64,000 bases of DNA, from positions 13,506-77,505 of IMG/VR virus record IMGVR_UViG_3300045988_116799. One strand, 5' to 3'. The notes under the pieces were generated by a model. The model was not told the DNA's origin and did no database searches. It worked only from the letters and a program-made list of their open reading frames with translations. The position numbers and the translations under genes were made by a program. How positions within the stretch are numbered: position 1 is the stretch's first letter; every line of letters starts with the position of its first letter. Of this stretch, positions 1 through 64,000 are shown piece after piece. The stretch comes from a virus.

Positions 1-6
1 ATACTA

Positions 7-354
7 TCATTTCTTATGGGTCTTTCTTATAAACGGCAGTATGTCCCATTTCTTCCACCATCTAACATGACCTCCTACGTCTTGCTGTCCGTTTGGAATA
101 TCTCCTCTTTTTACCATTCTGTTGAGTGTAGCTTCACTGACACCAAGCTTACGTTGTACTTCTTCTTTAGACATCATAGGATTCATCAGATTCGGAAGAT
201 AGTCTTCGCATAATTCTTCTATATCTTCATCTGACATTCCACAAGCTGTTACCTTTTCTCCGTTTTTCTGTTGTTCCCACGCTTTCATACAGCTCTCATA
301 CAGAGATTTCAGAATTTGAGCCAAGGTGTAGTAATTAAAAACTTTCCTTTTCAT
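7..354 (-). CDS. HTH DNA-binding protein (excisionase/MerR-like)
   Basis: 115-aa ORF; C-terminal SKEEVQRKLGVSEATLNRMVKRGDIP..RWWKKWDI resembles an HTH_17/excisionase-type motif; motif-level call only. Confidence 0.5.
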   Translation of the reverse strand: MKRKVFNYYTLAQILKSLYESCMKAWEQQKNGEKVTACGMSDEDIEELCEDYLPNLMNPMMSKEEVQRKLGVSEATLNRMVKRGDIPNGQQDVGGHVRWWKKWDILPFIRKTHKK

Positions 355-365
355 ATTTTTCGCAT

Positions 366-872
366 TTAGAAGAAAATTCTTTTGCCTATCCTTGTTCTTG
401 TTAAGAACCAGTCAATCGTCCAATACAGGTAGAATACTCCTGTCATCACTATTATAGACATACATGACATTACCATTTCATTTGTGGTATACCACGACCA
501 GTACGTAAGGTGTATTGCATTGACACCGAAGTAGTAAAAGAACGGAATCCTGTACACCCAACACAGCCAGAAGAATCTACTGAATAGTATAAGCAAAATC
601 GGCAGCACATACAGTAACACATATATAAATGTGTAGCTGGGCCAATGCTCTGAATGCACGATAAACATTTCTCGTGGATTTTGCGAGAAGTCCCACATAG
701 CAAAGCTGTGCCACACCATTATACATATAGGTAGCCATTTAGTTATCCATTTAATAAATTTCAACAGCCTTCTTGAATAGCTGTTGCCGCTCATAATTAA
801 CAGCGAGATTACCTCGCTCACGTCCATTCCATCCATGACAGAAAGGAGTGTCTTTTTCTTTTCATCTGTCAT
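366..872 (-). CDS. Multi-pass membrane protein, function unknown
   Basis: 168-aa ORF with several long hydrophobic, Trp/Phe/Tyr-rich segments; ends 12 nt upstream of the HTH gene. Confidence 0.5.
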   Translation of the reverse strand: MTDEKKKTLLSVMDGMDVSEVISLLIMSGNSYSRRLLKFIKWITKWLPICIMVWHSFAMWDFSQNPREMFIVHSEHWPSYTFIYVLLYVLPILLILFSRFFWLCWVYRIPFFYYFGVNAIHLTYWSWYTTNEMVMSCMSIIVMTGVFYLYWTIDWFLTRTRIGKRIFF

Positions 873-890
873 AATCGTTTTGTTTATTAT

Positions 891-923
891 CTGACATCGT
901 GCAAATATAACAAAAAATGTCAG
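891..923 (-). promoter_or_regulatory. Putative promoter with flanking operator-like inverted repeat
   Basis: Minus-strand TATATTTG (plus 902-909) fits the Bacteroidetes -7 consensus TAnnTTTG ~30 nt upstream of the ATG at 872; it is bracketed by CTGACAT (891-897) / ATGTCAG (917-923). Confidence 0.3.
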
Positions 924-1020
924 AATGCAGTTATTTTGATTGTTAATTTTTCGAATTGTTAGTATATACTTGATTTATGTGATAAAAAAATACACAAAAG
1001 AGGTTTATTGTAACAATTTG

Positions 1021-1060
1021 GAAATAAAAGCCTTGCCTATCTATCACAGACAAGCAAGGC
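1021..1060 (-). terminator. Rho-independent terminator at the end of the late/lysis operon
   Basis: 7-bp stem GCCTTGC (1030-1036) / GCAAGGC (1054-1060); on the minus strand it is followed by TTTTATTTC (1029-1021). Confidence 0.55.
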
Positions 1061-1094
1061 ACATCCTAAAACAATCTAATTACCTAAAACATAC

Positions 1095-1253
1095 CTAATT
1101 ATTCCTTTTTTCAGTTGTTAAGCGTTTCTTAATAACTGAATGTTTCTTGTCAGTTGTCAAATTATCTTTGACAACTTGGCTATTTTCATACTTTGGCATA
1201 AATGCCGAGATAACAGCAAAGATACCAAAAAATATCAATATTACGTATTTCAT
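1095..1253 (-). CDS. Small single-pass membrane protein
   Basis: ORF track 1095..1292; the ATG at 1253 (MKYVILIFFGIFAVISAF...) lies just after the stop of the upstream ORF; one hydrophobic helix plus a basic tail. Confidence 0.35.
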   Translation of the reverse strand: MKYVILIFFGIFAVISAFMPKYENSQVVKDNLTTDKKHSVIKKRLTTEKRNN

Positions 1254-1254
1254 A

Positions 1255-1755
1255 TTACTTACCGAATGAAAATAGTTTATACCCGACACCAACGCCTATA
1301 TAAGGCTGTAAGCCGTTATAGGGAGTAAGCCCATAGCCAATGTTTAAGCTAATCACAAACCTATTAGGAGGTTCTTTTATTATCTTGCTTACCGTCACCA
1401 CCTCTCGTTTCTTATACACCCTTATACTATCCAATGATGGTTCATATCCGCTCACCCAGGCAGTATAGGTGCTGTCGCAATACTGTTTCTGAATGATAGG
1501 TATATTAACACCAGCACTATCTATACAGATAGGGTGCACTGTATCATGTACAATAGGCAGTTTCTTGGTCACATACCTCACCACCACGCTGTCCCTCGCT
1601 ACAGGCTTCATGTAGGGGACAGTGTCCACCACCGTCACCCTCGTTGTGTCCGTTTTTATCCGCCCTTCTATCCGCCCTTTGCCATTTTCGCAGTATAAAA
1701 GCCAATTCAGGCACAGCGAACACACCAGCACAAAGCACACAATCCACTTTTTCAT
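1255..1755 (-). CDS. Putative lipoprotein of the lysis cassette (o-spanin-like candidate)
   Basis: 166-aa ORF; N-terminal MKKWIVCFVLVCSLC looks like a signal peptide with a lipobox Cys; lies downstream of the endolysin and a TM/coiled-coil protein. Confidence 0.4.
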   Translation of the reverse strand: MKKWIVCFVLVCSLCLNWLLYCENGKGRIEGRIKTDTTRVTVVDTVPYMKPVARDSVVVRYVTKKLPIVHDTVHPICIDSAGVNIPIIQKQYCDSTYTAWVSGYEPSLDSIRVYKKREVVTVSKIIKEPPNRFVISLNIGYGLTPYNGLQPYIGVGVGYKLFSFGK

Positions 1756-1764
1756 ACCTTCTGA

Positions 1765-2151
1765 TTAATAACCATTTTGTGGGTCACGTTTCATGCAACC
1801 CTTAATTACACACTTATAGCGCTGTAGTTCAAGTTCTAACTGCGCCTTTTCCTTATTTATCTGCAAAATATCTAAATTCTGCTTTCTCACCAAATCGGTC
1901 TGTTCTGCAAACCGTTGCTCTTTCTCTTTGAGCTGTGTTTGCAAAAAGTCCATAGCCTCTCGTAAAACGTTAAATTCCACGTTGTCGGCTTCGGCTTCCT
2001 CCTTTCGGCGGTTGGTCTTTCTGTTCATGCAGTACTTAATCATTTCCCAACCACCCAAAGCAGTTATGACCGATACTACAATTTCTACTACTTGCATATT
2101 CTCCATTCCTTTTTCTAAATGATTAATTATTAATGTCATTCCCTCTGCCAC
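1765..2151 (-). CDS. TM plus coiled-coil protein (i-spanin-like candidate)
   Basis: 128-aa ORF; hydrophobic VVEIVVSVITALGGW segment followed by a charged coiled-coil-like stretch; immediately downstream of the endolysin. Confidence 0.4.
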   Translation of the reverse strand: MAEGMTLIINHLEKGMENMQVVEIVVSVITALGGWEMIKYCMNRKTNRRKEEAEADNVEFNVLREAMDFLQTQLKEKEQRFAEQTDLVRKQNLDILQINKEKAQLELELQRYKCVIKGCMKRDPQNGY

Positions 2152-2170
2152 ACCTACACCATTCTAACTC

Positions 2171-2734
2171 TCACTTGCATATCCCCAACGCTCTCTTCGC
2201 TCTCGCCAGATACCCGCACCGTTCCTTCAATCCGTTCTGACCGCCGTTTATCTTCTTCGTGATTTTCACCACGTCGTCGTTGTCTGCAAGTATGTTCAGA
2301 CCGTGCGTCTTCCACCACCACATCGAGCTTTTCACCGCACCCAAAGGCTTCTCCAGCAGCTCAGGATTCGCCATCACGTCGCCCTTGCAGTAAGCTGAGC
2401 GGTTATAAGCGTCATAATTCGAGCGTCCAGTAATCTGAATCAGACCCCTGCCACGGTACTTGTAGCCGTCGCCGTCCCTCTGTGGAGTGTTCCCAAGCAT
2501 CTTCGCCAGTTTCCCCGTATCGTACTTGTCAAAGTAGCCCTTGCTGCCCTGTTCCACCGTCCACCTCAGCTCACCGCTCTCATGTGCTATCTGAGCCAAG
2601 TAGTGAGCCATGCGCAGATAAGTGTCAATCTCGAACACTTCCGCATAGCTGTTGATATACGAGAGGAATTTGTCAATCCTGCTCGCAGCTGTAGGCATAA
2701 TCTGCAACAGCTGCACCTTAGTAACCTTTACCAT
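2171..2734 (-). CDS. Endolysin, glycoside hydrolase family 19 / chitinase-like lysozyme
   Basis: 187-aa ORF with LAQIAHESGEL..YRGRGLIQITGRSNY, motifs typical of GH19-type phage lysins. Confidence 0.8.
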   Translation of the reverse strand: MVKVTKVQLLQIMPTAASRIDKFLSYINSYAEVFEIDTYLRMAHYLAQIAHESGELRWTVEQGSKGYFDKYDTGKLAKMLGNTPQRDGDGYKYRGRGLIQITGRSNYDAYNRSAYCKGDVMANPELLEKPLGAVKSSMWWWKTHGLNILADNDDVVKITKKINGGQNGLKERCGYLARAKRALGICK

Positions 2735-2756
2735 TCTCTTTTCTTTTTTAAATATT

Positions 2757-3089
2757 TCACTTTTTTACTATATATTCTCTCCATGCATATTTGTTCCTCA
2801 GATCCAAATATATCAAGTTAGGCTCGTAAGTGTATGCCTCCCTTTCGAAAGAGACGGCTCTGTAAGCCTTGTGGCAGTCTCTGAGCATTGCCAACTTGAT
2901 TAGCCACTCCACCAGATACCAAACGTAATACAACACATACCCCATTTCCTTCATCTGGGCAGTATGTATCATTTCGTGGTTGATGTCCGTCTCCCTCATC
3001 GTGCATCCCTTGCGCACGAACAGCACTCCAAACAGGTTAATCGCCTTGAAGCCCGGAAAGGGAATGATGCTGTTATATATCACCTTCAT
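2757..3089 (-). CDS. Small HExxH-motif protein (putative zinc metallopeptidase-like)
   Basis: 110-aa ORF containing HEMIH followed by FEREAY; motif only. Confidence 0.45.
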   Translation of the reverse strand: MKVIYNSIIPFPGFKAINLFGVLFVRKGCTMRETDINHEMIHTAQMKEMGYVLYYVWYLVEWLIKLAMLRDCHKAYRAVSFEREAYTYEPNLIYLDLRNKYAWREYIVKK

Positions 3090-3141
3090 AACTCAACATT
3101 TAACATTTAACATTTAACACTCAACATTTAACATCCAACAC
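3090..3141. repeat. Intergenic heptamer tandem repeat (AACATTT-like units)
   Basis: actcaacatttaacatttaacatttaacactcaacatttaacatccaacac; a related taacatttaaca string recurs at 4305-4331. Confidence 0.5.
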
Positions 3142-3618
3142 TTACCCCACCGTGCTCCAATACGTCAGCAGCACCATCCATATCGCCGTCACCTCCGCCA
3201 TAAGCCACGGATGGTCGTCCTCGCTCCTACATGCCCAGTACACTGCATACCACCCTAATAATGCAACCACAATCCTCCAGTTCACCGTAAGACACCATCC
3301 GACGCTCGCCACAGCCGATATTATAGCACCCGTCTTATGCACCTTCCTCTCGCTCTCATCCAGGAACCTCGGCACAGCACCCACGAACATCAGCCCTGCA
3401 CAAGCCAAGAAAGCAAGGCACTGCACACCCAGTCCGCTGTCAAGCAAGCACACCATCATCATTGCACCGAATGCAATCATCACCAGCTGAAACACCCAAC
3501 CTCTCTTGCCAAGCAAGTAGTAGATAGTGCTCACCATATCCGGCACACCGTACTTATTAATCACCACGCAGAGCATCGCTATAAACAGCAGCTCTGCAAC
3601 AAAACTCAATACTACCAT
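3142..3618 (-). CDS. Multi-pass membrane protein (holin candidate)
   Basis: 158-aa ORF with four to five hydrophobic helices; sits upstream of the endolysin in the same operon. Confidence 0.4.
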   Translation of the reverse strand: MVVLSFVAELLFIAMLCVVINKYGVPDMVSTIYYLLGKRGWVFQLVMIAFGAMMMVCLLDSGLGVQCLAFLACAGLMFVGAVPRFLDESERKVHKTGAIISAVASVGWCLTVNWRIVVALLGWYAVYWACRSEDDHPWLMAEVTAIWMVLLTYWSTVG

Positions 3619-3710
3619 ATTCTTAAAGTTAAAAGTTAAAAGTGAAGAGTGAAAAATCCATGTGCTCTCTTAACTATCGGATTCTTCACTTTTCACTCTT
3701 CGTTTTTCAC

Positions 3711-4304
3711 TTAAACACTCATTTCCAGCATCTTTGGATAGCCTGCGGTATAATCATACCCAAGTACCTCCTCAACCGTGCTCATTTCCGCTACCGCCTT
3801 CTTGTGCGCAGCCGTAACGTTGAAGCACTCAAGGGCATACATCTCCAGTGCCGAGAGCAGCTGTATCGCCTTGTCGCACTCCACCACCAGCTTCACATCG
3901 CCCAGCCACAGCGTCGTTGTAGCCTGTCCCATGGCCTTCGCAATGGTCGTCGAGTTCATCAGTCCTACACGCGTAGCCTTGTCGAGCCACACACGCTGTC
4001 CGTTGAGGATAAAGCCGTTGACGGCAGAAGACGTGTCATGCTTCTCAATCTCCGCAAGCACCATCTTCTGTGCGGCAGCAGTAAGAGCTGCCTCCGAAGT
4101 CATGCCGCCAGTCTCCAGGCGCACACCGTCATACACCCACACCTTGCGTTCCACCACAGCCCACATGTCTTTCAAGTCAGAACTAAAAGTTTCCGGACGT
4201 TCTATTTGCGTCTTCTCCTGACCGTTGATAAGCAGCAACACAACACCATCGCCAACAGTCAATCGTGGCTGTGCCTCGCTAAAATAATATTTCTCCATAA
4301 TCAA
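3711..4304 (-). CDS. Tail-fibre-associated protein (DUF4376-like C-terminus)
   Basis: 197-aa ORF; LSALEMYALECFNVTAAHK..YDYTAGYP resembles the DUF4376-type domain seen next to phage fibre genes; recalled similarity, not searched. Confidence 0.4.
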   Translation of the reverse strand: MIMEKYYFSEAQPRLTVGDGVVLLLINGQEKTQIERPETFSSDLKDMWAVVERKVWVYDGVRLETGGMTSEAALTAAAQKMVLAEIEKHDTSSAVNGFILNGQRVWLDKATRVGLMNSTTIAKAMGQATTTLWLGDVKLVVECDKAIQLLSALEMYALECFNVTAAHKKAVAEMSTVEEVLGYDYTAGYPKMLEMSV

Positions 4305-4331
4305 AATAATTTAACATTTAACACTTAAAAT

Positions 4332-5717
4332 TCAGCATTCGATATACTCCATCTGATTAGTCGAGCCTTCAAAGATATATCCGCACTCGTCCACAATCCT
4401 CACGTCCTCCAACGGCAGCAAGGTCTTCTTGCCATATTCCTTCTCTGCTTCCACCATCCACGCCACGATACCCATCATGCCACCATGCACCTCTCTGGCT
4501 ATTGTCTTGCCCGTCAGCTCACCATCAGCAGTCACCTCCGGCATACCGATAAGCATCTTTATCCAATTAGGTTCGCCCGTTTTCTCGCTCTTGCGTATCT
4601 CGTAGTCGAAGACAGTGAACGCCTGTCCGCTACGTGCCAACTCCAGTGGCTTTATATTCGGAGCGTCCATCTTGCGGTCTATGCGTATCTTCTTTGTCAG
4701 TTCTCGTAGCTTCATATCTTTCTCAATTTTCACCATCTCTCCGAATCCGTCAGTATGACGCATCAGTCCGAAGTAGCTGCCCCACGAATTATCGTTATTG
4801 CACATTCTCGCTCTCAATAGCGTGTCTTTGCGTATAAGGCAATAGCCCTTGTTCGAGTCCGTCACGCTCTTGTCGTTGTTGCGTATCACCCTATAACCGC
4901 AGAAGTCAATCCCTCGCTTGTCGTTGATGTCGGTAATCCTTGTATCGCCACGCTTCGCCCTCATCTTCAGCTCATACCACCAGTACTGCCTTATCCTCCA
5001 CTTCATCCGTTGCGCTTCCTCCCTTGTTCGGCAAGCCACCATGCAATTATCTGCATAGCACAATCGCCATTCAGTGTTTCGGCACAGCCACTCATGGAAT
5101 CTCAGCATCAGTATATGGTGAGCAAGCGGACTCGTCGGTGTGCCTACAGGCAGTTGCCCGTCAACAAAGCACAACTCCACGGCAAAGTCTATCAGCCACT
5201 TGTCACCAATAAGGTATTTCAGCTCCTTGCGCAGCACGCTCGGCTTCACGTGCATATAGCATTTTCGTTGATCGGCAGTCACTACCCAGTCCATTTCGCG
5301 CAGATCGTAAAACAGGTGCTTCACTCTTGGAAGAACATAGTTGCTTTTCAGCTCCTTGTGCTTTGCCGACGGAGTAATACCGCACCCTTCCTTGCAGTTA
5401 AGCGACACCAACGGGTCGCGTCTGCGGTATATCGGCTCCAACTTGTTCTTCAGCAGATGTTCATACACTAAAGTTCTGAACGTAGGCGCGTCGATATGCC
5501 TCACCTTCTTGTTGTTGTTCACCTTGGTCAGCTTCCAGTACTTGATGTCCTCATGCCAGCTTCCATCTTTGAGATGTTGTTCAATACTTGCGCATAGCCC
5601 TTTTACATCCTTCAATGCCTCCGCCACCTCTGGGCGTTTCTTTCTGCCCTTAGCGGCACTCTCCACTGCTCTGAGGTAGTCGTCAGCAACGAAGGGTATG
5701 TAGTTGGGTCTATGCAC
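4332..5717 (-). CDS. DGR reverse transcriptase
   Basis: 461-aa ORF with a GTG start. RT motifs: TADQRKCYMHV (A), GQLPVGTPTSPLAHHILM (B), RLCYADNCMVA (C), DFCGYRV (E). Lies 226 nt downstream of the TR on the same strand. Confidence 0.9.
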   Translation of the reverse strand: MHRPNYIPFVADDYLRAVESAAKGRKKRPEVAEALKDVKGLCASIEQHLKDGSWHEDIKYWKLTKVNNNKKVRHIDAPTFRTLVYEHLLKNKLEPIYRRRDPLVSLNCKEGCGITPSAKHKELKSNYVLPRVKHLFYDLREMDWVVTADQRKCYMHVKPSVLRKELKYLIGDKWLIDFAVELCFVDGQLPVGTPTSPLAHHILMLRFHEWLCRNTEWRLCYADNCMVACRTREEAQRMKWRIRQYWWYELKMRAKRGDTRITDINDKRGIDFCGYRVIRNNDKSVTDSNKGYCLIRKDTLLRARMCNNDNSWGSYFGLMRHTDGFGEMVKIEKDMKLRELTKKIRIDRKMDAPNIKPLELARSGQAFTVFDYEIRKSEKTGEPNWIKMLIGMPEVTADGELTGKTIAREVHGGMMGIVAWMVEAEKEYGKKTLLPLEDVRIVDECGYIFEGSTNQMEYIEC

Positions 5718-5943
5718 GTTAATAATATGTTTTGTGCGGATTGCTCCGTTGTTAATAATCAGTGTCGGGCTAAAAAGTTGACGGAACTGTCTGCCCGTCA
5801 GAATGTCTCTCGGTCACGTTCGCCGCATCACGTACAGCCATCGTGCTACGCTCACATCCCTTGTCTTTGATATTTTCTGCTTCTCCTGAGCGAGAGTGGT
5901 GTTCCCGTGTTATTGGTTCTGCATCATTTATGATGCCCGACGT

Positions 5944-6051
5944 TGGGCAGAACCGCCATTATTCACGTTCGTATTAGCAGCCGAGTTGTTCGCATTCAGA
6001 TACCGAGGCGAACAATTCGCATTATTCGCATTGCCACGAAAGCGCACGGCT
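5944..6051 (-). repeat. DGR template repeat (TR)
   Basis: 108-nt gap-free alignment to 6310-6417; all 12 mismatches are plus-strand T in the TR (A on the transcribed minus strand). Confidence 0.9.
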
Positions 6052-6238
6052 CGGAGACACCAACCTCTTTAGCCATCATCTATATGGATAGCGTCACCTC
6101 TCATGCAGGCTTCAGAGGCTTCGGCCCTCATGCCGAGCTTGTTCTGGTTTTGAGGAAATATTTTGTCTTGATTCATTTTATTCTATCTTTTAAACCACTA
6201 TAAAGTTACTAATTTTGTTTCTGATTGCCAAAGACATG

Positions 6239-6255
6239 GCGCGGTTGCACCGCGC
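6239..6255 (-). promoter_or_regulatory. GC-rich hairpin downstream of the VR (candidate DGR target-recognition structure)
   Basis: GCGCGGT tgc ACCGCGC: 7-bp stem, 3-nt loop, ~36 nt past the target-gene stop; no U-tract follows on the minus strand. Confidence 0.5.
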
Positions 6256-6290
6256 TGCACAACGTTGCACTAAGTTGCACCCGGCTGCGC

Positions 6291-9167
6291 CTATTGCACG
6301 ATGCGACACTGGGCAGAACCGCCATAAAACACGTGCGGAATAGCAGCCGAGTGGTTCGCATTCAGAAACCGAGGCGAACAATACGCATGACTCGCATCGC
6401 CACGAAAGCGCACGGCTATGCGCACGCGCTGGTTGAGAGTAGAACTCCAGTACGGAAATGCCCACGAGTAGAAGCATTGCCAACTGCTAAGATTTCCTCC
6501 ATCGGCAATCTTGTATGGGATATACCCAAGTCTATTCTTACAGTAACCGTCCGACAAGATAGGAGAACCGAAAGTACCAATCTTACCATACGTAGACTCG
6601 AAGCCGAATGTGCCAAGATTGTTCTTGCTGACACCAGACTCATTCACCCACTTTGACTGGTTGGGTTCAAGATAGAAATCTATGTAGTTCTTTAACAGCT
6701 GCTCGGCATTGTAGCTGCCGTTGGTCTGCACCTTGTTAGTGCCCACCATCTCACAGCCGCCTCCCCAATAAGCAAAGACATCACCACTGACGTTCATGCC
6801 GTGCATGAGACTCATTCTAAGACTTAGCTCAAGGTCGTATGTAGCAAGCGTGTTAGCGTCTTTGTAGCCCTTACAAGTGCCAATCTTCTTGCGATACACC
6901 TTACAGTTCATCACTCCGTCAGCCAAGCCCTTTACGCCCGTTATGTTCTTATAGCGGTACGTTACGCCATACGCCTCATACTCGGTGTTCTCAGCAATTC
7001 CGAACTCTGCTGCCCACGATGCTGCCATCTGGCTCTCCATGCACTGCTCCTTTGAACGATATAAATTCACGAACCACGAAAAGTTATTCTTTTCCAACTT
7101 TTCGTTATGTCCAAATGGTGTGCTATCGCCAAATCCGCGATATGTCCATTCTTCCGTACCCTGTTCCTTGCATCGCACACCGCCATTGTCGAGCCATGTA
7201 TTCTCCGAGTTGCAAGCGTCATTGCTTGATATGCCCGAACCAAACAAATTATTGTCGTGCAAGTACTTTGTTCCATACAGCAGCTCCATACACAGTATAA
7301 AGGTGTTGACACCATGAAAACCTCCTTCGGCAAAGGGCAGTGGCGCATTGGTGTCAGCATTGTTGGCACGAGCCTTTTGCATGTTGCTCACCTGAGTCAT
7401 ATCCGATATACGAGGATATGTTCTACCATCGTTTACGTACATCGAACACATATTCTCGCCTGCTCCGCTCGGTCCGTTGGTGGTGTTTGTGTCACCCACG
7501 GCATAGACGTAGAAGAAGTTGCGTGTCTTGTTGCCTACCGTAGTAACAGGACAAGGAGACAGAGCCGTTCCAAGCAGAGGGTATCTGCCAGTATCAATGC
7601 CATCATAGCGCACCTGACGCTTGAAGATGCCCGTCAACACCTTACCGCTATCGCCAGTCTGACGGTCTACTGGATATAGGGTGTCGTAGCGACCGATCAT
7701 CACCGAATACTTTGTCTCTGTGGTCTCCCAAGGCAACAGCTGACGCACCTTGTTACCCTCTCCGTCGTACAAGTCTACCAAACCAAGCGAGTTGTACACC
7801 TCTGTTGCATCGTAAGGATGTGCGCCAGCCTTATCTGTCACAACAACACCATTTTTCAGCGTCAATGGAGTTGTGTGCTCGGCATCGGTATAGAGTTGTA
7901 CATCACACGCAGCACGCATCGCCTCCGTAATACCCACGGTAGGCGCAAACGCACCCGACACAAAGCGGAAGTGATTATTGTCCATCAACTGACCTACAGG
8001 GTGTGTAGCCTCGCCAGTGTTGTCGGTTTGGTCGATAAGGTACGGATGCCAATCGCCCAAGAACTCCTTGTTTCCCTTGCAGTTCTTGAAGTGAGGGTCG
8101 CCCGTCACCTCGTCGTTCTCGCCTACATAGTAATCCTTAACGTTCTCCTTCAGTTCGGCAATGTCAGCAGCGTTCTGTGCCACAGCCTCCTTAGTCTCCT
8201 TCATGTCCACTACAAGCTGATTCACCTTCTCGCCCTCACCGACTTTCACACTCTTGCTTTCACCCTCGCGATTGGTAACAGTCAGCAATCCGTCGTCGGC
8301 AAGAGTGGCATTGACGTTCTCGGCTGCTCTCACCGCATCCACTGTCGAGGCCGCACCCTTGTTGGCAGCATCAGCAGCAGCGTTGGCAGTGTCAGCAGCC
8401 GACTGTGCAGACATCACAGCCTGCTGGCTGGCATCAGCACGCTCCTGCTCAGCCGATACTCGCAGCTTCTCGTTAGCCATACGTCGCGCCTCCGCTTCCG
8501 CTCTCAGCTTCTCGTCGTTGCCTCGTGTGTTCTCAGCCTCCGTGCGGTTCGTCTCGTTGCTCGCACGCTGCGTCTCAGCCTCCGTGCGCTGAGTTTCAGC
8601 CTCTGCACGCTCATGCTCAGCCTTCACGCGCTCCTGCTCATTAGCTGTTGCCGTATTGTTAATAGCCACAGCCTTATCCACCTCCGCCTTAGCCTTACGC
8701 AGCGTGTCGGTAAGCTGTAGGTTGAGAGCTTCGCCCTGCTCAGCAGCCTCCTGCGCACGACTCGCCTGAGCCTGTGCCGATGCCGATGCCGAAGTCGCAG
8801 CCGTAGCCGCTGCATCCACCTTGTCCAAAGCAGCCTGTAGCCCAGCCGTAGCTGTAGTCACGCTCTCCGCAGCCTTAGCCGCTTCCGCTGCCTTGTCGTT
8901 AGCAGTTTTAGCAGCAGCGTTGGCAGCCGTAGCAGCCTCCTGCGCACTCTGAGCACCGTCGTGAGCGCTCTTAGCGTCCACGAGCAGGCTCCACCACTCG
9001 TCCTCACCCACAGGCTCGTGCCCGATGTTGCCGTCCGCCTTGCTCAGATAGGTGTTGCCGCCGTGCGTCACAAGCTGTAGCTTACAGTAAGTCACACTCG
9101 CGTCGTATGCCCCTTTAGGGTGCATGCCGACACTACCCATGTCAATGTACTTCTTTTCCATATTCAC
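6291..9167 (-). CDS. DGR target protein: receptor-binding tail fibre
   Basis: 958-aa ORF (GTG at 9167; the ATG at 9161 is a more likely start). Long Ala/Glu-rich coiled-coil N-terminal part, globular C-terminal part ending in the VR. Confidence 0.85.
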   Translation of the reverse strand: MNMEKKYIDMGSVGMHPKGAYDASVTYCKLQLVTHGGNTYLSKADGNIGHEPVGEDEWWSLLVDAKSAHDGAQSAQEAATAANAAAKTANDKAAEAAKAAESVTTATAGLQAALDKVDAAATAATSASASAQAQASRAQEAAEQGEALNLQLTDTLRKAKAEVDKAVAINNTATANEQERVKAEHERAEAETQRTEAETQRASNETNRTEAENTRGNDEKLRAEAEARRMANEKLRVSAEQERADASQQAVMSAQSAADTANAAADAANKGAASTVDAVRAAENVNATLADDGLLTVTNREGESKSVKVGEGEKVNQLVVDMKETKEAVAQNAADIAELKENVKDYYVGENDEVTGDPHFKNCKGNKEFLGDWHPYLIDQTDNTGEATHPVGQLMDNNHFRFVSGAFAPTVGITEAMRAACDVQLYTDAEHTTPLTLKNGVVVTDKAGAHPYDATEVYNSLGLVDLYDGEGNKVRQLLPWETTETKYSVMIGRYDTLYPVDRQTGDSGKVLTGIFKRQVRYDGIDTGRYPLLGTALSPCPVTTVGNKTRNFFYVYAVGDTNTTNGPSGAGENMCSMYVNDGRTYPRISDMTQVSNMQKARANNADTNAPLPFAEGGFHGVNTFILCMELLYGTKYLHDNNLFGSGISSNDACNSENTWLDNGGVRCKEQGTEEWTYRGFGDSTPFGHNEKLEKNNFSWFVNLYRSKEQCMESQMAASWAAEFGIAENTEYEAYGVTYRYKNITGVKGLADGVMNCKVYRKKIGTCKGYKDANTLATYDLELSLRMSLMHGMNVSGDVFAYWGGGCEMVGTNKVQTNGSYNAEQLLKNYIDFYLEPNQSKWVNESGVSKNNLGTFGFESTYGKIGTFGSPILSDGYCKNRLGYIPYKIADGGNLSSWQCFYSWAFPYWSSTLNQRVRIAVRFRGDASHAYCSPRFLNANHSAAIPHVFYGGSAQCRIVQ
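6310..6417 (-). repeat. DGR variable repeat (VR) in the C-terminus of the tail-fibre gene
   Basis: Matches the TR except at TR adenines; encodes ...RFRGDASHAYCSPRFLNANHSAAIPHVFYGGSAQ, ending about five codons before the stop. Confidence 0.9.
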
Positions 9168-9194
9168 TTGTTATTATAAAAATCGTTCTTCGTA

Positions 9195-9977
9195 TTAGTT
9201 CTGTGCTACGAGCAGATGTCCTTCTTCCGACAATTTGAATCTGTCCATATCGCCCTCCGTGATACAGGCAATCAGCTTACCTTCTACCACGTCAAACGTC
9301 GGGTAATCAAACGAACCCTTGGAGTATTTGTCTGTTTTTTCATATTCTCCCGTCTCCTCATTCCACTTCATCCAATATCCGTCCTCACCGATGATGTTCG
9401 GATGGTCAGCCAGCGCCTTGGCACGGTCGCCCTGCTCGTTAGCATATCCGGCAGCGGTATTAGCCGATATGGTAGCAGCGCCAGCATCCCCTACAGCCTT
9501 GTCTATGCGCACGTCCACCTCGCTCAGTTTAGCGTCCACATTGCCGATAGCCTCGCCAGCGCTCTCAATCAGCTTGCCCAGCTCCACGCTCGGAGGCAGC
9601 ACAACGATAGCCGTGTCCATCTCCACCGAGTCCTCGCCCTCTATCACCTCGCCAAACGCCGTATCACCCTTTGCATTATTGTCCACGAGCATAATCTGCT
9701 CATACTCGTTACTGCGCCAAGAACAGCCGAACAGCTTTCCGTGTACCTCCAGGGCGTATGAGCCGAGTGCCATTTCCGAGCTTCGCACCGTAGCCTCTAT
9801 CAGCGAGTCGTCTTCCGCACTAATCGCGAACGTCAGCTTTCTGCGCCTGAAGGCATTCACAAGATTCACCTCCACCTCCTCACAGGCAGGCAACGGAAAC
9901 TTCTCCGTCTGTCCGCCCACGATTTTACGCACCGGGATGCGAAGCGTAAAATCATTACCTCTTACAATCTTTTTCAT
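9195..9977 (-). CDS. Tail/baseplate-associated structural protein
   Basis: 260-aa ORF between the Tal-like protein and the fibre; assigned by position only. Confidence 0.45.
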   Translation of the reverse strand: MKKIVRGNDFTLRIPVRKIVGGQTEKFPLPACEEVEVNLVNAFRRRKLTFAISAEDDSLIEATVRSSEMALGSYALEVHGKLFGCSWRSNEYEQIMLVDNNAKGDTAFGEVIEGEDSVEMDTAIVVLPPSVELGKLIESAGEAIGNVDAKLSEVDVRIDKAVGDAGAATISANTAAGYANEQGDRAKALADHPNIIGEDGYWMKWNEETGEYEKTDKYSKGSFDYPTFDVVEGKLIACITEGDMDRFKLSEEGHLLVAQN

Positions 9978-10000
9978 AGTTCCATCATTTATAAATAGCC

Positions 10001-13000
10001 TTAATACTCACTCATTCGGCCTGTAATGTACGTGCAATTCCAATCCGTGCCGTCATAGATAAACAGAGATATTTGTCCTCGCGAGTTAGACAGACGCTGT
10101 TGCGTCACATCTGTTCCTCCTGCGGTTCGGATATTCTTTTTGTTGCTCTTTATGTAGACCTTTCCGCCACCCTTCTGTATCACTGTCACCTGCTGACCTG
10201 CGATTGGTTGTGTCGGTAACGATACGGTGATTGCGTAACTTTCATTTTTAGCTACCACAAGCCCCGTACTGTTGCCCATGCCCGAATCACTTCCGGTGTC
10301 ATGCACATGATTTACAAACACACCACGGATAGCCGCATTAGTCTCCATCACGATGCCTCCTTGAGGTTTGTAAAGATATACTGCCGGAGTCTCACCCCCG
10401 AATGGCGAATATACATAAGCAGTCAGTTGTGCTGTACCAAACGTAGCACCGGGTATCGCGTAGCCCGTCGGCAAGCCCCAATCGTTTGTGGCGCCTCTTG
10501 CAACGGTGTAAGCCGACTTGCCCAGCCAGATGCCAGTATAATTGCCGGCACCGTCACCACAACCGAACTCAGTCACCTGTGCTCCAGTACGCATATATCC
10601 TGAAATTGGGTTGCCGCTGCGCACAAAAGCAGGTGTGTACTGTATCATGCTGCCGCTTATATTTACGTTTCCTACTGTCGTGTCGTTAGCTGTGATAATG
10701 TCGCAACCAAGATTTTCATCGTGCTCAATCGCCCAAATTCCGAATCTACTGCTGCCTGTCACATTCAGATTCCCTGCTTCCACGCTCTCGGTTCTCAGAG
10801 TGTCGATTACCGCTTGCTTAGCTTTTATAAGATTAGCATTAATAGCACCGTCCTTGAACACAGCGGTCTCTTTACCGCTTTGGTCTCTGAACACCGTCTT
10901 GTCTGCCGTCAGCGTTATCTGCTTGCTGTTAATATCAATGCCAGCAGCAAGCAGTCGCGACGACATAGAGCGACTTGTCGTGTACTCCGTCACCGTAGCG
11001 CCGTATTCCAGCTTCGGCTGAGATACATAGAGGTCACAACCCTGCATACAGCGTATAAGCACGTATTTAGGCAGATTGCCGCCTACCACTCTCCAGTGCA
11101 CCCAGTATCGTTTCCATACATAGTCTTCCTTAAACTCCACCTGAGCGTTGCCGTCTGCTGCTTGATGTTGATTAGGACCGTCTACTCTGTCTAATACCTC
11201 AGTATATACAACTTGATTACCGTCTTTGTATAAGTACGCTACGAACTTACCTCCGATATTACCCTTTGCCATAAACGAGAGCATATAGTCCTGTCCTTTT
11301 TTCACCACATCGTCACCTAAAGTCCACTCCAGCATATTAATGCTATTGACATTAGTAGCATTTCTAATGTCAGTATTCAGCGTAGGCAGACCGTTATACG
11401 TCTGCCTAATTTTTTCGTCAGCGCTGTCATTTTTAGGATGTAGAGTCGAATAGCTTTCATCACGCCAAGTCAGATTGCCTCCTACATGCAACGTATCAGT
11501 ATTATCAAGCAAATTGCCCCCGACATAATCCGCATCCTCCTTCGACAGCGACCAACCTACATATTCGTCGCCCTCGACGAGCATAGGCTGGCTGAGGTAA
11601 AATGCGCCATCTTTATCAAGATTTGTAAGTATGTCTACCTGTATGTATTCATAAGGAGCATCAGGTTGCACTGTTATAACTCCTTCAATACGTTCCCATT
11701 GTGTTCCAACCGTTTTCTGCGCCACAAAGCCACTGCCATTAGGCCCTTTATATCCTTCTGCCGAATCGACACTTGTAGCATTCTTTGTCCAAACCGCCTC
11801 TAATGCCACAGTAATGGGTGTCGTCGCTTTTGCCATCACGGAAAAATGGTATTTCTTACCCTTTTCGACTTTGATATTACGACCGCCTACATACGTATTA
11901 TAACACCATTTTAGGCCGGTGAAACCTTTTTTTGAACAACAACACGAATTAACTCCGTTATATTGTTCAAGTATAGAAATAAAGGAATCACCAACGAGAA
12001 ACACTCCTTCACCCTGCCTTCTCAGCGCACTCCCAACAAGCAAATTCTTCCTGCCCACAGCCGTTTCGCTCACCTTCAGCGAAATATCCCGTGCCGTCTG
12101 CTTGATAGTCGAAGTGTAGTCCGTCAGCTCGCCCTGTGTCTTCAGAGGTAGGTTATTGTATTTGTTGCTAATCTCAGAGAAACTACTTGTCAACCCGTAC
12201 ATATTCATCTCGATGCCGCCCCACACCGCCGACACTTCAATGTCCACCTTCAGCGTGGTATAGATATAGCTGTCCGTACCATCAGCAGCTTTATACCTCG
12301 CAGCTAAAGTGACACTCGCAGTAGTCACTGGCACCAGAATGGTCGTGCCGTCAGATGCCGTGACAGTATGTTGAAAGACATCCTTGATACGGACGTAAAA
12401 ACCATCGTTGTCTGCTTCCACTACCGCGTCACAACCTCTCGGTTGCGCGGAAGGGTAGCCGAGAATATGACTCATACCCCAGTCCTCACCGTCACGACTG
12501 AATTTTACCCGTGCTACACTGTCCGAATCTATCACAGCAGACACATTGCCGTCGCTGTCCCGTTCAGTAGAGAGTACGAGAGGATTAGGATTCCATAACG
12601 CAACAATAGCGCTCTCACCGTCCTTACCTGGTTTGCCTTGCGCTCCTGGTTGTCCGTCCGCTCCTGGCTCTCCTTGCGCTCCCTGAGGGCCACGGTCGCC
12701 AGTATCACCCTTCTCGCCCTTCTCCGCCTTCATCACCAGCTGCCAGTCGGCGTTGCCCTCCTTAGGCTCCGTAGTGCTGCCCTCGCTGTTAGTACACAGC
12801 CACACACCGTTATTATGCGAAACCTGGTCATAATAGCTGTAGCTCACACCATTCTGCCACTCGCCTCTGTAGTTCACAATGTGTATCGTGTCACCAGTAG
12901 GCGACACCCACTCAAACGACGTAGACACAAACTTACAGCCATCAGGCGAAACATAGAACACCTCGCAGCCCTCATGCGAATATCCCAAAACACCCTTATA

Positions 13001-15604
13001 CGCCACAATACGAGGAGTGCCAGGCCCCGTCGTCTCCAGTATCATCACGCCCTGGCGGTCACGCTCGTTAGGATTCTGATTGCCGTCAAGCACAATTGTG
13101 TCGCCAGCCATCGGCACGTCGCTGCCCAGCTCGCAGTTGTCCTTGGCTATCTCTATCCACCCGAACTTCTTGCCGTCATACAGCACATTGCCTTCCTCGT
13201 CAGTCAGCGCCACATTCTCATCGCTCACAGCCGTCACCAGTCGCCACCACGAGCGCGTCGGCTTCTGCTTGTTGGCAAGCCCGAACGTCTGGCAGCGGGC
13301 CTGGTCGCCCACACGCCACAAGTTCTGCGTAGCCGTAGTGCCGTCGTCGGCCAGCAGCCAGCAGCGCCAGCCTTTCAGCACGCCAGCCTCTATCAGCTCC
13401 TCAGTCTTGAATATCTTGCCGCCCGAACCGCTCAGGTACACATTGCCACCGGCATACGACAGCTTCCTCACCTCTAACTCTTGGAAAATAGCCTTGCCCC
13501 ACACCTGTAGTTCGTGAATGTCAAGCCTATACTTGCCGTCGCCACGGTCTACGATGCCAAACCCCTGCTGTGTCGCCCCGTTATAGCCCAGTGACACGAT
13601 ACGTCGCAGCACAGCGTTGCCCAACACTGCATTACCCTCCGCATCGACACCCTTTTCACCGTCACCTATCTTAAGACCCTTCATAAAGCGTATCTGTCCC
13701 TGAGCAATATCGTCATATTGCTTCGACAGAAAGTACTTGCTGCCATATTTAGAGACGATACTATTAAATTGTGAACCAGAATAGCTACTGCCGTTACCAT
13801 TTGAACTATTAGCAATGATTGTCTGCACATCATCTTTTAATTGTGTGACAGTTCCCTTGTTCGCCTGATTGCCGACTGTGATTTCTTGAATAAAATCATA
13901 ATCCAGATTGGTCGTTACCTTTAAAATTCGAGTGTCAAGTGTATAACCTTGACCATCGCTATATTTTACCTTTTGTCCAATTTGTAATCTCGGATTATTT
14001 GCTTCAAACACCTGCGGATATACAGAAAATTCGTAGTTGTTTAAATCTGAATTTAACCGTTCAATTTCTTTTATCGCTTTGTTCAACAATTTTTCTTGTG
14101 CGTCTTTCTGATATTGTTCAGACATCGCGATATTGTACAGGACAGTAATATTACAGCTTAAATTTGGCAAAGATTCGCCACGAGGTATCAACCTTTCATT
14201 TTCATTTGTCGGTATTATAAGATTATTCTCTTCTTGATAAATTATCTCATAGTCACCGCTCAAAATATTAAAATTGGCTGAATCTACATCATCAGAATCA
14301 TGCGCTGAATAATTGTCCTTGTGATATTTCAGCTCAAAACCAACATGCTCTCCATTTGTTCCACGACCTGCCAACGGGGTAGACAATGCATTAATGTTCG
14401 TATTCGCTTCGAATGAGCATGACAATGTTTTGCCGTTAACAATTAAATTGTCGGTTATTTCAAAGTCATACCAATAATGTGTTACCCCATCGTCTACAGT
14501 TTTATTCACAAGTTTTTTGGTCTTGTCTTCTGTATTTGTGCAGTACGCAAGGCGCATATACCACACCGTGAAGGTTTTATACGTTGCAACACTGCCGTCA
14601 GCATTATATGTAAGTGGTATTTTCTTTTTCGTAGTATCATCAAGAACATATTTTTGTCTTCCTCTAACTTTGTAAACATAAGTGTTTAGCGAAGGGAAAA
14701 CGTCAGAGAAATTCAGTACTTTTGTCAGCAAAGGTTCTTTGGTCTTGTCTTTGCGCAAGTCTATCGTAGAGAAATCGTCTACAGTGTATTCAACTTCTTT
14801 ACCGTTAATGCTGACAATCCCTTTTCCGCTTGCTAATTGCAATCGTATATCACTTGAAGAAACGTTCTCTCCTAAACTGTTTGTCTGTGTAATATTACGT
14901 GTACCACCAAACACGGTGTATGCATTATAGTAATTCTCTTTGCTTTCTGTGACAGATGGAGTTCCTATATTTCTTCCTACTTCTAACGGCACAGCAACTT
15001 CATCCAAGACAACTTTGCCAAGATAAATGTCTTCGTTGTCGTAATCTATATGCCATTCACACGTATCTCCTTCCGCATTTGCTATAGAAGACAAAGCAGA
15101 CAATACGTCATTATCAGAAAACGATACGGATAAAGAATTTTTTAATTCACCAGACAAAACTGACTTCCATCCGCATTTGCCAAACTGAATATCATTGTTT
15201 AGGAAATCGCATATTTTACCCATTATAACATCAGGCGTACCAACGAAAGTCCAGTTAGTCTGTTTTATGGTCTCGTTTTGCGAGTTTTTTGTTTTTATAT
15301 AGAAAGGTATTTTGCCTAACAACATTTTCGGATGCTGAAACTCCGGCGTATACTTCCACGACATTTCGTCAGTTTGCACTGGCTCGTAAGGTTCAAGCAG
15401 AGAAAAACGCTGTGTCACCTTGCGTGTCTGGTCTATATAATACGTGTGTACAATGTAAGCTCCGACGGGTAAAATGATTTTACAAGCAGCACTAAAAGAC
15501 AACGAGATAAAGTCGGACTTTGAAAGCTCTTCTTCTCGTTGTGCTTCTTTTGTGATAGGCGCTTGCATTATTATCTCGCCGTCAAGATTGTATATGTTTA
15601 TCAT
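10001..15604 (-). CDS. Large tail tip protein (Tal-like host-specificity protein) with collagen-like repeat
   Basis: 1867-aa ORF directly after the Dit-like gene. Contains a Gly-X-Y run GEKGDTGDRGPQGAQGEPGADGQPGAQGKPGKDGE (~12618-12725). ATGA overlap with the upstream gene. Confidence 0.75.
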   Translation of the reverse strand: MINIYNLDGEIIMQAPITKEAQREEELSKSDFISLSFSAACKIILPVGAYIVHTYYIDQTRKVTQRFSLLEPYEPVQTDEMSWKYTPEFQHPKMLLGKIPFYIKTKNSQNETIKQTNWTFVGTPDVIMGKICDFLNNDIQFGKCGWKSVLSGELKNSLSVSFSDNDVLSALSSIANAEGDTCEWHIDYDNEDIYLGKVVLDEVAVPLEVGRNIGTPSVTESKENYYNAYTVFGGTRNITQTNSLGENVSSSDIRLQLASGKGIVSINGKEVEYTVDDFSTIDLRKDKTKEPLLTKVLNFSDVFPSLNTYVYKVRGRQKYVLDDTTKKKIPLTYNADGSVATYKTFTVWYMRLAYCTNTEDKTKKLVNKTVDDGVTHYWYDFEITDNLIVNGKTLSCSFEANTNINALSTPLAGRGTNGEHVGFELKYHKDNYSAHDSDDVDSANFNILSGDYEIIYQEENNLIIPTNENERLIPRGESLPNLSCNITVLYNIAMSEQYQKDAQEKLLNKAIKEIERLNSDLNNYEFSVYPQVFEANNPRLQIGQKVKYSDGQGYTLDTRILKVTTNLDYDFIQEITVGNQANKGTVTQLKDDVQTIIANSSNGNGSSYSGSQFNSIVSKYGSKYFLSKQYDDIAQGQIRFMKGLKIGDGEKGVDAEGNAVLGNAVLRRIVSLGYNGATQQGFGIVDRGDGKYRLDIHELQVWGKAIFQELEVRKLSYAGGNVYLSGSGGKIFKTEELIEAGVLKGWRCWLLADDGTTATQNLWRVGDQARCQTFGLANKQKPTRSWWRLVTAVSDENVALTDEEGNVLYDGKKFGWIEIAKDNCELGSDVPMAGDTIVLDGNQNPNERDRQGVMILETTGPGTPRIVAYKGVLGYSHEGCEVFYVSPDGCKFVSTSFEWVSPTGDTIHIVNYRGEWQNGVSYSYYDQVSHNNGVWLCTNSEGSTTEPKEGNADWQLVMKAEKGEKGDTGDRGPQGAQGEPGADGQPGAQGKPGKDGESAIVALWNPNPLVLSTERDSDGNVSAVIDSDSVARVKFSRDGEDWGMSHILGYPSAQPRGCDAVVEADNDGFYVRIKDVFQHTVTASDGTTILVPVTTASVTLAARYKAADGTDSYIYTTLKVDIEVSAVWGGIEMNMYGLTSSFSEISNKYNNLPLKTQGELTDYTSTIKQTARDISLKVSETAVGRKNLLVGSALRRQGEGVFLVGDSFISILEQYNGVNSCCCSKKGFTGLKWCYNTYVGGRNIKVEKGKKYHFSVMAKATTPITVALEAVWTKNATSVDSAEGYKGPNGSGFVAQKTVGTQWERIEGVITVQPDAPYEYIQVDILTNLDKDGAFYLSQPMLVEGDEYVGWSLSKEDADYVGGNLLDNTDTLHVGGNLTWRDESYSTLHPKNDSADEKIRQTYNGLPTLNTDIRNATNVNSINMLEWTLGDDVVKKGQDYMLSFMAKGNIGGKFVAYLYKDGNQVVYTEVLDRVDGPNQHQAADGNAQVEFKEDYVWKRYWVHWRVVGGNLPKYVLIRCMQGCDLYVSQPKLEYGATVTEYTTSRSMSSRLLAAGIDINSKQITLTADKTVFRDQSGKETAVFKDGAINANLIKAKQAVIDTLRTESVEAGNLNVTGSSRFGIWAIEHDENLGCDIITANDTTVGNVNISGSMIQYTPAFVRSGNPISGYMRTGAQVTEFGCGDGAGNYTGIWLGKSAYTVARGATNDWGLPTGYAIPGATFGTAQLTAYVYSPFGGETPAVYLYKPQGGIVMETNAAIRGVFVNHVHDTGSDSGMGNSTGLVVAKNESYAITVSLPTQPIAGQQVTVIQKGGGKVYIKSNKKNIRTAGGTDVTQQRLSNSRGQISLFIYDGTDWNCTYITGRMSEY

Positions 15605-16047
15605 ATTTTTTCTCTGTCGTTAGGGTTGTTTTCCGTTAATCGCAATGTAAAGTTACTTTTTTTCAAGCCGTAATCCCCATATTTTGAGCATTGCGAATAA
15701 ACAAACTTAAAGACACGTTTTAGACAAGGTACTTTTAGACAAAATTCTCCACTGTAAGCTATTTTGTCAAGAAAAGCTTCGTATTTGTCGAGATAATCTT
15801 CTTGTGTCGAACCTTCTAAAAAGAAAGATAGACTAACCTCCCGTTTGTCTTTCTTTGCATATTTTGCAGCTGCCAACACTGACACTCCATTTTCTAAACG
15901 ACTATCGTTCGAGACGAATGATTTTACAGGAGGAGGAGTAAGCAGAGCTTCCCTCCATCCTCTTGTTAATGTTACACCGTAGGTAGATATGTCGATATAA
16001 GCATCATTATTTTCGCTTACCAATTTTATAAATGCTTGATTTTTCAT
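15601..16047 (-). CDS. Distal tail protein (Dit-like)
   Basis: 148-aa ORF between the tape measure and the Tal-like gene; positional call. Confidence 0.45.
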   Translation of the reverse strand: MKNQAFIKLVSENNDAYIDISTYGVTLTRGWREALLTPPPVKSFVSNDSRLENGVSVLAAAKYAKKDKREVSLSFFLEGSTQEDYLDKYEAFLDKIAYSGEFCLKVPCLKRVFKFVYSQCSKYGDYGLKKSNFTLRLTENNPNDREKI

Positions 16048-16048
16048 T

Positions 16049-19000
16049 TTAATAATTTTTCTTCATTAAGTTATACATGTTCGCAATATCCTCACGTATC
16101 AGTATGATAGGAGCTGTATTTTTTACTATTTGTTGTAACTGCCCAAGACCTTCATATTGAATGTCACGCATTTCGGTCATATTTACAGCCATATTTTCAG
16201 CAAAGCTGCGCATTACACTTATATCTGCACATATCTGCGCTCTTGTCTCATTTCCTTGTTCAACTGCTATTTGCATAGCATAGCCAATTCCAATCAACGT
16301 GCTTGCTTGGTCAGCTGTTATTGCTTCGATAGCTTTGTTTGTAGCTGACTGGGAAGACACTTCTGCGTACCCAGTTATCTTAGCTGCTTCGTCACGATAT
16401 TGCATTCCTTTCTGAACAATGTCGTTATACTTCTTGTTAAGTTGAGATATTTCGTCAGAAGTAAGCCCGTTTTCTGCCATTTTTGCCCATTCATCATAGA
16501 AACTTTGCAATTCATTGTCAAGCAAATCTCCGATTTTAGCATCCATGACGGCATCAAAAAGGTAACCACTGAAATCATCAGCGAAATCCTTGGCACTCTT
16601 GCTCATATCTTTCAACGTGTTCTTGAAGTTACTTTTCAAATCATCGAATGACATGTTTGTAAGTCGTCCTGTCATTTGTTCATCAAGTTTCTTTTGAGCA
16701 TTTTCGTAGTTCTTGATGTAACTCAATACCATATCTGGTATCTCGCCAGACTTTCCGTTTTTACCTCCTTCCTTACGATATTCGTTCAATATTTTGTTCA
16801 AAGTCTCACCTTGGTCATAATCTCGGATTTTTGCCATTTCTTCAGCGGAAAGGTGTAGGAAGTCCCAACTTGACTTTACTGTTCTACCAAGTAGTGATGA
16901 AACTGTCGACATCGCTGTCTTCCATCCTTTGTTGTCCTCAACTGACTTGTTTAACGAAACTCTCCATCTTCCATGTTTCTCTGCTTCATAGTACATCTTG
17001 TTCTGCTCGTTAGCTTCGCTCTGTGCTGTTAGCTTTTTAGCATCTTCGTATGCAGCCTGTGCCTTGTATAGAGAACTATTCTGTATCGTATCGTTAAGAT
17101 TATCCAAGCATTGGGCAAGGACGTTGTTCTTCTGCGTCAATGCATCAATGCTATTTTGCATTTTCGCTGTGTTGTCACCGCCTATGCCGAGAACAGAGGT
17201 AAATCCTTGTATTGCCGATACTCCCTTTGTAAGAGCACCGACATAATTCCCTGTTGCAAAATCAGCTGCTGCTCCCGAAGCATCGTTGAATGCTGATAAA
17301 CCTTCAGAAGCTTTCTTTGCAACACCGCTCATTCCGAGATTTTCAAACAGTCCTGGTAGCTCGTCGATTCCCTTCTTAGTGATAAATTCCTGCGCATTAG
17401 TGAACCAATCAGCTACGCTCTGCGCTGATGAGCGTTTCGCTCCGTCCTCTTTGTTCTTAGCTTCTGCTGTAGCTTTTGCTGTCTTTTTTCTCGCTTCTGC
17501 CAACTTCCCTTCGAGTACTGCAAGTTTGGAAAGAAGTGTAGACATTTCATTGTATTCCTTGGTTGACTTATCTATACCGAACTTGTCAAGGTTGGATTGT
17601 ATGTCTGCCGTATCATCACCGATAGCACGTACCCCAAGGTCTGTAGCTTTGTAGTTTGCTGCTCTCAATGCCTCTTCATACTGTTTTTCAATATCTGCTT
17701 CCTTGGATTTTGCAGCGTTGAGTGCTTCTTGTGCTTCCTTAGCTTCATTGATGCGACGTATATGTTCTTGTTGCTTCTCACCAACAAAATCAAAAAGACC
17801 TCCTTGTTTGCTTATCTCAGAGTTGATGTCATTTATTTTTTCCTGTACTTTTGCTATATCCTCAATGTCTGTCAGCTTGCCACTTTTTAGCAACGTTTGA
17901 AGCTGATTGCGCAATGATTCAAGATATTTTTTAGTATGCGAAGATAAGTCGGAAAAAACATTCTCCCAATCTATCTGTTCGAAGATGTTTTCTTTGTTAA
18001 TACTACGCAGTTCGTTGTCTCTTTGTTGTTCAAGAGAAGCCTTTTGATAAGCATTTTCTGCTTTTGCAATCTTGTCTGCATACTCTTCTGTTATAGCAAG
18101 TTTCTTATCTTGTATGTCGCCGTATTCTTTCAAGAAGGCATACAATCCCGACTTCTCGCTTTCTATTAAGTCGTTGTTTAGCTTCTCTATCTTTTTACTT
18201 CTATCTTGACTTGCAAGTGTTTTCGACTCTTCAATAGCTTTTGATTGCGCATCCGTTAACGTTGCTCCTTTTCCTGCTTCTTTGTTCTTTTTACGGAATT
18301 CGTCTTCTTGTTTTTCAATTTCAGCAAGACGCTTCTTATAGTCGTTGTCTATTTCTTTTAACTTCTTTTCTGTACCTTCTTGCATAAGTGCAATGGTCGC
18401 GTCGATGTTCTTCTGTTCAAGTTCCAGTAACATCTTATTTAATTCTTCTTGCGCCTTCTTTTGCTTTTCTACTGTCTTGTTTTTTTCTTGCGTTCCTTCT
18501 ATACCTCCGAGCTTAACATCAGTATTGATAGTTTTCTGTTGCATCGCATAAGTACTTCTTCGCTGTCTTGATAAGAAATCATCCAAAATATCAGTATTGA
18601 ATTCTGAATATTTATTACCAGACTTTTTCAGTACATTTCTGACAACATTTTCGCCAGCATTGGCGAGTGCTACAGAACTTGCATTTTTATAACGACGTTT
18701 GGCTGCATTTACACCTGCTTCGTACCATTTCTGTAGTCTGTCTCTTTGCTTCCTGTATAGCTCGAGGTTTTCTTTTTTATTACTTTGATAAGATTCGTTT
18801 GCGCCCATGGCTACGACTGCACTTTCAGGGAAAGCTCCCATTCCAGATGTTGCCGAATCGACATATTTCGCACTTTTTCTTGAGCCTTTATGATTCTTGT
18901 CGTAATTTTTAAGATAATTGAGTTCGTCCGCAGTTCGTGAAGCTCCTCCAATTATCCTATTAAAGAAACGCAAGATGTTTGTCAATACAGGCGTTAAGTT

Positions 19001-21574
19001 GGCATTTAATGATGTCAGAAAACCGTTCCATGCGTTGTTTAACTTCTTAAGGTTTACGTCTGCACGTGTGTTTATGTCAGCTAACAGTTCTTCTTTGGTT
19101 GCTGCGTTACCAATTGTCTTTGTGTATTTTTCTATTGCTTCGGCATTTTTGATAAAATACATAGCCGTAGCTCTATTACGAGCCATGAACTTTTCTCCGA
19201 CATTTTCACCTCTATCATATGCTTCTTTAAGGTTTTTAAGTGCCGTAACCATGCCAACCATCGAAGGGTTGTATTCTTTCTGCAATTTTGACATGCTCAT
19301 CAAAAGCATAGAAAATTTTGACGCAGCCTTAGAAGCACCACCGAACTGATTGCTTGAGAATCCTATCAGTGACGACATTTCCTTGAAACTTATTCCATAA
19401 AGAGACGCGGTAGAACCAGCGGACTTTATGGCTTCTGCCATTTCTCCGAATGACGATGTTGTATTGCGAGAAGCCGTAGCAATAACGTTAGACATTTTCG
19501 TAGCTTCATCTGCCGTTAAATGGTATTCGCCAGATATTTCAGCAATGCTTTTTGCCGACTCCGCAGATGTCTTGCCTGTCAAAGCTCCAAATTCATTAGC
19601 TGCTTTAATCATTCGCGTCAAGGCTTCGGGAGAATCATTCAGACCATCCCACACCTTTACAAACTGAGTAGCTGATTGCGCCATATCCACACAGCTTTTT
19701 GAAGTCGTTGCGGATAATGCGAGAATATTCTGTCGGAGGTCTTTTATCTTGTCGGAATCCATATAGTGGTCAAGCGGTTGTAATGACACACGGAAAGCTT
19801 CTGAAGCCTTAGACATATCATACAATCCTTTGCCTACAGCAGCTATTGCTGCTCCCCAAGCTCCGATTTTTCCAACAAACCCAAACAACGCAGAAAAATC
19901 ACCTTTCATCAATCCGGCAAAAGAACTCTTCAATCCCCCGAATATTCCCTTTACTTTCTTTCCTGCTGCTTCGGCTTCTTTTCCTATGTTTTGCGTTTCT
20001 TTCGCACTCTTTTTTGCTTCTTCGGTAACATCTTTGTAAGATGCACCCATTTCGCGCAATTTTTCTTTACCTTGGATTATTTCACGGGTTATTTCATCTT
20101 GTTTCTGTTTGTTTTCATTTGCCTTGTCACTATTCTTTCCATAAACCTGCGCAATTTCCGAATACTCGTTTTTAAGTATCTTCAATTGGTTTATATCTTC
20201 TTGTATTACGGTTGCAATGTCGTTCTTTGACATTCCGCTCCACATATCGGTGGATGCTGTTTTTGTTTCTTCTGTAGCAGTGCGCAACTTTTCTAACTGT
20301 GCCGTAACTTCGGCAATTTGCTGTTGCTTTTCCTTGATTGCGTCACCTTCGGCAAAATAGTCTTTGATTGTTGTAAATGGGTTGTCCCCTTTGCGCATAG
20401 TAGAAATGAAGTCACCGCCCCATCCGTTGGCGTGGTGGGCTTGCATCTGCTCCAGTTGCTCGTTTAGCTTCTTTAATTCGTCTTCTTTAGCTCGTATTGC
20501 ATCAAGTGTTTTGTTTGTGCTTTCGGTTTCTCGCTTTTGCTCGGTTTCTGCTTTTTGCGCTGTTGAAGTATATGCGTCAGAAAGTCGCTGTAAGCTACTT
20601 GCAATTTCGTTTGCTTCAGTTTTAAGTTTGTTGGCACGTTCCAGAAGGGCATCGGCAGCACGTGCGTTCATTTCGTTGTTGTTATCCACGATGTTGCCAT
20701 CAACAATTTTAAATGTAGTTGCCGCTTCTCTTGCCTTCTTCTCTTTTTCTAACAAATCCGTTTGCTCGGACATTAATTGGCGATAACGTGCTTCTGCGCT
20801 TTCTTTGGCTTTAATGTATTCCTCTTCACTTGTCTTGCCTTGCAATATCCGTTCCGTAAGTTTGTCAAGTGCTGCCGCTTCTGCGTTTGCCGTTTCAGTT
20901 CGTTGTTGGTTTGCTTCTACCGCTTTCTGGTATGCTTGTGTATTATCTTTTACCGCCTGTGTTTCTGTGCCTATTTTCTCGGCATTAACACCGTGCGCCA
21001 CACTTTCTGTGCCTACGGCTGCTGCCGCCCCAGCGTGAACAGTCGCATTTGCGCCAGTTGCTGCCGTTGATATAGAACGACCTGCATTCAAGGTATCAAT
21101 AGCAGCATTGAGAGTACCAACATACTGCTGAGTACTGCCAAATGTACCCAACATTGATAAATATTCGTTGTTAAGTTTCTCTACTAAACTCTGTTGAGAC
21201 TTCAATTGTTCATTAATCTCATTCCATTTCTGAGAACCTTCGGTTGTTTCCGATAGTCTTTTTTGGAGCTTATCAATGGTTGCCTCCGCAGTCTGAGCCT
21301 CCGATGCAAGTTTCTTTAATGCTTCGGGCGTATCGGCAAGTGATTTGTTGATTTCTTCGATACCTTGCTTCAAGGTATGCACGGATTGCTTTGTCTTTTC
21401 GCTGTCAGATGCAGAACTTTGTGCAATATCATTCAATGCCTTAGTCATCTTAGAGCTGACTTCATCCGTTTTTACCCCGAGTAAATTAAGGTCATTTATC
21501 AGCTTATCTAATGACTGCTGTATGTCGGAAATATCCATTTGTCCGCTTATTCCAAGTATCTCGTCTGCTGCCAT
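16049..21574 (-). CDS. Tail tape measure protein
   Basis: 1841-aa ORF, highly helical/coiled-coil. Its core TSSFGEMAEAIKSAGSTASLYGISFKEMSSLIGF resembles the TP901-type TMP core. Canonical position after the chaperones. Confidence 0.9.
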   Translation of the reverse strand: MAADEILGISGQMDISDIQQSLDKLINDLNLLGVKTDEVSSKMTKALNDIAQSSASDSEKTKQSVHTLKQGIEEINKSLADTPEALKKLASEAQTAEATIDKLQKRLSETTEGSQKWNEINEQLKSQQSLVEKLNNEYLSMLGTFGSTQQYVGTLNAAIDTLNAGRSISTAATGANATVHAGAAAAVGTESVAHGVNAEKIGTETQAVKDNTQAYQKAVEANQQRTETANAEAAALDKLTERILQGKTSEEEYIKAKESAEARYRQLMSEQTDLLEKEKKAREAATTFKIVDGNIVDNNNEMNARAADALLERANKLKTEANEIASSLQRLSDAYTSTAQKAETEQKRETESTNKTLDAIRAKEDELKKLNEQLEQMQAHHANGWGGDFISTMRKGDNPFTTIKDYFAEGDAIKEKQQQIAEVTAQLEKLRTATEETKTASTDMWSGMSKNDIATVIQEDINQLKILKNEYSEIAQVYGKNSDKANENKQKQDEITREIIQGKEKLREMGASYKDVTEEAKKSAKETQNIGKEAEAAGKKVKGIFGGLKSSFAGLMKGDFSALFGFVGKIGAWGAAIAAVGKGLYDMSKASEAFRVSLQPLDHYMDSDKIKDLRQNILALSATTSKSCVDMAQSATQFVKVWDGLNDSPEALTRMIKAANEFGALTGKTSAESAKSIAEISGEYHLTADEATKMSNVIATASRNTTSSFGEMAEAIKSAGSTASLYGISFKEMSSLIGFSSNQFGGASKAASKFSMLLMSMSKLQKEYNPSMVGMVTALKNLKEAYDRGENVGEKFMARNRATAMYFIKNAEAIEKYTKTIGNAATKEELLADINTRADVNLKKLNNAWNGFLTSLNANLTPVLTNILRFFNRIIGGASRTADELNYLKNYDKNHKGSRKSAKYVDSATSGMGAFPESAVVAMGANESYQSNKKENLELYRKQRDRLQKWYEAGVNAAKRRYKNASSVALANAGENVVRNVLKKSGNKYSEFNTDILDDFLSRQRRSTYAMQQKTINTDVKLGGIEGTQEKNKTVEKQKKAQEELNKMLLELEQKNIDATIALMQEGTEKKLKEIDNDYKKRLAEIEKQEDEFRKKNKEAGKGATLTDAQSKAIEESKTLASQDRSKKIEKLNNDLIESEKSGLYAFLKEYGDIQDKKLAITEEYADKIAKAENAYQKASLEQQRDNELRSINKENIFEQIDWENVFSDLSSHTKKYLESLRNQLQTLLKSGKLTDIEDIAKVQEKINDINSEISKQGGLFDFVGEKQQEHIRRINEAKEAQEALNAAKSKEADIEKQYEEALRAANYKATDLGVRAIGDDTADIQSNLDKFGIDKSTKEYNEMSTLLSKLAVLEGKLAEARKKTAKATAEAKNKEDGAKRSSAQSVADWFTNAQEFITKKGIDELPGLFENLGMSGVAKKASEGLSAFNDASGAAADFATGNYVGALTKGVSAIQGFTSVLGIGGDNTAKMQNSIDALTQKNNVLAQCLDNLNDTIQNSSLYKAQAAYEDAKKLTAQSEANEQNKMYYEAEKHGRWRVSLNKSVEDNKGWKTAMSTVSSLLGRTVKSSWDFLHLSAEEMAKIRDYDQGETLNKILNEYRKEGGKNGKSGEIPDMVLSYIKNYENAQKKLDEQMTGRLTNMSFDDLKSNFKNTLKDMSKSAKDFADDFSGYLFDAVMDAKIGDLLDNELQSFYDEWAKMAENGLTSDEISQLNKKYNDIVQKGMQYRDEAAKITGYAEVSSQSATNKAIEAITADQASTLIGIGYAMQIAVEQGNETRAQICADISVMRSFAENMAVNMTEMRDIQYEGLGQLQQIVKNTAPIILIREDIANMYNLMKKNY

Positions 21575-21587
21575 ATTGTATATTATT

Positions 21588-21884
21588 TTAGCCCATCATA
21601 TCCATAAAGAAATCGGATGCGTGTATTGACTTTTTTATAGATTGAGGTTTGTTTTCATTTTGTTTTATGCCATCATGCCCCATATCAATATTCTCATTTG
21701 AACCAAATGTCGGGATAGAACGATTGAGGAGCATAATGTTAAGGTATGAGCGCTTAAATACGACCTCCTCGTAACTCATACGAAAATACTTCATTACTCC
21801 TCCGATTGTTGCCCAGGGGGAGTCGTTAACGGCTCCGTTATCGTCAACACTTGGGTGAGGAAAGTTATAGAGGTTAAGAAAAAA
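21588..21884 (-). CDS. -1 frame extension of the tail assembly chaperone (GT-like frameshift product)
   Basis: The -1 frame opens at a TAA two codons upstream of the slippery site (21893-21891) and stays open to 21588. The track ORF 21588..21794 is its distal part. Confidence 0.5.
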   Translation of the reverse strand, partial: FFLNLYNFPHPSVDDNGAVNDSPWATIGGVMKYFRMSYEEVVFKRSYLNIMLLNRSIPTFGSNENIDMGHDGIKQNENKPQSIKKSIHASDFFMDMMG

Positions 21885-22276
21885 TTTGCATTAAACGAAC
21901 GACTTACGAATTTTACAAGTTCGTTGAAGGCGATAATATCCAAGTTCTTTCGGATATAACGTCCCCATAGCCAACGTTTCCATGTCTTTCTGAATGCGCA
22001 TTTTATAAATATTTCATTCATGAGACGTGCATCGTTGCCGTGTTCTGCAAGAGCTTTGAATATATTAATTTTGTCTCCTTCACCCCATGATGGTTTTTTG
22101 ATATCATTAGCGTACACGGACATTTCCCATATTTGACCGAACGTCAAGGGCTTAACTTTAAATCTAAACCACCCAACTTTAATCTTGACACTTTCTTCCA
22201 AGATTGTGTCTGCCGTTATTTTCTTGTCTTTTGTTTTCATACCTATAAAATAAAAAAGCGGTGCGGTTTGGGTCAT
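21794..22276 (-). CDS. Tail assembly chaperone (G-like, zero-frame product)
   Basis: 160-aa ORF between the major tail and tape measure genes; contains the slippery heptamer at codons 131-133. Confidence 0.6.
   Translation of the reverse strand: MTQTAPLFYFIGMKTKDKKITADTILEESVKIKVGWFRFKVKPLTFGQIWEMSVYANDIKKPSWGEGDKINIFKALAEHGNDARLMNEIFIKCAFRKTWKRWLWGRYIRKNLDIIAFNELVKFVSRSFNANFFLTSITFLTQVLTITEPLTTPPGQQSEE
21878..21884 (-). promoter_or_regulatory. Programmed -1 ribosomal frameshift slippery heptamer T_TTT_TTC
   Basis: Minus strand reads AAT TTT TTC in the zero frame (codons N131 F132 F133); plus strand gaaaaaa at 21878-21884. Confidence 0.55.
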
Positions 22277-22292
22277 GCCCTTACCTCACCGC
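22255..22292 (-). terminator. Terminator-like hairpin after the major tail gene, overlapping the chaperone start
   Basis: Minus strand GCGGTG...CACCGC followed by TTTTTTATTTT; the chaperone ATG (22276) lies in the loop. Confidence 0.4.
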
Positions 22293-22312
22293 ATATCGAA
22301 GATTTGTGCTGA

Positions 22313-22882
22313 TTATACTTCCTTATCGATGTCTGCTTTTACATCTTCGAGCAAGGCCCAACGATGTCCGCTTACTTTTTCACCGCTTGCGTTGAACACA
22401 GCCATCTGGCGGAACTCAATGTTCAGGTTTGGAAGACCTGTCTTACCGATAGAACCGCTGCGAGTAACAGTCAGTTTCATTTTTGAGAACTGGAATACCT
22501 TAGCTGGTATGTCGTCAAGAACCTTGGTCTTAATCTGTACTGCCTTGTAGATTTGGTTATCAGTCGGGAGTTCTTCATTCCACTTGCTGTCAGTGGACGA
22601 CGTATAGCCGAGGATAGCCTTGAAAGTTTCAGCGGACAAGTCGTAGGTCTGTACCGTGAAGCCTTTGGTTGCTGCCGATGATGGAAGCACTGCATACGGG
22701 TCTTCTGAGTCTTCTATTTCTACGTCGCTCGTTGACGCTGCGCTATCATTGAATGTCAAAGAGCCAGACACGATAGCCTTGAACTTGAACGGAAAGTTAG
22801 TCGGATAGCCACCATTCGCTACAGGGTCGGCAATGGCAAATTCCTCAATGCCGTAAACACCATTTTTTCCTGTTTTTGCCAT
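22313..22882 (-). CDS. Major tail protein
   Basis: 189-aa ORF immediately upstream of the chaperone pair; positional call. Confidence 0.55.
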   Translation of the reverse strand: MAKTGKNGVYGIEEFAIADPVANGGYPTNFPFKFKAIVSGSLTFNDSAASTSDVEIEDSEDPYAVLPSSAATKGFTVQTYDLSAETFKAILGYTSSTDSKWNEELPTDNQIYKAVQIKTKVLDDIPAKVFQFSKMKLTVTRSGSIGKTGLPNLNIEFRQMAVFNASGEKVSGHRWALLEDVKADIDKEV

Positions 22883-22886
22883 ATCG

Positions 22887-23291
22887 TTAATTCTTTAAAT
22901 TGTTAAATATTACGTGGAATTTCAAATTAATGTAGTAAGTATTGTCGTTGTCGGGTGTCGGTCGTGAATCGGAATAGAATTCAAAATACGCCCCTTCGAG
23001 ATATGTGTTATCTTCGAAAAAAGCGAGCAGATTCTTTGCTATTGTAATTAGTCTTCGTGTGTTGGGTTCGTCATTGGCGGTACGTTTAACATGTATGTTA
23101 ACATTTACAACGCCTTCGTTTATTGTATCTTGCTGTACAAAAGGCAGATGGTTTATGACGACATATTCATTCAAGCTTGATTTCTTGGGGATTTCATACT
23201 TGAAGACCCCTTGCTTATTTATGCCGATTTTTTTACATTCCTTTTTTAAAAGCTTATACATTGCACTTACAGCGTCATCCCCTAATGTCAT
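22887..23291 (-). CDS. Tail terminator/completion protein (positional)
   Basis: 134-aa ORF between the connector genes and the major tail gene. Confidence 0.35.
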   Translation of the reverse strand: MTLGDDAVSAMYKLLKKECKKIGINKQGVFKYEIPKKSSLNEYVVINHLPFVQQDTINEGVVNVNIHVKRTANDEPNTRRLITIAKNLLAFFEDNTYLEGAYFEFYSDSRPTPDNDNTYYINLKFHVIFNNLKN

Positions 23292-23310
23292 ACCTTACGT
23301 TTTTTTATTG

Positions 23311-23736
23311 TTAGAGCCACAATTTGAGGTATCGTCTTTTGTATGTTGTAAAGCCTTTTACCTCCATAGCTTTATTGATTGTACCGTCCTTTTTTATTAT
23401 CATTACCTTGTCACCTTCACGAGGTAGTATTTTATACTTGTGTTTGGAAAGAGGAGCAATTACTTCATACGAGTAAGCATACCGTTGCCCGTCATTCAAA
23501 CTTACAAGCTTTGCACTGGTGTTAGGATAAATAAGGCATTTGCCGAATTCTAAAAATCTTGTTGCAGTCGCTTCTACAGGATTTCCATCCTCGTCATAAC
23601 CGCCACCAATATTTTCGTGTTCCACTTCAAAATTAGGCTCTCCATTGTCGTTCATGTCAAAGAACCTGTCTCCAACCTGAACATAGCCAACATCGTAAAC
23701 CTTAATCTGTACCTGTAGCTTATCCTCAAAGTTCAT
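23311..23736 (-). CDS. Head-tail joining protein (positional)
   Basis: 141-aa ORF in the connector block. Confidence 0.35.
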   Translation of the reverse strand: MNFEDKLQVQIKVYDVGYVQVGDRFFDMNDNGEPNFEVEHENIGGGYDEDGNPVEATATRFLEFGKCLIYPNTSAKLVSLNDGQRYAYSYEVIAPLSKHKYKILPREGDKVMIIKKDGTINKAMEVKGFTTYKRRYLKLWL

Positions 23737-23749
23737 GTCTTACCCTCCT

Positions 23750-24103
23750 TTACCAAACGCTTACACTTCGCAACCAATAATCGTCCGAATCTTCATTAAG
23801 AACAAGGTCAGCATCCAATCCAGCGTCTTTGGCGATAGATTTAATCATATCGTCAATCAAGCTGTTCTTATCCTTATAGCCTTGTGATATGCCGCCCACA
23901 TTCTCGCTTGAAAGCACACGCATCTTATACAAAATGCGCATTGCAGCATAAGCTACAGGCTTCTTTACAGGCACTGAATATGTATCATCAACACTTGCCG
24001 ATGTGCTATACTTGTCGGCTGCGTCGATAAACATTTTCTCTATTGCTTCGTCAGAAGTAGAGAATGGCTGTATTTCACTTGCAATAGCTTCCGAGATTGT
24101 CAT
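23750..24103 (-). CDS. Head-tail connector/adaptor protein (positional)
   Basis: 117-aa ORF directly downstream of the capsid gene. Confidence 0.35.
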   Translation of the reverse strand: MTISEAIASEIQPFSTSDEAIEKMFIDAADKYSTSASVDDTYSVPVKKPVAYAAMRILYKMRVLSSENVGGISQGYKDKNSLIDDMIKSIAKDAGLDADLVLNEDSDDYWLRSVSVW

Positions 24104-24110
24104 GCTGTCC

Positions 24111-24155
24111 TTGTCTTAATGTTACAACTTACTACATTTAGAGTTCTTAAGACAA
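24111..24155 (-). promoter_or_regulatory. Stem-loop after the major capsid gene
   Basis: 9-bp inverted repeat TTGTCTTAA (24111-24119) / TTAAGACAA (24147-24155); no U-tract follows. Confidence 0.3.
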
Positions 24156-24159
24156 CCTT

Positions 24160-25251
24160 TTACTTGGTTGTCTTGAGAATAAAGAGGTCGTTCAAGCCGT
24201 TAAAAACAGGCTGCGCCCACATATCGTAGTTTACATGATAGCCTGTATTGTCACGCCAATAACCTACAAGGTTGTCGTCGTGAGAAGAATATGAGACGTT
24301 CGGAATTGGGTCTACCAACTCCAATGGGTCGGAGATCTTCATTATTGCTACCGTTTCAGTACACTGTGCTACAACACGGTCGTCAACGATTAGATTGACT
24401 GTTGAGCCGTCTGCAAGAGTTACGAACTGGTTTTCGTCAATCTGTATTGCGGGCAGCAGAACAGAGCGCAGATAAGTGTTTACTTGGTCTACTGTAAGCA
24501 TCGGCACGGCAGGGTTAATCTGTACAGTGCCAAGGTTAAGCTTGAACGTGTCCTTGATTTCCTTCGCCTTACACATCTTGTAGAATGTGTTTTCAGACAT
24601 ACGGAGCTTCATAATCTTGCGACCCTTCTTCGTTGCCTCGTCCTTAAGCATCATGATGTCGGCAATTGGCGTTGCTGTCTCTGTACCCCAGTTGTTGGTA
24701 ACGGAAAGCTCCTTGATGCCGAGGTCGAAGGTGTAGGACACGTTTGCCTTTGCGTTGTTGGTGCGAGAGACAGTTTGTTTGCCCGTGTATAATCCTTCAT
24801 AATAAAGCATATCAAGACGTTTGTGTGGTGCAATAACAGCACGCTCAAACGGACGGAAAGAAAACTCTATAAGTTTGTCGTAATGTGCATTGAGTTGTTC
24901 CTGCGTATAATCACGGCCTTCAGCGTCACGATAACGACCTTCAAGCTGATGCAGCTGGTCAAGATAATTGTTGTCAAGCTCCCACTCATCACCATAGCGA
25001 CCAATAGAGCCAGTCAACTGACCAAAGTCAGGCATATGATGTACAGGCTTCTCAGCGTTCTGGGCGATAACAGAACCAACCATGGCAGCAGTGTATTCTG
25101 CGAGATTAGCCTGATAAACCTTTGCAGCACAATATTCTACCTCTTTAATCTCGTTCTTCCACAAAGCTTTATAAGTGGAGGTCTTCATGCTTTTGTCAAT
25201 ATAGCTCTGAAAAGATTTTGGGTCTAATAGCTGTTTTAGAATACTATTCAT
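24160..25251 (-). CDS. Major capsid protein (lambda gpE-like by size and position)
   Basis: 363-aa ORF following the scaffold and decoration-like genes, matching the lambda Nu3-D-E order. Confidence 0.7.
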   Translation of the reverse strand: MNSILKQLLDPKSFQSYIDKSMKTSTYKALWKNEIKEVEYCAAKVYQANLAEYTAAMVGSVIAQNAEKPVHHMPDFGQLTGSIGRYGDEWELDNNYLDQLHQLEGRYRDAEGRDYTQEQLNAHYDKLIEFSFRPFERAVIAPHKRLDMLYYEGLYTGKQTVSRTNNAKANVSYTFDLGIKELSVTNNWGTETATPIADIMMLKDEATKKGRKIMKLRMSENTFYKMCKAKEIKDTFKLNLGTVQINPAVPMLTVDQVNTYLRSVLLPAIQIDENQFVTLADGSTVNLIVDDRVVAQCTETVAIMKISDPLELVDPIPNVSYSSHDDNLVGYWRDNTGYHVNYDMWAQPVFNGLNDLFILKTTK

Positions 25252-25301
25252 ACCTTTCTATATTTTGTGTTATTGTTATCCTGTTAATAAATAACTTGCT
25301 G

Positions 25302-25880
25302 TTACTGAATCTTGAACAACGCAATACCATTAGCGTTCAAGCCTGCCTTGATGTCTGCGTTAATAGGGTAGGGAAGTGAAGCTTCCTCAACCTCCATAAC
25401 ACGAAGTGTAGGCTCAACCTGCTGCGAAGCGTCCTTGTCAAGTTCCTTAGTTGCGTAGGTAAAGCCAAGGATTACGTCAGAGTCCTTGTTGTAGTCAGTA
25501 ACAATGTCGTTTGCATTGATAGCAGCGTCGAGTCCTGCTGAAAGCGTCACAGTGTCAAGTGTAGCAGTTCTTGCGATAGATGAGATTTTCTTGCCGCCAA
25601 TGGTGTCACCCTCCTTAAAGAGAGAACCATGTGCGAGTTTCACTGTTTTGGCAGCAGCTTCAGCCTTTTCTGTAACCTTTGCAGTCTTTACAGCGACAGC
25701 CTTGCCACCTGTGCCAAGCTTAACAACCGTACCCTTAGGCAACCATTTTAGTTCGGCTGGCAGATTGCTCTGGTCAAGGTCATAGCCGCCCTGTCTTACA
25801 ACGCACTGCTCTTCCCACCAAGAACCTTCCTTAATGTCGGTAGGCACGGTCTTTTTGAGGTACATTCCTTTATAAGCCAT
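25302..25880 (-). CDS. Head decoration-like protein
   Basis: 192-aa ORF between the scaffold and capsid genes; positional call. Confidence 0.45.
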   Translation of the reverse strand: MAYKGMYLKKTVPTDIKEGSWWEEQCVVRQGGYDLDQSNLPAELKWLPKGTVVKLGTGGKAVAVKTAKVTEKAEAAAKTVKLAHGSLFKEGDTIGGKKISSIARTATLDTVTLSAGLDAAINANDIVTDYNKDSDVILGFTYATKELDKDASQQVEPTLRVMEVEEASLPYPINADIKAGLNANGIALFKIQ

Positions 25881-25909
25881 ACTTTACTAATTTTAAATTT
25901 TACAATTGA

Positions 25910-26599
25910 TTACTTTGTAGCACCTTCGGGCTTCGGAGCGTTACGTTCAGCAAAACCCTCCATGCGCTTGATAAAATCGTCCTGCTCGCTCTGTGGAGTA
26001 CTTGTTGTCGGAGCTGTGACGAATGTGCCGTTTGCGACAAGCGACTGCTTCAATGCGGTATAATCGCTTGTTATCTGTTCAACGACATTATTAAGATTCT
26101 CCTCGTTGTCGAGCGTGTAACGTGAACGGAATATTTCGGGAACGTCCTTGAGCTTTTCGTTGCTTTGCAGCAAAGCGGACAATCTTGCCTTTTCCTCTCG
26201 TTCTTTGTATGGTGCAAGAGCAGCGGCAACAGCGTCTGAGATAGCTTTCTGTTGGTTTGCATTAGATTCGGCAATCATCTTCGCCACGGCATCCGCTGTA
26301 AGTGGTGCATCTGTCGGAGGTGTTGGAGGTGTGGGTGGTACTGGAGGGTCAGTAGGTTTAACCCAACCTTTGTACTTCGACTCTGTCTCACTGACCGCAC
26401 GATTGAATGACGATTGCATCATGCCTACATAAGGCTCGACCGCTGTGATAGCTTTGGTAACGTCCTCGTCTGTTGACTCATCTGTTAGGCCACGACTTGC
26501 GATAATCTGGTCTACCAGCTTTGAAAGTTCATCCTTCTTCAAACCGTACTTCGCGAATGACGTTTTGCAAGAAGCAAGCACTTTTTCTTTTATTGCCAT
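25910..26599 (-). CDS. Head scaffolding protein
   Basis: 229-aa helical, charged ORF with a PTDPPVPPTPPTPPTDAP linker; immediately upstream of the decoration and capsid genes. Confidence 0.55.
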   Translation of the reverse strand: MAIKEKVLASCKTSFAKYGLKKDELSKLVDQIIASRGLTDESTDEDVTKAITAVEPYVGMMQSSFNRAVSETESKYKGWVKPTDPPVPPTPPTPPTDAPLTADAVAKMIAESNANQQKAISDAVAAALAPYKEREEKARLSALLQSNEKLKDVPEIFRSRYTLDNEENLNNVVEQITSDYTALKQSLVANGTFVTAPTTSTPQSEQDDFIKRMEGFAERNAPKPEGATK

Positions 26600-26642
26600 A
26601 GTGTAATTCTGTTTAAACGTTAATGAAAATTTTATCTAACAA

Positions 26643-26699
26643 CAAAATTACATCATAAATGAATGCGTATAAAGAAATTTAAAAAGGCTGTGTAAACAA
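26643..26699 (-). promoter_or_regulatory. Late promoter: -7 box TAATTTTG plus upstream TTGTTTACACAG motif
   Basis: -7 box is plus 26643-26650; motif is plus ctgtgtaaacaa at 26688-26699, 37 nt upstream; drives the scaffold-to-lysis operon. Confidence 0.5.
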
Positions 26700-26792
26700 T
26701 TTTTGTTTTAGCGTGTTTTTCTTTGGTTTTGAATGATGTTTTATGTGTCTGTGTATAAGTTTACATAAATGAAAAGATATTGCATTAGATAC

Positions 26793-26834
26793 AAAATAAA
26801 ACAGGGCACAACGCATTTGTTAGCGTTATACCCC
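26793..26834 (-). terminator. Putative terminator after antirepressor module 1
   Basis: Imperfect stem GGGCACAACGC / GCGTTATACCCC followed on the minus strand by a T-rich tract (26803-26793). Confidence 0.35.
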
Positions 26835-26871
26835 GTAATAATGTGTTATATACAAGCTTCTATAAACTTGT

Positions 26872-27117
26872 TTATATCGTAGTGTTGTCTAAATTCTCAA
26901 TATTCTGTTCTATGTTAACAGCAACAGCGTCACGTATTGCGCGAACTGTATCGACTGTCGCATCAATCACGTTTTCTCCTCCTTCTTTATCTCCAAACAG
27001 GCGTATAGCCCGCTCTTGCAATTTTAAAAAATCCCGAAGTAGGTTTAACATTTCTGATGTGGTGTTGCTTACTGTGAATACTATCTCGCTGTTGTTTGTT
27101 GATTTATTGTCGTTCAT
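26872..27117 (-). CDS. Small conserved protein, paralog of 56160..56402
   Basis: 81 aa; MLNLLRDFLKLQERAIRLFGDKEGGENVIDA aligns with MLALLRDFIQLQNRLIVVYDGEVGGKNVIEA in the paralog. Confidence 0.55.
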   Translation of the reverse strand: MNDNKSTNNSEIVFTVSNTTSEMLNLLRDFLKLQERAIRLFGDKEGGENVIDATVDTVRAIRDAVAVNIEQNIENLDNTTI

Positions 27118-27144
27118 AATTTACTCTGATTTTAATAGTTCGTG

Positions 27145-27996
27145 TTACTTGTTTTTGTTTTCTCCGTTAATTTCGGCAATGGCTTGCTTTACATTAAAAT
27201 CGTTGCCGTAAAGCGCAATAATAAAGCGTTTGCCACGCTGATTCCATACAAGGGTTGTACTGGTTGATATTTCACCATTGCTTGACTGATAGTTGTAGGT
27301 GCGTGTACCTGCCAAGTTCCAACCTTTATAAGGCATCTTTAAGTGCCATTGTCCCGATTGCGAGTAAATTATACCTAATTCTTTTAGCTTGGCGTTGAGC
27401 GAGCGTGCCGTAATGTGCAAGTCGTCGGCAACTTGCGTTGTTGTAATGCAAGTTGTTGAAGCAAGTGTGTTGTCGTAGTATTCTGCTTTAGGTGCTGCGA
27501 TTTTGATTTGCTTGTCTTGCGCATCTATCTGTGCGTCTTTTTGTTCGATAACTATTTCTTGATAACGACCTTGTTCTTCAAGCTCTTTAATGCGCTTTTC
27601 GTGCTCGGCAATAACCTTGTCAGCAACTTTCATTGCACGTGCTAAAATTGTTGCAGGAGTGTCATTCTGTGTTGTTGCAATATAGCCACCTTTGGTGCGA
27701 ATTTCGTGAAGGATTTTCTTTACACCTTTCTTGAACTGCTTAGCAATTGGTTTGCGTGATTGCATAAGCAATTCATAAACACCTTCCTCTGTTAAGAACC
27801 ACATACTGCCACCACGACTTAACTTTAAATTAAGTCGTTCGTCCTCGTCAACATTGGCAACAGCACGTGACACATTCTTTAAACCAAGCCAATTCTGTAC
27901 ATCATTAGCCCGAAATAACGGGTTTTCAACAGACCCCCATACATCAATTTCCTTATCAAGGAAGGTTGATTTACTAATAATTCTGATTTCTTCCAT
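27145..27996 (-). CDS. Bro-N / KilAC-type phage antirepressor-like protein
   Basis: 283 aa. N-terminus has a Bro-N-like NPLFRANDVQNWLG...WFLTEEGVYELLMQSRKPIAKQF. C-terminus is KilAC-like: APKAEYYDNTLAS...TTTQVADDLHITARSLNAKLKELGII. Confidence 0.7.
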   Translation of the reverse strand: MEEIRIISKSTFLDKEIDVWGSVENPLFRANDVQNWLGLKNVSRAVANVDEDERLNLKLSRGGSMWFLTEEGVYELLMQSRKPIAKQFKKGVKKILHEIRTKGGYIATTQNDTPATILARAMKVADKVIAEHEKRIKELEEQGRYQEIVIEQKDAQIDAQDKQIKIAAPKAEYYDNTLASTTCITTTQVADDLHITARSLNAKLKELGIIYSQSGQWHLKMPYKGWNLAGTRTYNYQSSNGEISTSTTLVWNQRGKRFIIALYGNDFNVKQAIAEINGENKNK

Positions 27997-28210
27997 CTTG
28001 TGAACTTTTTAGAAGAATTTAGGCAAACAAAAAGCGGTCGCCATATACGCTGTTCACAAGATGGTAGTCCACTCGTAAGAGCTTCGTTTTTATCTATACG
28101 TATTGGCGACCGTGTATATTTCGGTCTTAAAGAGCATAAAATATGCCTATCCAGACGAATGAGCATTAACCGCTGCTCCCACGTAATGGTTTACCATCAT
28201 CTTGTGAACG
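27997..28210 (-). ncRNA. Structured 5' leader, copy A (candidate cis-regulatory attenuator)
   Basis: A 12-mer occurs three times: 28198-28209, reverse complement at 28052-28063, and 27994-28005 including the ATG. GC helix 28035-28049/28099-28112 is followed by a U-tract. A second copy lies at 57305-57516. Confidence 0.6.
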
Positions 28211-28213
28211 CCA

Positions 28214-28221
28214 CAAAATTA
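28214..28221 (-). promoter_or_regulatory. -7 promoter box TAATTTTG for leader A
   Basis: Plus caaaatta; a second TAATTTTG box with an upstream ACTAATAAA motif lies at 28297-28304. Confidence 0.45.
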
Positions 28222-28451
28222 TAAATTCTTCTGTAATGTACAAAATTTTTTTTGAGATATTTCTTATAATTTATTTTTCTATTATTTTTAACGTTGCAAA
28301 ATTAATAAAAATAGACGTAAAAACCAAGAAAACTAATAAAAATATTAATATTTAATATATATTTTATATTGATATAAATTTGTATAAAAATCATTTTAAT
28401 AATTTACTATTAAACAAAATTTACTACATTTGCAGCATAAAATTATTGCTT

Positions 28452-29171
28452 ATGGAATTTTTAAAAATACTTGAATGTCTTTTGAAACGACGCAGTGTCA
28501 TTAAAACAGAAAATGCATCGTCAGTGTTTAATTCATGTACAGAAGAAAAGCCTGTTGTCGAATCTTCCGTGCCTACTTCGTGTGTGATAGGAAATATGGT
28601 TTTAAATAAAGAATACGATAACGCTATTTTAACAGGAGAAAGGATATTATCAGAATGTCCAGATGATTATTTTGCGCATTGTAATTTAATGGTGGCTTTA
28701 TATAAAGTAGGAGACATAGAAAAATGCAACAAAGAGGCAAAGCTTGCTATCATTAAAGGACATCATACTGGATTTTGTGAAAATAGACTTTCTATAAATC
28801 TATACAAACAAAAAAAATATCATCAGGTTATACAGCTGTCAGATGTTTTAGAAAATTCAAGAGTTGGATTGTTTTTCGAAGATGTTCATAAAAGAAAACT
28901 TAGAGCATTAAAACATATAAAAGAAGCTCTCGACACAGAACATGATATTCTTTTTACAGAAAAAGAAATAGAAGAACTCTATGAAAATGTGGAAAAACTA
29001 AAAAAACTACGCACGTGGTACTTAAATACAAAAAAGAGACTACATGAAATGTGTTATAATGAAGAAAATTATAAACGCTTGTTTGATGGTGATGAAGAAA
29101 CGAAAAAACAAATGGATAAATATCAATCTTTAATAGCAGAATTAGATAGAAAATACGGCTATTTGCAATAA
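28452..29171 (+). CDS. Hypothetical protein in an AT-rich, oppositely oriented accessory gene
   Basis: The track ORF starts at a TTG at 28380; the ATG at 28452 (MEFLKILECLL...) follows a TACATTTG -7 box at 28424-28431. Helical repeat-like sequence, no recognisable motif. Confidence 0.5.
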   Translation: MEFLKILECLLKRRSVIKTENASSVFNSCTEEKPVVESSVPTSCVIGNMVLNKEYDNAILTGERILSECPDDYFAHCNLMVALYKVGDIEKCNKEAKLAIIKGHHTGFCENRLSINLYKQKKYHQVIQLSDVLENSRVGLFFEDVHKRKLRALKHIKEALDTEHDILFTEKEIEELYENVEKLKKLRTWYLNTKKRLHEMCYNEENYKRLFDGDEETKKQMDKYQSLIAELDRKYGYLQ

Positions 29172-29178
29172 TTTAAAT

Positions 29179-29213
29179 TGTTCGAGATGTTGTGTATTAA
29201 TACATCTCGAACA
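29179..29213. terminator. Bidirectional stem-loop terminator between convergent genes
   Basis: 12-bp stem TGTTCGAGATGT / ACATCTCGAACA with an 11-nt loop and T-rich flanks. Confidence 0.6.
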
Positions 29214-29218
29214 GTTTA

Positions 29219-30373
29219 TTATAAAGCTATGTAAGAAACACCTTTCTTCGGATTTTTTGTAGCTCTGTCAAGGCTAATCTTGCCGTGATAAATGCCTTTA
29301 ACAGTAGAATAGAAAGATGTGCGCTTGATGTTATCTCTTTCTACTGTTGGTATTTTGCCAATACGCTCACATTCTACGCCATTGTCGGTAAGTATGATGT
29401 TAATCGTCATAGGACCATAATACGACTCCTCAGTGCGTGTCTGAATAACCTTACCCTCAACCTTTACGTGTGTGCCAGTTTCAAGTTTTGTTTCTGCTTT
29501 CAAGCTGTCCTCGTAATTCTTTACCATAAAGAAAGCATATACCGCTTCATCTATATAGGCATAAAAATCGTTTGCCAATCTGTGTGTTTTATCGGCAAAT
29601 TCTCCGTCGATAGGTTTGCTTAAAGCGTGTTCACATACTTTGTTAACGTACTCGTTGTTGGCGTTGAATTGTTCGCCACAAAGTATTGTTTCGATATTAG
29701 TCAATGTAGGAGAGCGATAGTATGTATCTCTTTCACGATAAGCTTTCTTATAAATAGGGCATTTGTCATATTCAGCTTTTGCCGACATTATCAAATCAGC
29801 TTTCTTGAAAGCATTTTTGTAAATAGCGTTCGGGTTGCCACCCCACATTTTTAACTCGTCTTTGTCTGTTGAGTAAGACAGGCTGTAGTCATAGAGTTTG
29901 TGCAACTCGTCCGTAAACTTTGAGAGGTAATCAAAACTCTTGATACCAAACTTCTTTACGCATTCGCAGCCAACTTGCAATTCCTCGCCTGTTGTTACAT
30001 TCTCTATTACATACGAGTTTTTGCACCAATGTCCGCATACATCACATTTGTTGTAATCTTGTCCGTGAGCAGGATTTTTAAAGATAAGTTCTTTTGAAGT
30101 GTCAACTGGTGTGAATGCTCCGTCTTTAAATGTGCATACAAGCTTCCATCCATTTTCTTCAGGCATATTAACTGTAAGGTCGCATATTTCATGGAAGGCT
30201 TTTATGCATTTGCCTCTCATTCCGTTTTCGTTAATTACAGGATGATAAAATACCTTCATATATGGTTTACCAATTACAAAAGAAAAACCCTCAACATTCT
30301 TCTTTGTCTTGTTGGCAAACTTTTTAAAGCTTTCCACATTATCAGCAGGAATAAAAGTTTTGATAGTGTTCAT
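29219..30373 (-). CDS. Hypothetical protein with Cys-cluster (zinc-finger-like)
   Basis: 384-aa ORF; CDVCGHWCKNSY...VGCECVKKFG cluster; preceded by an early promoter/leader cassette. Confidence 0.5.
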   Translation of the reverse strand: MNTIKTFIPADNVESFKKFANKTKKNVEGFSFVIGKPYMKVFYHPVINENGMRGKCIKAFHEICDLTVNMPEENGWKLVCTFKDGAFTPVDTSKELIFKNPAHGQDYNKCDVCGHWCKNSYVIENVTTGEELQVGCECVKKFGIKSFDYLSKFTDELHKLYDYSLSYSTDKDELKMWGGNPNAIYKNAFKKADLIMSAKAEYDKCPIYKKAYRERDTYYRSPTLTNIETILCGEQFNANNEYVNKVCEHALSKPIDGEFADKTHRLANDFYAYIDEAVYAFFMVKNYEDSLKAETKLETGTHVKVEGKVIQTRTEESYYGPMTINIILTDNGVECERIGKIPTVERDNIKRTSFYSTVKGIYHGKISLDRATKNPKKGVSYIAL

Positions 30374-30480
30374 TGTTGTATCTCCTATATTTATTAGTTG
30401 TTATTAATTTTAACACCACAAAATTAATAACAATTCTTGAAACGACCAAATAAAACTAATAGAAGTATTAATATTTAAGA
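30371..30480 (-). promoter_or_regulatory. Early promoter/leader cassette (copy 1)
   Basis: Minus strand reads TTAAATATTAATACTTCTATTAGTTTT..TTATTAATTTTGTGGTGTTAAAATTAATAAC..AGGAGATACAACAATG. Confidence 0.55.
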
Positions 30481-30531
30481 CATTTTAGGTGATTTCTTGG
30501 GCGTGCAAGTTTTCTTGGAGAATGATAGCAT

Positions 30532-31317
30532 CTATTTTACGGCAGAGGTGTTTTTGAATTTGTTGATAAAATAGCACTGTCCCTTGCCAGTCACCTTTGT
30601 TGTGATTGTTGTATGCATAACGCCATCATTTCCGCTACGCACACCCTTCTTTATCTCGAAAAGTCCTTGCTCGACATATTGTTGGTTGGGGATATTGTAC
30701 CGTTCGCCTTTCTTGCCAAGATAGCCATTGTTCCGCAACCATTCAAACAACTTGTTCTGACCTATTGTAATGCCATTCTGTGTAAGAACTTTTGCAAGTT
30801 CCCCAACAAGACAGCTTGCCTTGCTTCCAACAATAGCATCGGCAAATGTGACCTTAGGCTGCATTTGCATGACCACGCCATTTAAAACAACGATTTCATG
30901 CGCTGATTCTTGCAACGCCTTTTGCTGTCGCTCGATTTTTTCTTGTTGTTCAGCCGCGAGGCGCAGAGCTTCGGCAAATGTCTGTGGCAGTCCATACTTT
31001 CCTGTTTTGCGGATTGAGGGTAATACATCGCCACACACCCAATCTTGGAAAGGCTCTGCGATAGGCTTGTCGGAGCGCATAATTAAACGATAGAGGTTCT
31101 GCTCGTTGATAAAGTGTGCTCTTTGTGTGCGCCCCATAGAATCTATGACCTCGATTGAATCTACCCCATCTTCTTTTAGGCGTTTCTTAGCGTCTGTGGC
31201 GTTGTTTATTCCTAATACTCGACAAATGTCTGCCAAGCAAAACAATGGCTCTTCACTCGTCCCTGCTGTTCTAATCTTTCCGAACGCAGGATTTTCAAAT
31301 ATTTTTATCTCGTTCAT
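30532..31317 (-). CDS. Bro-N / KilAC phage antirepressor (Ant-like)
   Basis: 261 aa. N-terminus FENPAFGKIRTAG..EPLFCLADICRVLG...QNLYRLIMRSDKPIAEPFQDWV. C-terminus PQTFAEALRLAAEQ...KVTGKGQCYFINKF. Confidence 0.8.
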   Translation of the reverse strand: MNEIKIFENPAFGKIRTAGTSEEPLFCLADICRVLGINNATDAKKRLKEDGVDSIEVIDSMGRTQRAHFINEQNLYRLIMRSDKPIAEPFQDWVCGDVLPSIRKTGKYGLPQTFAEALRLAAEQQEKIERQQKALQESAHEIVVLNGVVMQMQPKVTFADAIVGSKASCLVGELAKVLTQNGITIGQNKLFEWLRNNGYLGKKGERYNIPNQQYVEQGLFEIKKGVRSGNDGVMHTTITTKVTGKGQCYFINKFKNTSAVK

Positions 31318-31329
31318 GTTTGTCGCTTT

Positions 31330-31833
31330 TTATTTCGTTCCAGTAGAATTAAATCCGTGTTCACCTCGTTCCGTGTCTTTGTCTATTGTACCGACTTCAA
31401 ACGTCACGCTGGGAACTTGGACAATGCGCATTTGCGCTATCTTCGTGCCAGCAGGAATATATACGCCATGGTTACCTGCATTACATAGTTCTGGCGTAGA
31501 ACCACAACCGACACGCAACAGAGCGCATACCTCACCAGTATAACCACAGTCTACAAGACCGACGAGCACATCTGCATCTATGCGTATGTCAATATCACCG
31601 CTCCGTTTTCTTCCTTTACAAGCCATGCCCTTTAAAGACATTCCGCTACGTGGTTGTATCACGGCAGCGAGGTGCGGCGGCAACTGTATCTTAAAGCCGA
31701 GAGGGATTGCTGTTCGCTGGTAAGGTACAAGTTCTACGTCTTCTCTTGTAAAAACGTCAAATGCCGCATCTGTTGCGTGTGCTTTTTCAGGCATTTTGCC
31801 ACCGCACAATTCAATTTTAATTATCTCGTTCAT
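31330..31833 (-). CDS. dUTP diphosphatase (trimeric dUTPase) with an internal insertion
   Basis: 167 aa; AHATDAAFDV, PRSGMSLKG, GLVDCGYTGEV and RGEHGFNSTG motifs. Confidence 0.8.
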   Translation of the reverse strand: MNEIIKIELCGGKMPEKAHATDAAFDVFTREDVELVPYQRTAIPLGFKIQLPPHLAAVIQPRSGMSLKGMACKGRKRSGDIDIRIDADVLVGLVDCGYTGEVCALLRVGCGSTPELCNAGNHGVYIPAGTKIAQMRIVQVPSVTFEVGTIDKDTERGEHGFNSTGTK

Positions 31834-31855
31834 ATCTATAATTTTGTTTTAATGT

Positions 31856-32215
31856 TTATTTCAGATGTCCACAATGCCATTTAGAGCAGATAGGACAAAT
31901 GTAAATTTTATAATTCAAAGCTTTTAACTTGGGGTTCTGTTGAAGAAACTCTGCCGCTTCTTCTTCGCTTTCGTAGGCGACTTTAGCCTTCCACGAATGC
32001 TGTGCTGCTTTCGAGTCCAATGCCGAGGGTCGGGATGCAACGGTCTTACGTTGTCTTTGTTTCTTATCTTTCTATTTTTCATTGAGTCTGTTTTTTATGA
32101 GTGCAATTTTAGCCTTTACTTTGTTTATGTTCCGTGCATCGTGGTTGCTTAGTCTTACAACGTGATAGCCCATGCGCCAAATGCCTGACGAACGGTTGCC
32201 TATGTAACCTTGTAT
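31856..32215 (-). pseudogene. DUF559-like C-terminal remnant joined in frame, across a TAG, to a small Zn-ribbon-like ORF
   Basis: Minus-strand translation IGNRSSGIWRMGYHVVRLSNHDARNINKVKAKIALIKNRLNEK* aligns with the C-terminus of 32936..33307 and has no start codon. After the TAG (32074-32072) the frame continues to ...AYESEEEAAEFLQQ..YICPICSKWHCGHLK. Confidence 0.35.
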
Positions 32216-32961
32216 CTATACATTGCACGATATACCTCTTTAGAGATTTTACCTTTATATTTTTCAGCAAGGCTTTTTATGTATTCCTCTTTATAGAATT
32301 TATATTTATCGAATGCTTCTTGTGCGGTTTGAAATGTTCCTAAGTCGTATTTTTGAGAATTGATTGTAATGTACGCCTTAAACGTTTTGCCATTACATAC
32401 AACACCTGTTGGACATTTCTTTATTATATTCCGCTTCCTTCGTTCATAAGCTCTATTTATTTCGACAGGAATGAATGCACAGTTTTCCGGCGAATACACC
32501 TTATTTCCTGGTTTTAATACATCTTTATCTAAGACATATCCGTCTATATAGTTATCGTCGAACCATTTTTTAAAGGTACTATAGTACTTCCATTCTTCAC
32601 AGACACCACATCCTATATATGCAGGTTCTTTCCTTAAATAATTTTTATCATAGCATCTTGAAAGCATACTCGCCCATACAGCATAAGACCTTATAAAAAC
32701 GCCTTTATGTCTTATGATGCCTCTGTAATCATTTATTCCCACACCATATATAGGCTTATAGTTTTGTTCTTTTGCACACTTGGGACAGCCCTTGCCTTGC
32801 AAGTGAATGTTTGCCAATTGTGTAAACACACCATGTATAGGACAGCATACGTCTATCTTATGTCTATTGTTTATATAGACTGTATTTGTGTAATCATATT
32901 TATCTCCGTGTACCTCATGGGCTCTTTGGAGAAAATCATTTCTTGTTAATAATCGTCCCAT
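32200..32961 (-). CDS. Homing-endonuclease-like protein with AP2-type DNA-binding domain
   Basis: 253 aa. N-terminal DKYDYTNTVY..CPIHGVFTQ..KGCPKCA Zn-ribbon module; C-terminal GVVCNGKTFKAYITINSQKYDLGTFQTAQEAFDKY is AP2-like. Confidence 0.5.
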   Translation of the reverse strand: MGRLLTRNDFLQRAHEVHGDKYDYTNTVYINNRHKIDVCCPIHGVFTQLANIHLQGKGCPKCAKEQNYKPIYGVGINDYRGIIRHKGVFIRSYAVWASMLSRCYDKNYLRKEPAYIGCGVCEEWKYYSTFKKWFDDNYIDGYVLDKDVLKPGNKVYSPENCAFIPVEINRAYERRKRNIIKKCPTGVVCNGKTFKAYITINSQKYDLGTFQTAQEAFDKYKFYKEEYIKSLAEKYKGKISKEVYRAMYRYKVT

Positions 32962-33307
32962 TCTTTGCTTTATTTATTAACTGTTCTATTTTCTTTATGT
33001 CTCTTGCATTTTTGTTTGTTATATTAAATAAACTGTATCCAAGTCGCCTCACACCTTGACTTCTATTTTTATCTTTCCTTTTCTGATTATCAGTAAAATG
33101 GTAGCCACCGTTTACCTCAATAATCAACTTCAATGATGGAATATAGATGTCGGCAAAGTACAGCTTGCGCCCTGTCGTTATAGGCTGCTGTCTAACAACC
33201 TTATATCCGAGTAGCTCACAGTTGCGTATCGCTGCTTTTTCTGCGTTGCTTGTCTTTGACATAAGGTCTTGACGCATTCTGTTAATTAATGCTTTGCTTG
33301 GCTTCAT
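32936..33307 (-). CDS. DUF559/Vsr-like endonuclease-fold protein
   Basis: 123 aa; FADIYIPSLKLIIEVNGGYH...RLGYSLFNITN pattern. Confidence 0.5.
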   Translation of the reverse strand: MKPSKALINRMRQDLMSKTSNAEKAAIRNCELLGYKVVRQQPITTGRKLYFADIYIPSLKLIIEVNGGYHFTDNQKRKDKNRSQGVRRLGYSLFNITNKNARDIKKIEQLINKAKNGTIINKK

Positions 33308-33317
33308 TGTTGTTTAT

Positions 33318-33593
33318 TTAAAGATTACGAATAATGCGCATAGCGTTGTCAATAGCCCATCCAAACAATGTTGGTGGTGGCATTGTGATATTAGCACCTC
33401 GTCTCCATTTTTGACAATAATGTAACAAACGAAGCGTTTCTTTTCTGGACATGATATACGTGAAATATCGACACAAATCACTACAATGTCCTTCTTTCTT
33501 GCCTATATTGCAATGGCCATATCCTTCTGTGTCTTCGTTTTTAAAGAATGGGCACTCACCGCAATAAACTTCTTTACTTATTTCTTTTTTCAT
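33318..33593 (-). CDS. Small Cys-rich protein
   Basis: 91 aa; CGECPFF..GHCNIG..GHCSDLC. Confidence 0.4.
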   Translation of the reverse strand: MKKEISKEVYCGECPFFKNEDTEGYGHCNIGKKEGHCSDLCRYFTYIMSRKETLRLLHYCQKWRRGANITMPPPTLFGWAIDNAMRIIRNL

Positions 33594-33942
33594 TTTTCAA
33601 AGCCTCCTTTTTACGCTGCTGCTTCTCAAAAAGCCTTTGCTGCTTCACCATTGAATCGTATATCGTGTTATATACTTTCTCGATAACAAATTTTGGTGTG
33701 TCACTTTTGCGGATAAATACCGGGTGATAGCCATATTTGTGCCTACGGTAGAAAATCTCGTCATCATCGCCTTCAATCTTTACCGATACTTTAGCAGCTA
33801 TAACATAAAGGTCACAATGCCCATTTCTGTGCTTGCGACGACACTTGTACGAGACATTGTTCTCGTCAAGATGTTTTTTTAGTTTTTCGAGCTTTGTGGA
33901 ATTTTTCATATGTCTATATTTTTTACAATCTATATATACCAA
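33574..33942 (-). CDS. Hypothetical protein (possible endonuclease-fold)
   Basis: 122 aa; CDLYVIAAKVSVKIEGDDD resembles the D..E.xG core of the neighbouring DUF559-like gene; weak. Confidence 0.35.
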   Translation of the reverse strand: MVYIDCKKYRHMKNSTKLEKLKKHLDENNVSYKCRRKHRNGHCDLYVIAAKVSVKIEGDDDEIFYRRHKYGYHPVFIRKSDTPKFVIEKVYNTIYDSMVKQQRLFEKQQRKKEALKNEKRNK

Positions 33943-33945
33943 GCA

Positions 33946-34683
33946 TTAGCGCAAGGGGATGGCGCGATTTTCTTTGTTGTTGAATATTTTACTTATAATT
34001 GTATATGTGTTAGAAGTTACGTTATAAGCGAAGTTATGTGTTGTAAATATATACCCAGGTACAGGGTATCCTCCCACCTTAGGCATAAAGGTAGAACGAA
34101 AATGACTTTGTAAAGCAACAAAACCCTTTTCCACGGCATATCTCACGTAATTGAATGCTGTCTTTAACGAAACTCCAAAATTTCGCGCAATTCTTTTATA
34201 CGATAATCCTTTCTCATTGTAAGAATCTCCGTAACCATACTTCCTTTTAAGTGCGCGAGCTTTTTTGACAACACTAATTTGTCTCGCCTCACGTGCTTGT
34301 AGAATGGTACGCTTACAGAAATCTTTATGAGATTGGATTATGCACAAAAGAATGGCGTATAATGATTTTTCTACGTCTTTAATTGTGTCATAACAAATAT
34401 CTGTAATATTAATATTTCTGCCTTTATGCTTCGCAACGACTGAAAGAAAAACAAGTGAAGAACCTTCGATTTTAGCAAAGCCGAGTTGAATAAGCGTATT
34501 TATGCGTTTCTTTATAGTGTACGCATGTACGCCTGTAATGTTAGCAACCTTATTGACTGACCAGTTCTTCAATACATTTTTATTGTGTTTATGGTAAAAA
34601 TACAGCAACAAGGCTATAGCTTTCAGAGAAGCTTTATCTCTGAAAAGGCTGTTAGCTATGTTGTATCGTAGGTTTTTTACCAT
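33946..34683 (-). CDS. Winged-helix/HTH DNA-binding protein, paralog of 60183..60920
   Basis: 245 aa; KNWSVNKVANITGVHAYTIKKRINTLIQLGF and GLSYKRIARNFGVSLKTAFNYVRYAVEKGF; same architecture as the 60183 gene. Confidence 0.55.
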   Translation of the reverse strand: MVKNLRYNIANSLFRDKASLKAIALLLYFYHKHNKNVLKNWSVNKVANITGVHAYTIKKRINTLIQLGFAKIEGSSLVFLSVVAKHKGRNINITDICYDTIKDVEKSLYAILLCIIQSHKDFCKRTILQAREARQISVVKKARALKRKYGYGDSYNEKGLSYKRIARNFGVSLKTAFNYVRYAVEKGFVALQSHFRSTFMPKVGGYPVPGYIFTTHNFAYNVTSNTYTIISKIFNNKENRAIPLR

Positions 34684-34815
34684 AATGTTCTAAAAAAGAA
34701 ACTCCCAATGTACAGCGGACTAGGCAACACTGACAATGGGAGTTATTGTATATTTAGACCCTTTTCTATTCAGATAGGGAAATTGTTCTTTTAGTGCCTT
34801 GTCATTTGAACGCCA

Positions 34816-34823
34816 CAAAATTA
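34816..34823 (-). promoter_or_regulatory. -7 box TAATTTTG for the 33946..34683 gene (~130-nt leader)
   Basis: Plus gaacgccacaaaattaataa, the same context as the leader A promoter. Confidence 0.4.
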
Positions 34824-34873
34824 ATAAATTATTAGCGTGTATGCACGTTTAAAATATTAAAATATATTAAAGA

Positions 34874-34976
34874 CTAATAGAAAAATAAGAATACTCTTTG
34901 TTGTTTGAAAATAAATTATTAACTTTGTGGTGTTAAAATTAATAGATAACTAATAAATACAGGAGATACAACAATG
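34874..34976 (+). promoter_or_regulatory. Early promoter/leader cassette (copy 2)
   Basis: ACTAATAGAA..TTATTAACTTTGTGGTGTTAAAATTAATAGATAACTAATAAATACAGGAGATACAACAATG; -7 box at 34920-34927. Confidence 0.55.
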
Positions 34977-35108
34977 AAGAATATGTATGGAGAAACAGTC
35001 AAACCACAATATGAGGTGGCACAGAAATTCCAAATGGGAAAGATAGATATATCTTTAAATGGAAAGACCATAATTCTTATAAGTTGGTTAGAGGTAAAGA
35101 ATGGGTAG
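34974..35108 (+). CDS. Small ORF (44 aa) at the head of the early operon
   Basis: The ATG is preceded by the conserved AGGAGATACAACA leader; too short for the ORF track; no homology recognised. Confidence 0.3.
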   Translation: MKNMYGETVKPQYEVAQKFQMGKIDISLNGKTIILISWLEVKNG

Positions 35109-35404
35109 AAAACCGTTTGCAATCCCCAACAGGATTTAAGAATCATATAGAACGGTGGGCTTATATAAAAGACCTTGAATCTATTTGTGAGCAACTTCAG
35201 CAAGAGCCAATTGACTGGGAGCAGCGCAGATACGAGATAGCTAAGGAAATGCTTCGCACTATCTACATAGAAGATGGTAAAGAGAAACGCAGCACAAACC
35301 CAGGCATTGAGTTTGAGTATCAAAGTTTGGAGGGCAATGCAAGGGAAGCCGTCAGATACGCTAACGTACTTATTGAAGAACTAAAAAAGCAAAATCATGG
35401 ATAG
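35084..35404 (+). CDS. Hypothetical protein (start uncertain)
   Basis: 106-aa ORF with a TTG start and no in-frame ATG near the 5' end; overlaps the small ORF in another frame. Confidence 0.4.
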   Translation: MVRGKEWVENRLQSPTGFKNHIERWAYIKDLESICEQLQQEPIDWEQRRYEIAKEMLRTIYIEDGKEKRSTNPGIEFEYQSLEGNAREAVRYANVLIEELKKQNHG

Positions 35405-35843
35405 AAAACTTTTCTTTCACACCGTTTGTCTTATGCGCACAGCACAGCGTGAATATTTCAAGACGCGAAGTAGCGTAGCACTTGCTCAAAGTAAGTTGCT
35501 GGAGAAAACGATTGACGATGAAATAAAGCGAGTCAGGGCAGTAATGGCTGCGAAAGCAAAGCCTTTCTATGAACTCGTGGATGTAGATTTGCGGATGGGG
35601 CAAGAATGGATTAATAACCATGTCGTAGCAAGCCTTGATGATTTTTTCTGTGATGTGACCATTCAACATCAAAATATGTTGGGCATTCATCTTTTCGACC
35701 ACGGGTATTGCAATGCATACGATTTTCCCACACTCGTTATTAACGATGTAGGTGATGTTTCAGGTGATGATATACTTGAATTTAAGTTCGAATGTAATAA
35801 TGGTAAATATAACGTATCGTTCTTACACGTACTGAAAGGTTAA
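35397..35843 (+). CDS. Hypothetical protein
   Basis: 148-aa ORF, tightly packed in the operon. Confidence 0.5.
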   Translation: MDRKLFFHTVCLMRTAQREYFKTRSSVALAQSKLLEKTIDDEIKRVRAVMAAKAKPFYELVDVDLRMGQEWINNHVVASLDDFFCDVTIQHQNMLGIHLFDHGYCNAYDFPTLVINDVGDVSGDDILEFKFECNNGKYNVSFLHVLKG

Positions 35844-35858
35844 CAAAAACATATAAAA

Positions 35859-36254
35859 ATGGAAAATGATAATTATGGAATTCATTTTAACGCTCTGAAA
35901 TATGTAAATTCAGGTGTTTTAAACATTAAAGGGCGCTCAGAAACAAAACGTTGTCTTGTCGTGCCTATAGAAGACAACCATCTATTTGAGAGCGTAAACG
36001 AAGATGGCTCACCAAAGGCAGTCTATTTGGATTTAAATGCTTTTGCTCTGCGCGAGCCAAAATACGAACAGACGCATATTGTCAAGCAATCCCTGCCTAA
36101 GGACGTTCGCGAAAGCATGACAAAGGAACAGCTGGATGCTATGCCTATACTTGGAGGCATGAAACCGCTTGTTAATCCTTCAGCTAATGCTGCTACAGCA
36201 AGCAATGTTCCGTTTGCACAGCCAACGGAAGATGACAGTGATTTACCGTTTTAA
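35859..36254 (+). CDS. Putative ssDNA-binding protein (SSB-like acidic C-terminal tip)
   Basis: 131 aa ending EDDSDLPF, like the DDDIPF tip of bacterial SSBs. Confidence 0.45.
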   Translation: MENDNYGIHFNALKYVNSGVLNIKGRSETKRCLVVPIEDNHLFESVNEDGSPKAVYLDLNAFALREPKYEQTHIVKQSLPKDVRESMTKEQLDAMPILGGMKPLVNPSANAATASNVPFAQPTEDDSDLPF

Positions 36255-36265
36255 ATATTAAGAAT

Positions 36266-36715
36266 ATGGGAAGATACAGTAAAAAATCAGAACAGGAAGC
36301 TCAGAACAACGAAGCTCCTCAGTTTATTCCACCGTTGGAACAAGTCGAAAACGAAGAACAGGAAGCTCAGAACAACCAAAAGTTTCAGCGTATAATTCCG
36401 CTTATTGCGAGTGAAGACGTAGTGTTACATAAAGGTGGCGTGCTTGTACCTACTGTTAATAAACTAACAGGTTTTGAAGGCGCAATTGTTATGTCAACAC
36501 AAGACAATGCTATCAATGGGCTACTCGTAGAAGACAACAAACGTCTTACGTCTTCATTCGTTGTGCCAATGTCAATAATGGCAGACAGCGAAGTAAACGT
36601 TGTTGTCAACGTTGTTGACGAGGTTAATATCCTTCGACAAACGCAATATGGCACACGCATGGATAACCTTATTATCCCAGCCGGAACTCATATTGCCGAC
36701 CTCGTTGTATTTTAA
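36266..36715 (+). CDS. Hypothetical protein with short N-terminal EQEAQNN repeat
   Basis: 149-aa ORF; acaggaagctcagaacaac occurs twice. Confidence 0.45.
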   Translation: MGRYSKKSEQEAQNNEAPQFIPPLEQVENEEQEAQNNQKFQRIIPLIASEDVVLHKGGVLVPTVNKLTGFEGAIVMSTQDNAINGLLVEDNKRLTSSFVVPMSIMADSEVNVVVNVVDEVNILRQTQYGTRMDNLIIPAGTHIADLVVF

Positions 36716-36768
36716 ACACAATCTTGGGTGCTACAAATTTAAAGTAGCACCCTTATAAAAGAATATAG

Positions 36769-36963
36769 ATGTCAAGAATTGAAAGTAACAGAAGCTTAAA
36801 CGCTCAATATCGAGAATTACGCAAAGGTGAACTCGTATACCGAGTTGAGTTGTACGCTACCAATGGCGTTCATGGCATTGGCAATCGTGAAGTAATAAAC
36901 AAAATCGTGGACTTGCTTATTAACGAGTCGCAGAAACAAATAGAAAAGGAGGTGAATGAATGA
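36769..36963 (+). CDS. Hypothetical small protein
   Basis: 64-aa ORF; 4-nt overlap with the next gene. Confidence 0.4.
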   Translation: MSRIESNRSLNAQYRELRKGELVYRVELYATNGVHGIGNREVINKIVDLLINESQKQIEKEVNE

Positions 36964-37202
36964 CAAGTAAAATCAAACATCCTCGCAAGCGTATCGTTGT
37001 GCTTGAGCTTAAAAAAGAAAAAGAAACACTCGTATATAGTACGTGCGCAGAGCTTGCTGTCGCAAACGGCAAGAACAAAATAGGCATTGAATTAGGAGCC
37101 CTTTGGAATGCACTTGCCAAAAACGATGGTGTCTACGAAAATGATTTGTGTAAGATTTACTATCGCAAGATAGAAAACAATAAGAACCCAGAATGGAAAT
37201 AA
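36960..37202 (+). CDS. Hypothetical small protein
   Basis: 80-aa ORF in the operon. Confidence 0.4.
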   Translation: MTSKIKHPRKRIVVLELKKEKETLVYSTCAELAVANGKNKIGIELGALWNALAKNDGVYENDLCKIYYRKIENNKNPEWK

Positions 37203-37205
37203 TAT

Positions 37206-37442
37206 ATGGACAATATAATTATAGAAACTGATAAAGACCGTAAAAACAGTTTTACTGTTCGTCAAGGCGATAAATATAGCGACGGACTAACGTATGACGA
37301 AATGCTCGGTACGATTAGTGCTTTAACTATGCCTACAGAACGTCCTTGTATTCATTGGATGAAGACAGAAGAACAATGGAAGGATTTCTTTGCAAATGTA
37401 TTATCAGCAAAAAAAAATAGGCATATTAAGAATGAAGTTTGA
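37206..37442 (+). CDS. Hypothetical small protein
   Basis: 78-aa ORF in the operon. Confidence 0.4.
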   Translation: MDNIIIETDKDRKNSFTVRQGDKYSDGLTYDEMLGTISALTMPTERPCIHWMKTEEQWKDFFANVLSAKKNRHIKNEV

Positions 37443-37827
37443 TAATTTCTTAAAACAGCAACAGCACACGAAACGAAAACCACGGCACGATGAATCTAAG
37501 ATACAAAAATCTGTTGTTAGGTGGTTTCGCTTGCAATATCCTCAGTATATTATCGCTGCTGTACCTAATGGAGGGTATCGCAATCCCAAAGAAGCTGCAA
37601 TCATGCAATGTGAAGGAGTTCTTGCTGGCTTTGCCGACCTTATAATAATAGCGCAGCGCAATGTTCTGTTTTTAGAAATGAAGACAGAAAAAGGCCGTCA
37701 GTCAGAGAAGCAGAAAGAGTTTCAGAACAAGGTCAGTAAACTTGGCTTTGAGTACGTGATATGCCGCTCTTTTGACCAGTCCGTTCTTGCAATAGAACGG
37801 TGGATTAAAATCATAACAATCAAATAA
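37432..37827 (+). CDS. VRR-NUC domain nuclease
   Basis: GVLAGFADLIIIAQRNVLFLEMKTEKGRQSEKQKEFQ matches the VRR-NUC D..ExK..Q pattern; the track ORF begins at 37390, the ATG at 37432 is more likely. Confidence 0.65.
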   Translation: MKFDNFLKQQQHTKRKPRHDESKIQKSVVRWFRLQYPQYIIAAVPNGGYRNPKEAAIMQCEGVLAGFADLIIIAQRNVLFLEMKTEKGRQSEKQKEFQNKVSKLGFEYVICRSFDQSVLAIERWIKIITIK

Positions 37828-37846
37828 CTTAAAAAGGAGATACACA

Positions 37847-38170
37847 ATGACAGGTCTGAATTATGTAATTGAAGCGAAAGGAGAAATACCTTACTTTGTC
37901 AAAACCAACGATGGTTGCGAACTTTTGTCTAATGATAGAAATTTGAAAATTATCATCAAGCATAGAAAAGTGTTTAACAACAATAATAATACACAACAGG
38001 AAGTCTGTACCACTGCTTGCTGGGTAGCTTCACACAGTATATGGGAGAGGGGTAATATTTCCTCTACAATTTGCTCTATAGACGAGTACATCAAAAGTCT
38101 TGATGCGTCTCCTTACTTTACAAAAGCTACTAACGAATATCGCCAATATTTAAACACAGATATAAAATGA
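37847..38170 (+). CDS. Hypothetical protein
   Basis: 107-aa ORF preceded by GGAGATACACAATG. Confidence 0.45.
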   Translation: MTGLNYVIEAKGEIPYFVKTNDGCELLSNDRNLKIIIKHRKVFNNNNNTQQEVCTTACWVASHSIWERGNISSTICSIDEYIKSLDASPYFTKATNEYRQYLNTDIK

Positions 38171-38361
38171 TAGAAATTGGTATAGTCACGCTGATTATGA
38201 CGGTAGTGATGTTCGTCTTATGTATGCTGAATTTTCTGCTTGGGAAAGAAAGCACTTATGTGTTTTCACAGTCAATACAGAAGTGGTATCTCGTATTGTC
38301 ATTGGCATATATCTTACTTTCGTTGTATTACATTTACAAGACCGCTTTACTTTTAAATTAA
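38167..38361 (+). CDS. Small two-pass membrane protein
   Basis: 64-aa ORF with two hydrophobic helices. Confidence 0.4.
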   Translation: MIEIGIVTLIMTVVMFVLCMLNFLLGKESTYVFSQSIQKWYLVLSLAYILLSLYYIYKTALLLN

Positions 38362-38366
38362 CTAAA

Positions 38367-39185
38367 ATGGAAACTCCTATTAAATGTTTTGCCGTTGAAT
38401 CTTTCGGCAATAGTTACAAGGTTTTTGCCGACCAAACAGTAGATTCATTATATGTGCAAGAAACGCTAAACATCGCAAAGGTGTCAGTATTTCAATTTCT
38501 CTACACCGAATATCTTATCACAGATAATTGGATGTATTCAATGGAGTGGTACTTGAAAAAGAAAGGCATCTTGCGCTTTGAACTAAAAAAGAAGTTCAAC
38601 GAAGCAAAGCAATCCTTACGCAAGATAATAGAACTTGTAGAAAGCAACTCGCAGGACACATATTGCAACGAGTATGCAAGCCAACTGGATGATATGGCTT
38701 TGCCAACATTGAAAAAACTTCGTGACCAGATTGCTGAGAAGTTACAGAATCTTGGCGTGCCACGTGCAGGCGTGTGTGCTACTATGATAGTCCTTCAGAA
38801 TCTTATATGCATGTCGGTTGATACTCATAAACATATATTCAAGCGCATATACGAAATACGCCACATTGACATCAAGAAGTGCTTTGAGAAGGTCTATCCT
38901 GAGACCGCAATCAAACAAATAGACGAGATGCTTGCACTTGTTATGGGTGACGATAGGCAGAAGTATCAGAACAATATCGTCAACAACAAGACTATTAAGC
39001 AGCTGTTTGATAAATATGCGGTAACCATTTACGACCAGAATAATATCAAAAAAGCAAGCATTGCAGCGTATGAAGCCATGCCTGAAACGGAACGTGAAAG
39101 ATATATGTTGCTTGAAGACGGTGCTTGTATCCTTAAAGATAGTTACAATGGCAAGAAAAATGAAAACGACCGCAAAGCTGGTTGA
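38367..39185 (+). CDS. Hypothetical protein
   Basis: The track ORF starts at 38220; the ATG at 38367 (METPIKCF...) follows the stop of the previous gene. Confidence 0.5.
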   Translation: METPIKCFAVESFGNSYKVFADQTVDSLYVQETLNIAKVSVFQFLYTEYLITDNWMYSMEWYLKKKGILRFELKKKFNEAKQSLRKIIELVESNSQDTYCNEYASQLDDMALPTLKKLRDQIAEKLQNLGVPRAGVCATMIVLQNLICMSVDTHKHIFKRIYEIRHIDIKKCFEKVYPETAIKQIDEMLALVMGDDRQKYQNNIVNNKTIKQLFDKYAVTIYDQNNIKKASIAAYEAMPETERERYMLLEDGACILKDSYNGKKNENDRKAG

Positions 39186-39537
39186 CGCATTGACAAAAAA
39201 GGACTGTGCGGATAATGGTAGCGTTTGGGCTAAAGATTATCCGCTCAATCTTTTTAGTGGAGATGCTAAAGAATGTCAGTTTACTCGTGAGGACTTGCGT
39301 TCCTCGTTCGTAGCAGGAATAAAAGGTTATTTGCAAATCATATGGCATGACCCCAATAAAGAACTTTCAAATGACGGTGAGTGGTGTTTGTTACATACAA
39401 CAAGTGGCTTTCGACTTGCTGTTCGTCGAGAAACGCAATCGGGTGTACATAAATGGTGGCTTATGGATTATTCACTTTATGACGGCAAAGGACTCATACG
39501 ATGGGCGTATGTCAGCGACCTTGTGCTGTACAAATAA
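39148..39537 (+). CDS. Hypothetical protein
   Basis: The track ORF starts at 39061; the ATG at 39148 (MARKMKTT...) is more likely. Confidence 0.45.
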   Translation: MARKMKTTAKLVDALTKKDCADNGSVWAKDYPLNLFSGDAKECQFTREDLRSSFVAGIKGYLQIIWHDPNKELSNDGEWCLLHTTSGFRLAVRRETQSGVHKWWLMDYSLYDGKGLIRWAYVSDLVLYK

Positions 39538-39628
39538 TTGCTCGATGCCCTTACTACAAGTAACCCCATTGCACAATAACAGAATACTAATTTTCTGTCT
39601 GTAACACATAAATCTTAACAAAAATCAC

Positions 39629-40477
39629 ATGGCAAATTTGAAATTAACAAAAGAGAGTACGAATAGTGAAATCAAGGAGTATTTTACCGCAGTGTTAAAC
39701 CTTTCACAGTCCAACAGGGAATTTCCTGTAAGTATTGATGATGTATGGCCGCTTGTATATGGCAAGAAATCGGATGCTGTAGAAGCACTCATTAATAATG
39801 AGCAGTTCATAAAAGATGTTGACTATCAAGTTTTGCGGAAAAATCCGCAAAACCCCAAAGGGGGTAGACCTACAATAGAATACTACCTTACGACTTCTTG
39901 TCTTGAATATTTTATTGCCCGGAAAATCCGTAGTGTATTCGAGGTCTACCGGCAAGTCTTTCATAAAGCGGTACAAGCTATTGCTGTTCCTCAGACTTTT
40001 GCCGAAGCGTTGATGCTCGCCGCTAAACAACAGCAGGCTATTGAGGAAAAACAACGGCTAATAGAGCAAAAGAATACAGAGATAGAACAAAAGAACACAG
40101 AAATAGTTGAACTTTCAACCGCTATCACAGAAATGCAGCCTAAAGTCAGCTATGTAGACACTATTCTCCAGTGTAAAGATACTGTACAGGTGACACTTAT
40201 TGCACAAGATTATGGGAAATCAGCAAAAGCGTTCAATGTACTTCTTCGCAATATGCAAATACAGCGCAAGGTTGGCACAACATGGGTTGTACGTGCTAAA
40301 TATCTACAATGTGGTTATGTTCAGTCGGAAACATTTGAATATCCGCATAGTGACGGTACAAAAGGCGCGCGTGTCTATACGAAATGGACACAAAAGGGTC
40401 GATTGTTCTTATACGAAACATTAAAAAAGCATGGTATTCTACCACTTGTCGAACAAACAGAGCAAGCAAAGAAATAA
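39629..40477 (+). CDS. KilAC-domain antirepressor-like protein with a distinct N-terminal domain
   Basis: 282 aa; PQTFAEALMLAAKQQ...MQPKVSYVDTIL...TKWTQKGRLFLYETLKK parallels the C-terminus of 30532..31317. Confidence 0.65.
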   Translation: MANLKLTKESTNSEIKEYFTAVLNLSQSNREFPVSIDDVWPLVYGKKSDAVEALINNEQFIKDVDYQVLRKNPQNPKGGRPTIEYYLTTSCLEYFIARKIRSVFEVYRQVFHKAVQAIAVPQTFAEALMLAAKQQQAIEEKQRLIEQKNTEIEQKNTEIVELSTAITEMQPKVSYVDTILQCKDTVQVTLIAQDYGKSAKAFNVLLRNMQIQRKVGTTWVVRAKYLQCGYVQSETFEYPHSDGTKGARVYTKWTQKGRLFLYETLKKHGILPLVEQTEQAKK

Positions 40478-40580
40478 TCAACTTGTAATAAATGGAGTGG
40501 GGCGGCAGCGTTCCACTCTTTTATTTGTTAAAACCCTGTTATTTTTCTGTTATTTACAGGGAAAACATTATCTTTGTGCA

Positions 40581-41057
40581 ATGGCAAAGGTAACTATCAA
40601 AATAAAAGGTATAGAAGCTTTAAAGGAAAAGCTCATGGAAAAGAAACAAGCTGTGGATAATGTCTTAAAAACGGCATTGCCTGAGCTTGGGGAAAAGGCT
40701 GTGACCTATTCCAAAGAGAATAAAGGTTATCAAGACCAAACGGCAAATCTTAAGAACTCAATTTCTTTTGCCGTTTTCTTTGACGGTAAGCTCATAAACA
40801 CTACCATAGGCAAGATACCCGAGCCTGACAAGGTTAAAGGCGGACAATCGCAAGTGCAAAGCGCATTAGAAGAATATGCTTCCAAACCTGGAGTTGTCGC
40901 TCCTAAAGGTTATACAATAATAGTCGTTGCTGGAATGGTGTATGGCAAATATGTCGAAGACAAAGGTTACAATGTGCTGTATCTTACGAAACATTATTTG
41001 CACAATGGTATGAAAGATATATACCAGATGATTTTTGACTTGTTAAAAGAAAAGTGA
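40581..41057 (+). CDS. HK97 gp10-like tail-component family protein, displaced from the structural module
   Basis: The ATG at 40581 gives MAKVTIKIKGIEALKEKL...; overall pattern recalled as the gp10 family; low-moderate certainty. Confidence 0.4.
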   Translation: MAKVTIKIKGIEALKEKLMEKKQAVDNVLKTALPELGEKAVTYSKENKGYQDQTANLKNSISFAVFFDGKLINTTIGKIPEPDKVKGGQSQVQSALEEYASKPGVVAPKGYTIIVVAGMVYGKYVEDKGYNVLYLTKHYLHNGMKDIYQMIFDLLKEK

Positions 41058-41078
41058 GGTTGTTACGCCTCACTTTTA
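41051..41078. terminator. Bidirectional terminator
   Basis: 10-bp stem AAAAGTGAGG / CCTCACTTTT with an 8-nt loop, between convergent genes. Confidence 0.6.
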
Positions 41079-41085
41079 ATCTTTT

Positions 41086-41847
41086 CTATGTATGGTGCAA
41101 AGACTTGACAGAATTTACTATTGGATTATAGTCAATTGTGATATTTTGTCCATCTTGAGACAATAAGCCTTTAAATGTTTCTCTTTGCCCGTTTTTGTCG
41201 TAAGTAAACGTTATCTGGTTGTTTGATATTTGATAGTCTGCCGCGATTGTGTATTCCTTCATATCTTCATCAAAAGCCTGTTTGTCTGTATAGGCATAAT
41301 CGGTTTCATACACAACGCTTCCTTTGCCATTGAGAGGAATGAAAAGTGTCCCATCAGCTCGATATACTCCATAGCTATTGACGGAAATAGATTCGTAGTA
41401 GTTACTATATCCAATTCTCACAACGTATGAACCTTCTGTAAACTTGTAAAGTTTCTCTGTTTTTGTGAGTTTTGCTTTTACTCTCGAACGAGACACTTTT
41501 ACATGGAAAAGACATCTGTCAGAACTAAATGACGCAGTCATAACAGAATCGCAGCCGTGTTTTTCTATTTCACATAAATCCCAGAACCAATCTTGTGCGT
41601 TTGTGTTTGATTCTTTAGCATACTCCAATCCTTGTAGTTCTCCTATTTTTGTCAGTATAATGGAGTTTTCTTCAACTTTATCGACCGCAACGTTATCGGC
41701 ATTATGAAAATTGTATTTTACAGGTTTCCAATTGGTGTTTTCTAATTTTTTATTCTCTGTATTTGAATCATTGTCGTTGCAGCAAGAAGTGCTTAACATC
41801 GCTAAGAAGGCAAATACTAATGTGGTAATACTTGTTTTTGTTTTCAT
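41086..41847 (-). CDS. Lipoprotein (accessory gene/moron)
   Basis: 253 aa; MKTKTSITTLVFAFLAMLSTSCCNDND is a signal peptide with a lipobox Cys; reverse-oriented inside the early region. Confidence 0.6.
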   Translation of the reverse strand: MKTKTSITTLVFAFLAMLSTSCCNDNDSNTENKKLENTNWKPVKYNFHNADNVAVDKVEENSIILTKIGELQGLEYAKESNTNAQDWFWDLCEIEKHGCDSVMTASFSSDRCLFHVKVSRSRVKAKLTKTEKLYKFTEGSYVVRIGYSNYYESISVNSYGVYRADGTLFIPLNGKGSVVYETDYAYTDKQAFDEDMKEYTIAADYQISNNQITFTYDKNGQRETFKGLLSQDGQNITIDYNPIVNSVKSLHHT

Positions 41848-41852
41848 TTTTA

Positions 41853-42083
41853 TTATGCTAATTTAAAAATAGTACTATATCTGTTTATAATATGTTTGGC
41901 TCTTATTTCATCCCCGTGACATACACACATTGCCGCCAGCCGTAAATATTCACGCCGTCGTAAACTTCCAAGCCACAGCAATCGTTCGTAACATTGTATA
42001 GCTCGGCTTATCACCCCTAACTCCATGTATTGCTTTATAAGCTCACGGATTTCTTTAGTTGACATATTGTATATCTGTTTCAT
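41853..42083 (-). CDS. Hypothetical small protein co-transcribed with the lipoprotein
   Basis: 76-aa ORF; a TATCTTTG -7 box lies on the minus strand at 42103-42110. Confidence 0.4.
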   Translation of the reverse strand: MKQIYNMSTKEIRELIKQYMELGVISRAIQCYERLLWLGSLRRREYLRLAAMCVCHGDEIRAKHIINRYSTIFKLA

Positions 42084-42189
42084 AAACCTTGGGTTTTGAT
42101 TGCAAAGATAGTCTTTTCCCCTGTTTTAACGCTATATTTTTATATATTTATTTATAGTATTTAGCCAAACGATTAAATAATACTAAATA

Positions 42190-42292
42190 CTAATAGAAAG
42201 TTAATAGTTAACTTTGCTGTTTGAAGATTTATTATTAACTTTGCGGTGTTAAAACTAATAAATAATTAACAAATACAGGAGATACAACAATG
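42190..42292 (+). promoter_or_regulatory. Early promoter/leader cassette (copy 3)
   Basis: ACTAATAGAA..TTATTAACTTTGCGGTGTTAAAACTAATAAATAATTAACAAATACAGGAGATACAACAATG; -7 box at 42236-42243. Confidence 0.55.
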
Positions 42293-42673
42293 ACAAAACA
42301 AGAAGAAATTAAAGTATTGCAATCACTTAAAGGTGATACTTATTTTGCACAGAAATTTGGTGCTGACATTGACACAATGTGCGAGAATATAAAGAATGAT
42401 TTTGCAATTGAATGCGGTTGTACATTCAACAAAGAAACTGAGGTTTTGCGCAAAGAAATAGAAAGCGTTAAAACGGTAGCGAAAGATATGATTACAATTT
42501 TTGCGCACAACATAATCGTTGCTCTTGACAAAGGCAATGATACGGATGCTATGGCTTACCAAGCTGTGGAAGAAGTAATCGGAATAAAAGAGATAATCAA
42601 ATTCAAACATTCTCAGAATATTGAATTATCGGACAGCGAAATTAAGTATCTGGTAGAAAGTTTGGACAAATGA
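42290..42673 (+). CDS. Hypothetical protein
   Basis: 127-aa ORF behind the cassette. Confidence 0.5.
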   Translation: MTKQEEIKVLQSLKGDTYFAQKFGADIDTMCENIKNDFAIECGCTFNKETEVLRKEIESVKTVAKDMITIFAHNIIVALDKGNDTDAMAYQAVEEVIGIKEIIKFKHSQNIELSDSEIKYLVESLDK

Positions 42674-42897
42674 TAAAAATTAACGGTATCACCTACGAGG
42701 TAGGTTTGTCAATGGAAGTGGCAGGAACGATGTGGTTCTTTCGTAAGAAAGTAGAATGGCGAGAGACCACACGCCACTTTTGGACAAAGCAGGCTCTTGA
42801 GAAATACCTCCGCACCCTGCCGAACAGGCTTATCAAGCGTGAGGTTCTTGCAATGTTAAGGCAGACGCACGGCAGGGCAGCAGCCATAAGGCGATAA
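42670..42897 (+). CDS. Hypothetical small protein
   Basis: 75-aa ORF; ATGA overlap. Confidence 0.4.
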   Translation: MIKINGITYEVGLSMEVAGTMWFFRKKVEWRETTRHFWTKQALEKYLRTLPNRLIKREVLAMLRQTHGRAAAIRR

Positions 42898-42951
42898 TAC
42901 GTTGGGTGAAACGTAAAGCGCAACTTTTATTAATAAAAAACAAAGAATAAT

Positions 42952-43233
42952 ATGATAGAAATTCCAAAATCAAACGCAATAGAAGAACAAGAGAATGAAC
43001 TTGCACAGTGGGTTCTTGACAATCTTAAAGACAGAAAGGAAGTACAGATACTTCAGCGAACCGAAGGCTGCTGTGCTGGCAACTGGGTCGGGAGTCTGCC
43101 AAATGAAAAATGGCACGTGTCTTCGTTTGAAGCGGTAAATAATGTTGTACGAGCGTTTCGCCGACAAGGATATGCCGTCACAGAGCATTGCTCGGCTCGT
43201 TACCCAACTGCGTATATAAACTTTAGAAAGTAA
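42952..43233 (+). CDS. Hypothetical protein
   Basis: 93-aa ORF. Confidence 0.4.
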   Translation: MIEIPKSNAIEEQENELAQWVLDNLKDRKEVQILQRTEGCCAGNWVGSLPNEKWHVSSFEAVNNVVRAFRRQGYAVTEHCSARYPTAYINFRK

Positions 43234-43245
43234 AAACTGTGTATT

Positions 43246-43692
43246 ATGAACTTATTTTCAAACAATCCCGATTTTTACCCTACACCAAATGAGGTTATAG
43301 AGCAAATGATGTTAGGGGAAGATTATGTAGGCAAGACCGTATTAGAGCCTTCTGCTGGTAGCGGCAATATTGTCAAATGGCTAAAACTAAATGGCAGTTG
43401 TAATGTCGTTGCTTGTGAGAATGACCTTACTCTACGAAATTTGCTCGGCAACGTTTGCCCTCTTATTGGCGATGATTTTCTCAAGCTAACAGCTGAACAA
43501 GTTAGCTATGTTGACCTTATAGTAATGAATCCGCCATTCAGCCATGGGGCGGAGCATATTATGCACGCTTGGGAGATAGCTCCGTCCGGATGCACAATAA
43601 TTGCCTTGTGTAACAGCACAAATGTCAATGCTACTTGTTATAGAGAGTACCGTAAATTGCAAGAGGTAGTCGAGCTGTATGGCAGTTCCTAA
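43246..43692 (+). CDS. N6-adenine DNA methyltransferase domain (ends at an in-frame TAA)
   Basis: VLEPSAGSGNI (SAM-binding motif I) and VMNPPFS (NPPF catalytic motif). Confidence 0.7.
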   Translation: MNLFSNNPDFYPTPNEVIEQMMLGEDYVGKTVLEPSAGSGNIVKWLKLNGSCNVVACENDLTLRNLLGNVCPLIGDDFLKLTAEQVSYVDLIVMNPPFSHGAEHIMHAWEIAPSGCTIIALCNSTNVNATCYREYRKLQEVVELYGSS

Positions 43693-43695
43693 TTT

Positions 43696-44673
43696 TTGGG
43701 AGACGTATTCAGCACGTCTGAGCGTAAAACAAATGTAAATGTGTCGCTTGTGAAGCTCTATAAACAAGCAGATGGTGAAGATGAATTTTCAGGTTACTTT
43801 TTCTCGCAAGAGGATGAAGATGCCGTCAACCAGAACACCAAAGAAGGTCTGATGCCATATAATGTTGTGCGTGACTTGGTTAATCGCTATATTTCTGCTG
43901 TTAAACTTTTTGATAGCGTAATGGAAGTGTCAAATCAGATTAATGAAATAGCAAAGGTAGAAAAATTCAGCTTGCCTATATATTTCACTGCCGTCAACGC
44001 AGAAGACCGTTCTACAACAATCACAAGAGCGCAGTACAAAAAAGAGTTGCAAAAATACTACTGGAGGGTTATTTTCAGAAAGTTAAACATGGAGAAGTTT
44101 GCAACTTCTAAATTGCATCAACAGATTAACCGTTTTGTTGAGAAACAAAGTAATGTCCCGTTCACTATGAAGAACGTGTATAGCGTGCTTAATATGGTCA
44201 TACAGACTACTGGGCAGCGTATGAGAACAGCTTTATCTGAAGCATTCGACCTTATATGTTCCTTGTCGGCAGAAAACAGCACAGCTGGTGAGACATGGAA
44301 GACAAATGCGAACTACATGGTTAACAGAAAATTCATCGTGTCTTGGATTACTGAATACGACACACGCTGGCCGAATCCTTTTGTTAGGCTAAAAATAGGA
44401 GGTAATAAAGACAGAATTGAAGATGTGTGCAAAGCATTATGTTTTCTAACCGGTACAGATTACAACAACATGGAAAGCCTAAGCTCCTTTGTGGGAGAAA
44501 ATCAATTAGCATGGGGAGGTTGGTTTGATTGGGGATTTTTCCGTTGTAGAGCGTACAAAAAGGGAATTATGCACTTTGAGTTTAAAGACGAAAAAGTGTG
44601 GATGATGTTCAACCAAGAAGTAGCCAAAGAACGAGGCTGGAGCTTACCTAAAAAAACAAACAAAAACAAATAA
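43696..44673 (+). CDS. DUF4942-like domain protein, in frame with the upstream methyltransferase
   Basis: Same reading frame as 43246..43692, separated only by TAA-TTT. Starts at a TTG; LGDVFSTSERKTNVNV.. continues the usual MTase-DUF4942 fusion architecture (recalled). Confidence 0.55.
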   Translation: MGDVFSTSERKTNVNVSLVKLYKQADGEDEFSGYFFSQEDEDAVNQNTKEGLMPYNVVRDLVNRYISAVKLFDSVMEVSNQINEIAKVEKFSLPIYFTAVNAEDRSTTITRAQYKKELQKYYWRVIFRKLNMEKFATSKLHQQINRFVEKQSNVPFTMKNVYSVLNMVIQTTGQRMRTALSEAFDLICSLSAENSTAGETWKTNANYMVNRKFIVSWITEYDTRWPNPFVRLKIGGNKDRIEDVCKALCFLTGTDYNNMESLSSFVGENQLAWGGWFDWGFFRCRAYKKGIMHFEFKDEKVWMMFNQEVAKERGWSLPKKTNKNK

Positions 44674-44674
44674 T

Positions 44675-45073
44675 ATGGAACAAAATAAAATATTGACTCA
44701 CGTCTATATTGTAGAGGTTGAGTCGAAAGAGCAAGACAAAGACAATAGTAATGATGTTTGTGACATCCATTCAGGTGTTCTCCGTGTCTTTGCAAATAAA
44801 GAGGATGCGTCAGCTTACATGCGAGAATACTATGATAAATGTGAGTTGACAAGTAAGAGTATCGAAACCTTTGAGAGCGGCAACGGCGGCTTTTCAATTA
44901 AAGTAGATACCAGAAGTGAAAACATTCCTGGTTCTGTGTCTATGAGTGGTGAGAAGTTAGAAAACAGAATATGTAAAATGAAAGTCAGTTGTTATGCAAC
45001 GGAAATAACAACCAGCTTTGACAAGGAAAGAATTTCTTTTGATAATGATTACTACGATGAATTTTTTGGATAA
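44675..45073 (+). CDS. Hypothetical protein
   Basis: 132-aa ORF. Confidence 0.45.
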   Translation: MEQNKILTHVYIVEVESKEQDKDNSNDVCDIHSGVLRVFANKEDASAYMREYYDKCELTSKSIETFESGNGGFSIKVDTRSENIPGSVSMSGEKLENRICKMKVSCYATEITTSFDKERISFDNDYYDEFFG

Positions 45074-45076
45074 GAC

Positions 45077-45346
45077 ATGAGCGTATACACAGAAGCGATG
45101 TTGGCAAGTTTGTTTAATGTTACAACAACTTCGCCTTATGAATGCGATTTAGAGAACCCCGTGCCTGTCAAAGGCAGGAAGTCGTACCGCAACGCAATGG
45201 CGGTATCAATACGCGTTTCAGAAAATAAAGCGTTTGGGTATGCTGTGTCGATTATGCTTTTCGTGGACGAACACTATCGTAAAATACAATGGAGAGTACT
45301 CTCAGACGAAGAGAAGAAAAACATACAAGATGCGTTGGGTATATGA
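45077..45346 (+). CDS. Hypothetical protein
   Basis: 89-aa ORF. Confidence 0.45.
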   Translation: MSVYTEAMLASLFNVTTTSPYECDLENPVPVKGRKSYRNAMAVSIRVSENKAFGYAVSIMLFVDEHYRKIQWRVLSDEEKKNIQDALGI

Positions 45347-45355
45347 ACAGAAAAA

Positions 45356-45388
45356 ACCGCTGCCTGTGGAGATACGGATGGCAGCGGT
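45356..45388 (+). terminator. Stem-loop after the early operon
   Basis: 9-bp stem ACCGCTGCC / GGCAGCGGT with a 15-nt loop; weak T-tract. Confidence 0.4.
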
Positions 45389-45512
45389 CAATTTGGAGTT
45401 TAACGTAATATCTCGTTAGAGATACAACAATGTGGTACAAAGGTAGCTTTTTTATTTGGTCAGACAAAACATAAAATGTAAATTTGCATATTATTAACTA
45501 AAACAAATAAGC

Positions 45513-45797
45513 ATGACAGCGGAAGACATCTTGAAATATTGTCATTTCTATAAAGGTGAGGTGCTAATGCCTGATTCTTTAGAAGAAACAAATGAAGGTC
45601 AGCTATGGCTGGCTGAAAAAACAGTATGCGAGGAATTCGTAAATGACATTCATGTTGACACAGCACAAAAAGACGTTGCTTCTATTGTTGCTGCCTATGT
45701 TGGGAAATGGAATCCTTATGAATTGTCGGATGTTATGAACACGTACCTTACAAAGGTTCCAGAGGTTGAAACCTTCATAAGGCAAGTGTATTTATAG
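45513..45797 (+). CDS. Hypothetical protein
   Basis: 94-aa ORF; a TAAATTTG -7 box lies at 45479-45486; converges on the MuF-like gene with a 6-nt overlap. Confidence 0.45.
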   Translation: MTAEDILKYCHFYKGEVLMPDSLEETNEGQLWLAEKTVCEEFVNDIHVDTAQKDVASIVAAYVGKWNPYELSDVMNTYLTKVPEVETFIRQVYL

Positions 45798-48700
45798 TTC
45801 AAATAAGGCGTTTCCTTTGATATAATAAATGGATGCGCCTTTCTTTTTAAATTCCTTGGCAATCTTTAAAATTTTATCGTGAGAACCATCTAAAATATCG
45901 TATGGATAAGTTATGGATTCAATACAATCAATTGTAAGCTGCCCGTGGTATTGTAGTTCTAGATACGAAGATATATGTTCTTTTTTAAATTCTACGAGGT
46001 TTGTTGTTTGTATGTCTATTGATGTTGGTGTATTATAAAAATCATCAAACGAGCACGCTTTGGGGTCGCTAACGAGAGACGGCTGATATCTAACCCCTAA
46101 AGAATCTCCTGCCGTCCACGTTGCGACAACTTTGTCTTTCTTAAAACGGACTTCCACGTTACCATAACTTCTTGCTGTGTTGTTTTGCATTGAGCGCAGT
46201 ATATTGTGGTCAAGAAGGTTTCCGTATTTCTCATATTCTTTTCTGTCTAATTGCTGAACTGCAAGGTCTTTTCGCGGAAGGCCAAACATCTTATGGGCGG
46301 CACTTAAACGTGAATGTGTAGGACTAATTTTTCCTGTTGTGGACGTAGAACCTAAATAACCTCCGGATGAGCCAGTCTCGAAAGTGTTCATAAATTTTGA
46401 ATTTAAGACCTTTTCGAGTATGGAATCTTTTATATTCATTCCTAAATCATGCTCACTGAACACTTTTTGCATCAGTAATTCTATCTCATTCTTATGCGTT
46501 TTTGCTGTGACACCATAATAACGGCTGTTCTTCTCGTATTCGCTTATTGCATCTTCAAGATATTCAAGAGTCTTTGGAAATTTCGTACCAAGGCGTTTTT
46601 TCAAGTCTTCTATTGTTTCGTGATTAACTGCTGTTTCTTTTAATAGCTTTGGCGATTTCAATTTGTTTTTTAATAGTTGCTGATATTTTCTATTAATCTC
46701 CTGCGCTTTGCTTTTTGCCAAATCCAAGTCAACATTTCTCCGTGTCAGTATATGATTTATCTCTGATGCCAGTTCTTTGATTTTTCTACTTTTTGATAGA
46801 GTAGCATATGCGAGTGCATCGCTGACACTGTCGGCAACGGCTTTAATGTCAATCTTTCTCTCTACTATACGTAATTCTTTCTTATACGCATCTTGAGCAA
46901 CTTTCCATGTATCGTATTTTTTATGTTCTTCAACCCATTTAATCTCAGATTCCAGAAAGCGTTTCCTTGGAAGTAATTCAACGCTTTCTCTTGCCAGTCT
47001 TGCTTCAATAGCTTTGTTAATTGCAATAGCTTCTGACATTGAGTAATTGCGAGCGACAAGGATAGGATTTTCAAGGCGTGACAGAGATAAAATCTTTTTC
47101 CCTTGTTCTTTCAATGCTTTGGCTTCTTCATAAATATTTACATAATCTCTTGCTTCAAGAGCTGTCTTTAATGCCGATGTGTCCACATCTTTAATGCCAT
47201 TCATATAGCGTAAGACGCTTTCGCCATAATGAACGTAAGCTCTTTCTGTTGCAAGTCGTCTTTGTCGTTGTTCGGCTCTTCTTTTGATTGATTCTGCGTC
47301 TCGCTTTGCGTGTCGTGCCTTAGCAATCTCTTGTATGGCATCACGGCGTGACATTGCGTCAGCACCCATTTGTTTGCGCTGTGTTGCATCCAAAAACTTC
47401 ACCCAATAACTTTTATTGTTTGCCAAGTGCCACGCCAACTTGTCCCGTTTATAAGCGTCCACGATTTTGTTTGCATTATCCTCAATGTACCGTTTATATT
47501 GGTCGGGCATATCTTTAATACGGTTAGGAGATACGTAATTGGACATATCTTCTCCGTTGAACAGCCGTTTGTAGAATTGCTTGCGTTCTTCGCCACTTAT
47601 CATTATAGGGTCACTGGTACACATGCAGTTTGAGCCCCAAAAGCATTTGCCGTCTTTCTGTATATACATGATGTGATTGTTCTCAAGTGTAACGTCGTAC
47701 ACAAAGCCGATGTATTCAACTTTCTCCTTGTTAAATACAGTGGCGGTTGCTGAATCGCATTCACTTATTCTGTAACAGTCATATCGCTGCTTTATAACTG
47801 TACCATCTTTTTTGACAGTATTTTTAGGTGACATTATTCTATATGACGGTCGATGTCCTACTTTTAACAATAGCAAACCTATTTCAGCTGCCATTTGAGG
47901 AGAAGATGTAAAATACATTCTTTCTCCATGATTTGGAGTACATACATGACCTCTGTTGCCCATAAAAGGACGTGGCTTCTTGATATGTCCGTCGCACACA
48001 ATAAAAGCATCAAGAAATATTTGGATTTGTCTCTTTGATGCATTTAAAATTTCTTGTGGTATATATTTATAATGTGCAGTTCCGTATTTTAAAAGCTCTT
48101 GACCAAAAGCACGGTGATATAAAACAATGGTGCTTTTATAAACGTGTGGCGTAAAACCCATCTTCTTGATACAAGTTTGCATACGTTTCCAAGCAGGCTG
48201 TCCTTTTTCTTGCGACAAAACAATACCGTAGTCATGTTGCATACTACCGTCTGCAAGGTAATACCCCATAAATTCACAATACACATCAAAAGGTATATTT
48301 TTGTCGCCAAACATAATGTTCGTGCGGTCTTTGGCGGTATTGACAGCGGAACGATAGAAAGCCCCCATACTTGGCTTGTATTCCGTAGCGTTGCATTTTT
48401 TTATTTCGTGAGCACCGCTTTTGCTGATATACACCATTTGATGTTCTGGAGTAACAAGACATTCCAATGAACGGTTAAAAAAGTGTATAAGTTCTCCATT
48501 GTAAGGGTATTTTTGTACTCCTACAATATTTGTTTCTTCTATTTCACGTGTCTGTGGATTTAAAGAATATACAACATCCTGAGTCGTAACATCTTTAAAT
48601 TCTTTCCATCCTTTTGTAGTCAGAACCTGAGTACCTTCGGCATAACATTGAGGGTGCCAGCCATTCCACACAAAGCCTTTAGGATAGTACCCTTCAAGCT

Positions 48701-49550
48701 CGTCGCAAATGTCAGCATCTTCGTCTGGGTCGTGCTGTGGAGATACGTGTATATGCTGCCCTATGACGAAAGGCTCGTTTGCCCAACGCTCGTTCCTTGC
48801 TGTGTGGTATGCTGCATTGATTTCGGTACGAGCCACACGTAAAGCATTCTTTCTTGCGGAGCGATATACGCCCAGCCCTACATGTTCGAGCGGTTCTTCT
48901 ACAAAGCGTACACGTCCGTCAATAATGCGCTTCCTGCGCCAAGTGACAATATCTTTCTTCTGTCCGTTCTTTAACACTTTTACTGTGTGGTAACGACGAT
49001 ACATCATATCCGGGTTATTCAAATATTGTCGTATTCTTCTACCCACTTCCTCTGCGGATTCACCCTTTCCCAGTCCGTCGGCTATCACGTTAGACATCGC
49101 CATCTCGAACTCTGCTTTTGTTTGCTGACAGTAGTTCCATACGGACCGCGCGAGGTTCAAGCCTATCTTAGAATTGAGTCTATTGGCTATGAACGTCGCA
49201 GCAGCCGTTTTTCTTGCGGTTTCTAATGCTTTGTCTGTTAGCACAGAGAATTGCCCTATTGTATCATTGTCGTGCGCATACGCAAGAGAAACGCCGCTTG
49301 TTATGCCGCTTTTGTAGCATAACATGCTATTTTGGAAATAGTCGTTAAATATGTCTTCAAGTCGAGCTTTAAGCAAAGGAAAATTGTCAAAATTGAAAAG
49401 AGCGTCATTTTCGAGCACGTCTTCGCTATAGCCAAGAGCGAGCAGCTTCCTGACATAACTTCCGTACAACATGCCAAGTCGGCGGTTGTATTCGGCGAAT
49501 AGCCTGTTTAAATCTTCCTTTCGCTTTTTAGCTGTAAGTTTTTCTGCCAT
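45792..49550 (-). CDS. Head morphogenesis protein (MuF/SPP1 gp7-like) with an intein and a ~600-aa C-terminal extension
   Basis: 1252 aa, directly downstream of the portal gene. The N-terminal ~300 aa are gp7/MuF-like. The WHPQ|C...N|CMC junction restores an HPxCxC-type motif once residues 302-641 are removed. Confidence 0.75.
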   Translation of the reverse strand: MAEKLTAKKRKEDLNRLFAEYNRRLGMLYGSYVRKLLALGYSEDVLENDALFNFDNFPLLKARLEDIFNDYFQNSMLCYKSGITSGVSLAYAHDNDTIGQFSVLTDKALETARKTAAATFIANRLNSKIGLNLARSVWNYCQQTKAEFEMAMSNVIADGLGKGESAEEVGRRIRQYLNNPDMMYRRYHTVKVLKNGQKKDIVTWRRKRIIDGRVRFVEEPLEHVGLGVYRSARKNALRVARTEINAAYHTARNERWANEPFVIGQHIHVSPQHDPDEDADICDELEGYYPKGFVWNGWHPQCYAEGTQVLTTKGWKEFKDVTTQDVVYSLNPQTREIEETNIVGVQKYPYNGELIHFFNRSLECLVTPEHQMVYISKSGAHEIKKCNATEYKPSMGAFYRSAVNTAKDRTNIMFGDKNIPFDVYCEFMGYYLADGSMQHDYGIVLSQEKGQPAWKRMQTCIKKMGFTPHVYKSTIVLYHRAFGQELLKYGTAHYKYIPQEILNASKRQIQIFLDAFIVCDGHIKKPRPFMGNRGHVCTPNHGERMYFTSSPQMAAEIGLLLLKVGHRPSYRIMSPKNTVKKDGTVIKQRYDCYRISECDSATATVFNKEKVEYIGFVYDVTLENNHIMYIQKDGKCFWGSNCMCTSDPIMISGEERKQFYKRLFNGEDMSNYVSPNRIKDMPDQYKRYIEDNANKIVDAYKRDKLAWHLANNKSYWVKFLDATQRKQMGADAMSRRDAIQEIAKARHAKRDAESIKRRAEQRQRRLATERAYVHYGESVLRYMNGIKDVDTSALKTALEARDYVNIYEEAKALKEQGKKILSLSRLENPILVARNYSMSEAIAINKAIEARLARESVELLPRKRFLESEIKWVEEHKKYDTWKVAQDAYKKELRIVERKIDIKAVADSVSDALAYATLSKSRKIKELASEINHILTRRNVDLDLAKSKAQEINRKYQQLLKNKLKSPKLLKETAVNHETIEDLKKRLGTKFPKTLEYLEDAISEYEKNSRYYGVTAKTHKNEIELLMQKVFSEHDLGMNIKDSILEKVLNSKFMNTFETGSSGGYLGSTSTTGKISPTHSRLSAAHKMFGLPRKDLAVQQLDRKEYEKYGNLLDHNILRSMQNNTARSYGNVEVRFKKDKVVATWTAGDSLGVRYQPSLVSDPKACSFDDFYNTPTSIDIQTTNLVEFKKEHISSYLELQYHGQLTIDCIESITYPYDILDGSHDKILKIAKEFKKKGASIYYIKGNALFEL
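47628..48647 (-). mobile_element. Intein with LAGLIDADG homing endonuclease (340 aa, residues 302-641)
   Basis: Starts CYAEGTQVLTTKGW (block A). LAGLIDADG-like FMGYYLADGS and FLDAFIVCDGH. Block F/G FVYDVTLENNHIMYI...CFWGSN followed by +1 Cys. Confidence 0.8.
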
Positions 49551-49552
49551 AC

Positions 49553-51046
49553 TTATTCTTCATTCGTCACAGACTGCGATGCGTTCGCCGACTCACCAAC
49601 ACCCATAAACGCCGCCTGTTGCATCATTTCACTTTCCTGCTCTTCTTTCATTTCTTTCTCCACGCTGTCGGCATCATCGTTGAGCGGATTAAGCTCAATA
49701 GAACGACGTTGTGAAGTAGAAGGCTTACCTCCATTGCTCTGTGTGATAAGTTGTAGCAGTTCAACATCATTCTTGGGTATGTAAGGTTCAAACAGGGGCT
49801 CAAAATCAATGTCCTCCGCTACGCTTGCATCAATACCCTTAACGTATATGCCTGCATTGCAAATACCGTTAGCAACGATGTTGCTTCTGCGTGTGAACAT
49901 TTCTCCGTACATTTCAGTTTTGTTGCCGACTTTCATAAATGGGTCGGTAAACATAAGACGTATGGCAGCACCGCTTGTGTTGTTGCCTAATGTCTTCATG
50001 TTTTCAAATGAAATGTCGGGAGTTTGCGTGAACGAGAATATGATATTAAACAGGTAAGCAATCTCGCCTTTCACACTCTCTGGAGAGTGGTCCCATGACA
50101 GCACTCTCATTTCCGTTTCTTTTCCACCTTGGAATACCGAACCTTGCTCGCCTTTTTCGGCAAAACCTTCCAGACGACCTTGAATAAAGTACTTTGGCGT
50201 GCCAAAATAATCGTTCGTGTCGCCCCAGTTCGATATACATTCTTCTACACGGTCGCACGCCCACTGAACATCTGCCCATTCCGATTTGTATTGGTAGTAA
50301 TAAACTACTGGTATCTTCGTGAAGCCATGTGCCTTTGCTTCGGTGAGTGTCCATCCCGAGCCATTATTGATGTACTTATACACGAATCTATCTGTGTAGA
50401 CATCAAAATGCAGCTCTTGTGTTCCAAGCTCGTCAAACGTGTAGTATTCACGTCCGAAACCATCCATCCGATGCCAATCATTAAAATGCGGATATAAATT
50501 ATCTCCATTTGCAGGAGAAAGAAGCTGTACTCGAATTTCACCGCCAAGCCGTCCATTTTCGTCTGTGGTCATGTACCATAGCTCTGCTGCTTCACATTGA
50601 GAAGACACTGTGCGAACAAGCTGCTTGTCAAAATACTTCATTTTGTTGTCGTGATAGCAGTGTGTAATCGCATCGAACAGTAGCTGCTGCTTGTTGTTGA
50701 GTGTCTTAATGTCTACGCCATGAGAATTCGCCTTGTAAGTTACATGGTTTGTGAGCAAAAAGCCCACTAACCTGTCGACTATCACTCTCTGTGTCGGTAA
50801 CGCTATTCTGACGCGGTCAACAAGTTTTGTCTTGTAAATGACCTGCCCTGATAAAGGGTCTTTCTGCTCTGTCGGAACTTTCACCTTCTTTTTCGGACGT
50901 TTTCCCTCGTCAAAGATATCGTGCTTGTAGGCATCCCATTGGCGCATAAGTTCTTCAAAGCTGTTGTGCTGTGGCAGCTTTCGTGCCGTTAGTAACATAT
51001 GTACTGTATTGGCATCGTTTGCGAGTATTTCTGTAATCTTCTTCAT
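49553..51046 (-). CDS. Portal protein
   Basis: 497-aa ORF between the large terminase and the MuF-like gene, with an acidic C-terminus; positional and size call. Confidence 0.7.
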   Translation of the reverse strand: MKKITEILANDANTVHMLLTARKLPQHNSFEELMRQWDAYKHDIFDEGKRPKKKVKVPTEQKDPLSGQVIYKTKLVDRVRIALPTQRVIVDRLVGFLLTNHVTYKANSHGVDIKTLNNKQQLLFDAITHCYHDNKMKYFDKQLVRTVSSQCEAAELWYMTTDENGRLGGEIRVQLLSPANGDNLYPHFNDWHRMDGFGREYYTFDELGTQELHFDVYTDRFVYKYINNGSGWTLTEAKAHGFTKIPVVYYYQYKSEWADVQWACDRVEECISNWGDTNDYFGTPKYFIQGRLEGFAEKGEQGSVFQGGKETEMRVLSWDHSPESVKGEIAYLFNIIFSFTQTPDISFENMKTLGNNTSGAAIRLMFTDPFMKVGNKTEMYGEMFTRRSNIVANGICNAGIYVKGIDASVAEDIDFEPLFEPYIPKNDVELLQLITQSNGGKPSTSQRRSIELNPLNDDADSVEKEMKEEQESEMMQQAAFMGVGESANASQSVTNEE

Positions 51047-51065
51047 ATTTTGCTAACTTTGTTAG

Positions 51066-51123
51066 CAAAGTTATATCATAATATACTATCTTATAACTAT
51101 AATTAGTTATCCTGTGTAAACAA
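51066..51123 (-). promoter_or_regulatory. Late promoter: -7 box TAACTTTG plus upstream TTGTTTACACAG motif
   Basis: -7 box is plus 51066-51073; motif is plus 51112-51123, 38 nt upstream. Confidence 0.5.
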
Positions 51124-51144
51124 AAAAAAACGATACTTATGCTT

Positions 51145-52332
51145 TTATATTATTCCCAATATTTCGCTCGCACTCATGCCGCTGCCGTAAGCACCAAGTA
51201 CTTTGTCAAGTACAACATAACGGATTCCATCTAATCCATGATTCCACATGTCAATTGGTACATTGCGCCACTTTCCTTCTTTGTCCTGTTGCCAAGTATA
51301 GTTGTTGAACTCCTTGCGAATATTCACAGAACGGCTCGTAACATGTATCCTGAATTGTTGCATCTTCATAATGCCTGCGTTTATTGAGCCTTGAAACTTT
51401 GTAACTGGTTTGATATTCAGACCAGCATTGTATATTTCATCAACAAGACGTGGGTCTGCGCTCTCTGATATTATTTCTAAGTCGCCTTTTATAGCTTTAA
51501 GCTCTCTGATTATATCGTCAGTCATCATTTTCGTTCGATAACAACGTTCATCAACATATAGGTCGTTACCCCAAAGATACACTTCAACAATGGCTGTTGG
51601 GTCGTTGGTGTAACCAAAGTCCATGCCAATCCAATGATGTCTATGTGCTTCAACTGGTATGTAATCATCTACAACCACATTCTCAAATACAAGACCCTCA
51701 ACAATAGCACGCTGTCCGAGTCCGTATATGCGCCACAAACTCGGGTTTTTCCACTTCAAGCTTTCAATTTCATCAATAACCTTTTGCTCAAGGAATGGGT
51801 TGTCTTTATATGTGGATATGAACCAGTAAGTATTTTTCTCCTCGTTTACTTGGTTTATCCAGTGTTCTTCTGAGAATGAAGGGTTATAGTCGAGTATGGA
51901 GAACTCTGTAGTACGCATCTGTAGCTGCTGCCATTCTATGAAAGACAGCTCATTTGCCTCATTTACAAACAATATCTTACGCTTAGAACCACGCACCTTT
52001 TGCTCGTTGTCAGTGGAGAAGAACTCAATCCAAGAACCATTAGGAAATGTGTAGACATATTCTGATTTGTTCATTGACTTGTCATTCCACCAACCTAAAG
52101 AAAGCATTACGTTCTTAAAATCGCGGTATACAGTGCGTTTGATTGAGGGCATACCAGCACGTATTATGGAAACTGTTGTTCCGGCGTTATTAAAGCAATA
52201 GATACAAAGAAACTGCACAACCGACCATGTTTTGGCCGAACGCGAGCTTCCTTGTAATGATACGGTAGTAAATCCCGCTTTCTTGGCGGCATCTACTCTC
52301 ATGTAGTTCTTTGCTAAAAATACGTGTGGCAT
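51145..52332 (-). CDS. Terminase large subunit
   Basis: 395 aa; Walker A-like GSSRSAKT, Walker B-like ILFVNEANE, nuclease-half acidic residues; position after the small subunit. Confidence 0.8.
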   Translation of the reverse strand: MPHVFLAKNYMRVDAAKKAGFTTVSLQGSSRSAKTWSVVQFLCIYCFNNAGTTVSIIRAGMPSIKRTVYRDFKNVMLSLGWWNDKSMNKSEYVYTFPNGSWIEFFSTDNEQKVRGSKRKILFVNEANELSFIEWQQLQMRTTEFSILDYNPSFSEEHWINQVNEEKNTYWFISTYKDNPFLEQKVIDEIESLKWKNPSLWRIYGLGQRAIVEGLVFENVVVDDYIPVEAHRHHWIGMDFGYTNDPTAIVEVYLWGNDLYVDERCYRTKMMTDDIIRELKAIKGDLEIISESADPRLVDEIYNAGLNIKPVTKFQGSINAGIMKMQQFRIHVTSRSVNIRKEFNNYTWQQDKEGKWRNVPIDMWNHGLDGIRYVVLDKVLGAYGSGMSASEILGII

Positions 52333-52340
52333 CTGTTTTT

Positions 52341-52835
52341 TTATTCTTTTTCAGGTTGCGCATCCTTGCGTTCTTTCTCTTTCTGAATCTCCGCAAGAAC
52401 TTTATTGTATTCATCTGTATTTGTAACAACGTGCACTTGCAAAGGTTCTTGTCTAAGCTGTTCTCCTTTGCTCGTAAGGTCGATGTGCTGTATCTTGCCA
52501 TAAGCTCTGTCTACGACACGTTCAAGTATATCCATGCCCTTCTTGTCAAGTATACCCTTGGCAACAATTCGCTGCATCATAGGACGTGTCTTGTCGGCAA
52601 GGACAGCCTTAAGCTCGTCCTCGGGCAATGTCGCTATATAGAGAAAAGACTCGGCTATGGTCTGTGCTGTCGGCACTTCGTAGCCTTTTTCCTTCATCTC
52701 GGCGATAAACGCCGTCATCGTCTTAGGCTTAGGCGGTCGCCCTTTGGAATTGGTGATTTCGCCTTTTTTAAACTTGCCTTTTTCAAGATTGGCGAGTTGT
52801 TTTTGACGTTTACTTTCATTTTTTGATAGTGGCAT
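52341..52835 (-). CDS. Terminase small subunit
   Basis: 164 aa, basic N-terminus (KGRPPKPK), immediately upstream of the large subunit. Confidence 0.6.
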   Translation of the reverse strand: MPLSKNESKRQKQLANLEKGKFKKGEITNSKGRPPKPKTMTAFIAEMKEKGYEVPTAQTIAESFLYIATLPEDELKAVLADKTRPMMQRIVAKGILDKKGMDILERVVDRAYGKIQHIDLTSKGEQLRQEPLQVHVVTNTDEYNKVLAEIQKEKERKDAQPEKE

Positions 52836-52887
52836 ATTTTTCTCCTTATTCCTTATATATTGCTTTCATAGTGCGTTTAAAGGCCTT

Positions 52888-53157
52888 TTAAATAAGTTTA
52901 TCGCTGTTTAAAGCCGATTTACGGCACATTTCAAGAATTTGCATATACTCCATCAGTTCACCACGACGGAGTATATTAGCGCATAGGCTGACAAAAGCGG
53001 TCGCTTTGTCGCTCTCGTTTATGCGCCTTATTTCACTTGCGCTCAACGTTAGCAAACACTCCATCACTGCCACCTTATCCTTTGCAGGCAGCGATGATGA
53101 AATGTTTATGTTGAGCGCACGCTCAATGGTTGTTCTGATGGGTAAAGGTTTACTCAT
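52888..53157 (-). CDS. Hypothetical protein
   Basis: 89-aa ORF. Confidence 0.4.
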   Translation of the reverse strand: MSKPLPIRTTIERALNINISSSLPAKDKVAVMECLLTLSASEIRRINESDKATAFVSLCANILRRGELMEYMQILEMCRKSALNSDKLI

Positions 53158-53310
53158 AATTATTTGTCTTTATTCATGTTTTTTGTTTTGCTGTTTGGTT
53201 TATTATTATTATATTTGCAATGATTTATCTGTTGGGGTAACCTGATATGCGGGAGCTCCATTTCGGCATGACAATGCGGATGAATCCGAGTTAGGGAGGC
53301 ATATCCTCCG

Positions 53311-53895
53311 CTAACCATTTAATCTTGATGCTTTTTCTTTTCTTATATCATGTCTATGTACATGCCCATTTGAACCTACAACTATAATCCAATCAATTTT
53401 CTCTAAGGCATTTTTGGGCGATTTCTGTATAAATCCATTTTCCCCATAGATTTGATTTTTCACATAGTCCTTATCAGCCAAAGGATTGTTCTGATACAAA
53501 ACAACCGCTTTCACATTCTGAGTGCTTGCCTTTTCCAGCTGCCTTTTGATAGTGTATTTGCCTGCTTCGTTGATGGTCTTTATATCCATGGGGATGTTGT
53601 AAATACGTCCATCATTATGGGATTCAAACTCTATTGTAGCACGTTCACTGTCAAGATATACTTTGTAGCCTTTATTGGCGAGATATAATGTGGCTTCATT
53701 TTCTTTGTCTTTATTTGTGTCTTTTACTTTATTGTGTTCATTGTTTGTCGCAACAAATCCACCTGATGGGTCGAAGTAGGAGCGTGAAACGTCATAAAAT
53801 TCAGACTGCATAAGACCATCAAATTCTTTTCTTCTCGTTGATAAGGCTTTGGGATTATTTCTGTAATTTCTCGTACCACCACTATTCTTTGCCAT
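53311..53895 (-). CDS. Hypothetical protein with a possible PD-(D/E)xK nuclease-like core
   Basis: 194 aa; NDGRIYNIPMDIKT fits D-x(n)-D-x-K loosely; the N-terminus MAKNSGGTRNY resembles that of 57591..58094. Confidence 0.35.
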   Translation of the reverse strand: MAKNSGGTRNYRNNPKALSTRRKEFDGLMQSEFYDVSRSYFDPSGGFVATNNEHNKVKDTNKDKENEATLYLANKGYKVYLDSERATIEFESHNDGRIYNIPMDIKTINEAGKYTIKRQLEKASTQNVKAVVLYQNNPLADKDYVKNQIYGENGFIQKSPKNALEKIDWIIVVGSNGHVHRHDIRKEKASRLNG

Positions 53896-53907
53896 TGCTA
53901 ATATTTT

Positions 53908-54696
53908 TTAGAATAGCCCCCACTCGGCAAACTTCTCGAATCCGCCTACCTTGTTGATGTAGTCTTTTGCTATCTTAACAATCTCGGAGTACGGCTTGCC
54001 GTCAACAGTTTCGTCACCGATAGCGCAGAACAGTTCTACAGGCTTATGCTCTTTTTGTGCCTTCAGGAAAGCGTAGATATTAACCGAGACATCGGCTTTA
54101 GAAAGGTCTTTCCCGTGCAGTCCACCGCCTGTCACCGACTGAGCCATATCAGAGCCGAGTTTGCGGTTCGTTGCTCCGCTATCTACATCAGTGCCTCCAG
54201 TCCAGTCGCCCAGTGGGTTGATAGTGGCAGTAGGGTAGAGCTTTTTCAGTCCTGATGTCTTTGCGTTACTCTGACATATAACCAACTTTTCTCCGGCAAG
54301 GATGTATTTACCGTCTGTTGGAAAATTTGCGTATATATCGTGGGCTAACTTAGAAAGAGACTTCTCTTCGACCGAGAGGGGCATACCCTTGAAGATTCCG
54401 TTGTCACCGCAACGGATAAAGCCCTCTTGGTTCTTTGCAAGGTGCGCGTCCTGTGGCTTGACTACAAGGTTCAGTCGCAAATTGTCACAATTGGTGATGC
54501 GCTCCACGATTGTATATACTTCTTCTTTAGAGAAAGCTACGCTACTTTCAATAATAACGTTAGCTACGCCATGTCCGATAAGGACTTCAACGGCTATTTT
54601 CGGACTGTCCTGCTTGGTGTAAGCAAGGTCAACGATAGCACCTGCAATGCGGTCTGCTACCTTGTCGGGGTGTTGTGGGTTTACTTTTTCTATCAT
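53908..54696 (-). CDS. Short S-adenosylmethionine synthetase (MetK)-like protein
   Basis: 262 aa. QHPDKVADRIAGAIVD (cf. GHPDKIADQISDAVLD), CGDNGIFKG (cf. GAGDQGLMFG), NPLGDWTGGTDVDSGATNRKLGSD...GGGLHGKDLSKADVS (cf. NPTGRF..GGP.GD.GLTGRKIIVD..GGGAFSGKDPSKVDRS). Confidence 0.7.
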   Translation of the reverse strand: MIEKVNPQHPDKVADRIAGAIVDLAYTKQDSPKIAVEVLIGHGVANVIIESSVAFSKEEVYTIVERITNCDNLRLNLVVKPQDAHLAKNQEGFIRCGDNGIFKGMPLSVEEKSLSKLAHDIYANFPTDGKYILAGEKLVICQSNAKTSGLKKLYPTATINPLGDWTGGTDVDSGATNRKLGSDMAQSVTGGGLHGKDLSKADVSVNIYAFLKAQKEHKPVELFCAIGDETVDGKPYSEIVKIAKDYINKVGGFEKFAEWGLF

Positions 54697-54716
54697 TTCT
54701 AATTTATTTTATGTAG

Positions 54717-56021
54717 TTAAACTTTGATTTTTTCAGCCTTTTTGCCTGTGTAGGTTTCCCAACGGTTGATTATCACATCACAATAATGAGGGTCAAGCTC
54801 CATTGAAAAACCGTTTCTGTTGAGTTGTTCGCACGCCATTATAGTCGTGCCGCTACCACCGAAGCTGTCGTAGACATTCCAGCCTTCCTGCGATGAGTTT
54901 TGAATAAGATATGCGAAAAGTGGAATAGGCTTCATGGTCGGATGTTCGACACTCTTTGTCGGTCGGTCAAACTCCATAACGGTCGTTTGTTTTCTATCAC
55001 TGAACCAATTATGGCTCGCCCCCTTTTTCCAACCATACAGACAAGGTTCATGTCGCCATTGATAGTCTTGTCTTCCGAGCGTCATGGAGTTCTTTACCCA
55101 TATCAAATTCTCTCGCATCTCCAGGTCTACCGTGTTGATAAGGGCTTTTCTAAACCAATAGGAGTAGCCGTCGCTGTGGAATAGATAGAACGAAGCGCCT
55201 TTCTCCATATTAGCATTGGCAGCGTTGAATGCGTTTGTCAAGAACTCCTCGAATTTATCGTTGTCCATTTTGTCATTTAAGACGACCAGTCCATCCTTGC
55301 GATGTTTTTCTGTTACTGCGCCTTCATAACCGTAAGCCACATTATACGGTGGGTCTGTCAAATAGAGTTGGATGTTTGTTCCCCCGAGTAGTTTAGCAAC
55401 TTGCGATGCGTCAGTAGAGTCACCACACATTAGTCTATGTCTGCCGAGCTGCCAAATATCCCCGAGCTTACATTTCGCTTCAATCTCATGCTCGCCCTCA
55501 TCGTATGCGTCGTCTTCCGTTTCTTTTCGCTCTGGCATTTCTTCGACTGGCTCCGTGTCGGTCAAGAACGAGCAATCGACTCCCCATTCCTGCAAATCCT
55601 CTACTTCCCAATCTCCGTTGGCAAGCTCGTCCCAGTCCCAGTTACCAGCCTGTACGTTGTCCTTGATGGCATACTCTTTTATTTTGGCAATGGGCACGTC
55701 CTTGTTGAGTACGAAACAAGGCAGCGCGTCAAAACTTTTTACGCCTTCGTTGTGCAGTTCCTGACAAATACGCAAGCGCATGTTGCCACAGATAACGACA
55801 AACTTGCCACCCTCGGCAGCGTATACCATAAGCGGCTTGTATTGCAGCAGCTCCGGCGAGTCCTTGAGTGACTTTTTTAGCTTGTCATGTTCCTCTCCTT
55901 TGAGATAACGAGGATTCTTTGGGATGCCCACAATCTGCCCTTCATTAAGCTCCAGACAGCTTAGGCTTATTCGTTCTTTAACGCCCAATTCGCTGAGCGT
56001 GTTATTCTGCTTTTTTGCCAT
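54717..56021 (-). CDS. ParB-like nuclease domain fused to an N6/N4 DNA methyltransferase
   Basis: 434 aa; ParB-N-like KPLMVYAAEGGKFVVICGNMRL, then LTDPPYNV (motif IV) and VYDSFGGSGTT (motif I). Confidence 0.8.
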   Translation of the reverse strand: MAKKQNNTLSELGVKERISLSCLELNEGQIVGIPKNPRYLKGEEHDKLKKSLKDSPELLQYKPLMVYAAEGGKFVVICGNMRLRICQELHNEGVKSFDALPCFVLNKDVPIAKIKEYAIKDNVQAGNWDWDELANGDWEVEDLQEWGVDCSFLTDTEPVEEMPERKETEDDAYDEGEHEIEAKCKLGDIWQLGRHRLMCGDSTDASQVAKLLGGTNIQLYLTDPPYNVAYGYEGAVTEKHRKDGLVVLNDKMDNDKFEEFLTNAFNAANANMEKGASFYLFHSDGYSYWFRKALINTVDLEMRENLIWVKNSMTLGRQDYQWRHEPCLYGWKKGASHNWFSDRKQTTVMEFDRPTKSVEHPTMKPIPLFAYLIQNSSQEGWNVYDSFGGSGTTIMACEQLNRNGFSMELDPHYCDVIINRWETYTGKKAEKIKV

Positions 56022-56049
56022 ATTAAACGTGTTTTATAATGATTTAAAG

Positions 56050-56106
56050 CAAAGTTAAGCTGTTTTATCAAGGTTTATAAGGATTTATCAGTTTCCGTGT
56101 AAACAA
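56050..56106 (-). promoter_or_regulatory. Late promoter: -7 box TAACTTTG plus upstream TTGTTTACACGG motif
   Basis: -7 box is plus 56050-56057; motif is plus 56095-56106, 37 nt upstream. Confidence 0.5.
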
Positions 56107-56139
56107 AAAGGGCACGCTACGTTTTTGCCGTGCGCACCC
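56101..56139 (-). terminator. Rho-independent terminator after antirepressor module 2
   Basis: Minus strand GGGUGCGC/GCGUGCCC stem (two G-U pairs) followed by TTTTTGTTT. Confidence 0.5.
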
Positions 56140-56159
56140 TTTAAAATATGTATGTCAGA

Positions 56160-56402
56160 TTACAACTGTGCCACCTGTGTTTCTGTGAGCGTTTCACAGA
56201 TGTTCGCCGTTATTGCGTCTTGCATAAGGCGGTAGAGTTCGGATGAAGCTTCGATTACGTTCTTGCCGCCAACTTCGCCGTCATAAACGACGATTAATCT
56301 GTTTTGTAGTTGTATGAAATCCCGTAACAGGGCAAGCATGTTGTTGGTTGTGTCACTGATTGATGTATTCTCCTTATTGTTGTTTATAGAGTTCTTTTCC
56401 AT
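56160..56402 (-). CDS. Small conserved protein, paralog of 26872..27117
   Basis: 80 aa; shared LLRDF(I/L)(Q/K)LQ..GG(K/E)NVI(E/D)A core. Confidence 0.55.
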   Translation of the reverse strand: MEKNSINNNKENTSISDTTNNMLALLRDFIQLQNRLIVVYDGEVGGKNVIEASSELYRLMQDAITANICETLTETQVAQL

Positions 56403-56438
56403 TGTTATGTGTTTTTAAAGGGTTGATGTGTGTGGATT

Positions 56439-57304
56439 TTATTTAACGGTTTTACCGTTGATGTTAGAAATAGCGAGCTTTACATTAAAATTGTTTTTGT
56501 AAAGTGCGAGAATAAAACGTCTGCCTCGTTGACTCCAAACCAGATATGGCTTGGCATAAGTTACGTCTTTGTGTCTGTCGTAATAGGTGTAGGTTCGTGT
56601 GCCGTGCAAATTCCATGTGCTGTAAGGCTTGTTCATCAGCCATTGGTTGGATTGACGGAAAATGATTTTGAGTTGCTGCAATTTGTTGTGTAACTCATTA
56701 GGTGTTATGCCAAGCTCGTTTGCGATTTGCCGTGTGGTGAGCATGTTCTCGGCAGCAAGCGTCTGCTCGTAGTATTCTACCTTTGGTGCATCCTTGGCGA
56801 TACGCTCGCTTTGTACTTCGATAACTTGTTTGCTTTGGCTGTTTTCGCATTCAAGTTCTTTGATACGCTGCTCACGTCGTGCGAGTGCTGTCTTGGCTGC
56901 TATCAAGCCACGGGCAATTATGTCTTCCTCGCTGTCTTCTTCTTTAGTCACAACGTATGCGCCTGTTGTGCGAAGCGAGGGCAGAACTTCGTTGAATACC
57001 CAATCTTGAAAAGCAATAGCATTCTTTTTGTTAGAGCGAAAAATACAACGATAGAAGCCAGGTTCTGAAATAAAATACATTTCTTCATCTTTAAAGATGC
57101 CTGTTTTTTGCCGTGTGCAACAACCTCTTTTGAGACCTTAATAATACTTAGGTCTCTAATTAAGCGTTCTTTCGTTATACTTGGGTTGGATAATCCTAAA
57201 GCCTTGCATACATCAGAAAGGCAAAATAAAGGTTCTCCGTTTTTGCTTAACGCTGTACGGAGTTCTCCAAACATTGGAGAATTGAAAATTTTTACATCGT
57301 TCAT
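56439..57304 (-). pseudogene. Bro-N / KilAC antirepressor-like gene split by a frameshift in an A6 run
   Basis: ORFs 56948..57304 (Bro-N N-terminal half) and 56439..57080 (rest of Bro-N plus KilAC) overlap. One extra A in the run at 57104-57109 would fuse them into ...VAHGKKTGIFKDEEMYFISEPGFY... Confidence 0.6.
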
Positions 57305-57516
57305 CTTTGAGCATTTATAAGATGATTATAGGCAAACAAAAAGCGGTCGCCATATACGCTGCTCAAAGATGACAGTCCACCCATAGGGCTTCGTTTTTAT
57401 CTTACGTATAGGCGACCGTGTATAATACGGTCTTGATGGGCATAAAATATGCCCATTCGGACGAATGAGCAATAACCGTTGCCCCTCCGGGATAGACTAC
57501 TATCATCTTTGAGCAC
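57305..57516 (-). ncRNA. Structured 5' leader, copy B
   Basis: The 12-mer CATCTTTGAGCA lies at 57504-57515 and at 57302-57313 (includes the ATG), with its reverse complement at 57360-57371. Central domain and terminator-like block are nearly identical to copy A. The TAATTTTG box lies at 57519-57526. Confidence 0.6.
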
Positions 57517-57590
57517 CACAAAATTATAAAATCTTCTGTGATGCACAAAACATTTCTTGAGATATTTTATCTTTTTAGCATAGTTAAGTT

Positions 57591-58094
57591 TTAAAAGCCT
57601 TTTAATTTCTTTTTTATGTGTGCTTTTGCCGCATTCAGACTGCCCCATTTTGTATCTTTCCAACTGTTGTATGTGGCATTCCATACGTGTGTATTATAGG
57701 TCGTATCTCCAAAAGAATCCGTTTCGGCTTCGATTTGTCCTCCACCGACTTTTGTGTTAATTGTATAAACTCCGCCTCCTTCGTTTGTGAACCTCATTCT
57801 GTCAACCTGTTTTATAAATTGAGAATTCTGGCGCATCAGTCTTGTTTGAATACCATCCATAAAGAGGTCTCTCGGTGTATCTTCTCTCAATCTTTCTGTT
57901 TTGGCGGCACCATACACTACAGTGCCATTAATAACTATATTGTCGTTTATGTTTTTTATTGGGGACTCTCCTTTTATACTTTTTATATTTATGCTGTTCT
58001 TGTTATTCGCAAGAACAACTTTTTCGGTAATTATTCTGCTCGCGCTTGCGTTAGAGCTGTTTACCGTTCTTGTTGAACCTCCACCTTTTGCCAT
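57591..58094 (-). CDS. Hypothetical protein
   Basis: 167 aa; N-terminus MAKGGGSTRTV resembles that of 53311..53895. Confidence 0.4.
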   Translation of the reverse strand: MAKGGGSTRTVNSSNASASRIITEKVVLANNKNSINIKSIKGESPIKNINDNIVINGTVVYGAAKTERLREDTPRDLFMDGIQTRLMRQNSQFIKQVDRMRFTNEGGGVYTINTKVGGGQIEAETDSFGDTTYNTHVWNATYNSWKDTKWGSLNAAKAHIKKKLKGF

Positions 58095-58116
58095 AATATT
58101 TTGTTTTTTTTATTTG

Positions 58117-58175
58117 CAAAGTTAATGATTTATGTAATCGGGGGGGGTAAATATTATCTACCCCCGTATAAACAA
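58117..58175 (-). promoter_or_regulatory. Promoter: -7 box TAACTTTG plus variant upstream motif TTGTTTATACGG
   Basis: -7 box is plus 58117-58124; motif is plus 58164-58175, 39 nt upstream; one mismatch to the late-promoter motif. Confidence 0.4.
58139..58166 (-). terminator. Stem-loop after 58176..58571
   Basis: CGGGGG / CCCCCG stem with an AT-rich loop. Confidence 0.35.
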
Positions 58176-58571
58176 TTAATCCTCCTCGTCGTCGCGTTCA
58201 AGTTCTGCGTCAGGATTTTCGGCTTTAAATATTCTCCAAGCTTTGTTGAGTCTGCGACGCTGATATTTAAGGTCGTCTTCAAGTTCTTCCCAACCTATAA
58301 GGTATATATCACCATCTTCTTCTACGTATTCAACTTTGTAATCTAAATCATCTACTGTAGCTTGAAAACCTATAACGTTACCTTCTTTATCTTTGATGTC
58401 GTTAGCTTCAACCATTCCCATTGCGCTGTAACCTATACAGGTACATTCAATGTCGGGTAATGACATATCGCCTGATGCATCAAAATACTCTCTAAGGTCG
58501 TTTTTAAGCTTTTCAACCTTCGCTTTGCGTGTGTTGAGCTTGTTAAGTTCGCTTTTTGTAAGCTGTATCAT
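58176..58571 (-). CDS. Acidic hypothetical protein
   Basis: 131-aa ORF behind an early cassette; very acidic C-terminus (ERDDEED). Confidence 0.45.
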   Translation of the reverse strand: MIQLTKSELNKLNTRKAKVEKLKNDLREYFDASGDMSLPDIECTCIGYSAMGMVEANDIKDKEGNVIGFQATVDDLDYKVEYVEEDGDIYLIGWEELEDDLKYQRRRLNKAWRIFKAENPDAELERDDEED

Positions 58572-58660
58572 TGTTGTATCTCCTATTAGTCGTTATTAAT
58601 TTTACACCGCAAAGTAAATAACTTATCTTTAAACAGTAAAGAGAAAACTAATAAACAATT
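58569..58660 (-). promoter_or_regulatory. Early promoter/leader cassette (copy 4)
   Basis: Minus strand TTATTAGTTTTC..GTTATTTACTTTGCGGTGTAAAATTAATAACGACTAATAGGAGATACAACAATG. Confidence 0.5.
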
Positions 58661-58707
58661 AGTATTTAATATAAATTAATAGTTTACAGCACATGTACGT
58701 TATATAT

Positions 58708-58738
58708 AAAATAAAAGACCGACCCTCGCGGGCCAGCC
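58708..58738 (-). terminator. Rho-independent terminator
   Basis: Minus strand GGCUGGCCC-GCGA-GGGUCGGUC (GNRA loop) followed by TTTTATTTT. Confidence 0.55.
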
Positions 58739-58804
58739 TTCTACTAAAAACCTTTGCTTATGAACAAGACAAAGGTACTTCATTAATTGATAATAATTTA
58801 AGAA

Positions 58805-59590
58805 TCATTTGTCGTTGAATAAACTATCTTTGTTTTCTATGTTTTGTTTACTGTTTGATGAGAAATCCTCTATCTGATGCGTGAACGGTGTGAGCTTTTC
58901 AAGTTCTTTTTTAACTGAAAATTCTTCATTGAAGAAAGCGACGCCTTCCTGTATTTTTTTTACAGCTTCGATTTTTTTCTTTGTTGTAACGACTGGGTTG
59001 ATGTATATACAACCATTCTCCTGGGCGAACCGCCGACATTCGTTGCCGCCACCATATATTACAAACAGAGGAGTTTTGCCTAATGCCCAGTCTCTGGCGA
59101 TTGACAATTCAAAGGCAAGATTATTCAATCGGTCAGAATAACCTCGTGTTGCGAAAGCACGCCAACCACGAGGAACACCAAGCATGTTCAGCTGATACCA
59201 CTTCTGCGCTACATTAAGGTCTACGAATATGCCAATGCCACGTGTCTGCATAGCACGTGCAATCCATCGTTTTTTGTAGAGGGCTTGCATTCCGAATGAT
59301 ATTGGTGTCTCATTGAACAATGAGAAGTTGGGCTCTACGATATTGGCAGGATGGTGTTGCTTGTATATTTTTTCGGGGTGTTCGTATACTGACGTGAAAC
59401 GGTAGTCGTCGGTGTAGAAATGTAGCGTTCCGGCACCATTCATATTATATATACGCTTCTGTTCGCCAAAGCAAAGAAATGGGATTTGGCAGTTCTCAGC
59501 TTGCATATTAATGTCGAGTGTAGGTATTTCCAGTTCGTTGTCGCTTGGGAACAGCATATCTGGAATTGTAACATCATAGTCTTTTCTCAT
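58805..59590 (-). CDS. DUF4417-like protein
   Basis: 261 aa; GTLHFYTDDYRFTSVYEHPEK pattern recalled for DUF4417. Confidence 0.5.
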   Translation of the reverse strand: MRKDYDVTIPDMLFPSDNELEIPTLDINMQAENCQIPFLCFGEQKRIYNMNGAGTLHFYTDDYRFTSVYEHPEKIYKQHHPANIVEPNFSLFNETPISFGMQALYKKRWIARAMQTRGIGIFVDLNVAQKWYQLNMLGVPRGWRAFATRGYSDRLNNLAFELSIARDWALGKTPLFVIYGGGNECRRFAQENGCIYINPVVTTKKKIEAVKKIQEGVAFFNEEFSVKKELEKLTPFTHQIEDFSSNSKQNIENKDSLFNDK

Positions 59591-59909
59591 TGTCGTATTG
59601 TTTAAGGAGTTCTTTGATTTCGTTGTACAGGTTTACGATTACTTTGTCTTTGGCCTGTAAATACTGCCAATAGCGTCTTGTCTGATTGATAACGTTCTGT
59701 CGGGTGCGCGAGATAAGCAAAGCTGCCCGTTCTGGGTGTACACTATAGTCTCTCGTCAGGACGCAGTACAACCCCCGTAATACATTCGTCTTTACAGTCT
59801 TTGTTTCTGAAACAAGCTGAATGAATGTAACACCGCCAACGGAGCATACAGCATTAAGAATACGGTCTGCCCACATATACTGTTCTGTCTGTGAATATGT
59901 CATAAGCAT
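59574..59909 (-). CDS. Hypothetical protein with a DnaA-C-like HTH
   Basis: 111 aa; LRGLYCVLTRDYSVHPERAALLISRTRQNVINQTRRY resembles the DnaA domain IV HTH; a TATATTTG box lies at 59931-59938. Confidence 0.35.
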   Translation of the reverse strand: MLMTYSQTEQYMWADRILNAVCSVGGVTFIQLVSETKTVKTNVLRGLYCVLTRDYSVHPERAALLISRTRQNVINQTRRYWQYLQAKDKVIVNLYNEIKELLKQYDNEKRL

Positions 59910-59945
59910 AATTTTTATGGTTTAACGCTGCAAATATAGCAAAAA

Positions 59946-60030
59946 CTAATAGAAAACTAAACTTTACTATTAATAAATTATAAAATATTAATCAAACCTA
60001 TTAGTATTACAGAATAATTTATTAATTTTG
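59946..60030 (+). promoter_or_regulatory. Early promoter cassette (copy 5, divergent region)
   Basis: ACTAATAGAA, CCTATTAGTA and TTTATTAATTTTGTGGTGTGAAAA; -7 box at 60023-60030; ~150-nt leader. Confidence 0.45.
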
Positions 60031-60182
60031 TGGTGTGAAAAATAGAAAGTTATTAGTCACCACTAAACGACTTGTGTACATCGTGAAGTGTATAAATGGA
60101 TTTAAGCCGCGTCTTCACCGACGCATTAAATACGAAGCGATAAGGTAAGTACACAACCTTGTCGCTTTTGCTTTTTACAGAC

Positions 60183-60920
60183 ATGAAGATAAAGAGAATT
60201 ATAATAAATCAGATGTATCGCAATTCTCAATTGAGAAAAGCGATAGCATTCTCTTTGTTTGTAAAAGCCCACACTCGCAATTCTATTGTTAAAAATTGGA
60301 GTATCAACAAATTACATGATATTACAGGTGTAAGCGTAAATGCTATCAGAGATAGACTGTTTATCCTTAAAAATATGGAATTGATTGAAGAAACAGGTCT
60401 TGACAACAAGCATCTTGTTTTTAAATCACTGCATAGTCATACAGCACATCGCAACATTGTTATACCTGAGTTTACATTTCAACCTAATACTAACTTAAAA
60501 AAGAATGCTTATGCACAAGAAATAAAAAACATAGAGAATACATTGACCGCTATGTTGCTTGTCGAAATACAACGTCGAAAGAATTTTGCAAAACAAATGA
60601 TTCAGCAAAGACATGAACCGTGCTCGAAAAAAGAATACACGGAAGCTGTCAAGACTTGTAATCGTTTTGGTTATGGCAATAAATTCGTAGACAACGGTAT
60701 TTCGTATAAATATATGGCGGCGAAAATTGGAATGTCTGTTTGCAAATCAATACAGATTGTAAAATTTGCGGTAAAATACAAAATCATAAAGAAGATACGC
60801 AATATCTGTAAGCGTATCGCAATCTGTAGCAAATACACAGAAGACATGCTTATTAACTACACGTATAGTTATCGTAATCATATATATAAAAATTTCGCCA
60901 ACAAATACGTCACCATATGA
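60183..60920 (+). CDS. Winged-helix/HTH DNA-binding protein, paralog of 33946..34683
   Basis: The track ORF starts at a TTG at 60159; ATG at 60183; KNWSINKLHDITGVSVNAIRDRLFILKNMELI and GISYKYMAAKIGMSVCKSIQIVKFAVKYKI. Confidence 0.55.
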   Translation: MKIKRIIINQMYRNSQLRKAIAFSLFVKAHTRNSIVKNWSINKLHDITGVSVNAIRDRLFILKNMELIEETGLDNKHLVFKSLHSHTAHRNIVIPEFTFQPNTNLKKNAYAQEIKNIENTLTAMLLVEIQRRKNFAKQMIQQRHEPCSKKEYTEAVKTCNRFGYGNKFVDNGISYKYMAAKIGMSVCKSIQIVKFAVKYKIIKKIRNICKRIAICSKYTEDMLINYTYSYRNHIYKNFANKYVTI

Positions 60921-60978
60921 TATGGTATATATTTAATTTTAAAAATCTAAGATTGAGTTTAACGTAAAGAATAGAACA

Positions 60979-61275
60979 ATGAAGACAACAACAATTGACT
61001 TTGTAGATAATGCCACGACCAAGGAGGCTGGCATCTACGCAGTAAGGTACGGATGGGCATTCGTAAAGGGTGTGTGTCGTGAAGTGAACGAGTTTGTGCA
61101 TCGGCTGCCATGGGTGTGTGTAGGAGCTGTGCTGATAGCGGCAACGTCAGTGAGCTACGTGTGCATTGCGGAAGCGAGAGCGGAACGTGACAAGGCGAAC
61201 AAGGCGCAGCTGGAACTGCAACAGAAAGTAGAACAGCTCTCATGTGCTGTCGAAGCAGAAAGGAGTGCAAAATGA
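60979..61275 (+). CDS. Membrane-anchored coiled-coil protein
   Basis: 98 aa; a TM helix followed by a helical charged tail. Confidence 0.4.
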   Translation: MKTTTIDFVDNATTKEAGIYAVRYGWAFVKGVCREVNEFVHRLPWVCVGAVLIAATSVSYVCIAEARAERDKANKAQLELQQKVEQLSCAVEAERSAK

Positions 61276-61481
61276 ATCACAATCCATTTATGCTTCGTGA
61301 GCAGCGCACAGCTATCCTCACATTCGACAACGGTCAGCGTGTTCGTGCTGAAATTCTCATTCCCAAGTCAGACCGACCAATCTATCACGACGACCTCGAA
61401 CGTCGCTTCATTGAAGACTTCCACAAGTCGCAGCCTCGGGCTGTACACAAGTTAGTCAAAGTGCATATCCTGCGCAATTAA
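61272..61481 (+). CDS. Hypothetical small protein
   Basis: ATG at 61272 (MNHNPFML...), 4-nt overlap with the upstream gene. Confidence 0.4.
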   Translation: MNHNPFMLREQRTAILTFDNGQRVRAEILIPKSDRPIYHDDLERRFIEDFHKSQPRAVHKLVKVHILRN

Positions 61482-61607
61482 TCAGCGAACATATAAAAAC
61501 GGTAAAAATAACAGAACTATGAAAGAAGAATACACCTCATGGGAGTACTTCAAGGAAGATACTCCTATTACCAACATTCAAGTAAATTCTTAACACTATT
61601 TGTAACT

Positions 61608-61859
61608 ATGAAGAAGAAAATCAAGACATGGCTCATACACCTTCTGGGTGGAGTGACAGTTGCTGAAAGTAGAAAGAAAGGTGAAAAACTTTTCGATTTT
61701 GGTATGCAAGGTGCATGCATCGATATTCGTGACTATGCCGATTCTCTCTACGGCAAGCCTGCCGATGAATGGAGCGAGTTGATGTACGAGTTTATATGTG
61801 GACTACAAGAACGTCTTACCCATGGAGCTGACAAAGAAAGACCAACGGCACATCCGTAA
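61608..61859 (+). CDS. Hypothetical small protein
   Basis: The track ORF starts at 61539; the ATG at 61608 (MKKKIKTWLIHLLGG) is more likely. Confidence 0.35.
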   Translation: MKKKIKTWLIHLLGGVTVAESRKKGEKLFDFGMQGACIDIRDYADSLYGKPADEWSELMYEFICGLQERLTHGADKERPTAHP

Positions 61860-62013
61860 CGTGGCTGCAAGGGACGTGTGGAGCGTTACCGACCATGCTT
61901 CCGAATATGCACAGCTATATAGGATTGCATACTACAAGGAGGTGGTAAAGCACCTGCAAAACAAAATCAACATATTAGAAGAACAATATAAGAAGACGTA
62001 TAACAATGAATAA
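61822..62013 (+). CDS. Hypothetical small protein
   Basis: The track ORF has a GTG at 61798; first ATG at 61822. Confidence 0.35.
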   Translation: MELTKKDQRHIRNVAARDVWSVTDHASEYAQLYRIAYYKEVVKHLQNKINILEEQYKKTYNNE

Positions 62014-62266
62014 ATATTACTACTTCGTTGCGACTGTTCATACTGACACTGACATCAGCTTGTACTGTGGGACGTGGGAAACATCAGACGACGATTTTCC
62101 GTTGATGTATATACGAAAACGTATAGCCAAGCAGTTAAACGTACCAACGAAAAATTGGCATCAGGCAAGCCCAAGACCTACTACCGCACCCGGTACAGCG
62201 AATGGGTCACGGAAAAGACATTTATTACACAATATCAGAAAATCAGAGAAAAATTCTAAGTTATGA
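62006..62266 (+). CDS. Hypothetical protein
   Basis: 86-aa ORF. Confidence 0.4.
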   Translation: MNKYYYFVATVHTDTDISLYCGTWETSDDDFPLMYIRKRIAKQLNVPTKNWHQASPRPTTAPGTANGSRKRHLLHNIRKSEKNSKL

Positions 62267-62469
62267 TAATAGAAATATTGAAAATCATCGCCAGCCTCTC
62301 TATCACCATAGCACTCTTCTATACTTTCTTTAAAGTTGGCAGACTGAGTGCTTACGACCGTCTTATGGAGCATTTTAACGATGCTGTTAAGCTTATTAGC
62401 AAGCAGGAAGTAATAATCCAAACTTACGAACAAAAGCTTAAGGAAATAGAAAAGGAAGCACAGCAATGA
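62263..62469 (+). CDS. Small membrane-anchored protein
   Basis: 68 aa; N-terminal hydrophobic helix. Confidence 0.4.
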   Translation: MIIEILKIIASLSITIALFYTFFKVGRLSAYDRLMEHFNDAVKLISKQEVIIQTYEQKLKEIEKEAQQ

Positions 62470-62687
62470 AAGACGTATTCACAATTCATCAAGCCGACAA
62501 CGGCATCATGCTGAAATCGGACGAATATGTAGAGGTGATAGAGAACAGTCACGAGCCCGACGGCAAGGGTAAGGATAATCTTTATCTCAACCTCGGAAGG
62601 TATCTCTACAGCATGATAGAGTGCGCGATGAACAGAGATATATCGAACAACGTTCAAGTAGAACTCAACATAACGAAAATTGAATAA
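62466..62687 (+). CDS. Hypothetical small protein
   Basis: 73-aa ORF; ATGA overlap. Confidence 0.4.
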   Translation: MKDVFTIHQADNGIMLKSDEYVEVIENSHEPDGKGKDNLYLNLGRYLYSMIECAMNRDISNNVQVELNITKIE

Positions 62688-63015
62688 CATGATAGACGAA
62701 AAGAAAATCACAGAAGCTGTAAACGCATACATCGGCTATGCTAAAGAGATTGACGAGGGTATAGAAACATCTATGAGACGTGATGCTTTCCGTGCTGGAG
62801 TGGAATGGTTCAAGCAAGCTATTTGGTATGACGCAAGCGAGAAACCACAAGGTTCGGCTGCTATTCTTTACCTGTGGCACGACGAGCAAGGTGGTATGGA
62901 CGTTGGTATTGATGGTGTATTCGACGATTTAGAATGGAAGAAATTCGTTGAGTGTAACAAAATCACCAAGTGGTGCTACATCAATAACATATTGCCGAAA
63001 GGAGGTGACAAATGA
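62680..63015 (+). CDS. Hypothetical protein
   Basis: 111-aa ORF. Confidence 0.45.
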   Translation: MNNMIDEKKITEAVNAYIGYAKEIDEGIETSMRRDAFRAGVEWFKQAIWYDASEKPQGSAAILYLWHDEQGGMDVGIDGVFDDLEWKKFVECNKITKWCYINNILPKGGDK

Positions 63016-63434
63016 TTAAAGCAGAAGACCTGAGAATAGGAGACCTTGTTCGTGTCAACAAAAACGACTCTATCAAAAATGGACTTATTGGCAAGGTGAC
63101 TGATATAGACTCACTAAGGGAGTACAAAGAAAAGAAAGGTGCCATTACTCTGAATACCATTGAAGATGATGGTTGGTATTGGGGAGTATGGTGTTGCAAC
63201 ATTGAGCCTATCCCCCTTACTCCCGAAATCCTTGAAAAGAACGGGTGGGAGCGAGATAAACTGGTGACATACATTTATGGTCACGAAGCTCACTACATCG
63301 AAGTTATCTGCACTCCTAATAGCGAATGGGTGTATGTTACTTTTAAAGGTGAAACCATACACAGGATAAAGTACGTCCACGAACTTCAGCGCATACTTTG
63401 GGCGTTGGGCTTGGATGCTAATCTAAAGATATAA
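63012..63434 (+). CDS. Hypothetical protein
   Basis: 140-aa ORF. Confidence 0.45.
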   Translation: MIKAEDLRIGDLVRVNKNDSIKNGLIGKVTDIDSLREYKEKKGAITLNTIEDDGWYWGVWCCNIEPIPLTPEILEKNGWERDKLVTYIYGHEAHYIEVICTPNSEWVYVTFKGETIHRIKYVHELQRILWALGLDANLKI

Positions 63435-63469
63435 ACCAAATCTAACAATTTTTTAAAAACAAAGAAACA

Positions 63470-63753
63470 ATGGAAACAAACATCGGAAAGAAAGTAATTA
63501 TCCGTGGCGACCGCAGCGGAGTAGAGTTCGGAACACTTGTAGCACAGAATGGCAGAGAAGTGACGTTGCACAACGTTCGTCGCCTATGGTATTGGGATGG
63601 TGCGGCTTCATTATCACAGCTTGCCAAGGATGGTACGTCAAACCCTGGGAACTGCAAGTTTACTGTCACGGTTGGTAGTATCACAATACTCGACACAATC
63701 GAGATTATCCCTTGTACAGACAAGGCTATTAAGTCTATAGAGGAGGTAAGAGA

Positions 63754-63766
<13 letters not shown>
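63470..63766 (+). CDS. Conserved phage hypothetical protein
   Basis: 98 aa; RRLWYWDGAASLSQLAKDG...NCKF...IEIIPCT recalled from many phage genomes as an uncharacterised family. Confidence 0.5.

Positions 63767-64000
<234 letters not shown>

Follow-up and report, generated by a model that had tools for sequence, protein, structure and literature searches.

The locus described here raises the question of what the 340 residues are that split a conserved Cys motif of a phage head protein in two. The gene lies in a 64,000-nucleotide stretch of a viral record (the window), and an earlier note made from its letters alone had read the segment as a LAGLIDADG intein in a MuF-type head morphogenesis protein, at residues 302 to 641 of the open reading frame (window positions 47628 to 48647). 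The ORF coordinates and a 340-aa (1020-nt) gap in homologues showed this placement to be exact to the base: the segment opens with the Cys of CYAEGTQVLTTKGW (residue 302) and closes with the Asn of CFWGSN (residue 641), and a Cys follows at 642. The sequence comparisons and a structure model make it very probable that the segment is a class-1 intein with an in-frame LAGLIDADG endonuclease, which would splice and home in the HPxCxC motif of MuF, where it sits between His-Pro-Gln301 and an invariant Cys.

Comparison with intein-less homologues, proposed as a check in the earlier note, confirmed the insertion point. The segment is missing from more than 100 homologues of 85 to 93% identity, which read WHPQ/CMCTSDP (the slash marks the insertion point), as expected from the proposal that excision joins WHPQ to CMCT, and an alignment of nine relatives, eight of them intein-free, has a single clean gap of 340 columns at the site. 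Compared with intein-free alleles of 85 to 96% identity, the gap is exactly 340 aa and 1020 nt. In the DNA of L003, an allele free of the intein, the sequence runs ...TGGCATCCTCAA/TGCATGTGTACC... without the 1020 nt and with TGGCATCCTCAA/TGCATGTGTACCAGTGAC around the insertion point, and the predicted spliced junction peptide is ...GWHPQ-CMCTSDPIMISGEER.... The boundaries are identical in 76 of 79 IMG/VR loci, and both flanks have the form WHPx/CY...SN/CxC in 13 of 16 GTDB loci; since they are exact and recur across the loci of both collections, the insertion is far beyond chance. The interrupted HPxCxC motif had been called conserved, and this holds: when scored over 142 diverse MuF domains, C282, H299, C+1 and C+3 are 99 to 100% conserved and H273 of the extein is 98% conserved (the remaining figures, scored in the same way, are given in Table 1). 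The residues of C...HPxCxC make up a putative metal-binding cluster.

The assignment of the host protein to the MuF type was borne out by gene order, PHROG families, predicted folds and profile matches in relatives. Its gene starts 2 nt past the stop of the portal gene, in an order (terminase large subunit, portal and MuF, all on the minus strand) that is the same in two syntenic loci, L001 and L003, where the portal is PF05133 (SPP1_portal) and the terminase corresponds to PF04466 and PF17288. Compared to PHROG, the spliced sequence matched phrog_16625 ("Bxa ADP-ribosyl transferase," 6.8e-84) and phrog_7625 ("head morphogenesis," 6.8e-37), both without a break across the splice junction, and other "head morphogenesis" families (phrog_1657, phrog_2468, and phrog_25879). 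Fold matches in BFVD were named "MuF-like minor capsid protein" and "Phage head morphogenesis domain" (E values of 1e-6 to 1e-3), and tblastn led to head morphogenesis or minor capsid genes of Riemerella and Porphyromonas phages. The profile PF04233 scored 12.7 bits on the window's extein core, under its gathering threshold of 29.6; in two relatives (P0273 and P0223) it scored 22.7 and 18.2 bits, also sub-threshold, with the whole profile covered and its end coinciding with WHPxCRC. Judged on these scores, the window's MuF is a divergent branch of the PF04233 family. Relatives of the N-extein fell into 2262 representative clusters at an E value of ≤1e-3. A megablast search with the MuF-portal region found no match among GenBank phages, and hence no named close relative in that collection, and a Foldseek search of the PDB with the MuF domain model gave no significant match.

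After ca. 450 conserved aa, the C termini of close relatives are unrelated, and the MuF genes of this group are mosaic, genes that are otherwise alike differing in their C-terminal modules and N-terminal segments. A sister cluster carries the name "Papain fold toxin 1, glutamine deamidase." The C-terminal ~500 aa of the window's MuF had no Pfam or PDB match, and directly downstream of the gene there was no same-strand ORF of at least 40 aa resembling an immunity gene. The sequence points to a Bxa-type MuF polymorphic-toxin carrier of a Bacteroidales siphophage or prophage from the gut.

Table 1. Features of the MuF locus and of its probable intein (window coordinates; residue conservation in the intein refers to 11 divergent members).
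Feature	Position	Strand	Remarks
Terminase large subunit gene, without intein	51145..52332	-	phrog_2, 5.9e-37
Portal protein gene, directly upstream of the MuF gene	49553..51046	-	phrog_64 portal, 1e-56
Host gene, MuF-like minor capsid/head-morphogenesis protein, 1252 aa	45792..49550	-	Intein-containing precursor; variable C-terminal polymorphic-toxin-type region
N-extein, residues 1-301, ending ...GFVWNGWHPQ	48648..49550	-	Aligned relatives
Extein Cys282 (DADICDEL), upstream Cys of putative metal-binding cluster	48705..48707	-	100% conserved
WHPQ, N-side half of split extein motif	48648..48659	-	H299 100%, W298 92%, P300 92% conserved
Probable class-1 intein, 340 aa/1020 nt, 39.2 kDa, in-frame LAGLIDADG homing endonuclease	47628..48647	-	ORF residues 302-641
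Block A, CYAEGTQVLT, predicted Cys1 nucleophile	48618..48647	-	C1, L9, T10 invariant
Block B, LVTPEHQMVY, Thr66-x-x-His69	48429..48458	-	T66, H69, M71 invariant
Predicted homing endonuclease domain, intein residues ~101-304, approximate bounds	47736..48347	-	Model, Foldseek, mini-intein comparison
LAGLIDADG motif 1, FMGYYLADGS, intein residues 126-135	48243..48272	-	D133, G134 invariant
LAGLIDADG motif 2, FLDAFIVCDGH, intein residues 211-221	47985..48017	-	D219, G220 invariant
Block F, GFVYDVTLENNHIMYI, intein residues 314-329, Asp318 and His325	47661..47708	-	V316, Y317, D318, H325 invariant
Block G, DGKCFWGSN, Asn340, penultimate Ser339 for His	47628..47654	-	C335, W337, G338, S339, N340 invariant
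Cys+1 (residue 642) and CMC of extein HPxCxC	47619..47627	-	C302 100%, C304 99% conserved (spliced numbering)

The two LAGLIDADG-like motifs and the block F segment that had been singled out in the segment are all present (Table 1). Cys1, Thr66, His69, Asp318, His325, Asn340, the extein C+1 and the Asp-Gly pairs of both LAGLIDADG motifs (D133/G134 and D219/G220) are invariant among members only 46 to 61% identical. Both the VTxxH of block B and LAGLIDADG motif 2 were found in all 76 IMG/VR intein copies, and a strict pattern for motif 1 fitted 64 of the 76, having probably missed conservative variants. In the AF2 model, Asp133 closes helix 120-133 and Asp219 closes helix 205-219, each being followed by a strand, and these two are the predicted catalytic residues of a two-motif LAGLIDADG endonuclease; Foldseek matches for this domain include I-Tsp061I and PI-SceI. 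The GC content of the intein is 37.5%, versus 44 to 46% in the flanking extein. An antisense ORF within the intein (48144-48470) has no LAGLIDADG-like features and was taken as a chance ORF.

The AF2 model of the intein (pLDDT of 91.9 and pTM of 0.89) was compared to known structures with Foldseek, and the top 16 matches were all endonuclease-bearing inteins (E values of 7e-17 to 8e-10), among them TliVMA, PI-SceI and PI-PfuI (7e-17 to 1e-10), with a probability of 1.0 to many intein structures. A sequence search of the PDB retrieved the AceL NrdHF intein (6zgq, 3.8e-8), both Hint halves of the Mja KlbA intein (2jmz), with the block F of which that of the window's intein aligns, and the LAGLIDADG region of the TliVMA intein (7qsu). 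In the HMM search that had been suggested, TIGR01445 (16.9 bits, cut-off 24.5), TIGR01443 (15.3 bits, cut-off 15.6) and PF14528 (LAGLIDADG_3; 20.6 bits, E value of 5.5e-4, gathering threshold 22.5) matched the intein, all just under their cut-offs. The two TIGR models are short and generic, and the intein family is divergent. Given these sub-threshold Pfam and NCBIfam scores, the intein call was based on the PDB sequence matches, the structure model and the comparative data. We read the segment as an intein with an in-frame LAGLIDADG endonuclease, as originally proposed, because the sequence blocks, the PDB sequence matches, AF2 with Foldseek and the insertion polymorphism agree.

A class 3 assignment, suggested by the best PDB match, was considered and rejected. 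Class 3 inteins have as their signature a WCT triplet (Trp at B:12, Cys at F:4 and Thr at G:5), and their position-1 nucleophile is dispensable (PMC7891396, PMC4031507). In the window's intein these positions are Met71 (rather than Trp at B:12), Asp318 and Gly338, and Cys1 is invariant.

As a class-1 intein, the element would work as follows. A 144-kDa precursor would be translated whole, Cys1, aided by Thr66 and His69, would form a thioester at the N-junction, and the extein Cys642 would take over the N-extein. Asn340 would then cyclize with the aid of Asp318 and His325 of block F, without a penultimate His, freeing the 39-kDa intein, and an S-to-N shift would restore the peptide bond to leave a MuF protein of 105 kDa in which the WHPQ-CMC motif is whole. 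For the freed intein we infer a LAGLIDADG endonuclease activity that would cut intein-free MuF alleles at the ...TGGCATCCTCAA/TGCATGTGTACC... site; with two related phages or prophages in one cell, recombinational repair would copy the intein plus some flanking extein.

The Ser found in place of the usual penultimate His, already pointed out in the earlier note, is a family-wide trait, since all 76 IMG/VR copies end in (F/V/Y)WGSN; in more distant relatives the residue is Gly. A penultimate His is the normal helper of Asn cyclization, usual and not obligatory. Inteins that splice without it have been described (Chen et al. 2000, as cited in PMC4031507), and AceL NrdHF is without both assisting His residues, yet splices within minutes (PMC7891396). 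A broader reading would make the WGSN inteins a distinct clade for the MuF HPx/CxC site, with alternative helpers of Asn cyclization and conditional splicing. The invariant Cys335, Trp337, Gly338 and Ser339 may be the helpers that replace the penultimate His. The putative Cys/His metal-binding knuckle that the intein interrupts belongs to a head protein carrying a toxin, so splicing might depend on redox state or zinc; in that case it might also control the point at which the MuF-toxin fusion is ready to be packaged. Taken jointly, we consider these proposals unlikely.

The intein family was found in at least 108 IMG/VR loci and in 16 GTDB genomes, mostly Bacteroidales, and it is present in 17 of the 150 closest MuF clusters. 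Prevotella vespertina A2879 has a member with 52% identity (L004). Inteins and exteins differ markedly in their divergence. Between the window and L001, DNA identity is 99.3% in the intein, 94.4% in the N-extein and 87.0% in the C-extein; six IMG/VR copies have inteins 98.1 to 99.0% identical versus flanks of 75 to 100% and 78 to 90%; and in P0143 the intein protein is 100% identical, with N- and C-exteins at 80% and 84%. Identity to L002 follows a gradient like that of co-conversion, with 84 to 88% in distal parts and 93 to 98% in the 300 nt adjoining the intein. There are no stop codons within the intein and its pN/pS is 0.06 to 0.18, a ratio resting on small counts (7 to 11 synonymous versus 2 to 8 non-synonymous differences) that suggests purifying selection. 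A relative (P0178) carries at the same site a 144-aa mini-intein without the endonuclease part, a form that the homing cycle is expected to reach late. The near-identical inteins in diverged exteins, the low pN/pS and the same-site mini-intein seem to indicate that homing is ongoing.

Two apparent disruptions of the intein were discarded. In L001, where the gene is called as two ORFs, the seeming frameshift is a 17-nt "insertion" that corresponds to a scaffolding run of N and not to decay. A gene-interrupted, naturally split intein in P0294 (440 aa) and P0296 (803 aa) was rejected as well, the break being located ~160 residues past the intein, where the MuF linker meets the C-terminal module.

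The same data bear on a different view of the element, in which splicing has been kept while the endonuclease is inactive, so that a "fixed" intein would be passed on vertically and by general MuF recombination, heading to a mini-intein. The polymorphic C termini make it evident that recombination shuffles MuF modules, and this could alone explain part of the incongruence between intein and exteins without any endonuclease activity; the clear mosaicism of MuF genes, the mini-intein derivative of P0178, the sub-threshold PF14528 and the strict motif 1 pattern in only 64 of the 76 copies all fit. However, both Asp-Gly pairs are invariant at 46 to 61% identity, the low pN/pS holds over the whole intein, inteins 98 to 100% identical within exteins 75 to 90% identical are the pattern of homing, and the similarity of L002 climbs towards the junction as homing produces. 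An inactive endonuclease is, in our opinion, quite unlikely.

Zhang and colleagues reportedly described, in 2012, HINT "releasing" domains of polymorphic toxin systems. By this model the segment would be a non-ligating Hint, an autoproteolytic module that frees the C-terminal toxin region from the MuF head-targeting domain, which would suit a host that is a MuF polymorphic-toxin-type protein (PMC11699363), the missing penultimate His and the presence of bacterial intein-like and BIL domains among the weaker Foldseek matches. However, the site is not at the MuF-toxin boundary; it falls within the invariant HPxCxC of the MuF core, ~450 residues upstream of the variable region, and the same intein is found in short MuF proteins that have no toxin module (P0129 and P0130, 190 aa after excision). 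In addition, the homing endonuclease of the element is complete, its last residue is Asn, and the +1 Cys belongs to the invariant residues of the extein; most orthologues, toxin-bearing ones included, are without the element. A releasing role is highly improbable. A dead, non-splicing remnant that inactivates MuF, or a chimeric contig, might be suspected from the related short contig L002, which diverges abruptly inside the intein, and from the frameshifted look of L001 before its run of N was recognized, but is effectively refuted because independent assemblies agree, the identical 1252-aa protein occurring on several independent contigs of up to ~80 kb (JGI, ENA and Logan assemblies), with 76 of 79 IMG/VR and 16 of 16 GTDB copies uninterrupted; the sequence also appears to be under purifying selection.

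A class-1 intein with an in-frame endonuclease is thus the reading that we prefer. The view that a minor head protein is an unusual intein host was overstated in the earlier note, as MuF inteins were reported in 2004, 2016 and 2025 (PMC517821, PMC4760082, bioRxiv 10.1101/2025.01.02.630785) and the window's intein is a new member, which leaves the understanding of inteins or MuF proteins unchanged. It does provide a clean and well-populated natural example of an intein that is apparently still homing among human and animal gut phages, in a structural and toxin-delivery protein and not in a DNA-metabolism enzyme. The insertion marks out C...HPxCxC as the place in the little-understood MuF domain that is critical for function, and the WGSN family is a possible source of Cys1/Cys+1 inteins working without a penultimate His. 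In terms of annotation, databases mis-state the mature product (912 aa and 105 kDa, predicted), since the window's protein goes under "hypothetical" and the name of a sister protein refers to its toxin domain alone.

Among known systems, an intein was found in 2004 in the F (Mu gp30) head-assembly protein of a Mu-like prophage of Methylococcus capsulatus Bath (Mca MupF), and its authors floated splicing as a possible gate on head morphogenesis (PMC517821). Compared by description, Mca MupF is likewise an intein in a prophage MuF-family head morphogenesis protein, and the window's intein differs from it, as Mca MupF is described as degenerate, has no recognizable endonuclease, is nearest to archaeal IF-2 inteins and has a proteobacterial host. 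The inteins reported in 2025 in the minor capsid protein of actinobacteriophages (InterPro IPR006528; bioRxiv 10.1101/2025.01.02.630785) have the same host protein family as the window's. As in our case, identical inteins occur there in divergent exteins amid intein-free relatives, which the authors read as ongoing invasion. Their endonucleases are reportedly only non-canonical (anti-sense LAGLIDADG) and one intein (REQ3) is class 3, whereas the window's intein is probably class 1 with a canonical in-frame LAGLIDADG and belongs to Bacteroidota phages. COG2369 presumably comprises the Mu gp30 homologues. Table 3 of the survey of Novikova et al. 2016 gives 14 inteins in COG2369 ("phage Mu F"), including Bacteroidetes (PMC4760082), which are probably the same or a sister group, in prophage MuF of Bacteroidetes genomes. 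In that table they stand as a count, under a family described, confusingly, as portal/Gp6, with no site, sequence features or mobility analysis beside it. The Bxa and Apk2 MuF polymorphic toxins of Bacteroidales and other prophages (PMC11699363) share with the window's protein the conserved N-terminal MuF, the position as a head-module gene and the interchangeable C termini; Bxa itself has no intein, and in the window's protein the C-terminal region has no match among known toxins.

The solved class 1, endonuclease-bearing inteins TliVMA/PhoVMA (7qsu, 7qss, and 7qst), PI-SceI (1vde and 1lws), PI-PfuI (1dq3) and PI-TkoII (2cw7) share the two-part build of the window's intein, in which a two-motif LAGLIDADG endonuclease is set into the Hint splicing domain. 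They are its best full-length Foldseek matches (TM of ~0.5 to 0.6), with only 9 to 18% identity and in other host proteins. Their block G usually ends in ...HN versus WGSN in the window's intein, which, at 340 aa versus 454 aa, also has no additional region for DNA recognition like that of PI-SceI. By sequence, the closest solved relative is the AceL NrdHF split intein (6zgq), with 30% identity over intein residues 4-98; B:12 is Met in both and neither has a penultimate His, and AceL NrdHF is an efficient splicer (PMC7891396). It is a class 3, naturally split mini-intein with a Cys branch point in block F (PMC7891396), whereas Cys1, Asp at F:4 and Gly at G:5 point to a class 1 intein here, contiguous and endonuclease-bearing. 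Finally, UniProt A0A8S5Q538 in BFVD is a 1098-aa gut-virome protein with the automatic name "Intein splicing domain [Siphoviridae sp. ctHiz26]." Its predicted structure matches the MuF domain model at an E value of 7.8e-45, with 47% identity over 772 alignment columns across an insertion, and judging from the two models the protein evidently belongs to this MuF group and carries an intein as well.

The minus-strand ORF 45792..49550 encodes a protein of 1252 aa. Its residues 302 (the Cys of CYAEGTQVLTTKGW) to 641 (the Asn of ...DGKCFWGSN, followed by Cys642) map exactly to 48647..47628 on the minus strand, where the earlier note had placed a LAGLIDADG intein, and both of the LAGLIDADG-like motifs it described were located (see table). 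Actinophage minor-capsid inteins are known to harbour anti-sense LAGLIDADG genes (bioRxiv 10.1101/2025.01.02.630785), but the 108-aa antisense ORF within the endonuclease-coding part of this segment lacks the motif and is probably fortuitous.

To search for homologues, we used the conceptually spliced N-terminal 450 aa, which matched 816 proteins. The best 120 of these showed 84-93% identity and 94-100% query coverage in a single alignment, with lengths of only 432-758 aa. Aligning the 1252-aa protein with eight homologues revealed a single clean 340-column gap between Q301 and C642 in seven of them, the eighth (P0010) being truncated later, and the junction was WH(P/A/V/S)(Q/N)↓CMC(T/A)SDP in all (the arrow marks the insertion point). 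On a 99-kb contig (L003), an allele without the intein aligns with gene nucleotides 1-905 and 1917-2256, lacks the 1020 nt and reads ...TGGCATCCTCAA↓TGCATGTGTACCAGTGAC... at the insertion point. This exact gap of 340 aa or 1020 nt indicates that residues 302-641 are an insertion rather than an ordinary conserved domain native to the MuF family.

The insertion is an intein with a homing endonuclease, as the matches to PDB sequences, the modelled fold, the invariant residues and the insertion polymorphism confirm. Intein and LAGLIDADG profiles did match, but below their cut-offs (PF14528, 20.6 versus 22.5 bits; TIGR01445, 16.9 versus 24.5; TIGR01443, 15.3 versus 15.6), so these generic scores are only suggestive. 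In phmmer searches of PDB sequences, the best relative was the AceL NrdHF intein 6zgq (E 3.8e-8, intein residues 4-98), while the Mja KlbA intein 2jmz matched at both Hint halves, with its VYDLTVEDNH opposite VYDVTLENNH, and the TliVMA intein 7qsu matched in the LAGLIDADG region. The AlphaFold2 model, built from 18 relatives, had a mean pLDDT of 91.9 and a pTM of 0.89, and its helices 120-133 and 205-219 both terminate in Asp-Gly followed by a beta-strand. The top 16 PDB matches in Foldseek (E 7e-17 to 8e-10) were all endonuclease-bearing inteins, comprising TliVMA, PhoVMA, PI-SceI, PI-PfuI and PI-TkoII, and the next ranks were occupied by mini-inteins, BIL and Hedgehog Hint domains and free LAGLIDADG enzymes. 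Among 11 family members (46-61% identity), C1, T66, H69, D133-G134, D219-G220, D318, H325, C335, W337, G338, S339 and N340 are invariant. Class 3, suggested by the best PDB relative, was ruled out; since the triplet positions of that class are Met71, Asp318 and Gly338 and Cys1 is invariant, the intein is assigned by its motifs (definitions in PMC4031507 and PMC7891396) to class 1, unlike the class-3 AceL NrdHF.

The penultimate Ser noted earlier in place of the usual His is a trait of the whole intein family. All 76 complete IMG/VR copies end in (F/V/Y)WGSN↓C and the complete GTDB copies in WGSN with few variants (WSSN, WSGN, WNSN), with Gly at this position in more distant relatives (GTP cyclohydrolase I, RpoB). 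Precedent shows that the missing His is no bar to splicing: AceL NrdHF is without both assisting histidines and yet splices within minutes (PMC7891396). Two papers listed among the references of PMC4031507, one by Chen, Benner and Perler (2000) and one on the Ssp DnaE structure, have titles to the same effect. The inteins of P0139 and P0140, in GTP cyclohydrolase I and RNA polymerase beta subunit, are 22-30% identical, have Cys at the block F Asp position, end in GN and may be class-3-like relatives of the MuF inteins.

The host gene starts 2 nt past the portal gene in a TerL-portal-MuF module. With the intein removed, its product matches phrog_16625 ('Bxa ADP-ribosyl transferase') at 6.8e-84 over residues 114-626. 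Several PHROGs annotated as 'head morphogenesis' match as well, and every one of these alignments runs unbroken through the splice junction. The PF04233 cut-off was not reached by the host protein (12.7 bits) or its relatives (18-23 bits), in which the profile end falls on WHPxCRC. The MuF domain modelled without the intein (pLDDT 83) had no match in PDB, and its BFVD matches (E 1e-6 to 2e-3) were named 'MuF-like minor capsid protein', 'Phage head morphogenesis domain' and 'ADP-ribosyltransferase domain and MuF-like fusion protein'. The PHROG matches, the BFVD folds and the adjacent portal gene uphold the earlier identification of a MuF-type head protein. Close relatives have ~450 N-terminal residues in common and unrelated C-termini beyond, and a sister cluster carries the name glutamine deamidase toxin; both are consistent with a polymorphic toxin of the type of Bxa, a MuF-domain toxin of Bacteroides prophages (PMC11699363). 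The variable C-terminal region had no Pfam, PHROG or PDB sequence match and includes a stretch, YLGSTSTTG, that recalls the 'STS' motif of ARTs; downstream of the gene, no ORF on the same strand stood out as an immunity gene. Gene calling splits the gene in some genomes, giving two ORFs: P0296 (803 aa; MuF, intein and linker) and P0294 (440 aa; the C-terminal module, starting MKEQGKKILSL...), which both belong to the protein's 90% cluster and lie on a 42-kb contig. The split indicates a frameshift or stop between carrier and C-terminal module, unrelated to the intein.

Across 142 diverse MuF domains, C282, H299 and the +1 Cys (C302 in spliced numbering) are conserved in 100%, C304 in 99% and H273 in 98%, which places the insertion inside the conserved HPxCxC motif, as proposed. 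The intein therefore divides the Cys/His cluster that is the most conserved in the domain, and one of the invariant cysteines of this cluster would serve as ligation nucleophile. Insertion at the most conserved site, with a conserved nucleophile, is typical of inteins. The cluster itself is a putative metal-binding site. In one intein-bearing MuF protein (P0153) the intein is followed by CMDTC rather than CxC, a rare exception.

Compared with L001, a related intein-positive locus, the intein DNA is 99.3% identical (1013/1020), versus 94.4% for the N-extein and 87.0% for the first 330 nt of the C-extein. Inteins of six IMG/VR genomes are 98.1-99.0% identical to that of the window, with flanks at 75-99% (distal N-extein), 81-100% (proximal N-extein) and 78-90% (C-extein). 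At the protein level, the intein of P0143 is 100% identical (N-extein 80%, C-extein 84%) and that of P0144 95% (78% and 85%). In L002 (ERZ28658687 scaffold_19727, a 2.5-kb contig), identity to the window is 84-88% over nt 1-600, climbs to 93-98% across the 300 nt adjoining the intein and is 97% inside it, a gradient that looks co-conversion-like. The same contig tracks the window gene as far as the first LAGLIDADG motif (intein nt ~380, locus position ~2348) and then continues into unrelated sequence resembling an opposite-strand gene; this switch could be a chimeric assembly or a genuine insertion into the endonuclease domain. GC content is 37.5% in the intein versus 44-46% in the adjoining extein. 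A 144-aa mini-intein without endonuclease, ending FWGSN↓CMC at the same MuF site (P0178, residues 303-446), looks like a decayed relative of the family. Ordinary recombination shuffling modules may have contributed to the incongruence between intein and exteins. Intein pN/pS is 0.06-0.18, with no stop codons; a dead endonuclease in an intein that still splices seems very improbable. Taken together, the intein/extein mismatch, the L002 gradient, pN/pS, the GC contrast and the mini-intein match a homing cycle in which invasion is followed by fixation and loss of the endonuclease, and suggest that the intein is, or recently was, mobile.

The analysis shows the anatomy, conserved residues, fold, insertion polymorphism and signatures of mobility and selection. 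Splicing itself would proceed as established for class-1 inteins (PMC4031507), beginning with an N-S acyl shift at Cys1 and continuing through trans-thioesterification onto Cys642, Asn340 cyclisation and an S-N shift. The 144.4-kDa precursor would yield a 105.2-kDa MuF protein and a 39.2-kDa intein, and the freed intein would act as a LAGLIDADG endonuclease against intein-free alleles.

A word-indexed search with the intein returned merely 20 proteins, 18 of them MuF-like with an intein at the same site. The exhaustive HMMER search with the N-extein gave 2262 representative clusters, and the insertion is at exactly the same point in 17 of the best 150. Pattern scans found 16 loci in GTDB species genomes, including Prevotella vespertina A2879, Muribaculaceae, Paludibacteraceae, Porphyromonadaceae, Fermentimonas, Dysgonamonadaceae and Flavobacteriaceae, with distant ones in Omnitrophota, Staphylococcaceae and Scalindua, and at least 108 loci in IMG/VR, where WHPx↓C...WGSN↓CxC was uninterrupted in 76 of the 79 retrieved. 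The nearest inteins in GenBank phage genomes are only 23-25% identical and all lie in other genes (Lak megaphage, an EBPR siphovirus methylase and mycobacteriophage nucleotidyltransferases).

The window belongs to a siphovirus-like phage or prophage that also encodes a DNA methyltransferase. Its head module is divided, with TerL, portal and MuF at 45.8-52.3 kb and the major head protein gene at 24.2-25.3 kb; the ~20 kb between them (25300-45800) hold mostly plus-strand or accessory genes, among them the anti-repressor, and DUF4942 is present in the intervening part of syntenic loci. Positions 4332-9167 look like a diversity-generating retroelement, in which adenines of the non-coding repeat copy (template repeat) account for 13 of the 14 repeat mismatches.

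Features of the window and of the intein (window coordinates unless stated)
Feature	Position	Strand	Remarks
Reverse transcriptase	4332..5717	-	phrog_1423, 6.7e-24
Repeat pair	5938-6051 + 6304-6417		114 nt, 88% identical
Target ORF	6291..9167	-	958 aa, adjoins tail-fibre gene; one repeat copy at 3' end
Tail fibre	10001-15604
Tape measure protein	16049-21574
Major head protein	24160-25251
Anti-repressor	27145-27996
Variable C-terminal region	45792-~47300	-	C-terminal ~500 aa of host protein
Antisense ORF	48144-48470	+	108 aa
LAGLIDADG-like motifs (two)	intein residues 126-135 + 211-221
Block F-like VYDVTLENNH	intein residues 316-325

The earlier note had called a minor head protein an unusual intein host, which is only relatively true, because such inteins had been reported before: in Mu F (gp30) of a Methylococcus prophage in 2004 (PMC517821), in a 2016 survey with 14 inteins in COG2369 ('phage Mu F') and Bacteroidetes among the hosts (PMC4760082, Table 3), and in actinobacteriophage minor capsid proteins (IPR006528) in a 2025 preprint (bioRxiv 10.1101/2025.01.02.630785); a homologous gut-virome protein, A0A8S5Q538, is auto-named 'Intein splicing domain'. 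The present intein stands apart as part of a His-less 'WGSN' lineage of class 1 with a canonical LAGLIDADG enzyme in frame; this lineage is dedicated to the HPx↓CxC site in the MuF and toxin-carrier proteins of Bacteroidota phages and bears clear signs of current spread. The Methylococcus intein, in contrast, lacks an endonuclease and is similar to archaeal IF-2 inteins (PMC517821), and those of actinobacteriophage minor capsid proteins reportedly carry only non-canonical endonucleases (bioRxiv 10.1101/2025.01.02.630785), whereas the window intein carries a canonical LAGLIDADG enzyme in frame.

Follow-up and report, generated by a model that had tools for sequence, protein, structure and literature searches.

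The window analyzed here, a stretch of 64,000 nucleotides of viral DNA, carries two related leaders, designated copy A and copy B, which are located on the minus strand upstream of antirepressor-like phage genes (Table 1). In minus-strand order, the copy B leader comprises a Bacteroidota-type promoter, a first segment (seg1), a structured domain of 132 nt, a second segment (seg2), a terminator arm with a U-tract, and a third segment (seg3); the leader RNA would have a length of about 215 bases. For the gene downstream of copy B, the Pfam domains Bro-N and ANT were found distributed over two ORFs, and the change of frame was shown by tblastn. The ATG at 57302-57304 opens ORF 56948-57304, which has the Bro-N domain. 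The two other Ant-like genes of the window (30532-31317, minus strand; 39629-40477, plus strand) are not preceded by the leader. Among GenBank phages, no close relative of the window was found, and the leader was matched only by two P. gingivalis phages. The phages BK068104 and BK068105 belong to lysogens of P. gingivalis, KCOM 2797 and F0570.

Table 1. Features of the two leaders and of the genes located downstream (window coordinates).
Feature	Position	Strand	Characteristics and evidence
Copy B promoter, Bacteroidota-type	57519..57549	-	-33 TTTG (57546-57549), -7 TAATTTTG (57519-57526); ends 3 nt before seg1; read from sequence
Seg1, putative 5' decoy, UGCUCAAAGAUG	57504..57515	-	At or near the predicted 5' end of the transcript; exact match, covaries with seg2 in 24 variants
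P2 hairpin, GAUAG/CUAUC, loop UAGU	57491..57504	-	Five of five pairs with compensatory changes (27 sequences)
P3 region, CCG/CGG and GGGCAA/UUGCUC	57467..57490	-	Candidate compact H-type pseudoknot, near-invariant loop CGGUUA
P4 hairpin, AUGGGCAUA-UUU-UAUGCCCAU	57436..57456	-	RNAalifold helix, 98.5% paired, G-C/G-U changes only
PT (long-range terminator helix), 5' arm, CGGUCGCCUAUACGU	57404..57418	-	Forms 15 bp together with the 3' arm, two of them with compensatory changes
Seg4, AAGAU	57399..57403	-	Repeats the 3' half of seg1/seg3; partner of the central AUCUU of seg2 in the PT conformation
P5 hairpin, CCC-UAU-GGG, then conserved UGGA	57380..57388	-	Read from alignments; variants CUC/GAG, CCU/AGG, CCC/GGG, UCC/GGA
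Seg2, antisense segment, CAUCUUUGAGCA	57360..57371	-	Complementary to seg1 and seg3; exact match, family-wide covariation
PT 3' arm, GCGUAUA-U-GGCGACCG	57344..57359	-	Directly adjoins seg2; RNAalifold and covariation
U-tract, UUUUUGUUU	57334..57342	-	After PT; read from sequence
Seg5, UCAUCUU	57319..57325	-	Repeats the 5' half of seg2; as the 5' arm of hairpin P6 it is paired to AAGAUGA (57301-57307), with the AUG enclosed
Seg3, putative target, UGCUCAAAGAUG	57302..57313	-	Ends in the start codon (57302-57304); same sequence as seg1
Copy B Bro-N + KilAC (ANT) antirepressor-like gene	56439..57304	-	Split by a frameshift near an A6 run, ~57096-57113
Copy A leader	27994..28209	-	Same layout as copy B, with GUUCACAAGAUG; 83% identical to copy B
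Copy A Bro-N + KilAC antirepressor-like gene, 283 aa	27145..27996	-	Pfam; PHROG anti-repressor Ant, E = 6.6e-47

The 12-mer CATCTTTGAGCA occurs exactly three times in the window, at 57302-57313 (+), 57360-57371 (-), and 57504-57515 (+). These exact matches bear out the original prediction, which had placed the altered 12-mer of copy B at three positions, one of them including the ATG. With one mismatch allowed, 0.45 matches per window are expected by chance, and no shuffled sequence reached four. The sole further match of the window, at 22342, contains one mismatch, lies within an ORF and was read as a chance match. In copy B, the pairing of seg1 with seg2 can be extended to about 17 bp. The corresponding 12-mer of copy A, GTTCACAAGATG, forms seg1 at 28198-28209 and seg3 at 27994-28005, where it includes the ATG of ORF 27145-27996; its complement, seg2, is found at 28052-28063. 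The two 12-mers differ by one substitution and one extra base, in agreement with the earlier description. Furthermore, copies A and B share the block AGGCAAACAAAAAGCGGTCGCCATATACGCTG without any difference (57330-57361 in B, 28021-28052 in A). The complete identity that had been claimed for this block was confirmed, its length of 31 nt was not: the block comprises 32 nt and the identical run 33 nt (57329-57361). That the block carries the U-tract and one arm of a terminator-like helix agrees with RNAalifold and with covariation, which identify this arm as the 3' arm of a long-range helix.

Homologous leaders were collected by an exact-block search, so that the resulting sample of 112 leaders with 24 distinct versions of seg2 is subject to an ascertainment bias; homology and pairing were tested by means of nhmmer and direct duplex statistics. 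The three segments change together throughout, and the independent drift which the original prediction had named as its refutation was not observed among the 112 leaders. For the 24 versions of seg2, the mean energy of the cognate seg1:seg2 duplexes was -18.2 kcal/mol compared to -8.2 kcal/mol for non-cognate ones. The corresponding values for seg2:seg3 were -17.3 and -7.7 kcal/mol. In neither case was the difference reached in any of 20,000 permutations. This advantage of about 10 kcal/mol substantiates the proposed selection on two alternative pairings. Two additional half-site copies were found to covary as well, namely seg4 (cognate -2.6 versus -1.2 kcal/mol) and seg5, which is part of hairpin P6 (-6.4 versus -4.5 kcal/mol; 0 of 20,000 permutations for each). 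The covarying segments are five rather than the three that had been described. For the predicted helices, PT and P2 among them, the covariation score was 0.279 as compared to 0.189 for shuffled data (0 of 500), and was at most 0.10 when the partners were slid.

The pairs formed between seg2 and seg3 consist of 469 Watson-Crick pairs, three G-U pairs and ten mismatches. At the non-Watson-Crick positions of seg1:seg2, 41 G-U pairs and 38 mismatches were counted for the sense strand, versus 23 and 56 for the opposite strand. This G-U bias points to an RNA of minus-strand polarity. Seg1 often pairs beyond the 12-mer via wobble pairs, whereas seg3 does not, and the strength of seg1:seg2 usually equals or exceeds that of seg2:seg3. 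Among the homologues, seg3 always adjoins or includes the ATG. Seg2 is identical in all pairs of leaders whose central domains are at least 95% identical. Strong diversifying selection on the 12-mer was considered as well and, apart from the comparison of L001 with L002, is in general not supported; in most lineages, seg2 changes no faster than the rest of the leader. A few copies of the leader are truncated or rearranged (L018, L029, and L030).

The promoter was assigned by means of the consensus of Bayley et al. 2000, as cited in PMC2864571. The arrangement TTTG...TAnnTTTG lies directly 5' of seg1 in all homologues inspected. Within the P3 region, the short helix was predicted by RNAalifold and the second one was read by eye; the latter is almost invariant, and covariation argues neither for nor against it. 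The P4 hairpin is also present in a second type of leader (type II, see below). PT is 99.5% paired across the alignment, contains invariant G-U pairs, and shows a compensatory insertion of 1 bp in L029 and L001. The most invariant bases of the leader are located in the helix arms of PT and not in the junctions; the 3' arm was partly fixed by the search pattern, and its invariance is in part an ascertainment effect. In all folds constrained to form PT, seg4 pairs with seg2. At the base of PT, the G+C-rich stem CGGUCGCC/GGCGACCG is followed by C-UUUUUGUUU, i.e. by the U-run typical of intrinsic terminators, and a U-run is also kept in those matches where the search pattern did not impose it. PT and the U-tract likely constitute an intrinsic terminator, which would end a short RNA of about 180 nt. 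A standard scan for promoters and terminators did not call PT because of its large loop; the stem encloses about 45 nt, which is atypical. The same scan reported a weak terminator-like site on the opposite strand (57374-57390) that is not conserved among the homologues.

Hairpin P6 was predicted in nearly all of 39 variants and is weak (-4 to -8 kcal/mol). PT and the seg1:seg2 helix cross each other, which corresponds to a pseudoknot topology. In nested thermodynamic folding, the seg1:seg2 state is favoured by 6-16 kcal/mol over the terminator state. A long "stem a", which joins the regions following seg1 and preceding seg2 in single-sequence MFE folds, was dropped for the covarying local hairpins P2 and P5. 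A leader peptide was rejected likewise: the AUG in seg1 lacks conservation (the P. gingivalis phages have AUA), the ORF comprises 34 codons in copy B versus 17 in copy A, and the indel lengths are not divisible by three.

Among 117 genes located downstream of leaders, in a sample that was anchored on a conserved block of the leader, 114 code for Bro-N antirepressor-like proteins of one family, which is the anti-repressor Ant in PHROGs. The domain PF03374 is common to these proteins and Ant1 of phage P1. The hosts are Bacteroidota; the leaders occur in phages of Prevotella and Porphyromonas. The cassette of about 190 bp precedes different genes, i.e. Bro genes and, in the P. gingivalis phages, unrelated small genes. 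Orthologous Bro genes carry the type II leader, which contains a two-part a/b version of the triple (20 variants, 0 of 20,000 permutations). The central domain of type II is very different from that of type I, yet the same triple is kept.

Searches of Rfam at the gathering score gave no matches for the whole window and none for seven related loci. With E-values of up to 10, the region 57200-57650 yielded no C4 match and only two chance matches to snoRNAs (E 1.6-2). As a positive control, the C4 and c4-a1b1 models matched phage P1 at 68.8 and 51 bits, respectively. ARAGORN detected no tRNA or tmRNA-like elements in the window. The leader is an undescribed RNA family without a match in Rfam 15. 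A search for additional trans targets of the 11-mer of each leader in its own flanks gave 20 matches compared to 18.7 expected, and those inspected (22342 of the window, 10069 of L025) lie inside ORFs. Since flank targets are not in excess, nothing here requires trans action.

Judged by analogy, the closest precedent is the antisense control of antirepressors by c4 or CI, and not a metabolite riboswitch. In both systems, the antisense RNA originates from the leader of the operon that is silenced, and an upstream duplicate of the target serves as a competitor. The layout reported for P1/P7 c4 is a1 b1 - c4[a' b'] - a2 b2 - icd - ant, with a1b1 as the competitor of a2b2; the mature c4 RNA of about 77 nt is released by RNase P and is a trans-acting immunity factor. 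Similar to immI c4-icd-ant in the annotation of P1 (RF01695, C4; RF03163, c4-a1b1), a single transcript would here contain an upstream copy of the target, an antisense sequence, and the target at a translation start. In type I and type II leaders, the antisense sequence is complementary to an upstream and a downstream site on the same transcript. The downstream site overlaps the translation start of an antirepressor-like gene, as shown by the ATG of seg3, the Bro-N/ANT domains and the PHROG assignment to Ant. Further similarities are the scale of about 200-250 nt, a controlled gene encoding a KilAC/ANT-domain antirepressor (here antirepressor-like by domain match), specificity sequences that vary between related phages, and the two boxes of type II leaders, which resemble a and b. 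In contrast, the covariance models do not match the leader, although the same search finds both of them in P1, and the hosts are Bacteroidota instead of Proteobacteria. Type I has one contiguous box of 12 nt, whereas c4 has two boxes of 7+8 nt; the target would be the AUG of the antirepressor-like gene itself and not the upstream gene icd. The antisense segment lies inside the loop of the predicted intrinsic terminator hairpin, and the leader additionally contains two half-site copies as well as some 90 nt of conserved 5' domain.

In the satellite phage P4, the immunity RNA CI is processed out of the untranslated leader belonging to the operon under its control. The order is seqA - seqB - seqC, with seqA and seqC flanking CI, and CI pairs with these complementary sites upstream and downstream of itself (PMC4825925). 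Sites on both sides of the antisense sequence are found here as well. However, pairing in P4 causes premature transcription termination of the replication genes, whereas the downstream site of the present leader is a start codon, the terminator is located between seg2 and seg3, upstream of the target, and Rfam gives no match. The leader would also resemble IsrK of the Salmonella prophage Gifsy-1, where a terminator within the leader lets a single promoter give rise to both a short RNA and a read-through mRNA, the short form acts on the long one, and alternative helices decide on translation (PMC4825925). IsrK is an activator of translation and a member of the C4/SeqA-like structural group, to which the fold considered here is unrelated according to Rfam. 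A riboswitch platform is resembled in so far as the 5' strand of the seg1:seg2 helix (the P1 helix) has the sequence of the start region and the 3' strand is complementary to both. The differences are a P1 helix of 12-17 bp and a replaceable central domain (type II). Moreover, neither a known aptamer class (no Rfam match) nor genes of metabolism or transport (114 of 117 are Bro-N) were found.

These direct results on the segments and how they covary, on the helices and on the associated genes are in our view best explained by an RNA-level module of decoy, anti-start-codon sequence and target, which by analogy would work like P1/P7 c4 or P4 CI (probability about 0.55). The module is outside the detectable membership of either family. 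The leader would be transcribed on the minus strand from the Bacteroidota-type promoter, and control would take place at the RNA level. Seg2 would pair with seg3, the region of translation initiation (-9 to +3), and hide the start codon. Bacteroidota are thought to use Shine-Dalgarno pairing little, and hiding the start codon would be an effective block in this phylum. Seg1 would act as a decoy at the 5' end of the RNA and compete with seg3 for seg2. Most transcripts probably terminate at PT and the U-tract, giving a short structured RNA, and the gene would be present on read-through transcripts only. A processed species of about 80-100 nt that starts near the 5' arm of PT may also occur. In the PT conformation, seg4 would hold the middle of seg2, leaving the 3' half of seg2 as an internal loop of 6-7 nt; in the mRNA, the AUG would be held by seg5 within a weak hairpin, with the complementary bases displayed in its loop. 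The geometry of seg4 and seg5 would suit loop-to-loop nucleation followed by strand exchange, and the variable 12-mer would set the pairing specificity between RNA and start site. As to RNA processing and the direction of regulation, we infer a repression of translation by seg2:seg3; the short RNA would build up, be rid of seg1 or released from it, and operate both in cis and in trans. As seg1:seg2 mostly equals or exceeds seg2:seg3 in strength, the conserved pairings seg2:seg3 and seg4:seg2 need an RNA species in which seg1 is absent or engaged. Several points argue against this model. The favoured seg1:seg2 fold would leave seg2 self-blocked and the gene switched on, and the model assigns no function to the extensive conserved 5' domain (P2, P3, P4). 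Furthermore, C4 homology is not detectable, the flanks contain no extra targets, and the pace of seg2 is ordinary. No integrase was found in the examined parts of the window phage and its Bro genes lie among structural genes, and "immunity" may therefore be the wrong biological frame.

A switch that acts exclusively in cis is unlikely but deserves serious consideration. Its 5' domain would bind a small molecule or a protein of phage or host and thus decide on the closure of the P1 helix; with P1 formed the start codon would be free, and with P1 absent seg2:seg3 would pair and the terminator would form. The covariation of the 12-mer would simply result from one strand serving two helices. Such a switch agrees with an architecture in which the 3' strand of an aptamer P1 helix doubles as anti-start sequence, with a structured and highly conserved 5' domain containing a candidate pseudoknot, with the terminator inside the leader, with the lack of trans targets in the leader flanks, and with the rate of change of seg2, which is about that of the remaining leader. 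However, with 12-17 bp (-18 to -27 kcal/mol) the P1 helix is no weaker than seg2:seg3, and the energy of a ligand could hardly tip this balance; the P1 helices of known riboswitches are, to our knowledge, far shorter. The concentration of invariant bases in the PT arms instead of the junctions, the antirepressor-like, non-metabolic character of the controlled genes and the lack of an Rfam match or known aptamer class also speak against it, and seg4 and the exposed loops look like an antisense-target design. That type II keeps the triple despite its very different central domain suggests that the triple, and not a particular aptamer, is the conserved function. We regard activation as in Salmonella IsrK as improbable. 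In this case, the read-through mRNA would be inactive by default, with its AUG in P6 or paired to seg2, and sequences of the seg1/seg4 type in the short RNA would bind seg2/seg5 in trans and free the start codon. The precedent (PMC4825925), the two isoforms expected from a terminator within the leader, the enclosure of the AUG by P6 in nearly all variants, and the ratio of three "sense" copies (seg1, seg4, seg3) to two "antisense" copies (seg2, seg5) would fit. P6, however, would at -4 to -8 kcal/mol barely block initiation alone, and an additional activator seems unnecessary when seg1 already neutralises seg2 in cis.

A feature of the DNA, i.e. sites of a recombinase or invertase or a target-site duplication left at the start codon by a small mobile cassette, is very improbable. 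Direct repeats do flank a cassette of about 190 bp in front of different genes, and truncated or rearranged copies such as L018, L029 and L030 are found. A target-site duplication, however, leaves the internal inverted copy and the two covarying half copies unexplained. The imperfections of the repeat favour G-U on the transcribed strand, the wobble extension of seg1 beyond the 12-mer is missing from seg3, the invariant G-U pairs of PT would be mismatches in DNA, and the repeat always ends at the ATG. For chance or a recent, functionless gene conversion within each copy, only the small size of the repeat can be put forward. With 0.45 matches expected even if one mismatch is allowed, and with the triple kept in all 24 variants of type I and all 20 of type II (0 of 20,000 permutations), this explanation is already refuted and its probability is negligible.

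Beyond the single locus, the leaders of type I, type II and intermediates may represent a superfamily in phages of Bacteroidota (Prevotella, Xylanibacter, Porphyromonas) that exerts a sequence-programmable RNA control on Bro genes. It would be the first c4/CI-type immunity outside Proteobacteria, of independent origin, with a strand exchange of five segments and with decoy and terminator helices that cross each other; we consider this wider proposal tentative, at somewhat less than even odds. Each phage, and each of several cassettes per phage, would have an address of its own. Little is known about lytic/lysogenic control and about Bro/antirepressor genes in gut and oral Bacteroidota phages. 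If the preferred model is correct, a large group of phages gates the translation of antirepressor-like genes by means of a compact RNA device whose 12-nt address can be exchanged, and the logic of P1 c4 and P4 CI was reinvented on an unrelated RNA fold. The leaders would then constitute a new family of structured RNAs, for which dozens of compensatory variants occur in nature, and a natural set of orthogonal RNA addresses and targets for gene control in Bacteroides, Prevotella and Porphyromonas. They would also offer a testable account of heteroimmunity or cross-talk among co-resident phages, and correct phage annotations that place ORFs across the leader. With respect to the two copies of the window, the suggestion that their specific 12-mers insulate them from each other is plausible and applies in part: cross-pairing between A and B amounts to -8 to -16 kcal/mol, as compared to -20 to -25 kcal/mol for the cognate duplexes.

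The 12-mer CATCTTTGAGCA of copy B, one of two minus-strand leader RNAs in the window that precede Bro-N/KilAC antirepressor-like genes, is present on the plus strand at 57302-57313 and 57504-57515 and as its reverse complement at 57360-57371, exactly as the original prediction had it. In copy A, GUUCACAAGAUG occupies all three places; the two leaders are 83% identical. With one mismatch allowed, a single further match to CATCTTTGAGCA was found in the window (0.45 expected); it lies at 22342 near an ORF end and was attributed to chance. The block said to be shared by the copies is indeed the same in both (57330-57361 in B, 28021-28052 in A), its length being 32 nt instead of 31 and the identical run 33 nt. 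Seg1 is the 5' decoy, seg2 the antisense segment and seg3 the target at the start codon; seg4 and seg5 are half-length copies, P2-P6 local helices or hairpins, and PT is a long-range terminator helix. An ORF within the leader was considered, and none is conserved.

Elements of the copy B leader in 5' to 3' order of the transcribed strand, and tandem leaders in homologous loci
Feature	Position	Strand	Remark
Bacteroidota-type promoter: TTTG, then TAATTTTG	57549-57519	minus	3 nt between promoter end and seg1
seg1 UGCUCAAAGAUG	57515-57504	minus	
hairpin P2		minus	between seg1 and P3
P3 conserved region, candidate small pseudoknot	57467-57490	minus	between P2 and P4
hairpin P4		minus	between P3 and PT 5' arm
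PT 5' arm	57418-57404	minus	
seg4 AAGAU		minus	directly 3' of PT 5' arm; copy of 3' half of seg1/seg3
hairpin P5		minus	between seg4 and seg2
seg2 CAUCUUUGAGCA	57371-57360	minus	
PT 3' arm	57359-57344	minus	adjoins seg2 without gap
UUUUUGUUU		minus	after PT 3' arm, before seg5
seg5 UCAUCUU		minus	linker before seg3; copy of 5' half of seg2
seg3 UGCUCAAAGAUG, including start codon	57313-57302	minus	
Tandem leaders, L029	7685-7895 and 9195-9395		
Tandem leaders, L001	2506-2722 and about 3690-3894		

By means of blastn, the leader was detected in two phages of Porphyromonas gingivalis, both of which have a 12-mer of their own at all three places. Further homologues were collected by scanning for exact matches to the conserved block AGCGTATATGGCNNCCGCTTTT; the scan hit 117 IMG/VR contigs and, among species-representative genomes, only one Xylanibacter muris and one Prevotella contig. 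Covariation was assessed over the 112 leaders recovered in full, among which seg2 has 24 different versions. The mean values for cognate versus non-cognate pairs were -18.2 versus -8.2 kcal/mol for seg1:seg2 and -17.3 versus -7.7 kcal/mol for seg2:seg3; for both, the observed cognate sum was reached by none of 20000 permutations. Independent drift of the segments, named in the original prediction as speaking against it, was thus not seen in these homologues, and the superiority of cognate duplexes across the 24 seg2 versions bears out selection on base pairing behind the coordinated changes. In these copy A/B-like (type I) leaders, seg3 always ends at the ATG or within a few bases of it. Seg2 changes mostly at the pace of the remaining leader; the exception is the two P. 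gingivalis loci L001 and L002, with different 12-mers and, as judged by eye, identical central domains. The suggested insulation of copies A and B by their 12-mers holds in part and is asymmetric. A search of the leader flanks gave no evidence of trans targets beyond the cis site.

Further parts of the leader covary. Seg4 pairs with the middle of seg2, and seg5, together with the AUG and the 3' half of seg3, gives a weak hairpin, P6, in nearly all of 39 variants. The terminator-like helix of the original prediction is well supported: PT is 99.5% paired, with two compensatory positions and invariant G-U pairs, although its 3' arm is partly fixed by the search pattern; a divergent copy has a compensatory insertion of one base pair. 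P2 shows compensatory changes at five of five pairs. The whole structure scored 0.279 for covariation, compared to 0.189 after shuffling (0/500) and at most 0.10 with slid partners. The P3 helices hardly vary, which places the candidate pseudoknot beyond confirmation by covariation; CCG/CGG and GGGCAA/UUGCUC would make it compact and of the H type, with a loop that is nearly invariant.

Five covarying pieces positioned at a start codon would not be accounted for by a target-site duplication or an invertase site. On the sense strand, the non-Watson-Crick positions of seg1/seg2 comprise 41 G-U pairs and 38 mismatches, compared to 23 and 56 on the opposite strand. This bias, together with the G-U pairs kept in PT, argues that the element acts as RNA and not as DNA. 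The triple is genuine, is not a chance pattern and is subject to selection for RNA pairing.

Two side observations concern PT and P5. The PT 3' arm (GGCGAC) can alternatively pair with GUUUGCC just past the U-tract (57331-57351, minus), with the U-run in the hairpin loop. The corresponding family pairs are GGCAAC/GUUGCC, GGCGGC/GCUGCC and GGCGA/UCGCC; the PT 5' arm and the downstream piece therefore constitute a second "same-complement-same" triple, which is missing in one group of nine members. On the plus strand, the P5 complement followed by TCGTTTTTAT (57374-57390) is terminator-like by score; its T-run is not kept in other family members.

Seg1 usually pairs with seg2 at least as strongly as seg3 does, and in nested folding the seg1:seg2 state is favoured by 6-16 kcal/mol. 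This dominance, combined with the conservation of seg2:seg3 and seg4:seg2, points to an RNA species or a time window in which seg1 is either missing or otherwise occupied. A seg1-free seg2 might arise in a processed 3' domain, in a kinetically trapped terminator fold or by titration between molecules. Seg1:seg2 and PT have no common bases, yet they cross; either they form a pseudoknot in which seg2 and the PT 3' arm are one continuous strand, or they are alternatives. In the constrained folds that have PT and seg4:seg2, the 3' half of seg2 remains unpaired in an internal loop of 6-7 nt, and its complement lies within the P6 loop. The sequence suggests that many transcripts would end at the U-tract after PT as a short RNA some 180 nt long; with no other promoter, the gene depends on read-through. 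Seg2 would act as an anti-start-codon sequence, masking the start site from position -9 to +3 when paired with seg3, and seg1 as its decoy. Beyond the demonstrated pairings, the favoured model is an inference as to the sign of regulation, RNA processing and action in trans: the leader RNA, in its short or a processed form, would repress read-through mRNAs in cis and, probably, also in trans, the 12-mer serving as the address.

P1 immI has the same layout. The P1 record is annotated in the order promoters, a1 and b1, 77-nt C4 RNA, a2 and b2, icd, ant1, and the a1b1 sites have been proposed as competitors of a2b2 for c4; P1 Ant1 and the window genes have the KilAC domain PF03374 in common. Likewise, the pairing partners of P4 CI RNA lie on either side of it, seqA upstream and seqC downstream, and IsrK, which arises by termination within a leader, targets the read-through mRNA from that same leader (PMC4825925). 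In contrast to c4/CI, the hosts here are Bacteroidota, and fold, size and extra segments differ. Rfam gave no match in the window or related loci, whereas the same search finds C4 and c4-a1b1 in P1; no description of this leader RNA was found in the literature searched. The leader is a new RNA family that would work along the lines of c4/CI, and not a detectable member of those families.

Among the homologues of the copy A protein in IMG/VR, only 7 of 57 have the type I leader. Most others are preceded by a different, previously undescribed leader (type II) with the same kind of promoter, which gave no Rfam match. At its 5' end are a constant box GUUCAA and a variable box of 7-9 nt; some 85 nt ahead of the ATG lie the complements of both, and the two boxes recur immediately upstream of that codon. 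In 20 variants cognate pairs exceeded non-cognate ones (0/20000 permutations), and locus L224 is intermediate between the types. Taken together, the two types make the decoy/antisense/target triple a feature conserved across different central folds. Type II leaders precede orthologous Bro genes in the IMG/VR loci L204-L258, where they lie about 230 nt ahead of position 1201 in each.

In two IMG/VR loci (L018, L030), the 5' part of the leader is swapped for unrelated sequence, and the seg2/seg3 match persists without seg1; L030 retains only P5, seg2, the PT 3' arm, P6 and seg3. In P. gingivalis-type prophages the leader occurs twice in tandem, each copy with its own 12-15-mer, ahead of small paralogous genes without known function and in the neighbourhood of HicAB and the integrase. 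In the second copy of L029 a deletion takes seg3 and the gene start, while promoter, seg1, seg2 and terminator are kept. GenBank "hypothetical protein" CDSs overlying promoter and structured leader (L001 2451-2621; L002 2492-2593 and 2603-2762; BK068104, BK068105) are probably spurious gene calls.

One Bro-N family, annotated in PHROGs as anti-repressor Ant, accounts for 114 of the 117 proteins downstream of the leader; the exceptions are small unknown proteins of P. gingivalis phages and one 70-aa ORF. In the window, the Bro-N ORF 56948-57304 (minus) has its ATG inside the 57302-57313 copy, and the Bro-N and KilAC/ANT ORF 27145-27996 (minus) inside the copy A 12-mer. At least four Ant-like genes are dispersed among the structural genes of the phage, only two of which carry the leader. 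In biological terms, the leader may serve to control early accessory or toxic genes, and not immunity in the classical sense.

The Ant-like genes without leader lie at 30532-31317 (minus) and 39629-40477 (plus); terminase (51145-52332), portal (49553-51046) and two ORFs exceeding 1800 aa lie among the four Bro/Ant-type genes of the 64 kb. The copy B Bro-N/KilAC gene (56439-57304, minus) is split into the overlapping ORFs 56948-57304 and 56439-57080, which could be due to a pseudogene, a homopolymer assembly error or programmed frameshifting; tblastn with an intact homologue places the shift near 57096-57113, close to the A6 run CACGGCAAAAAACAGG.
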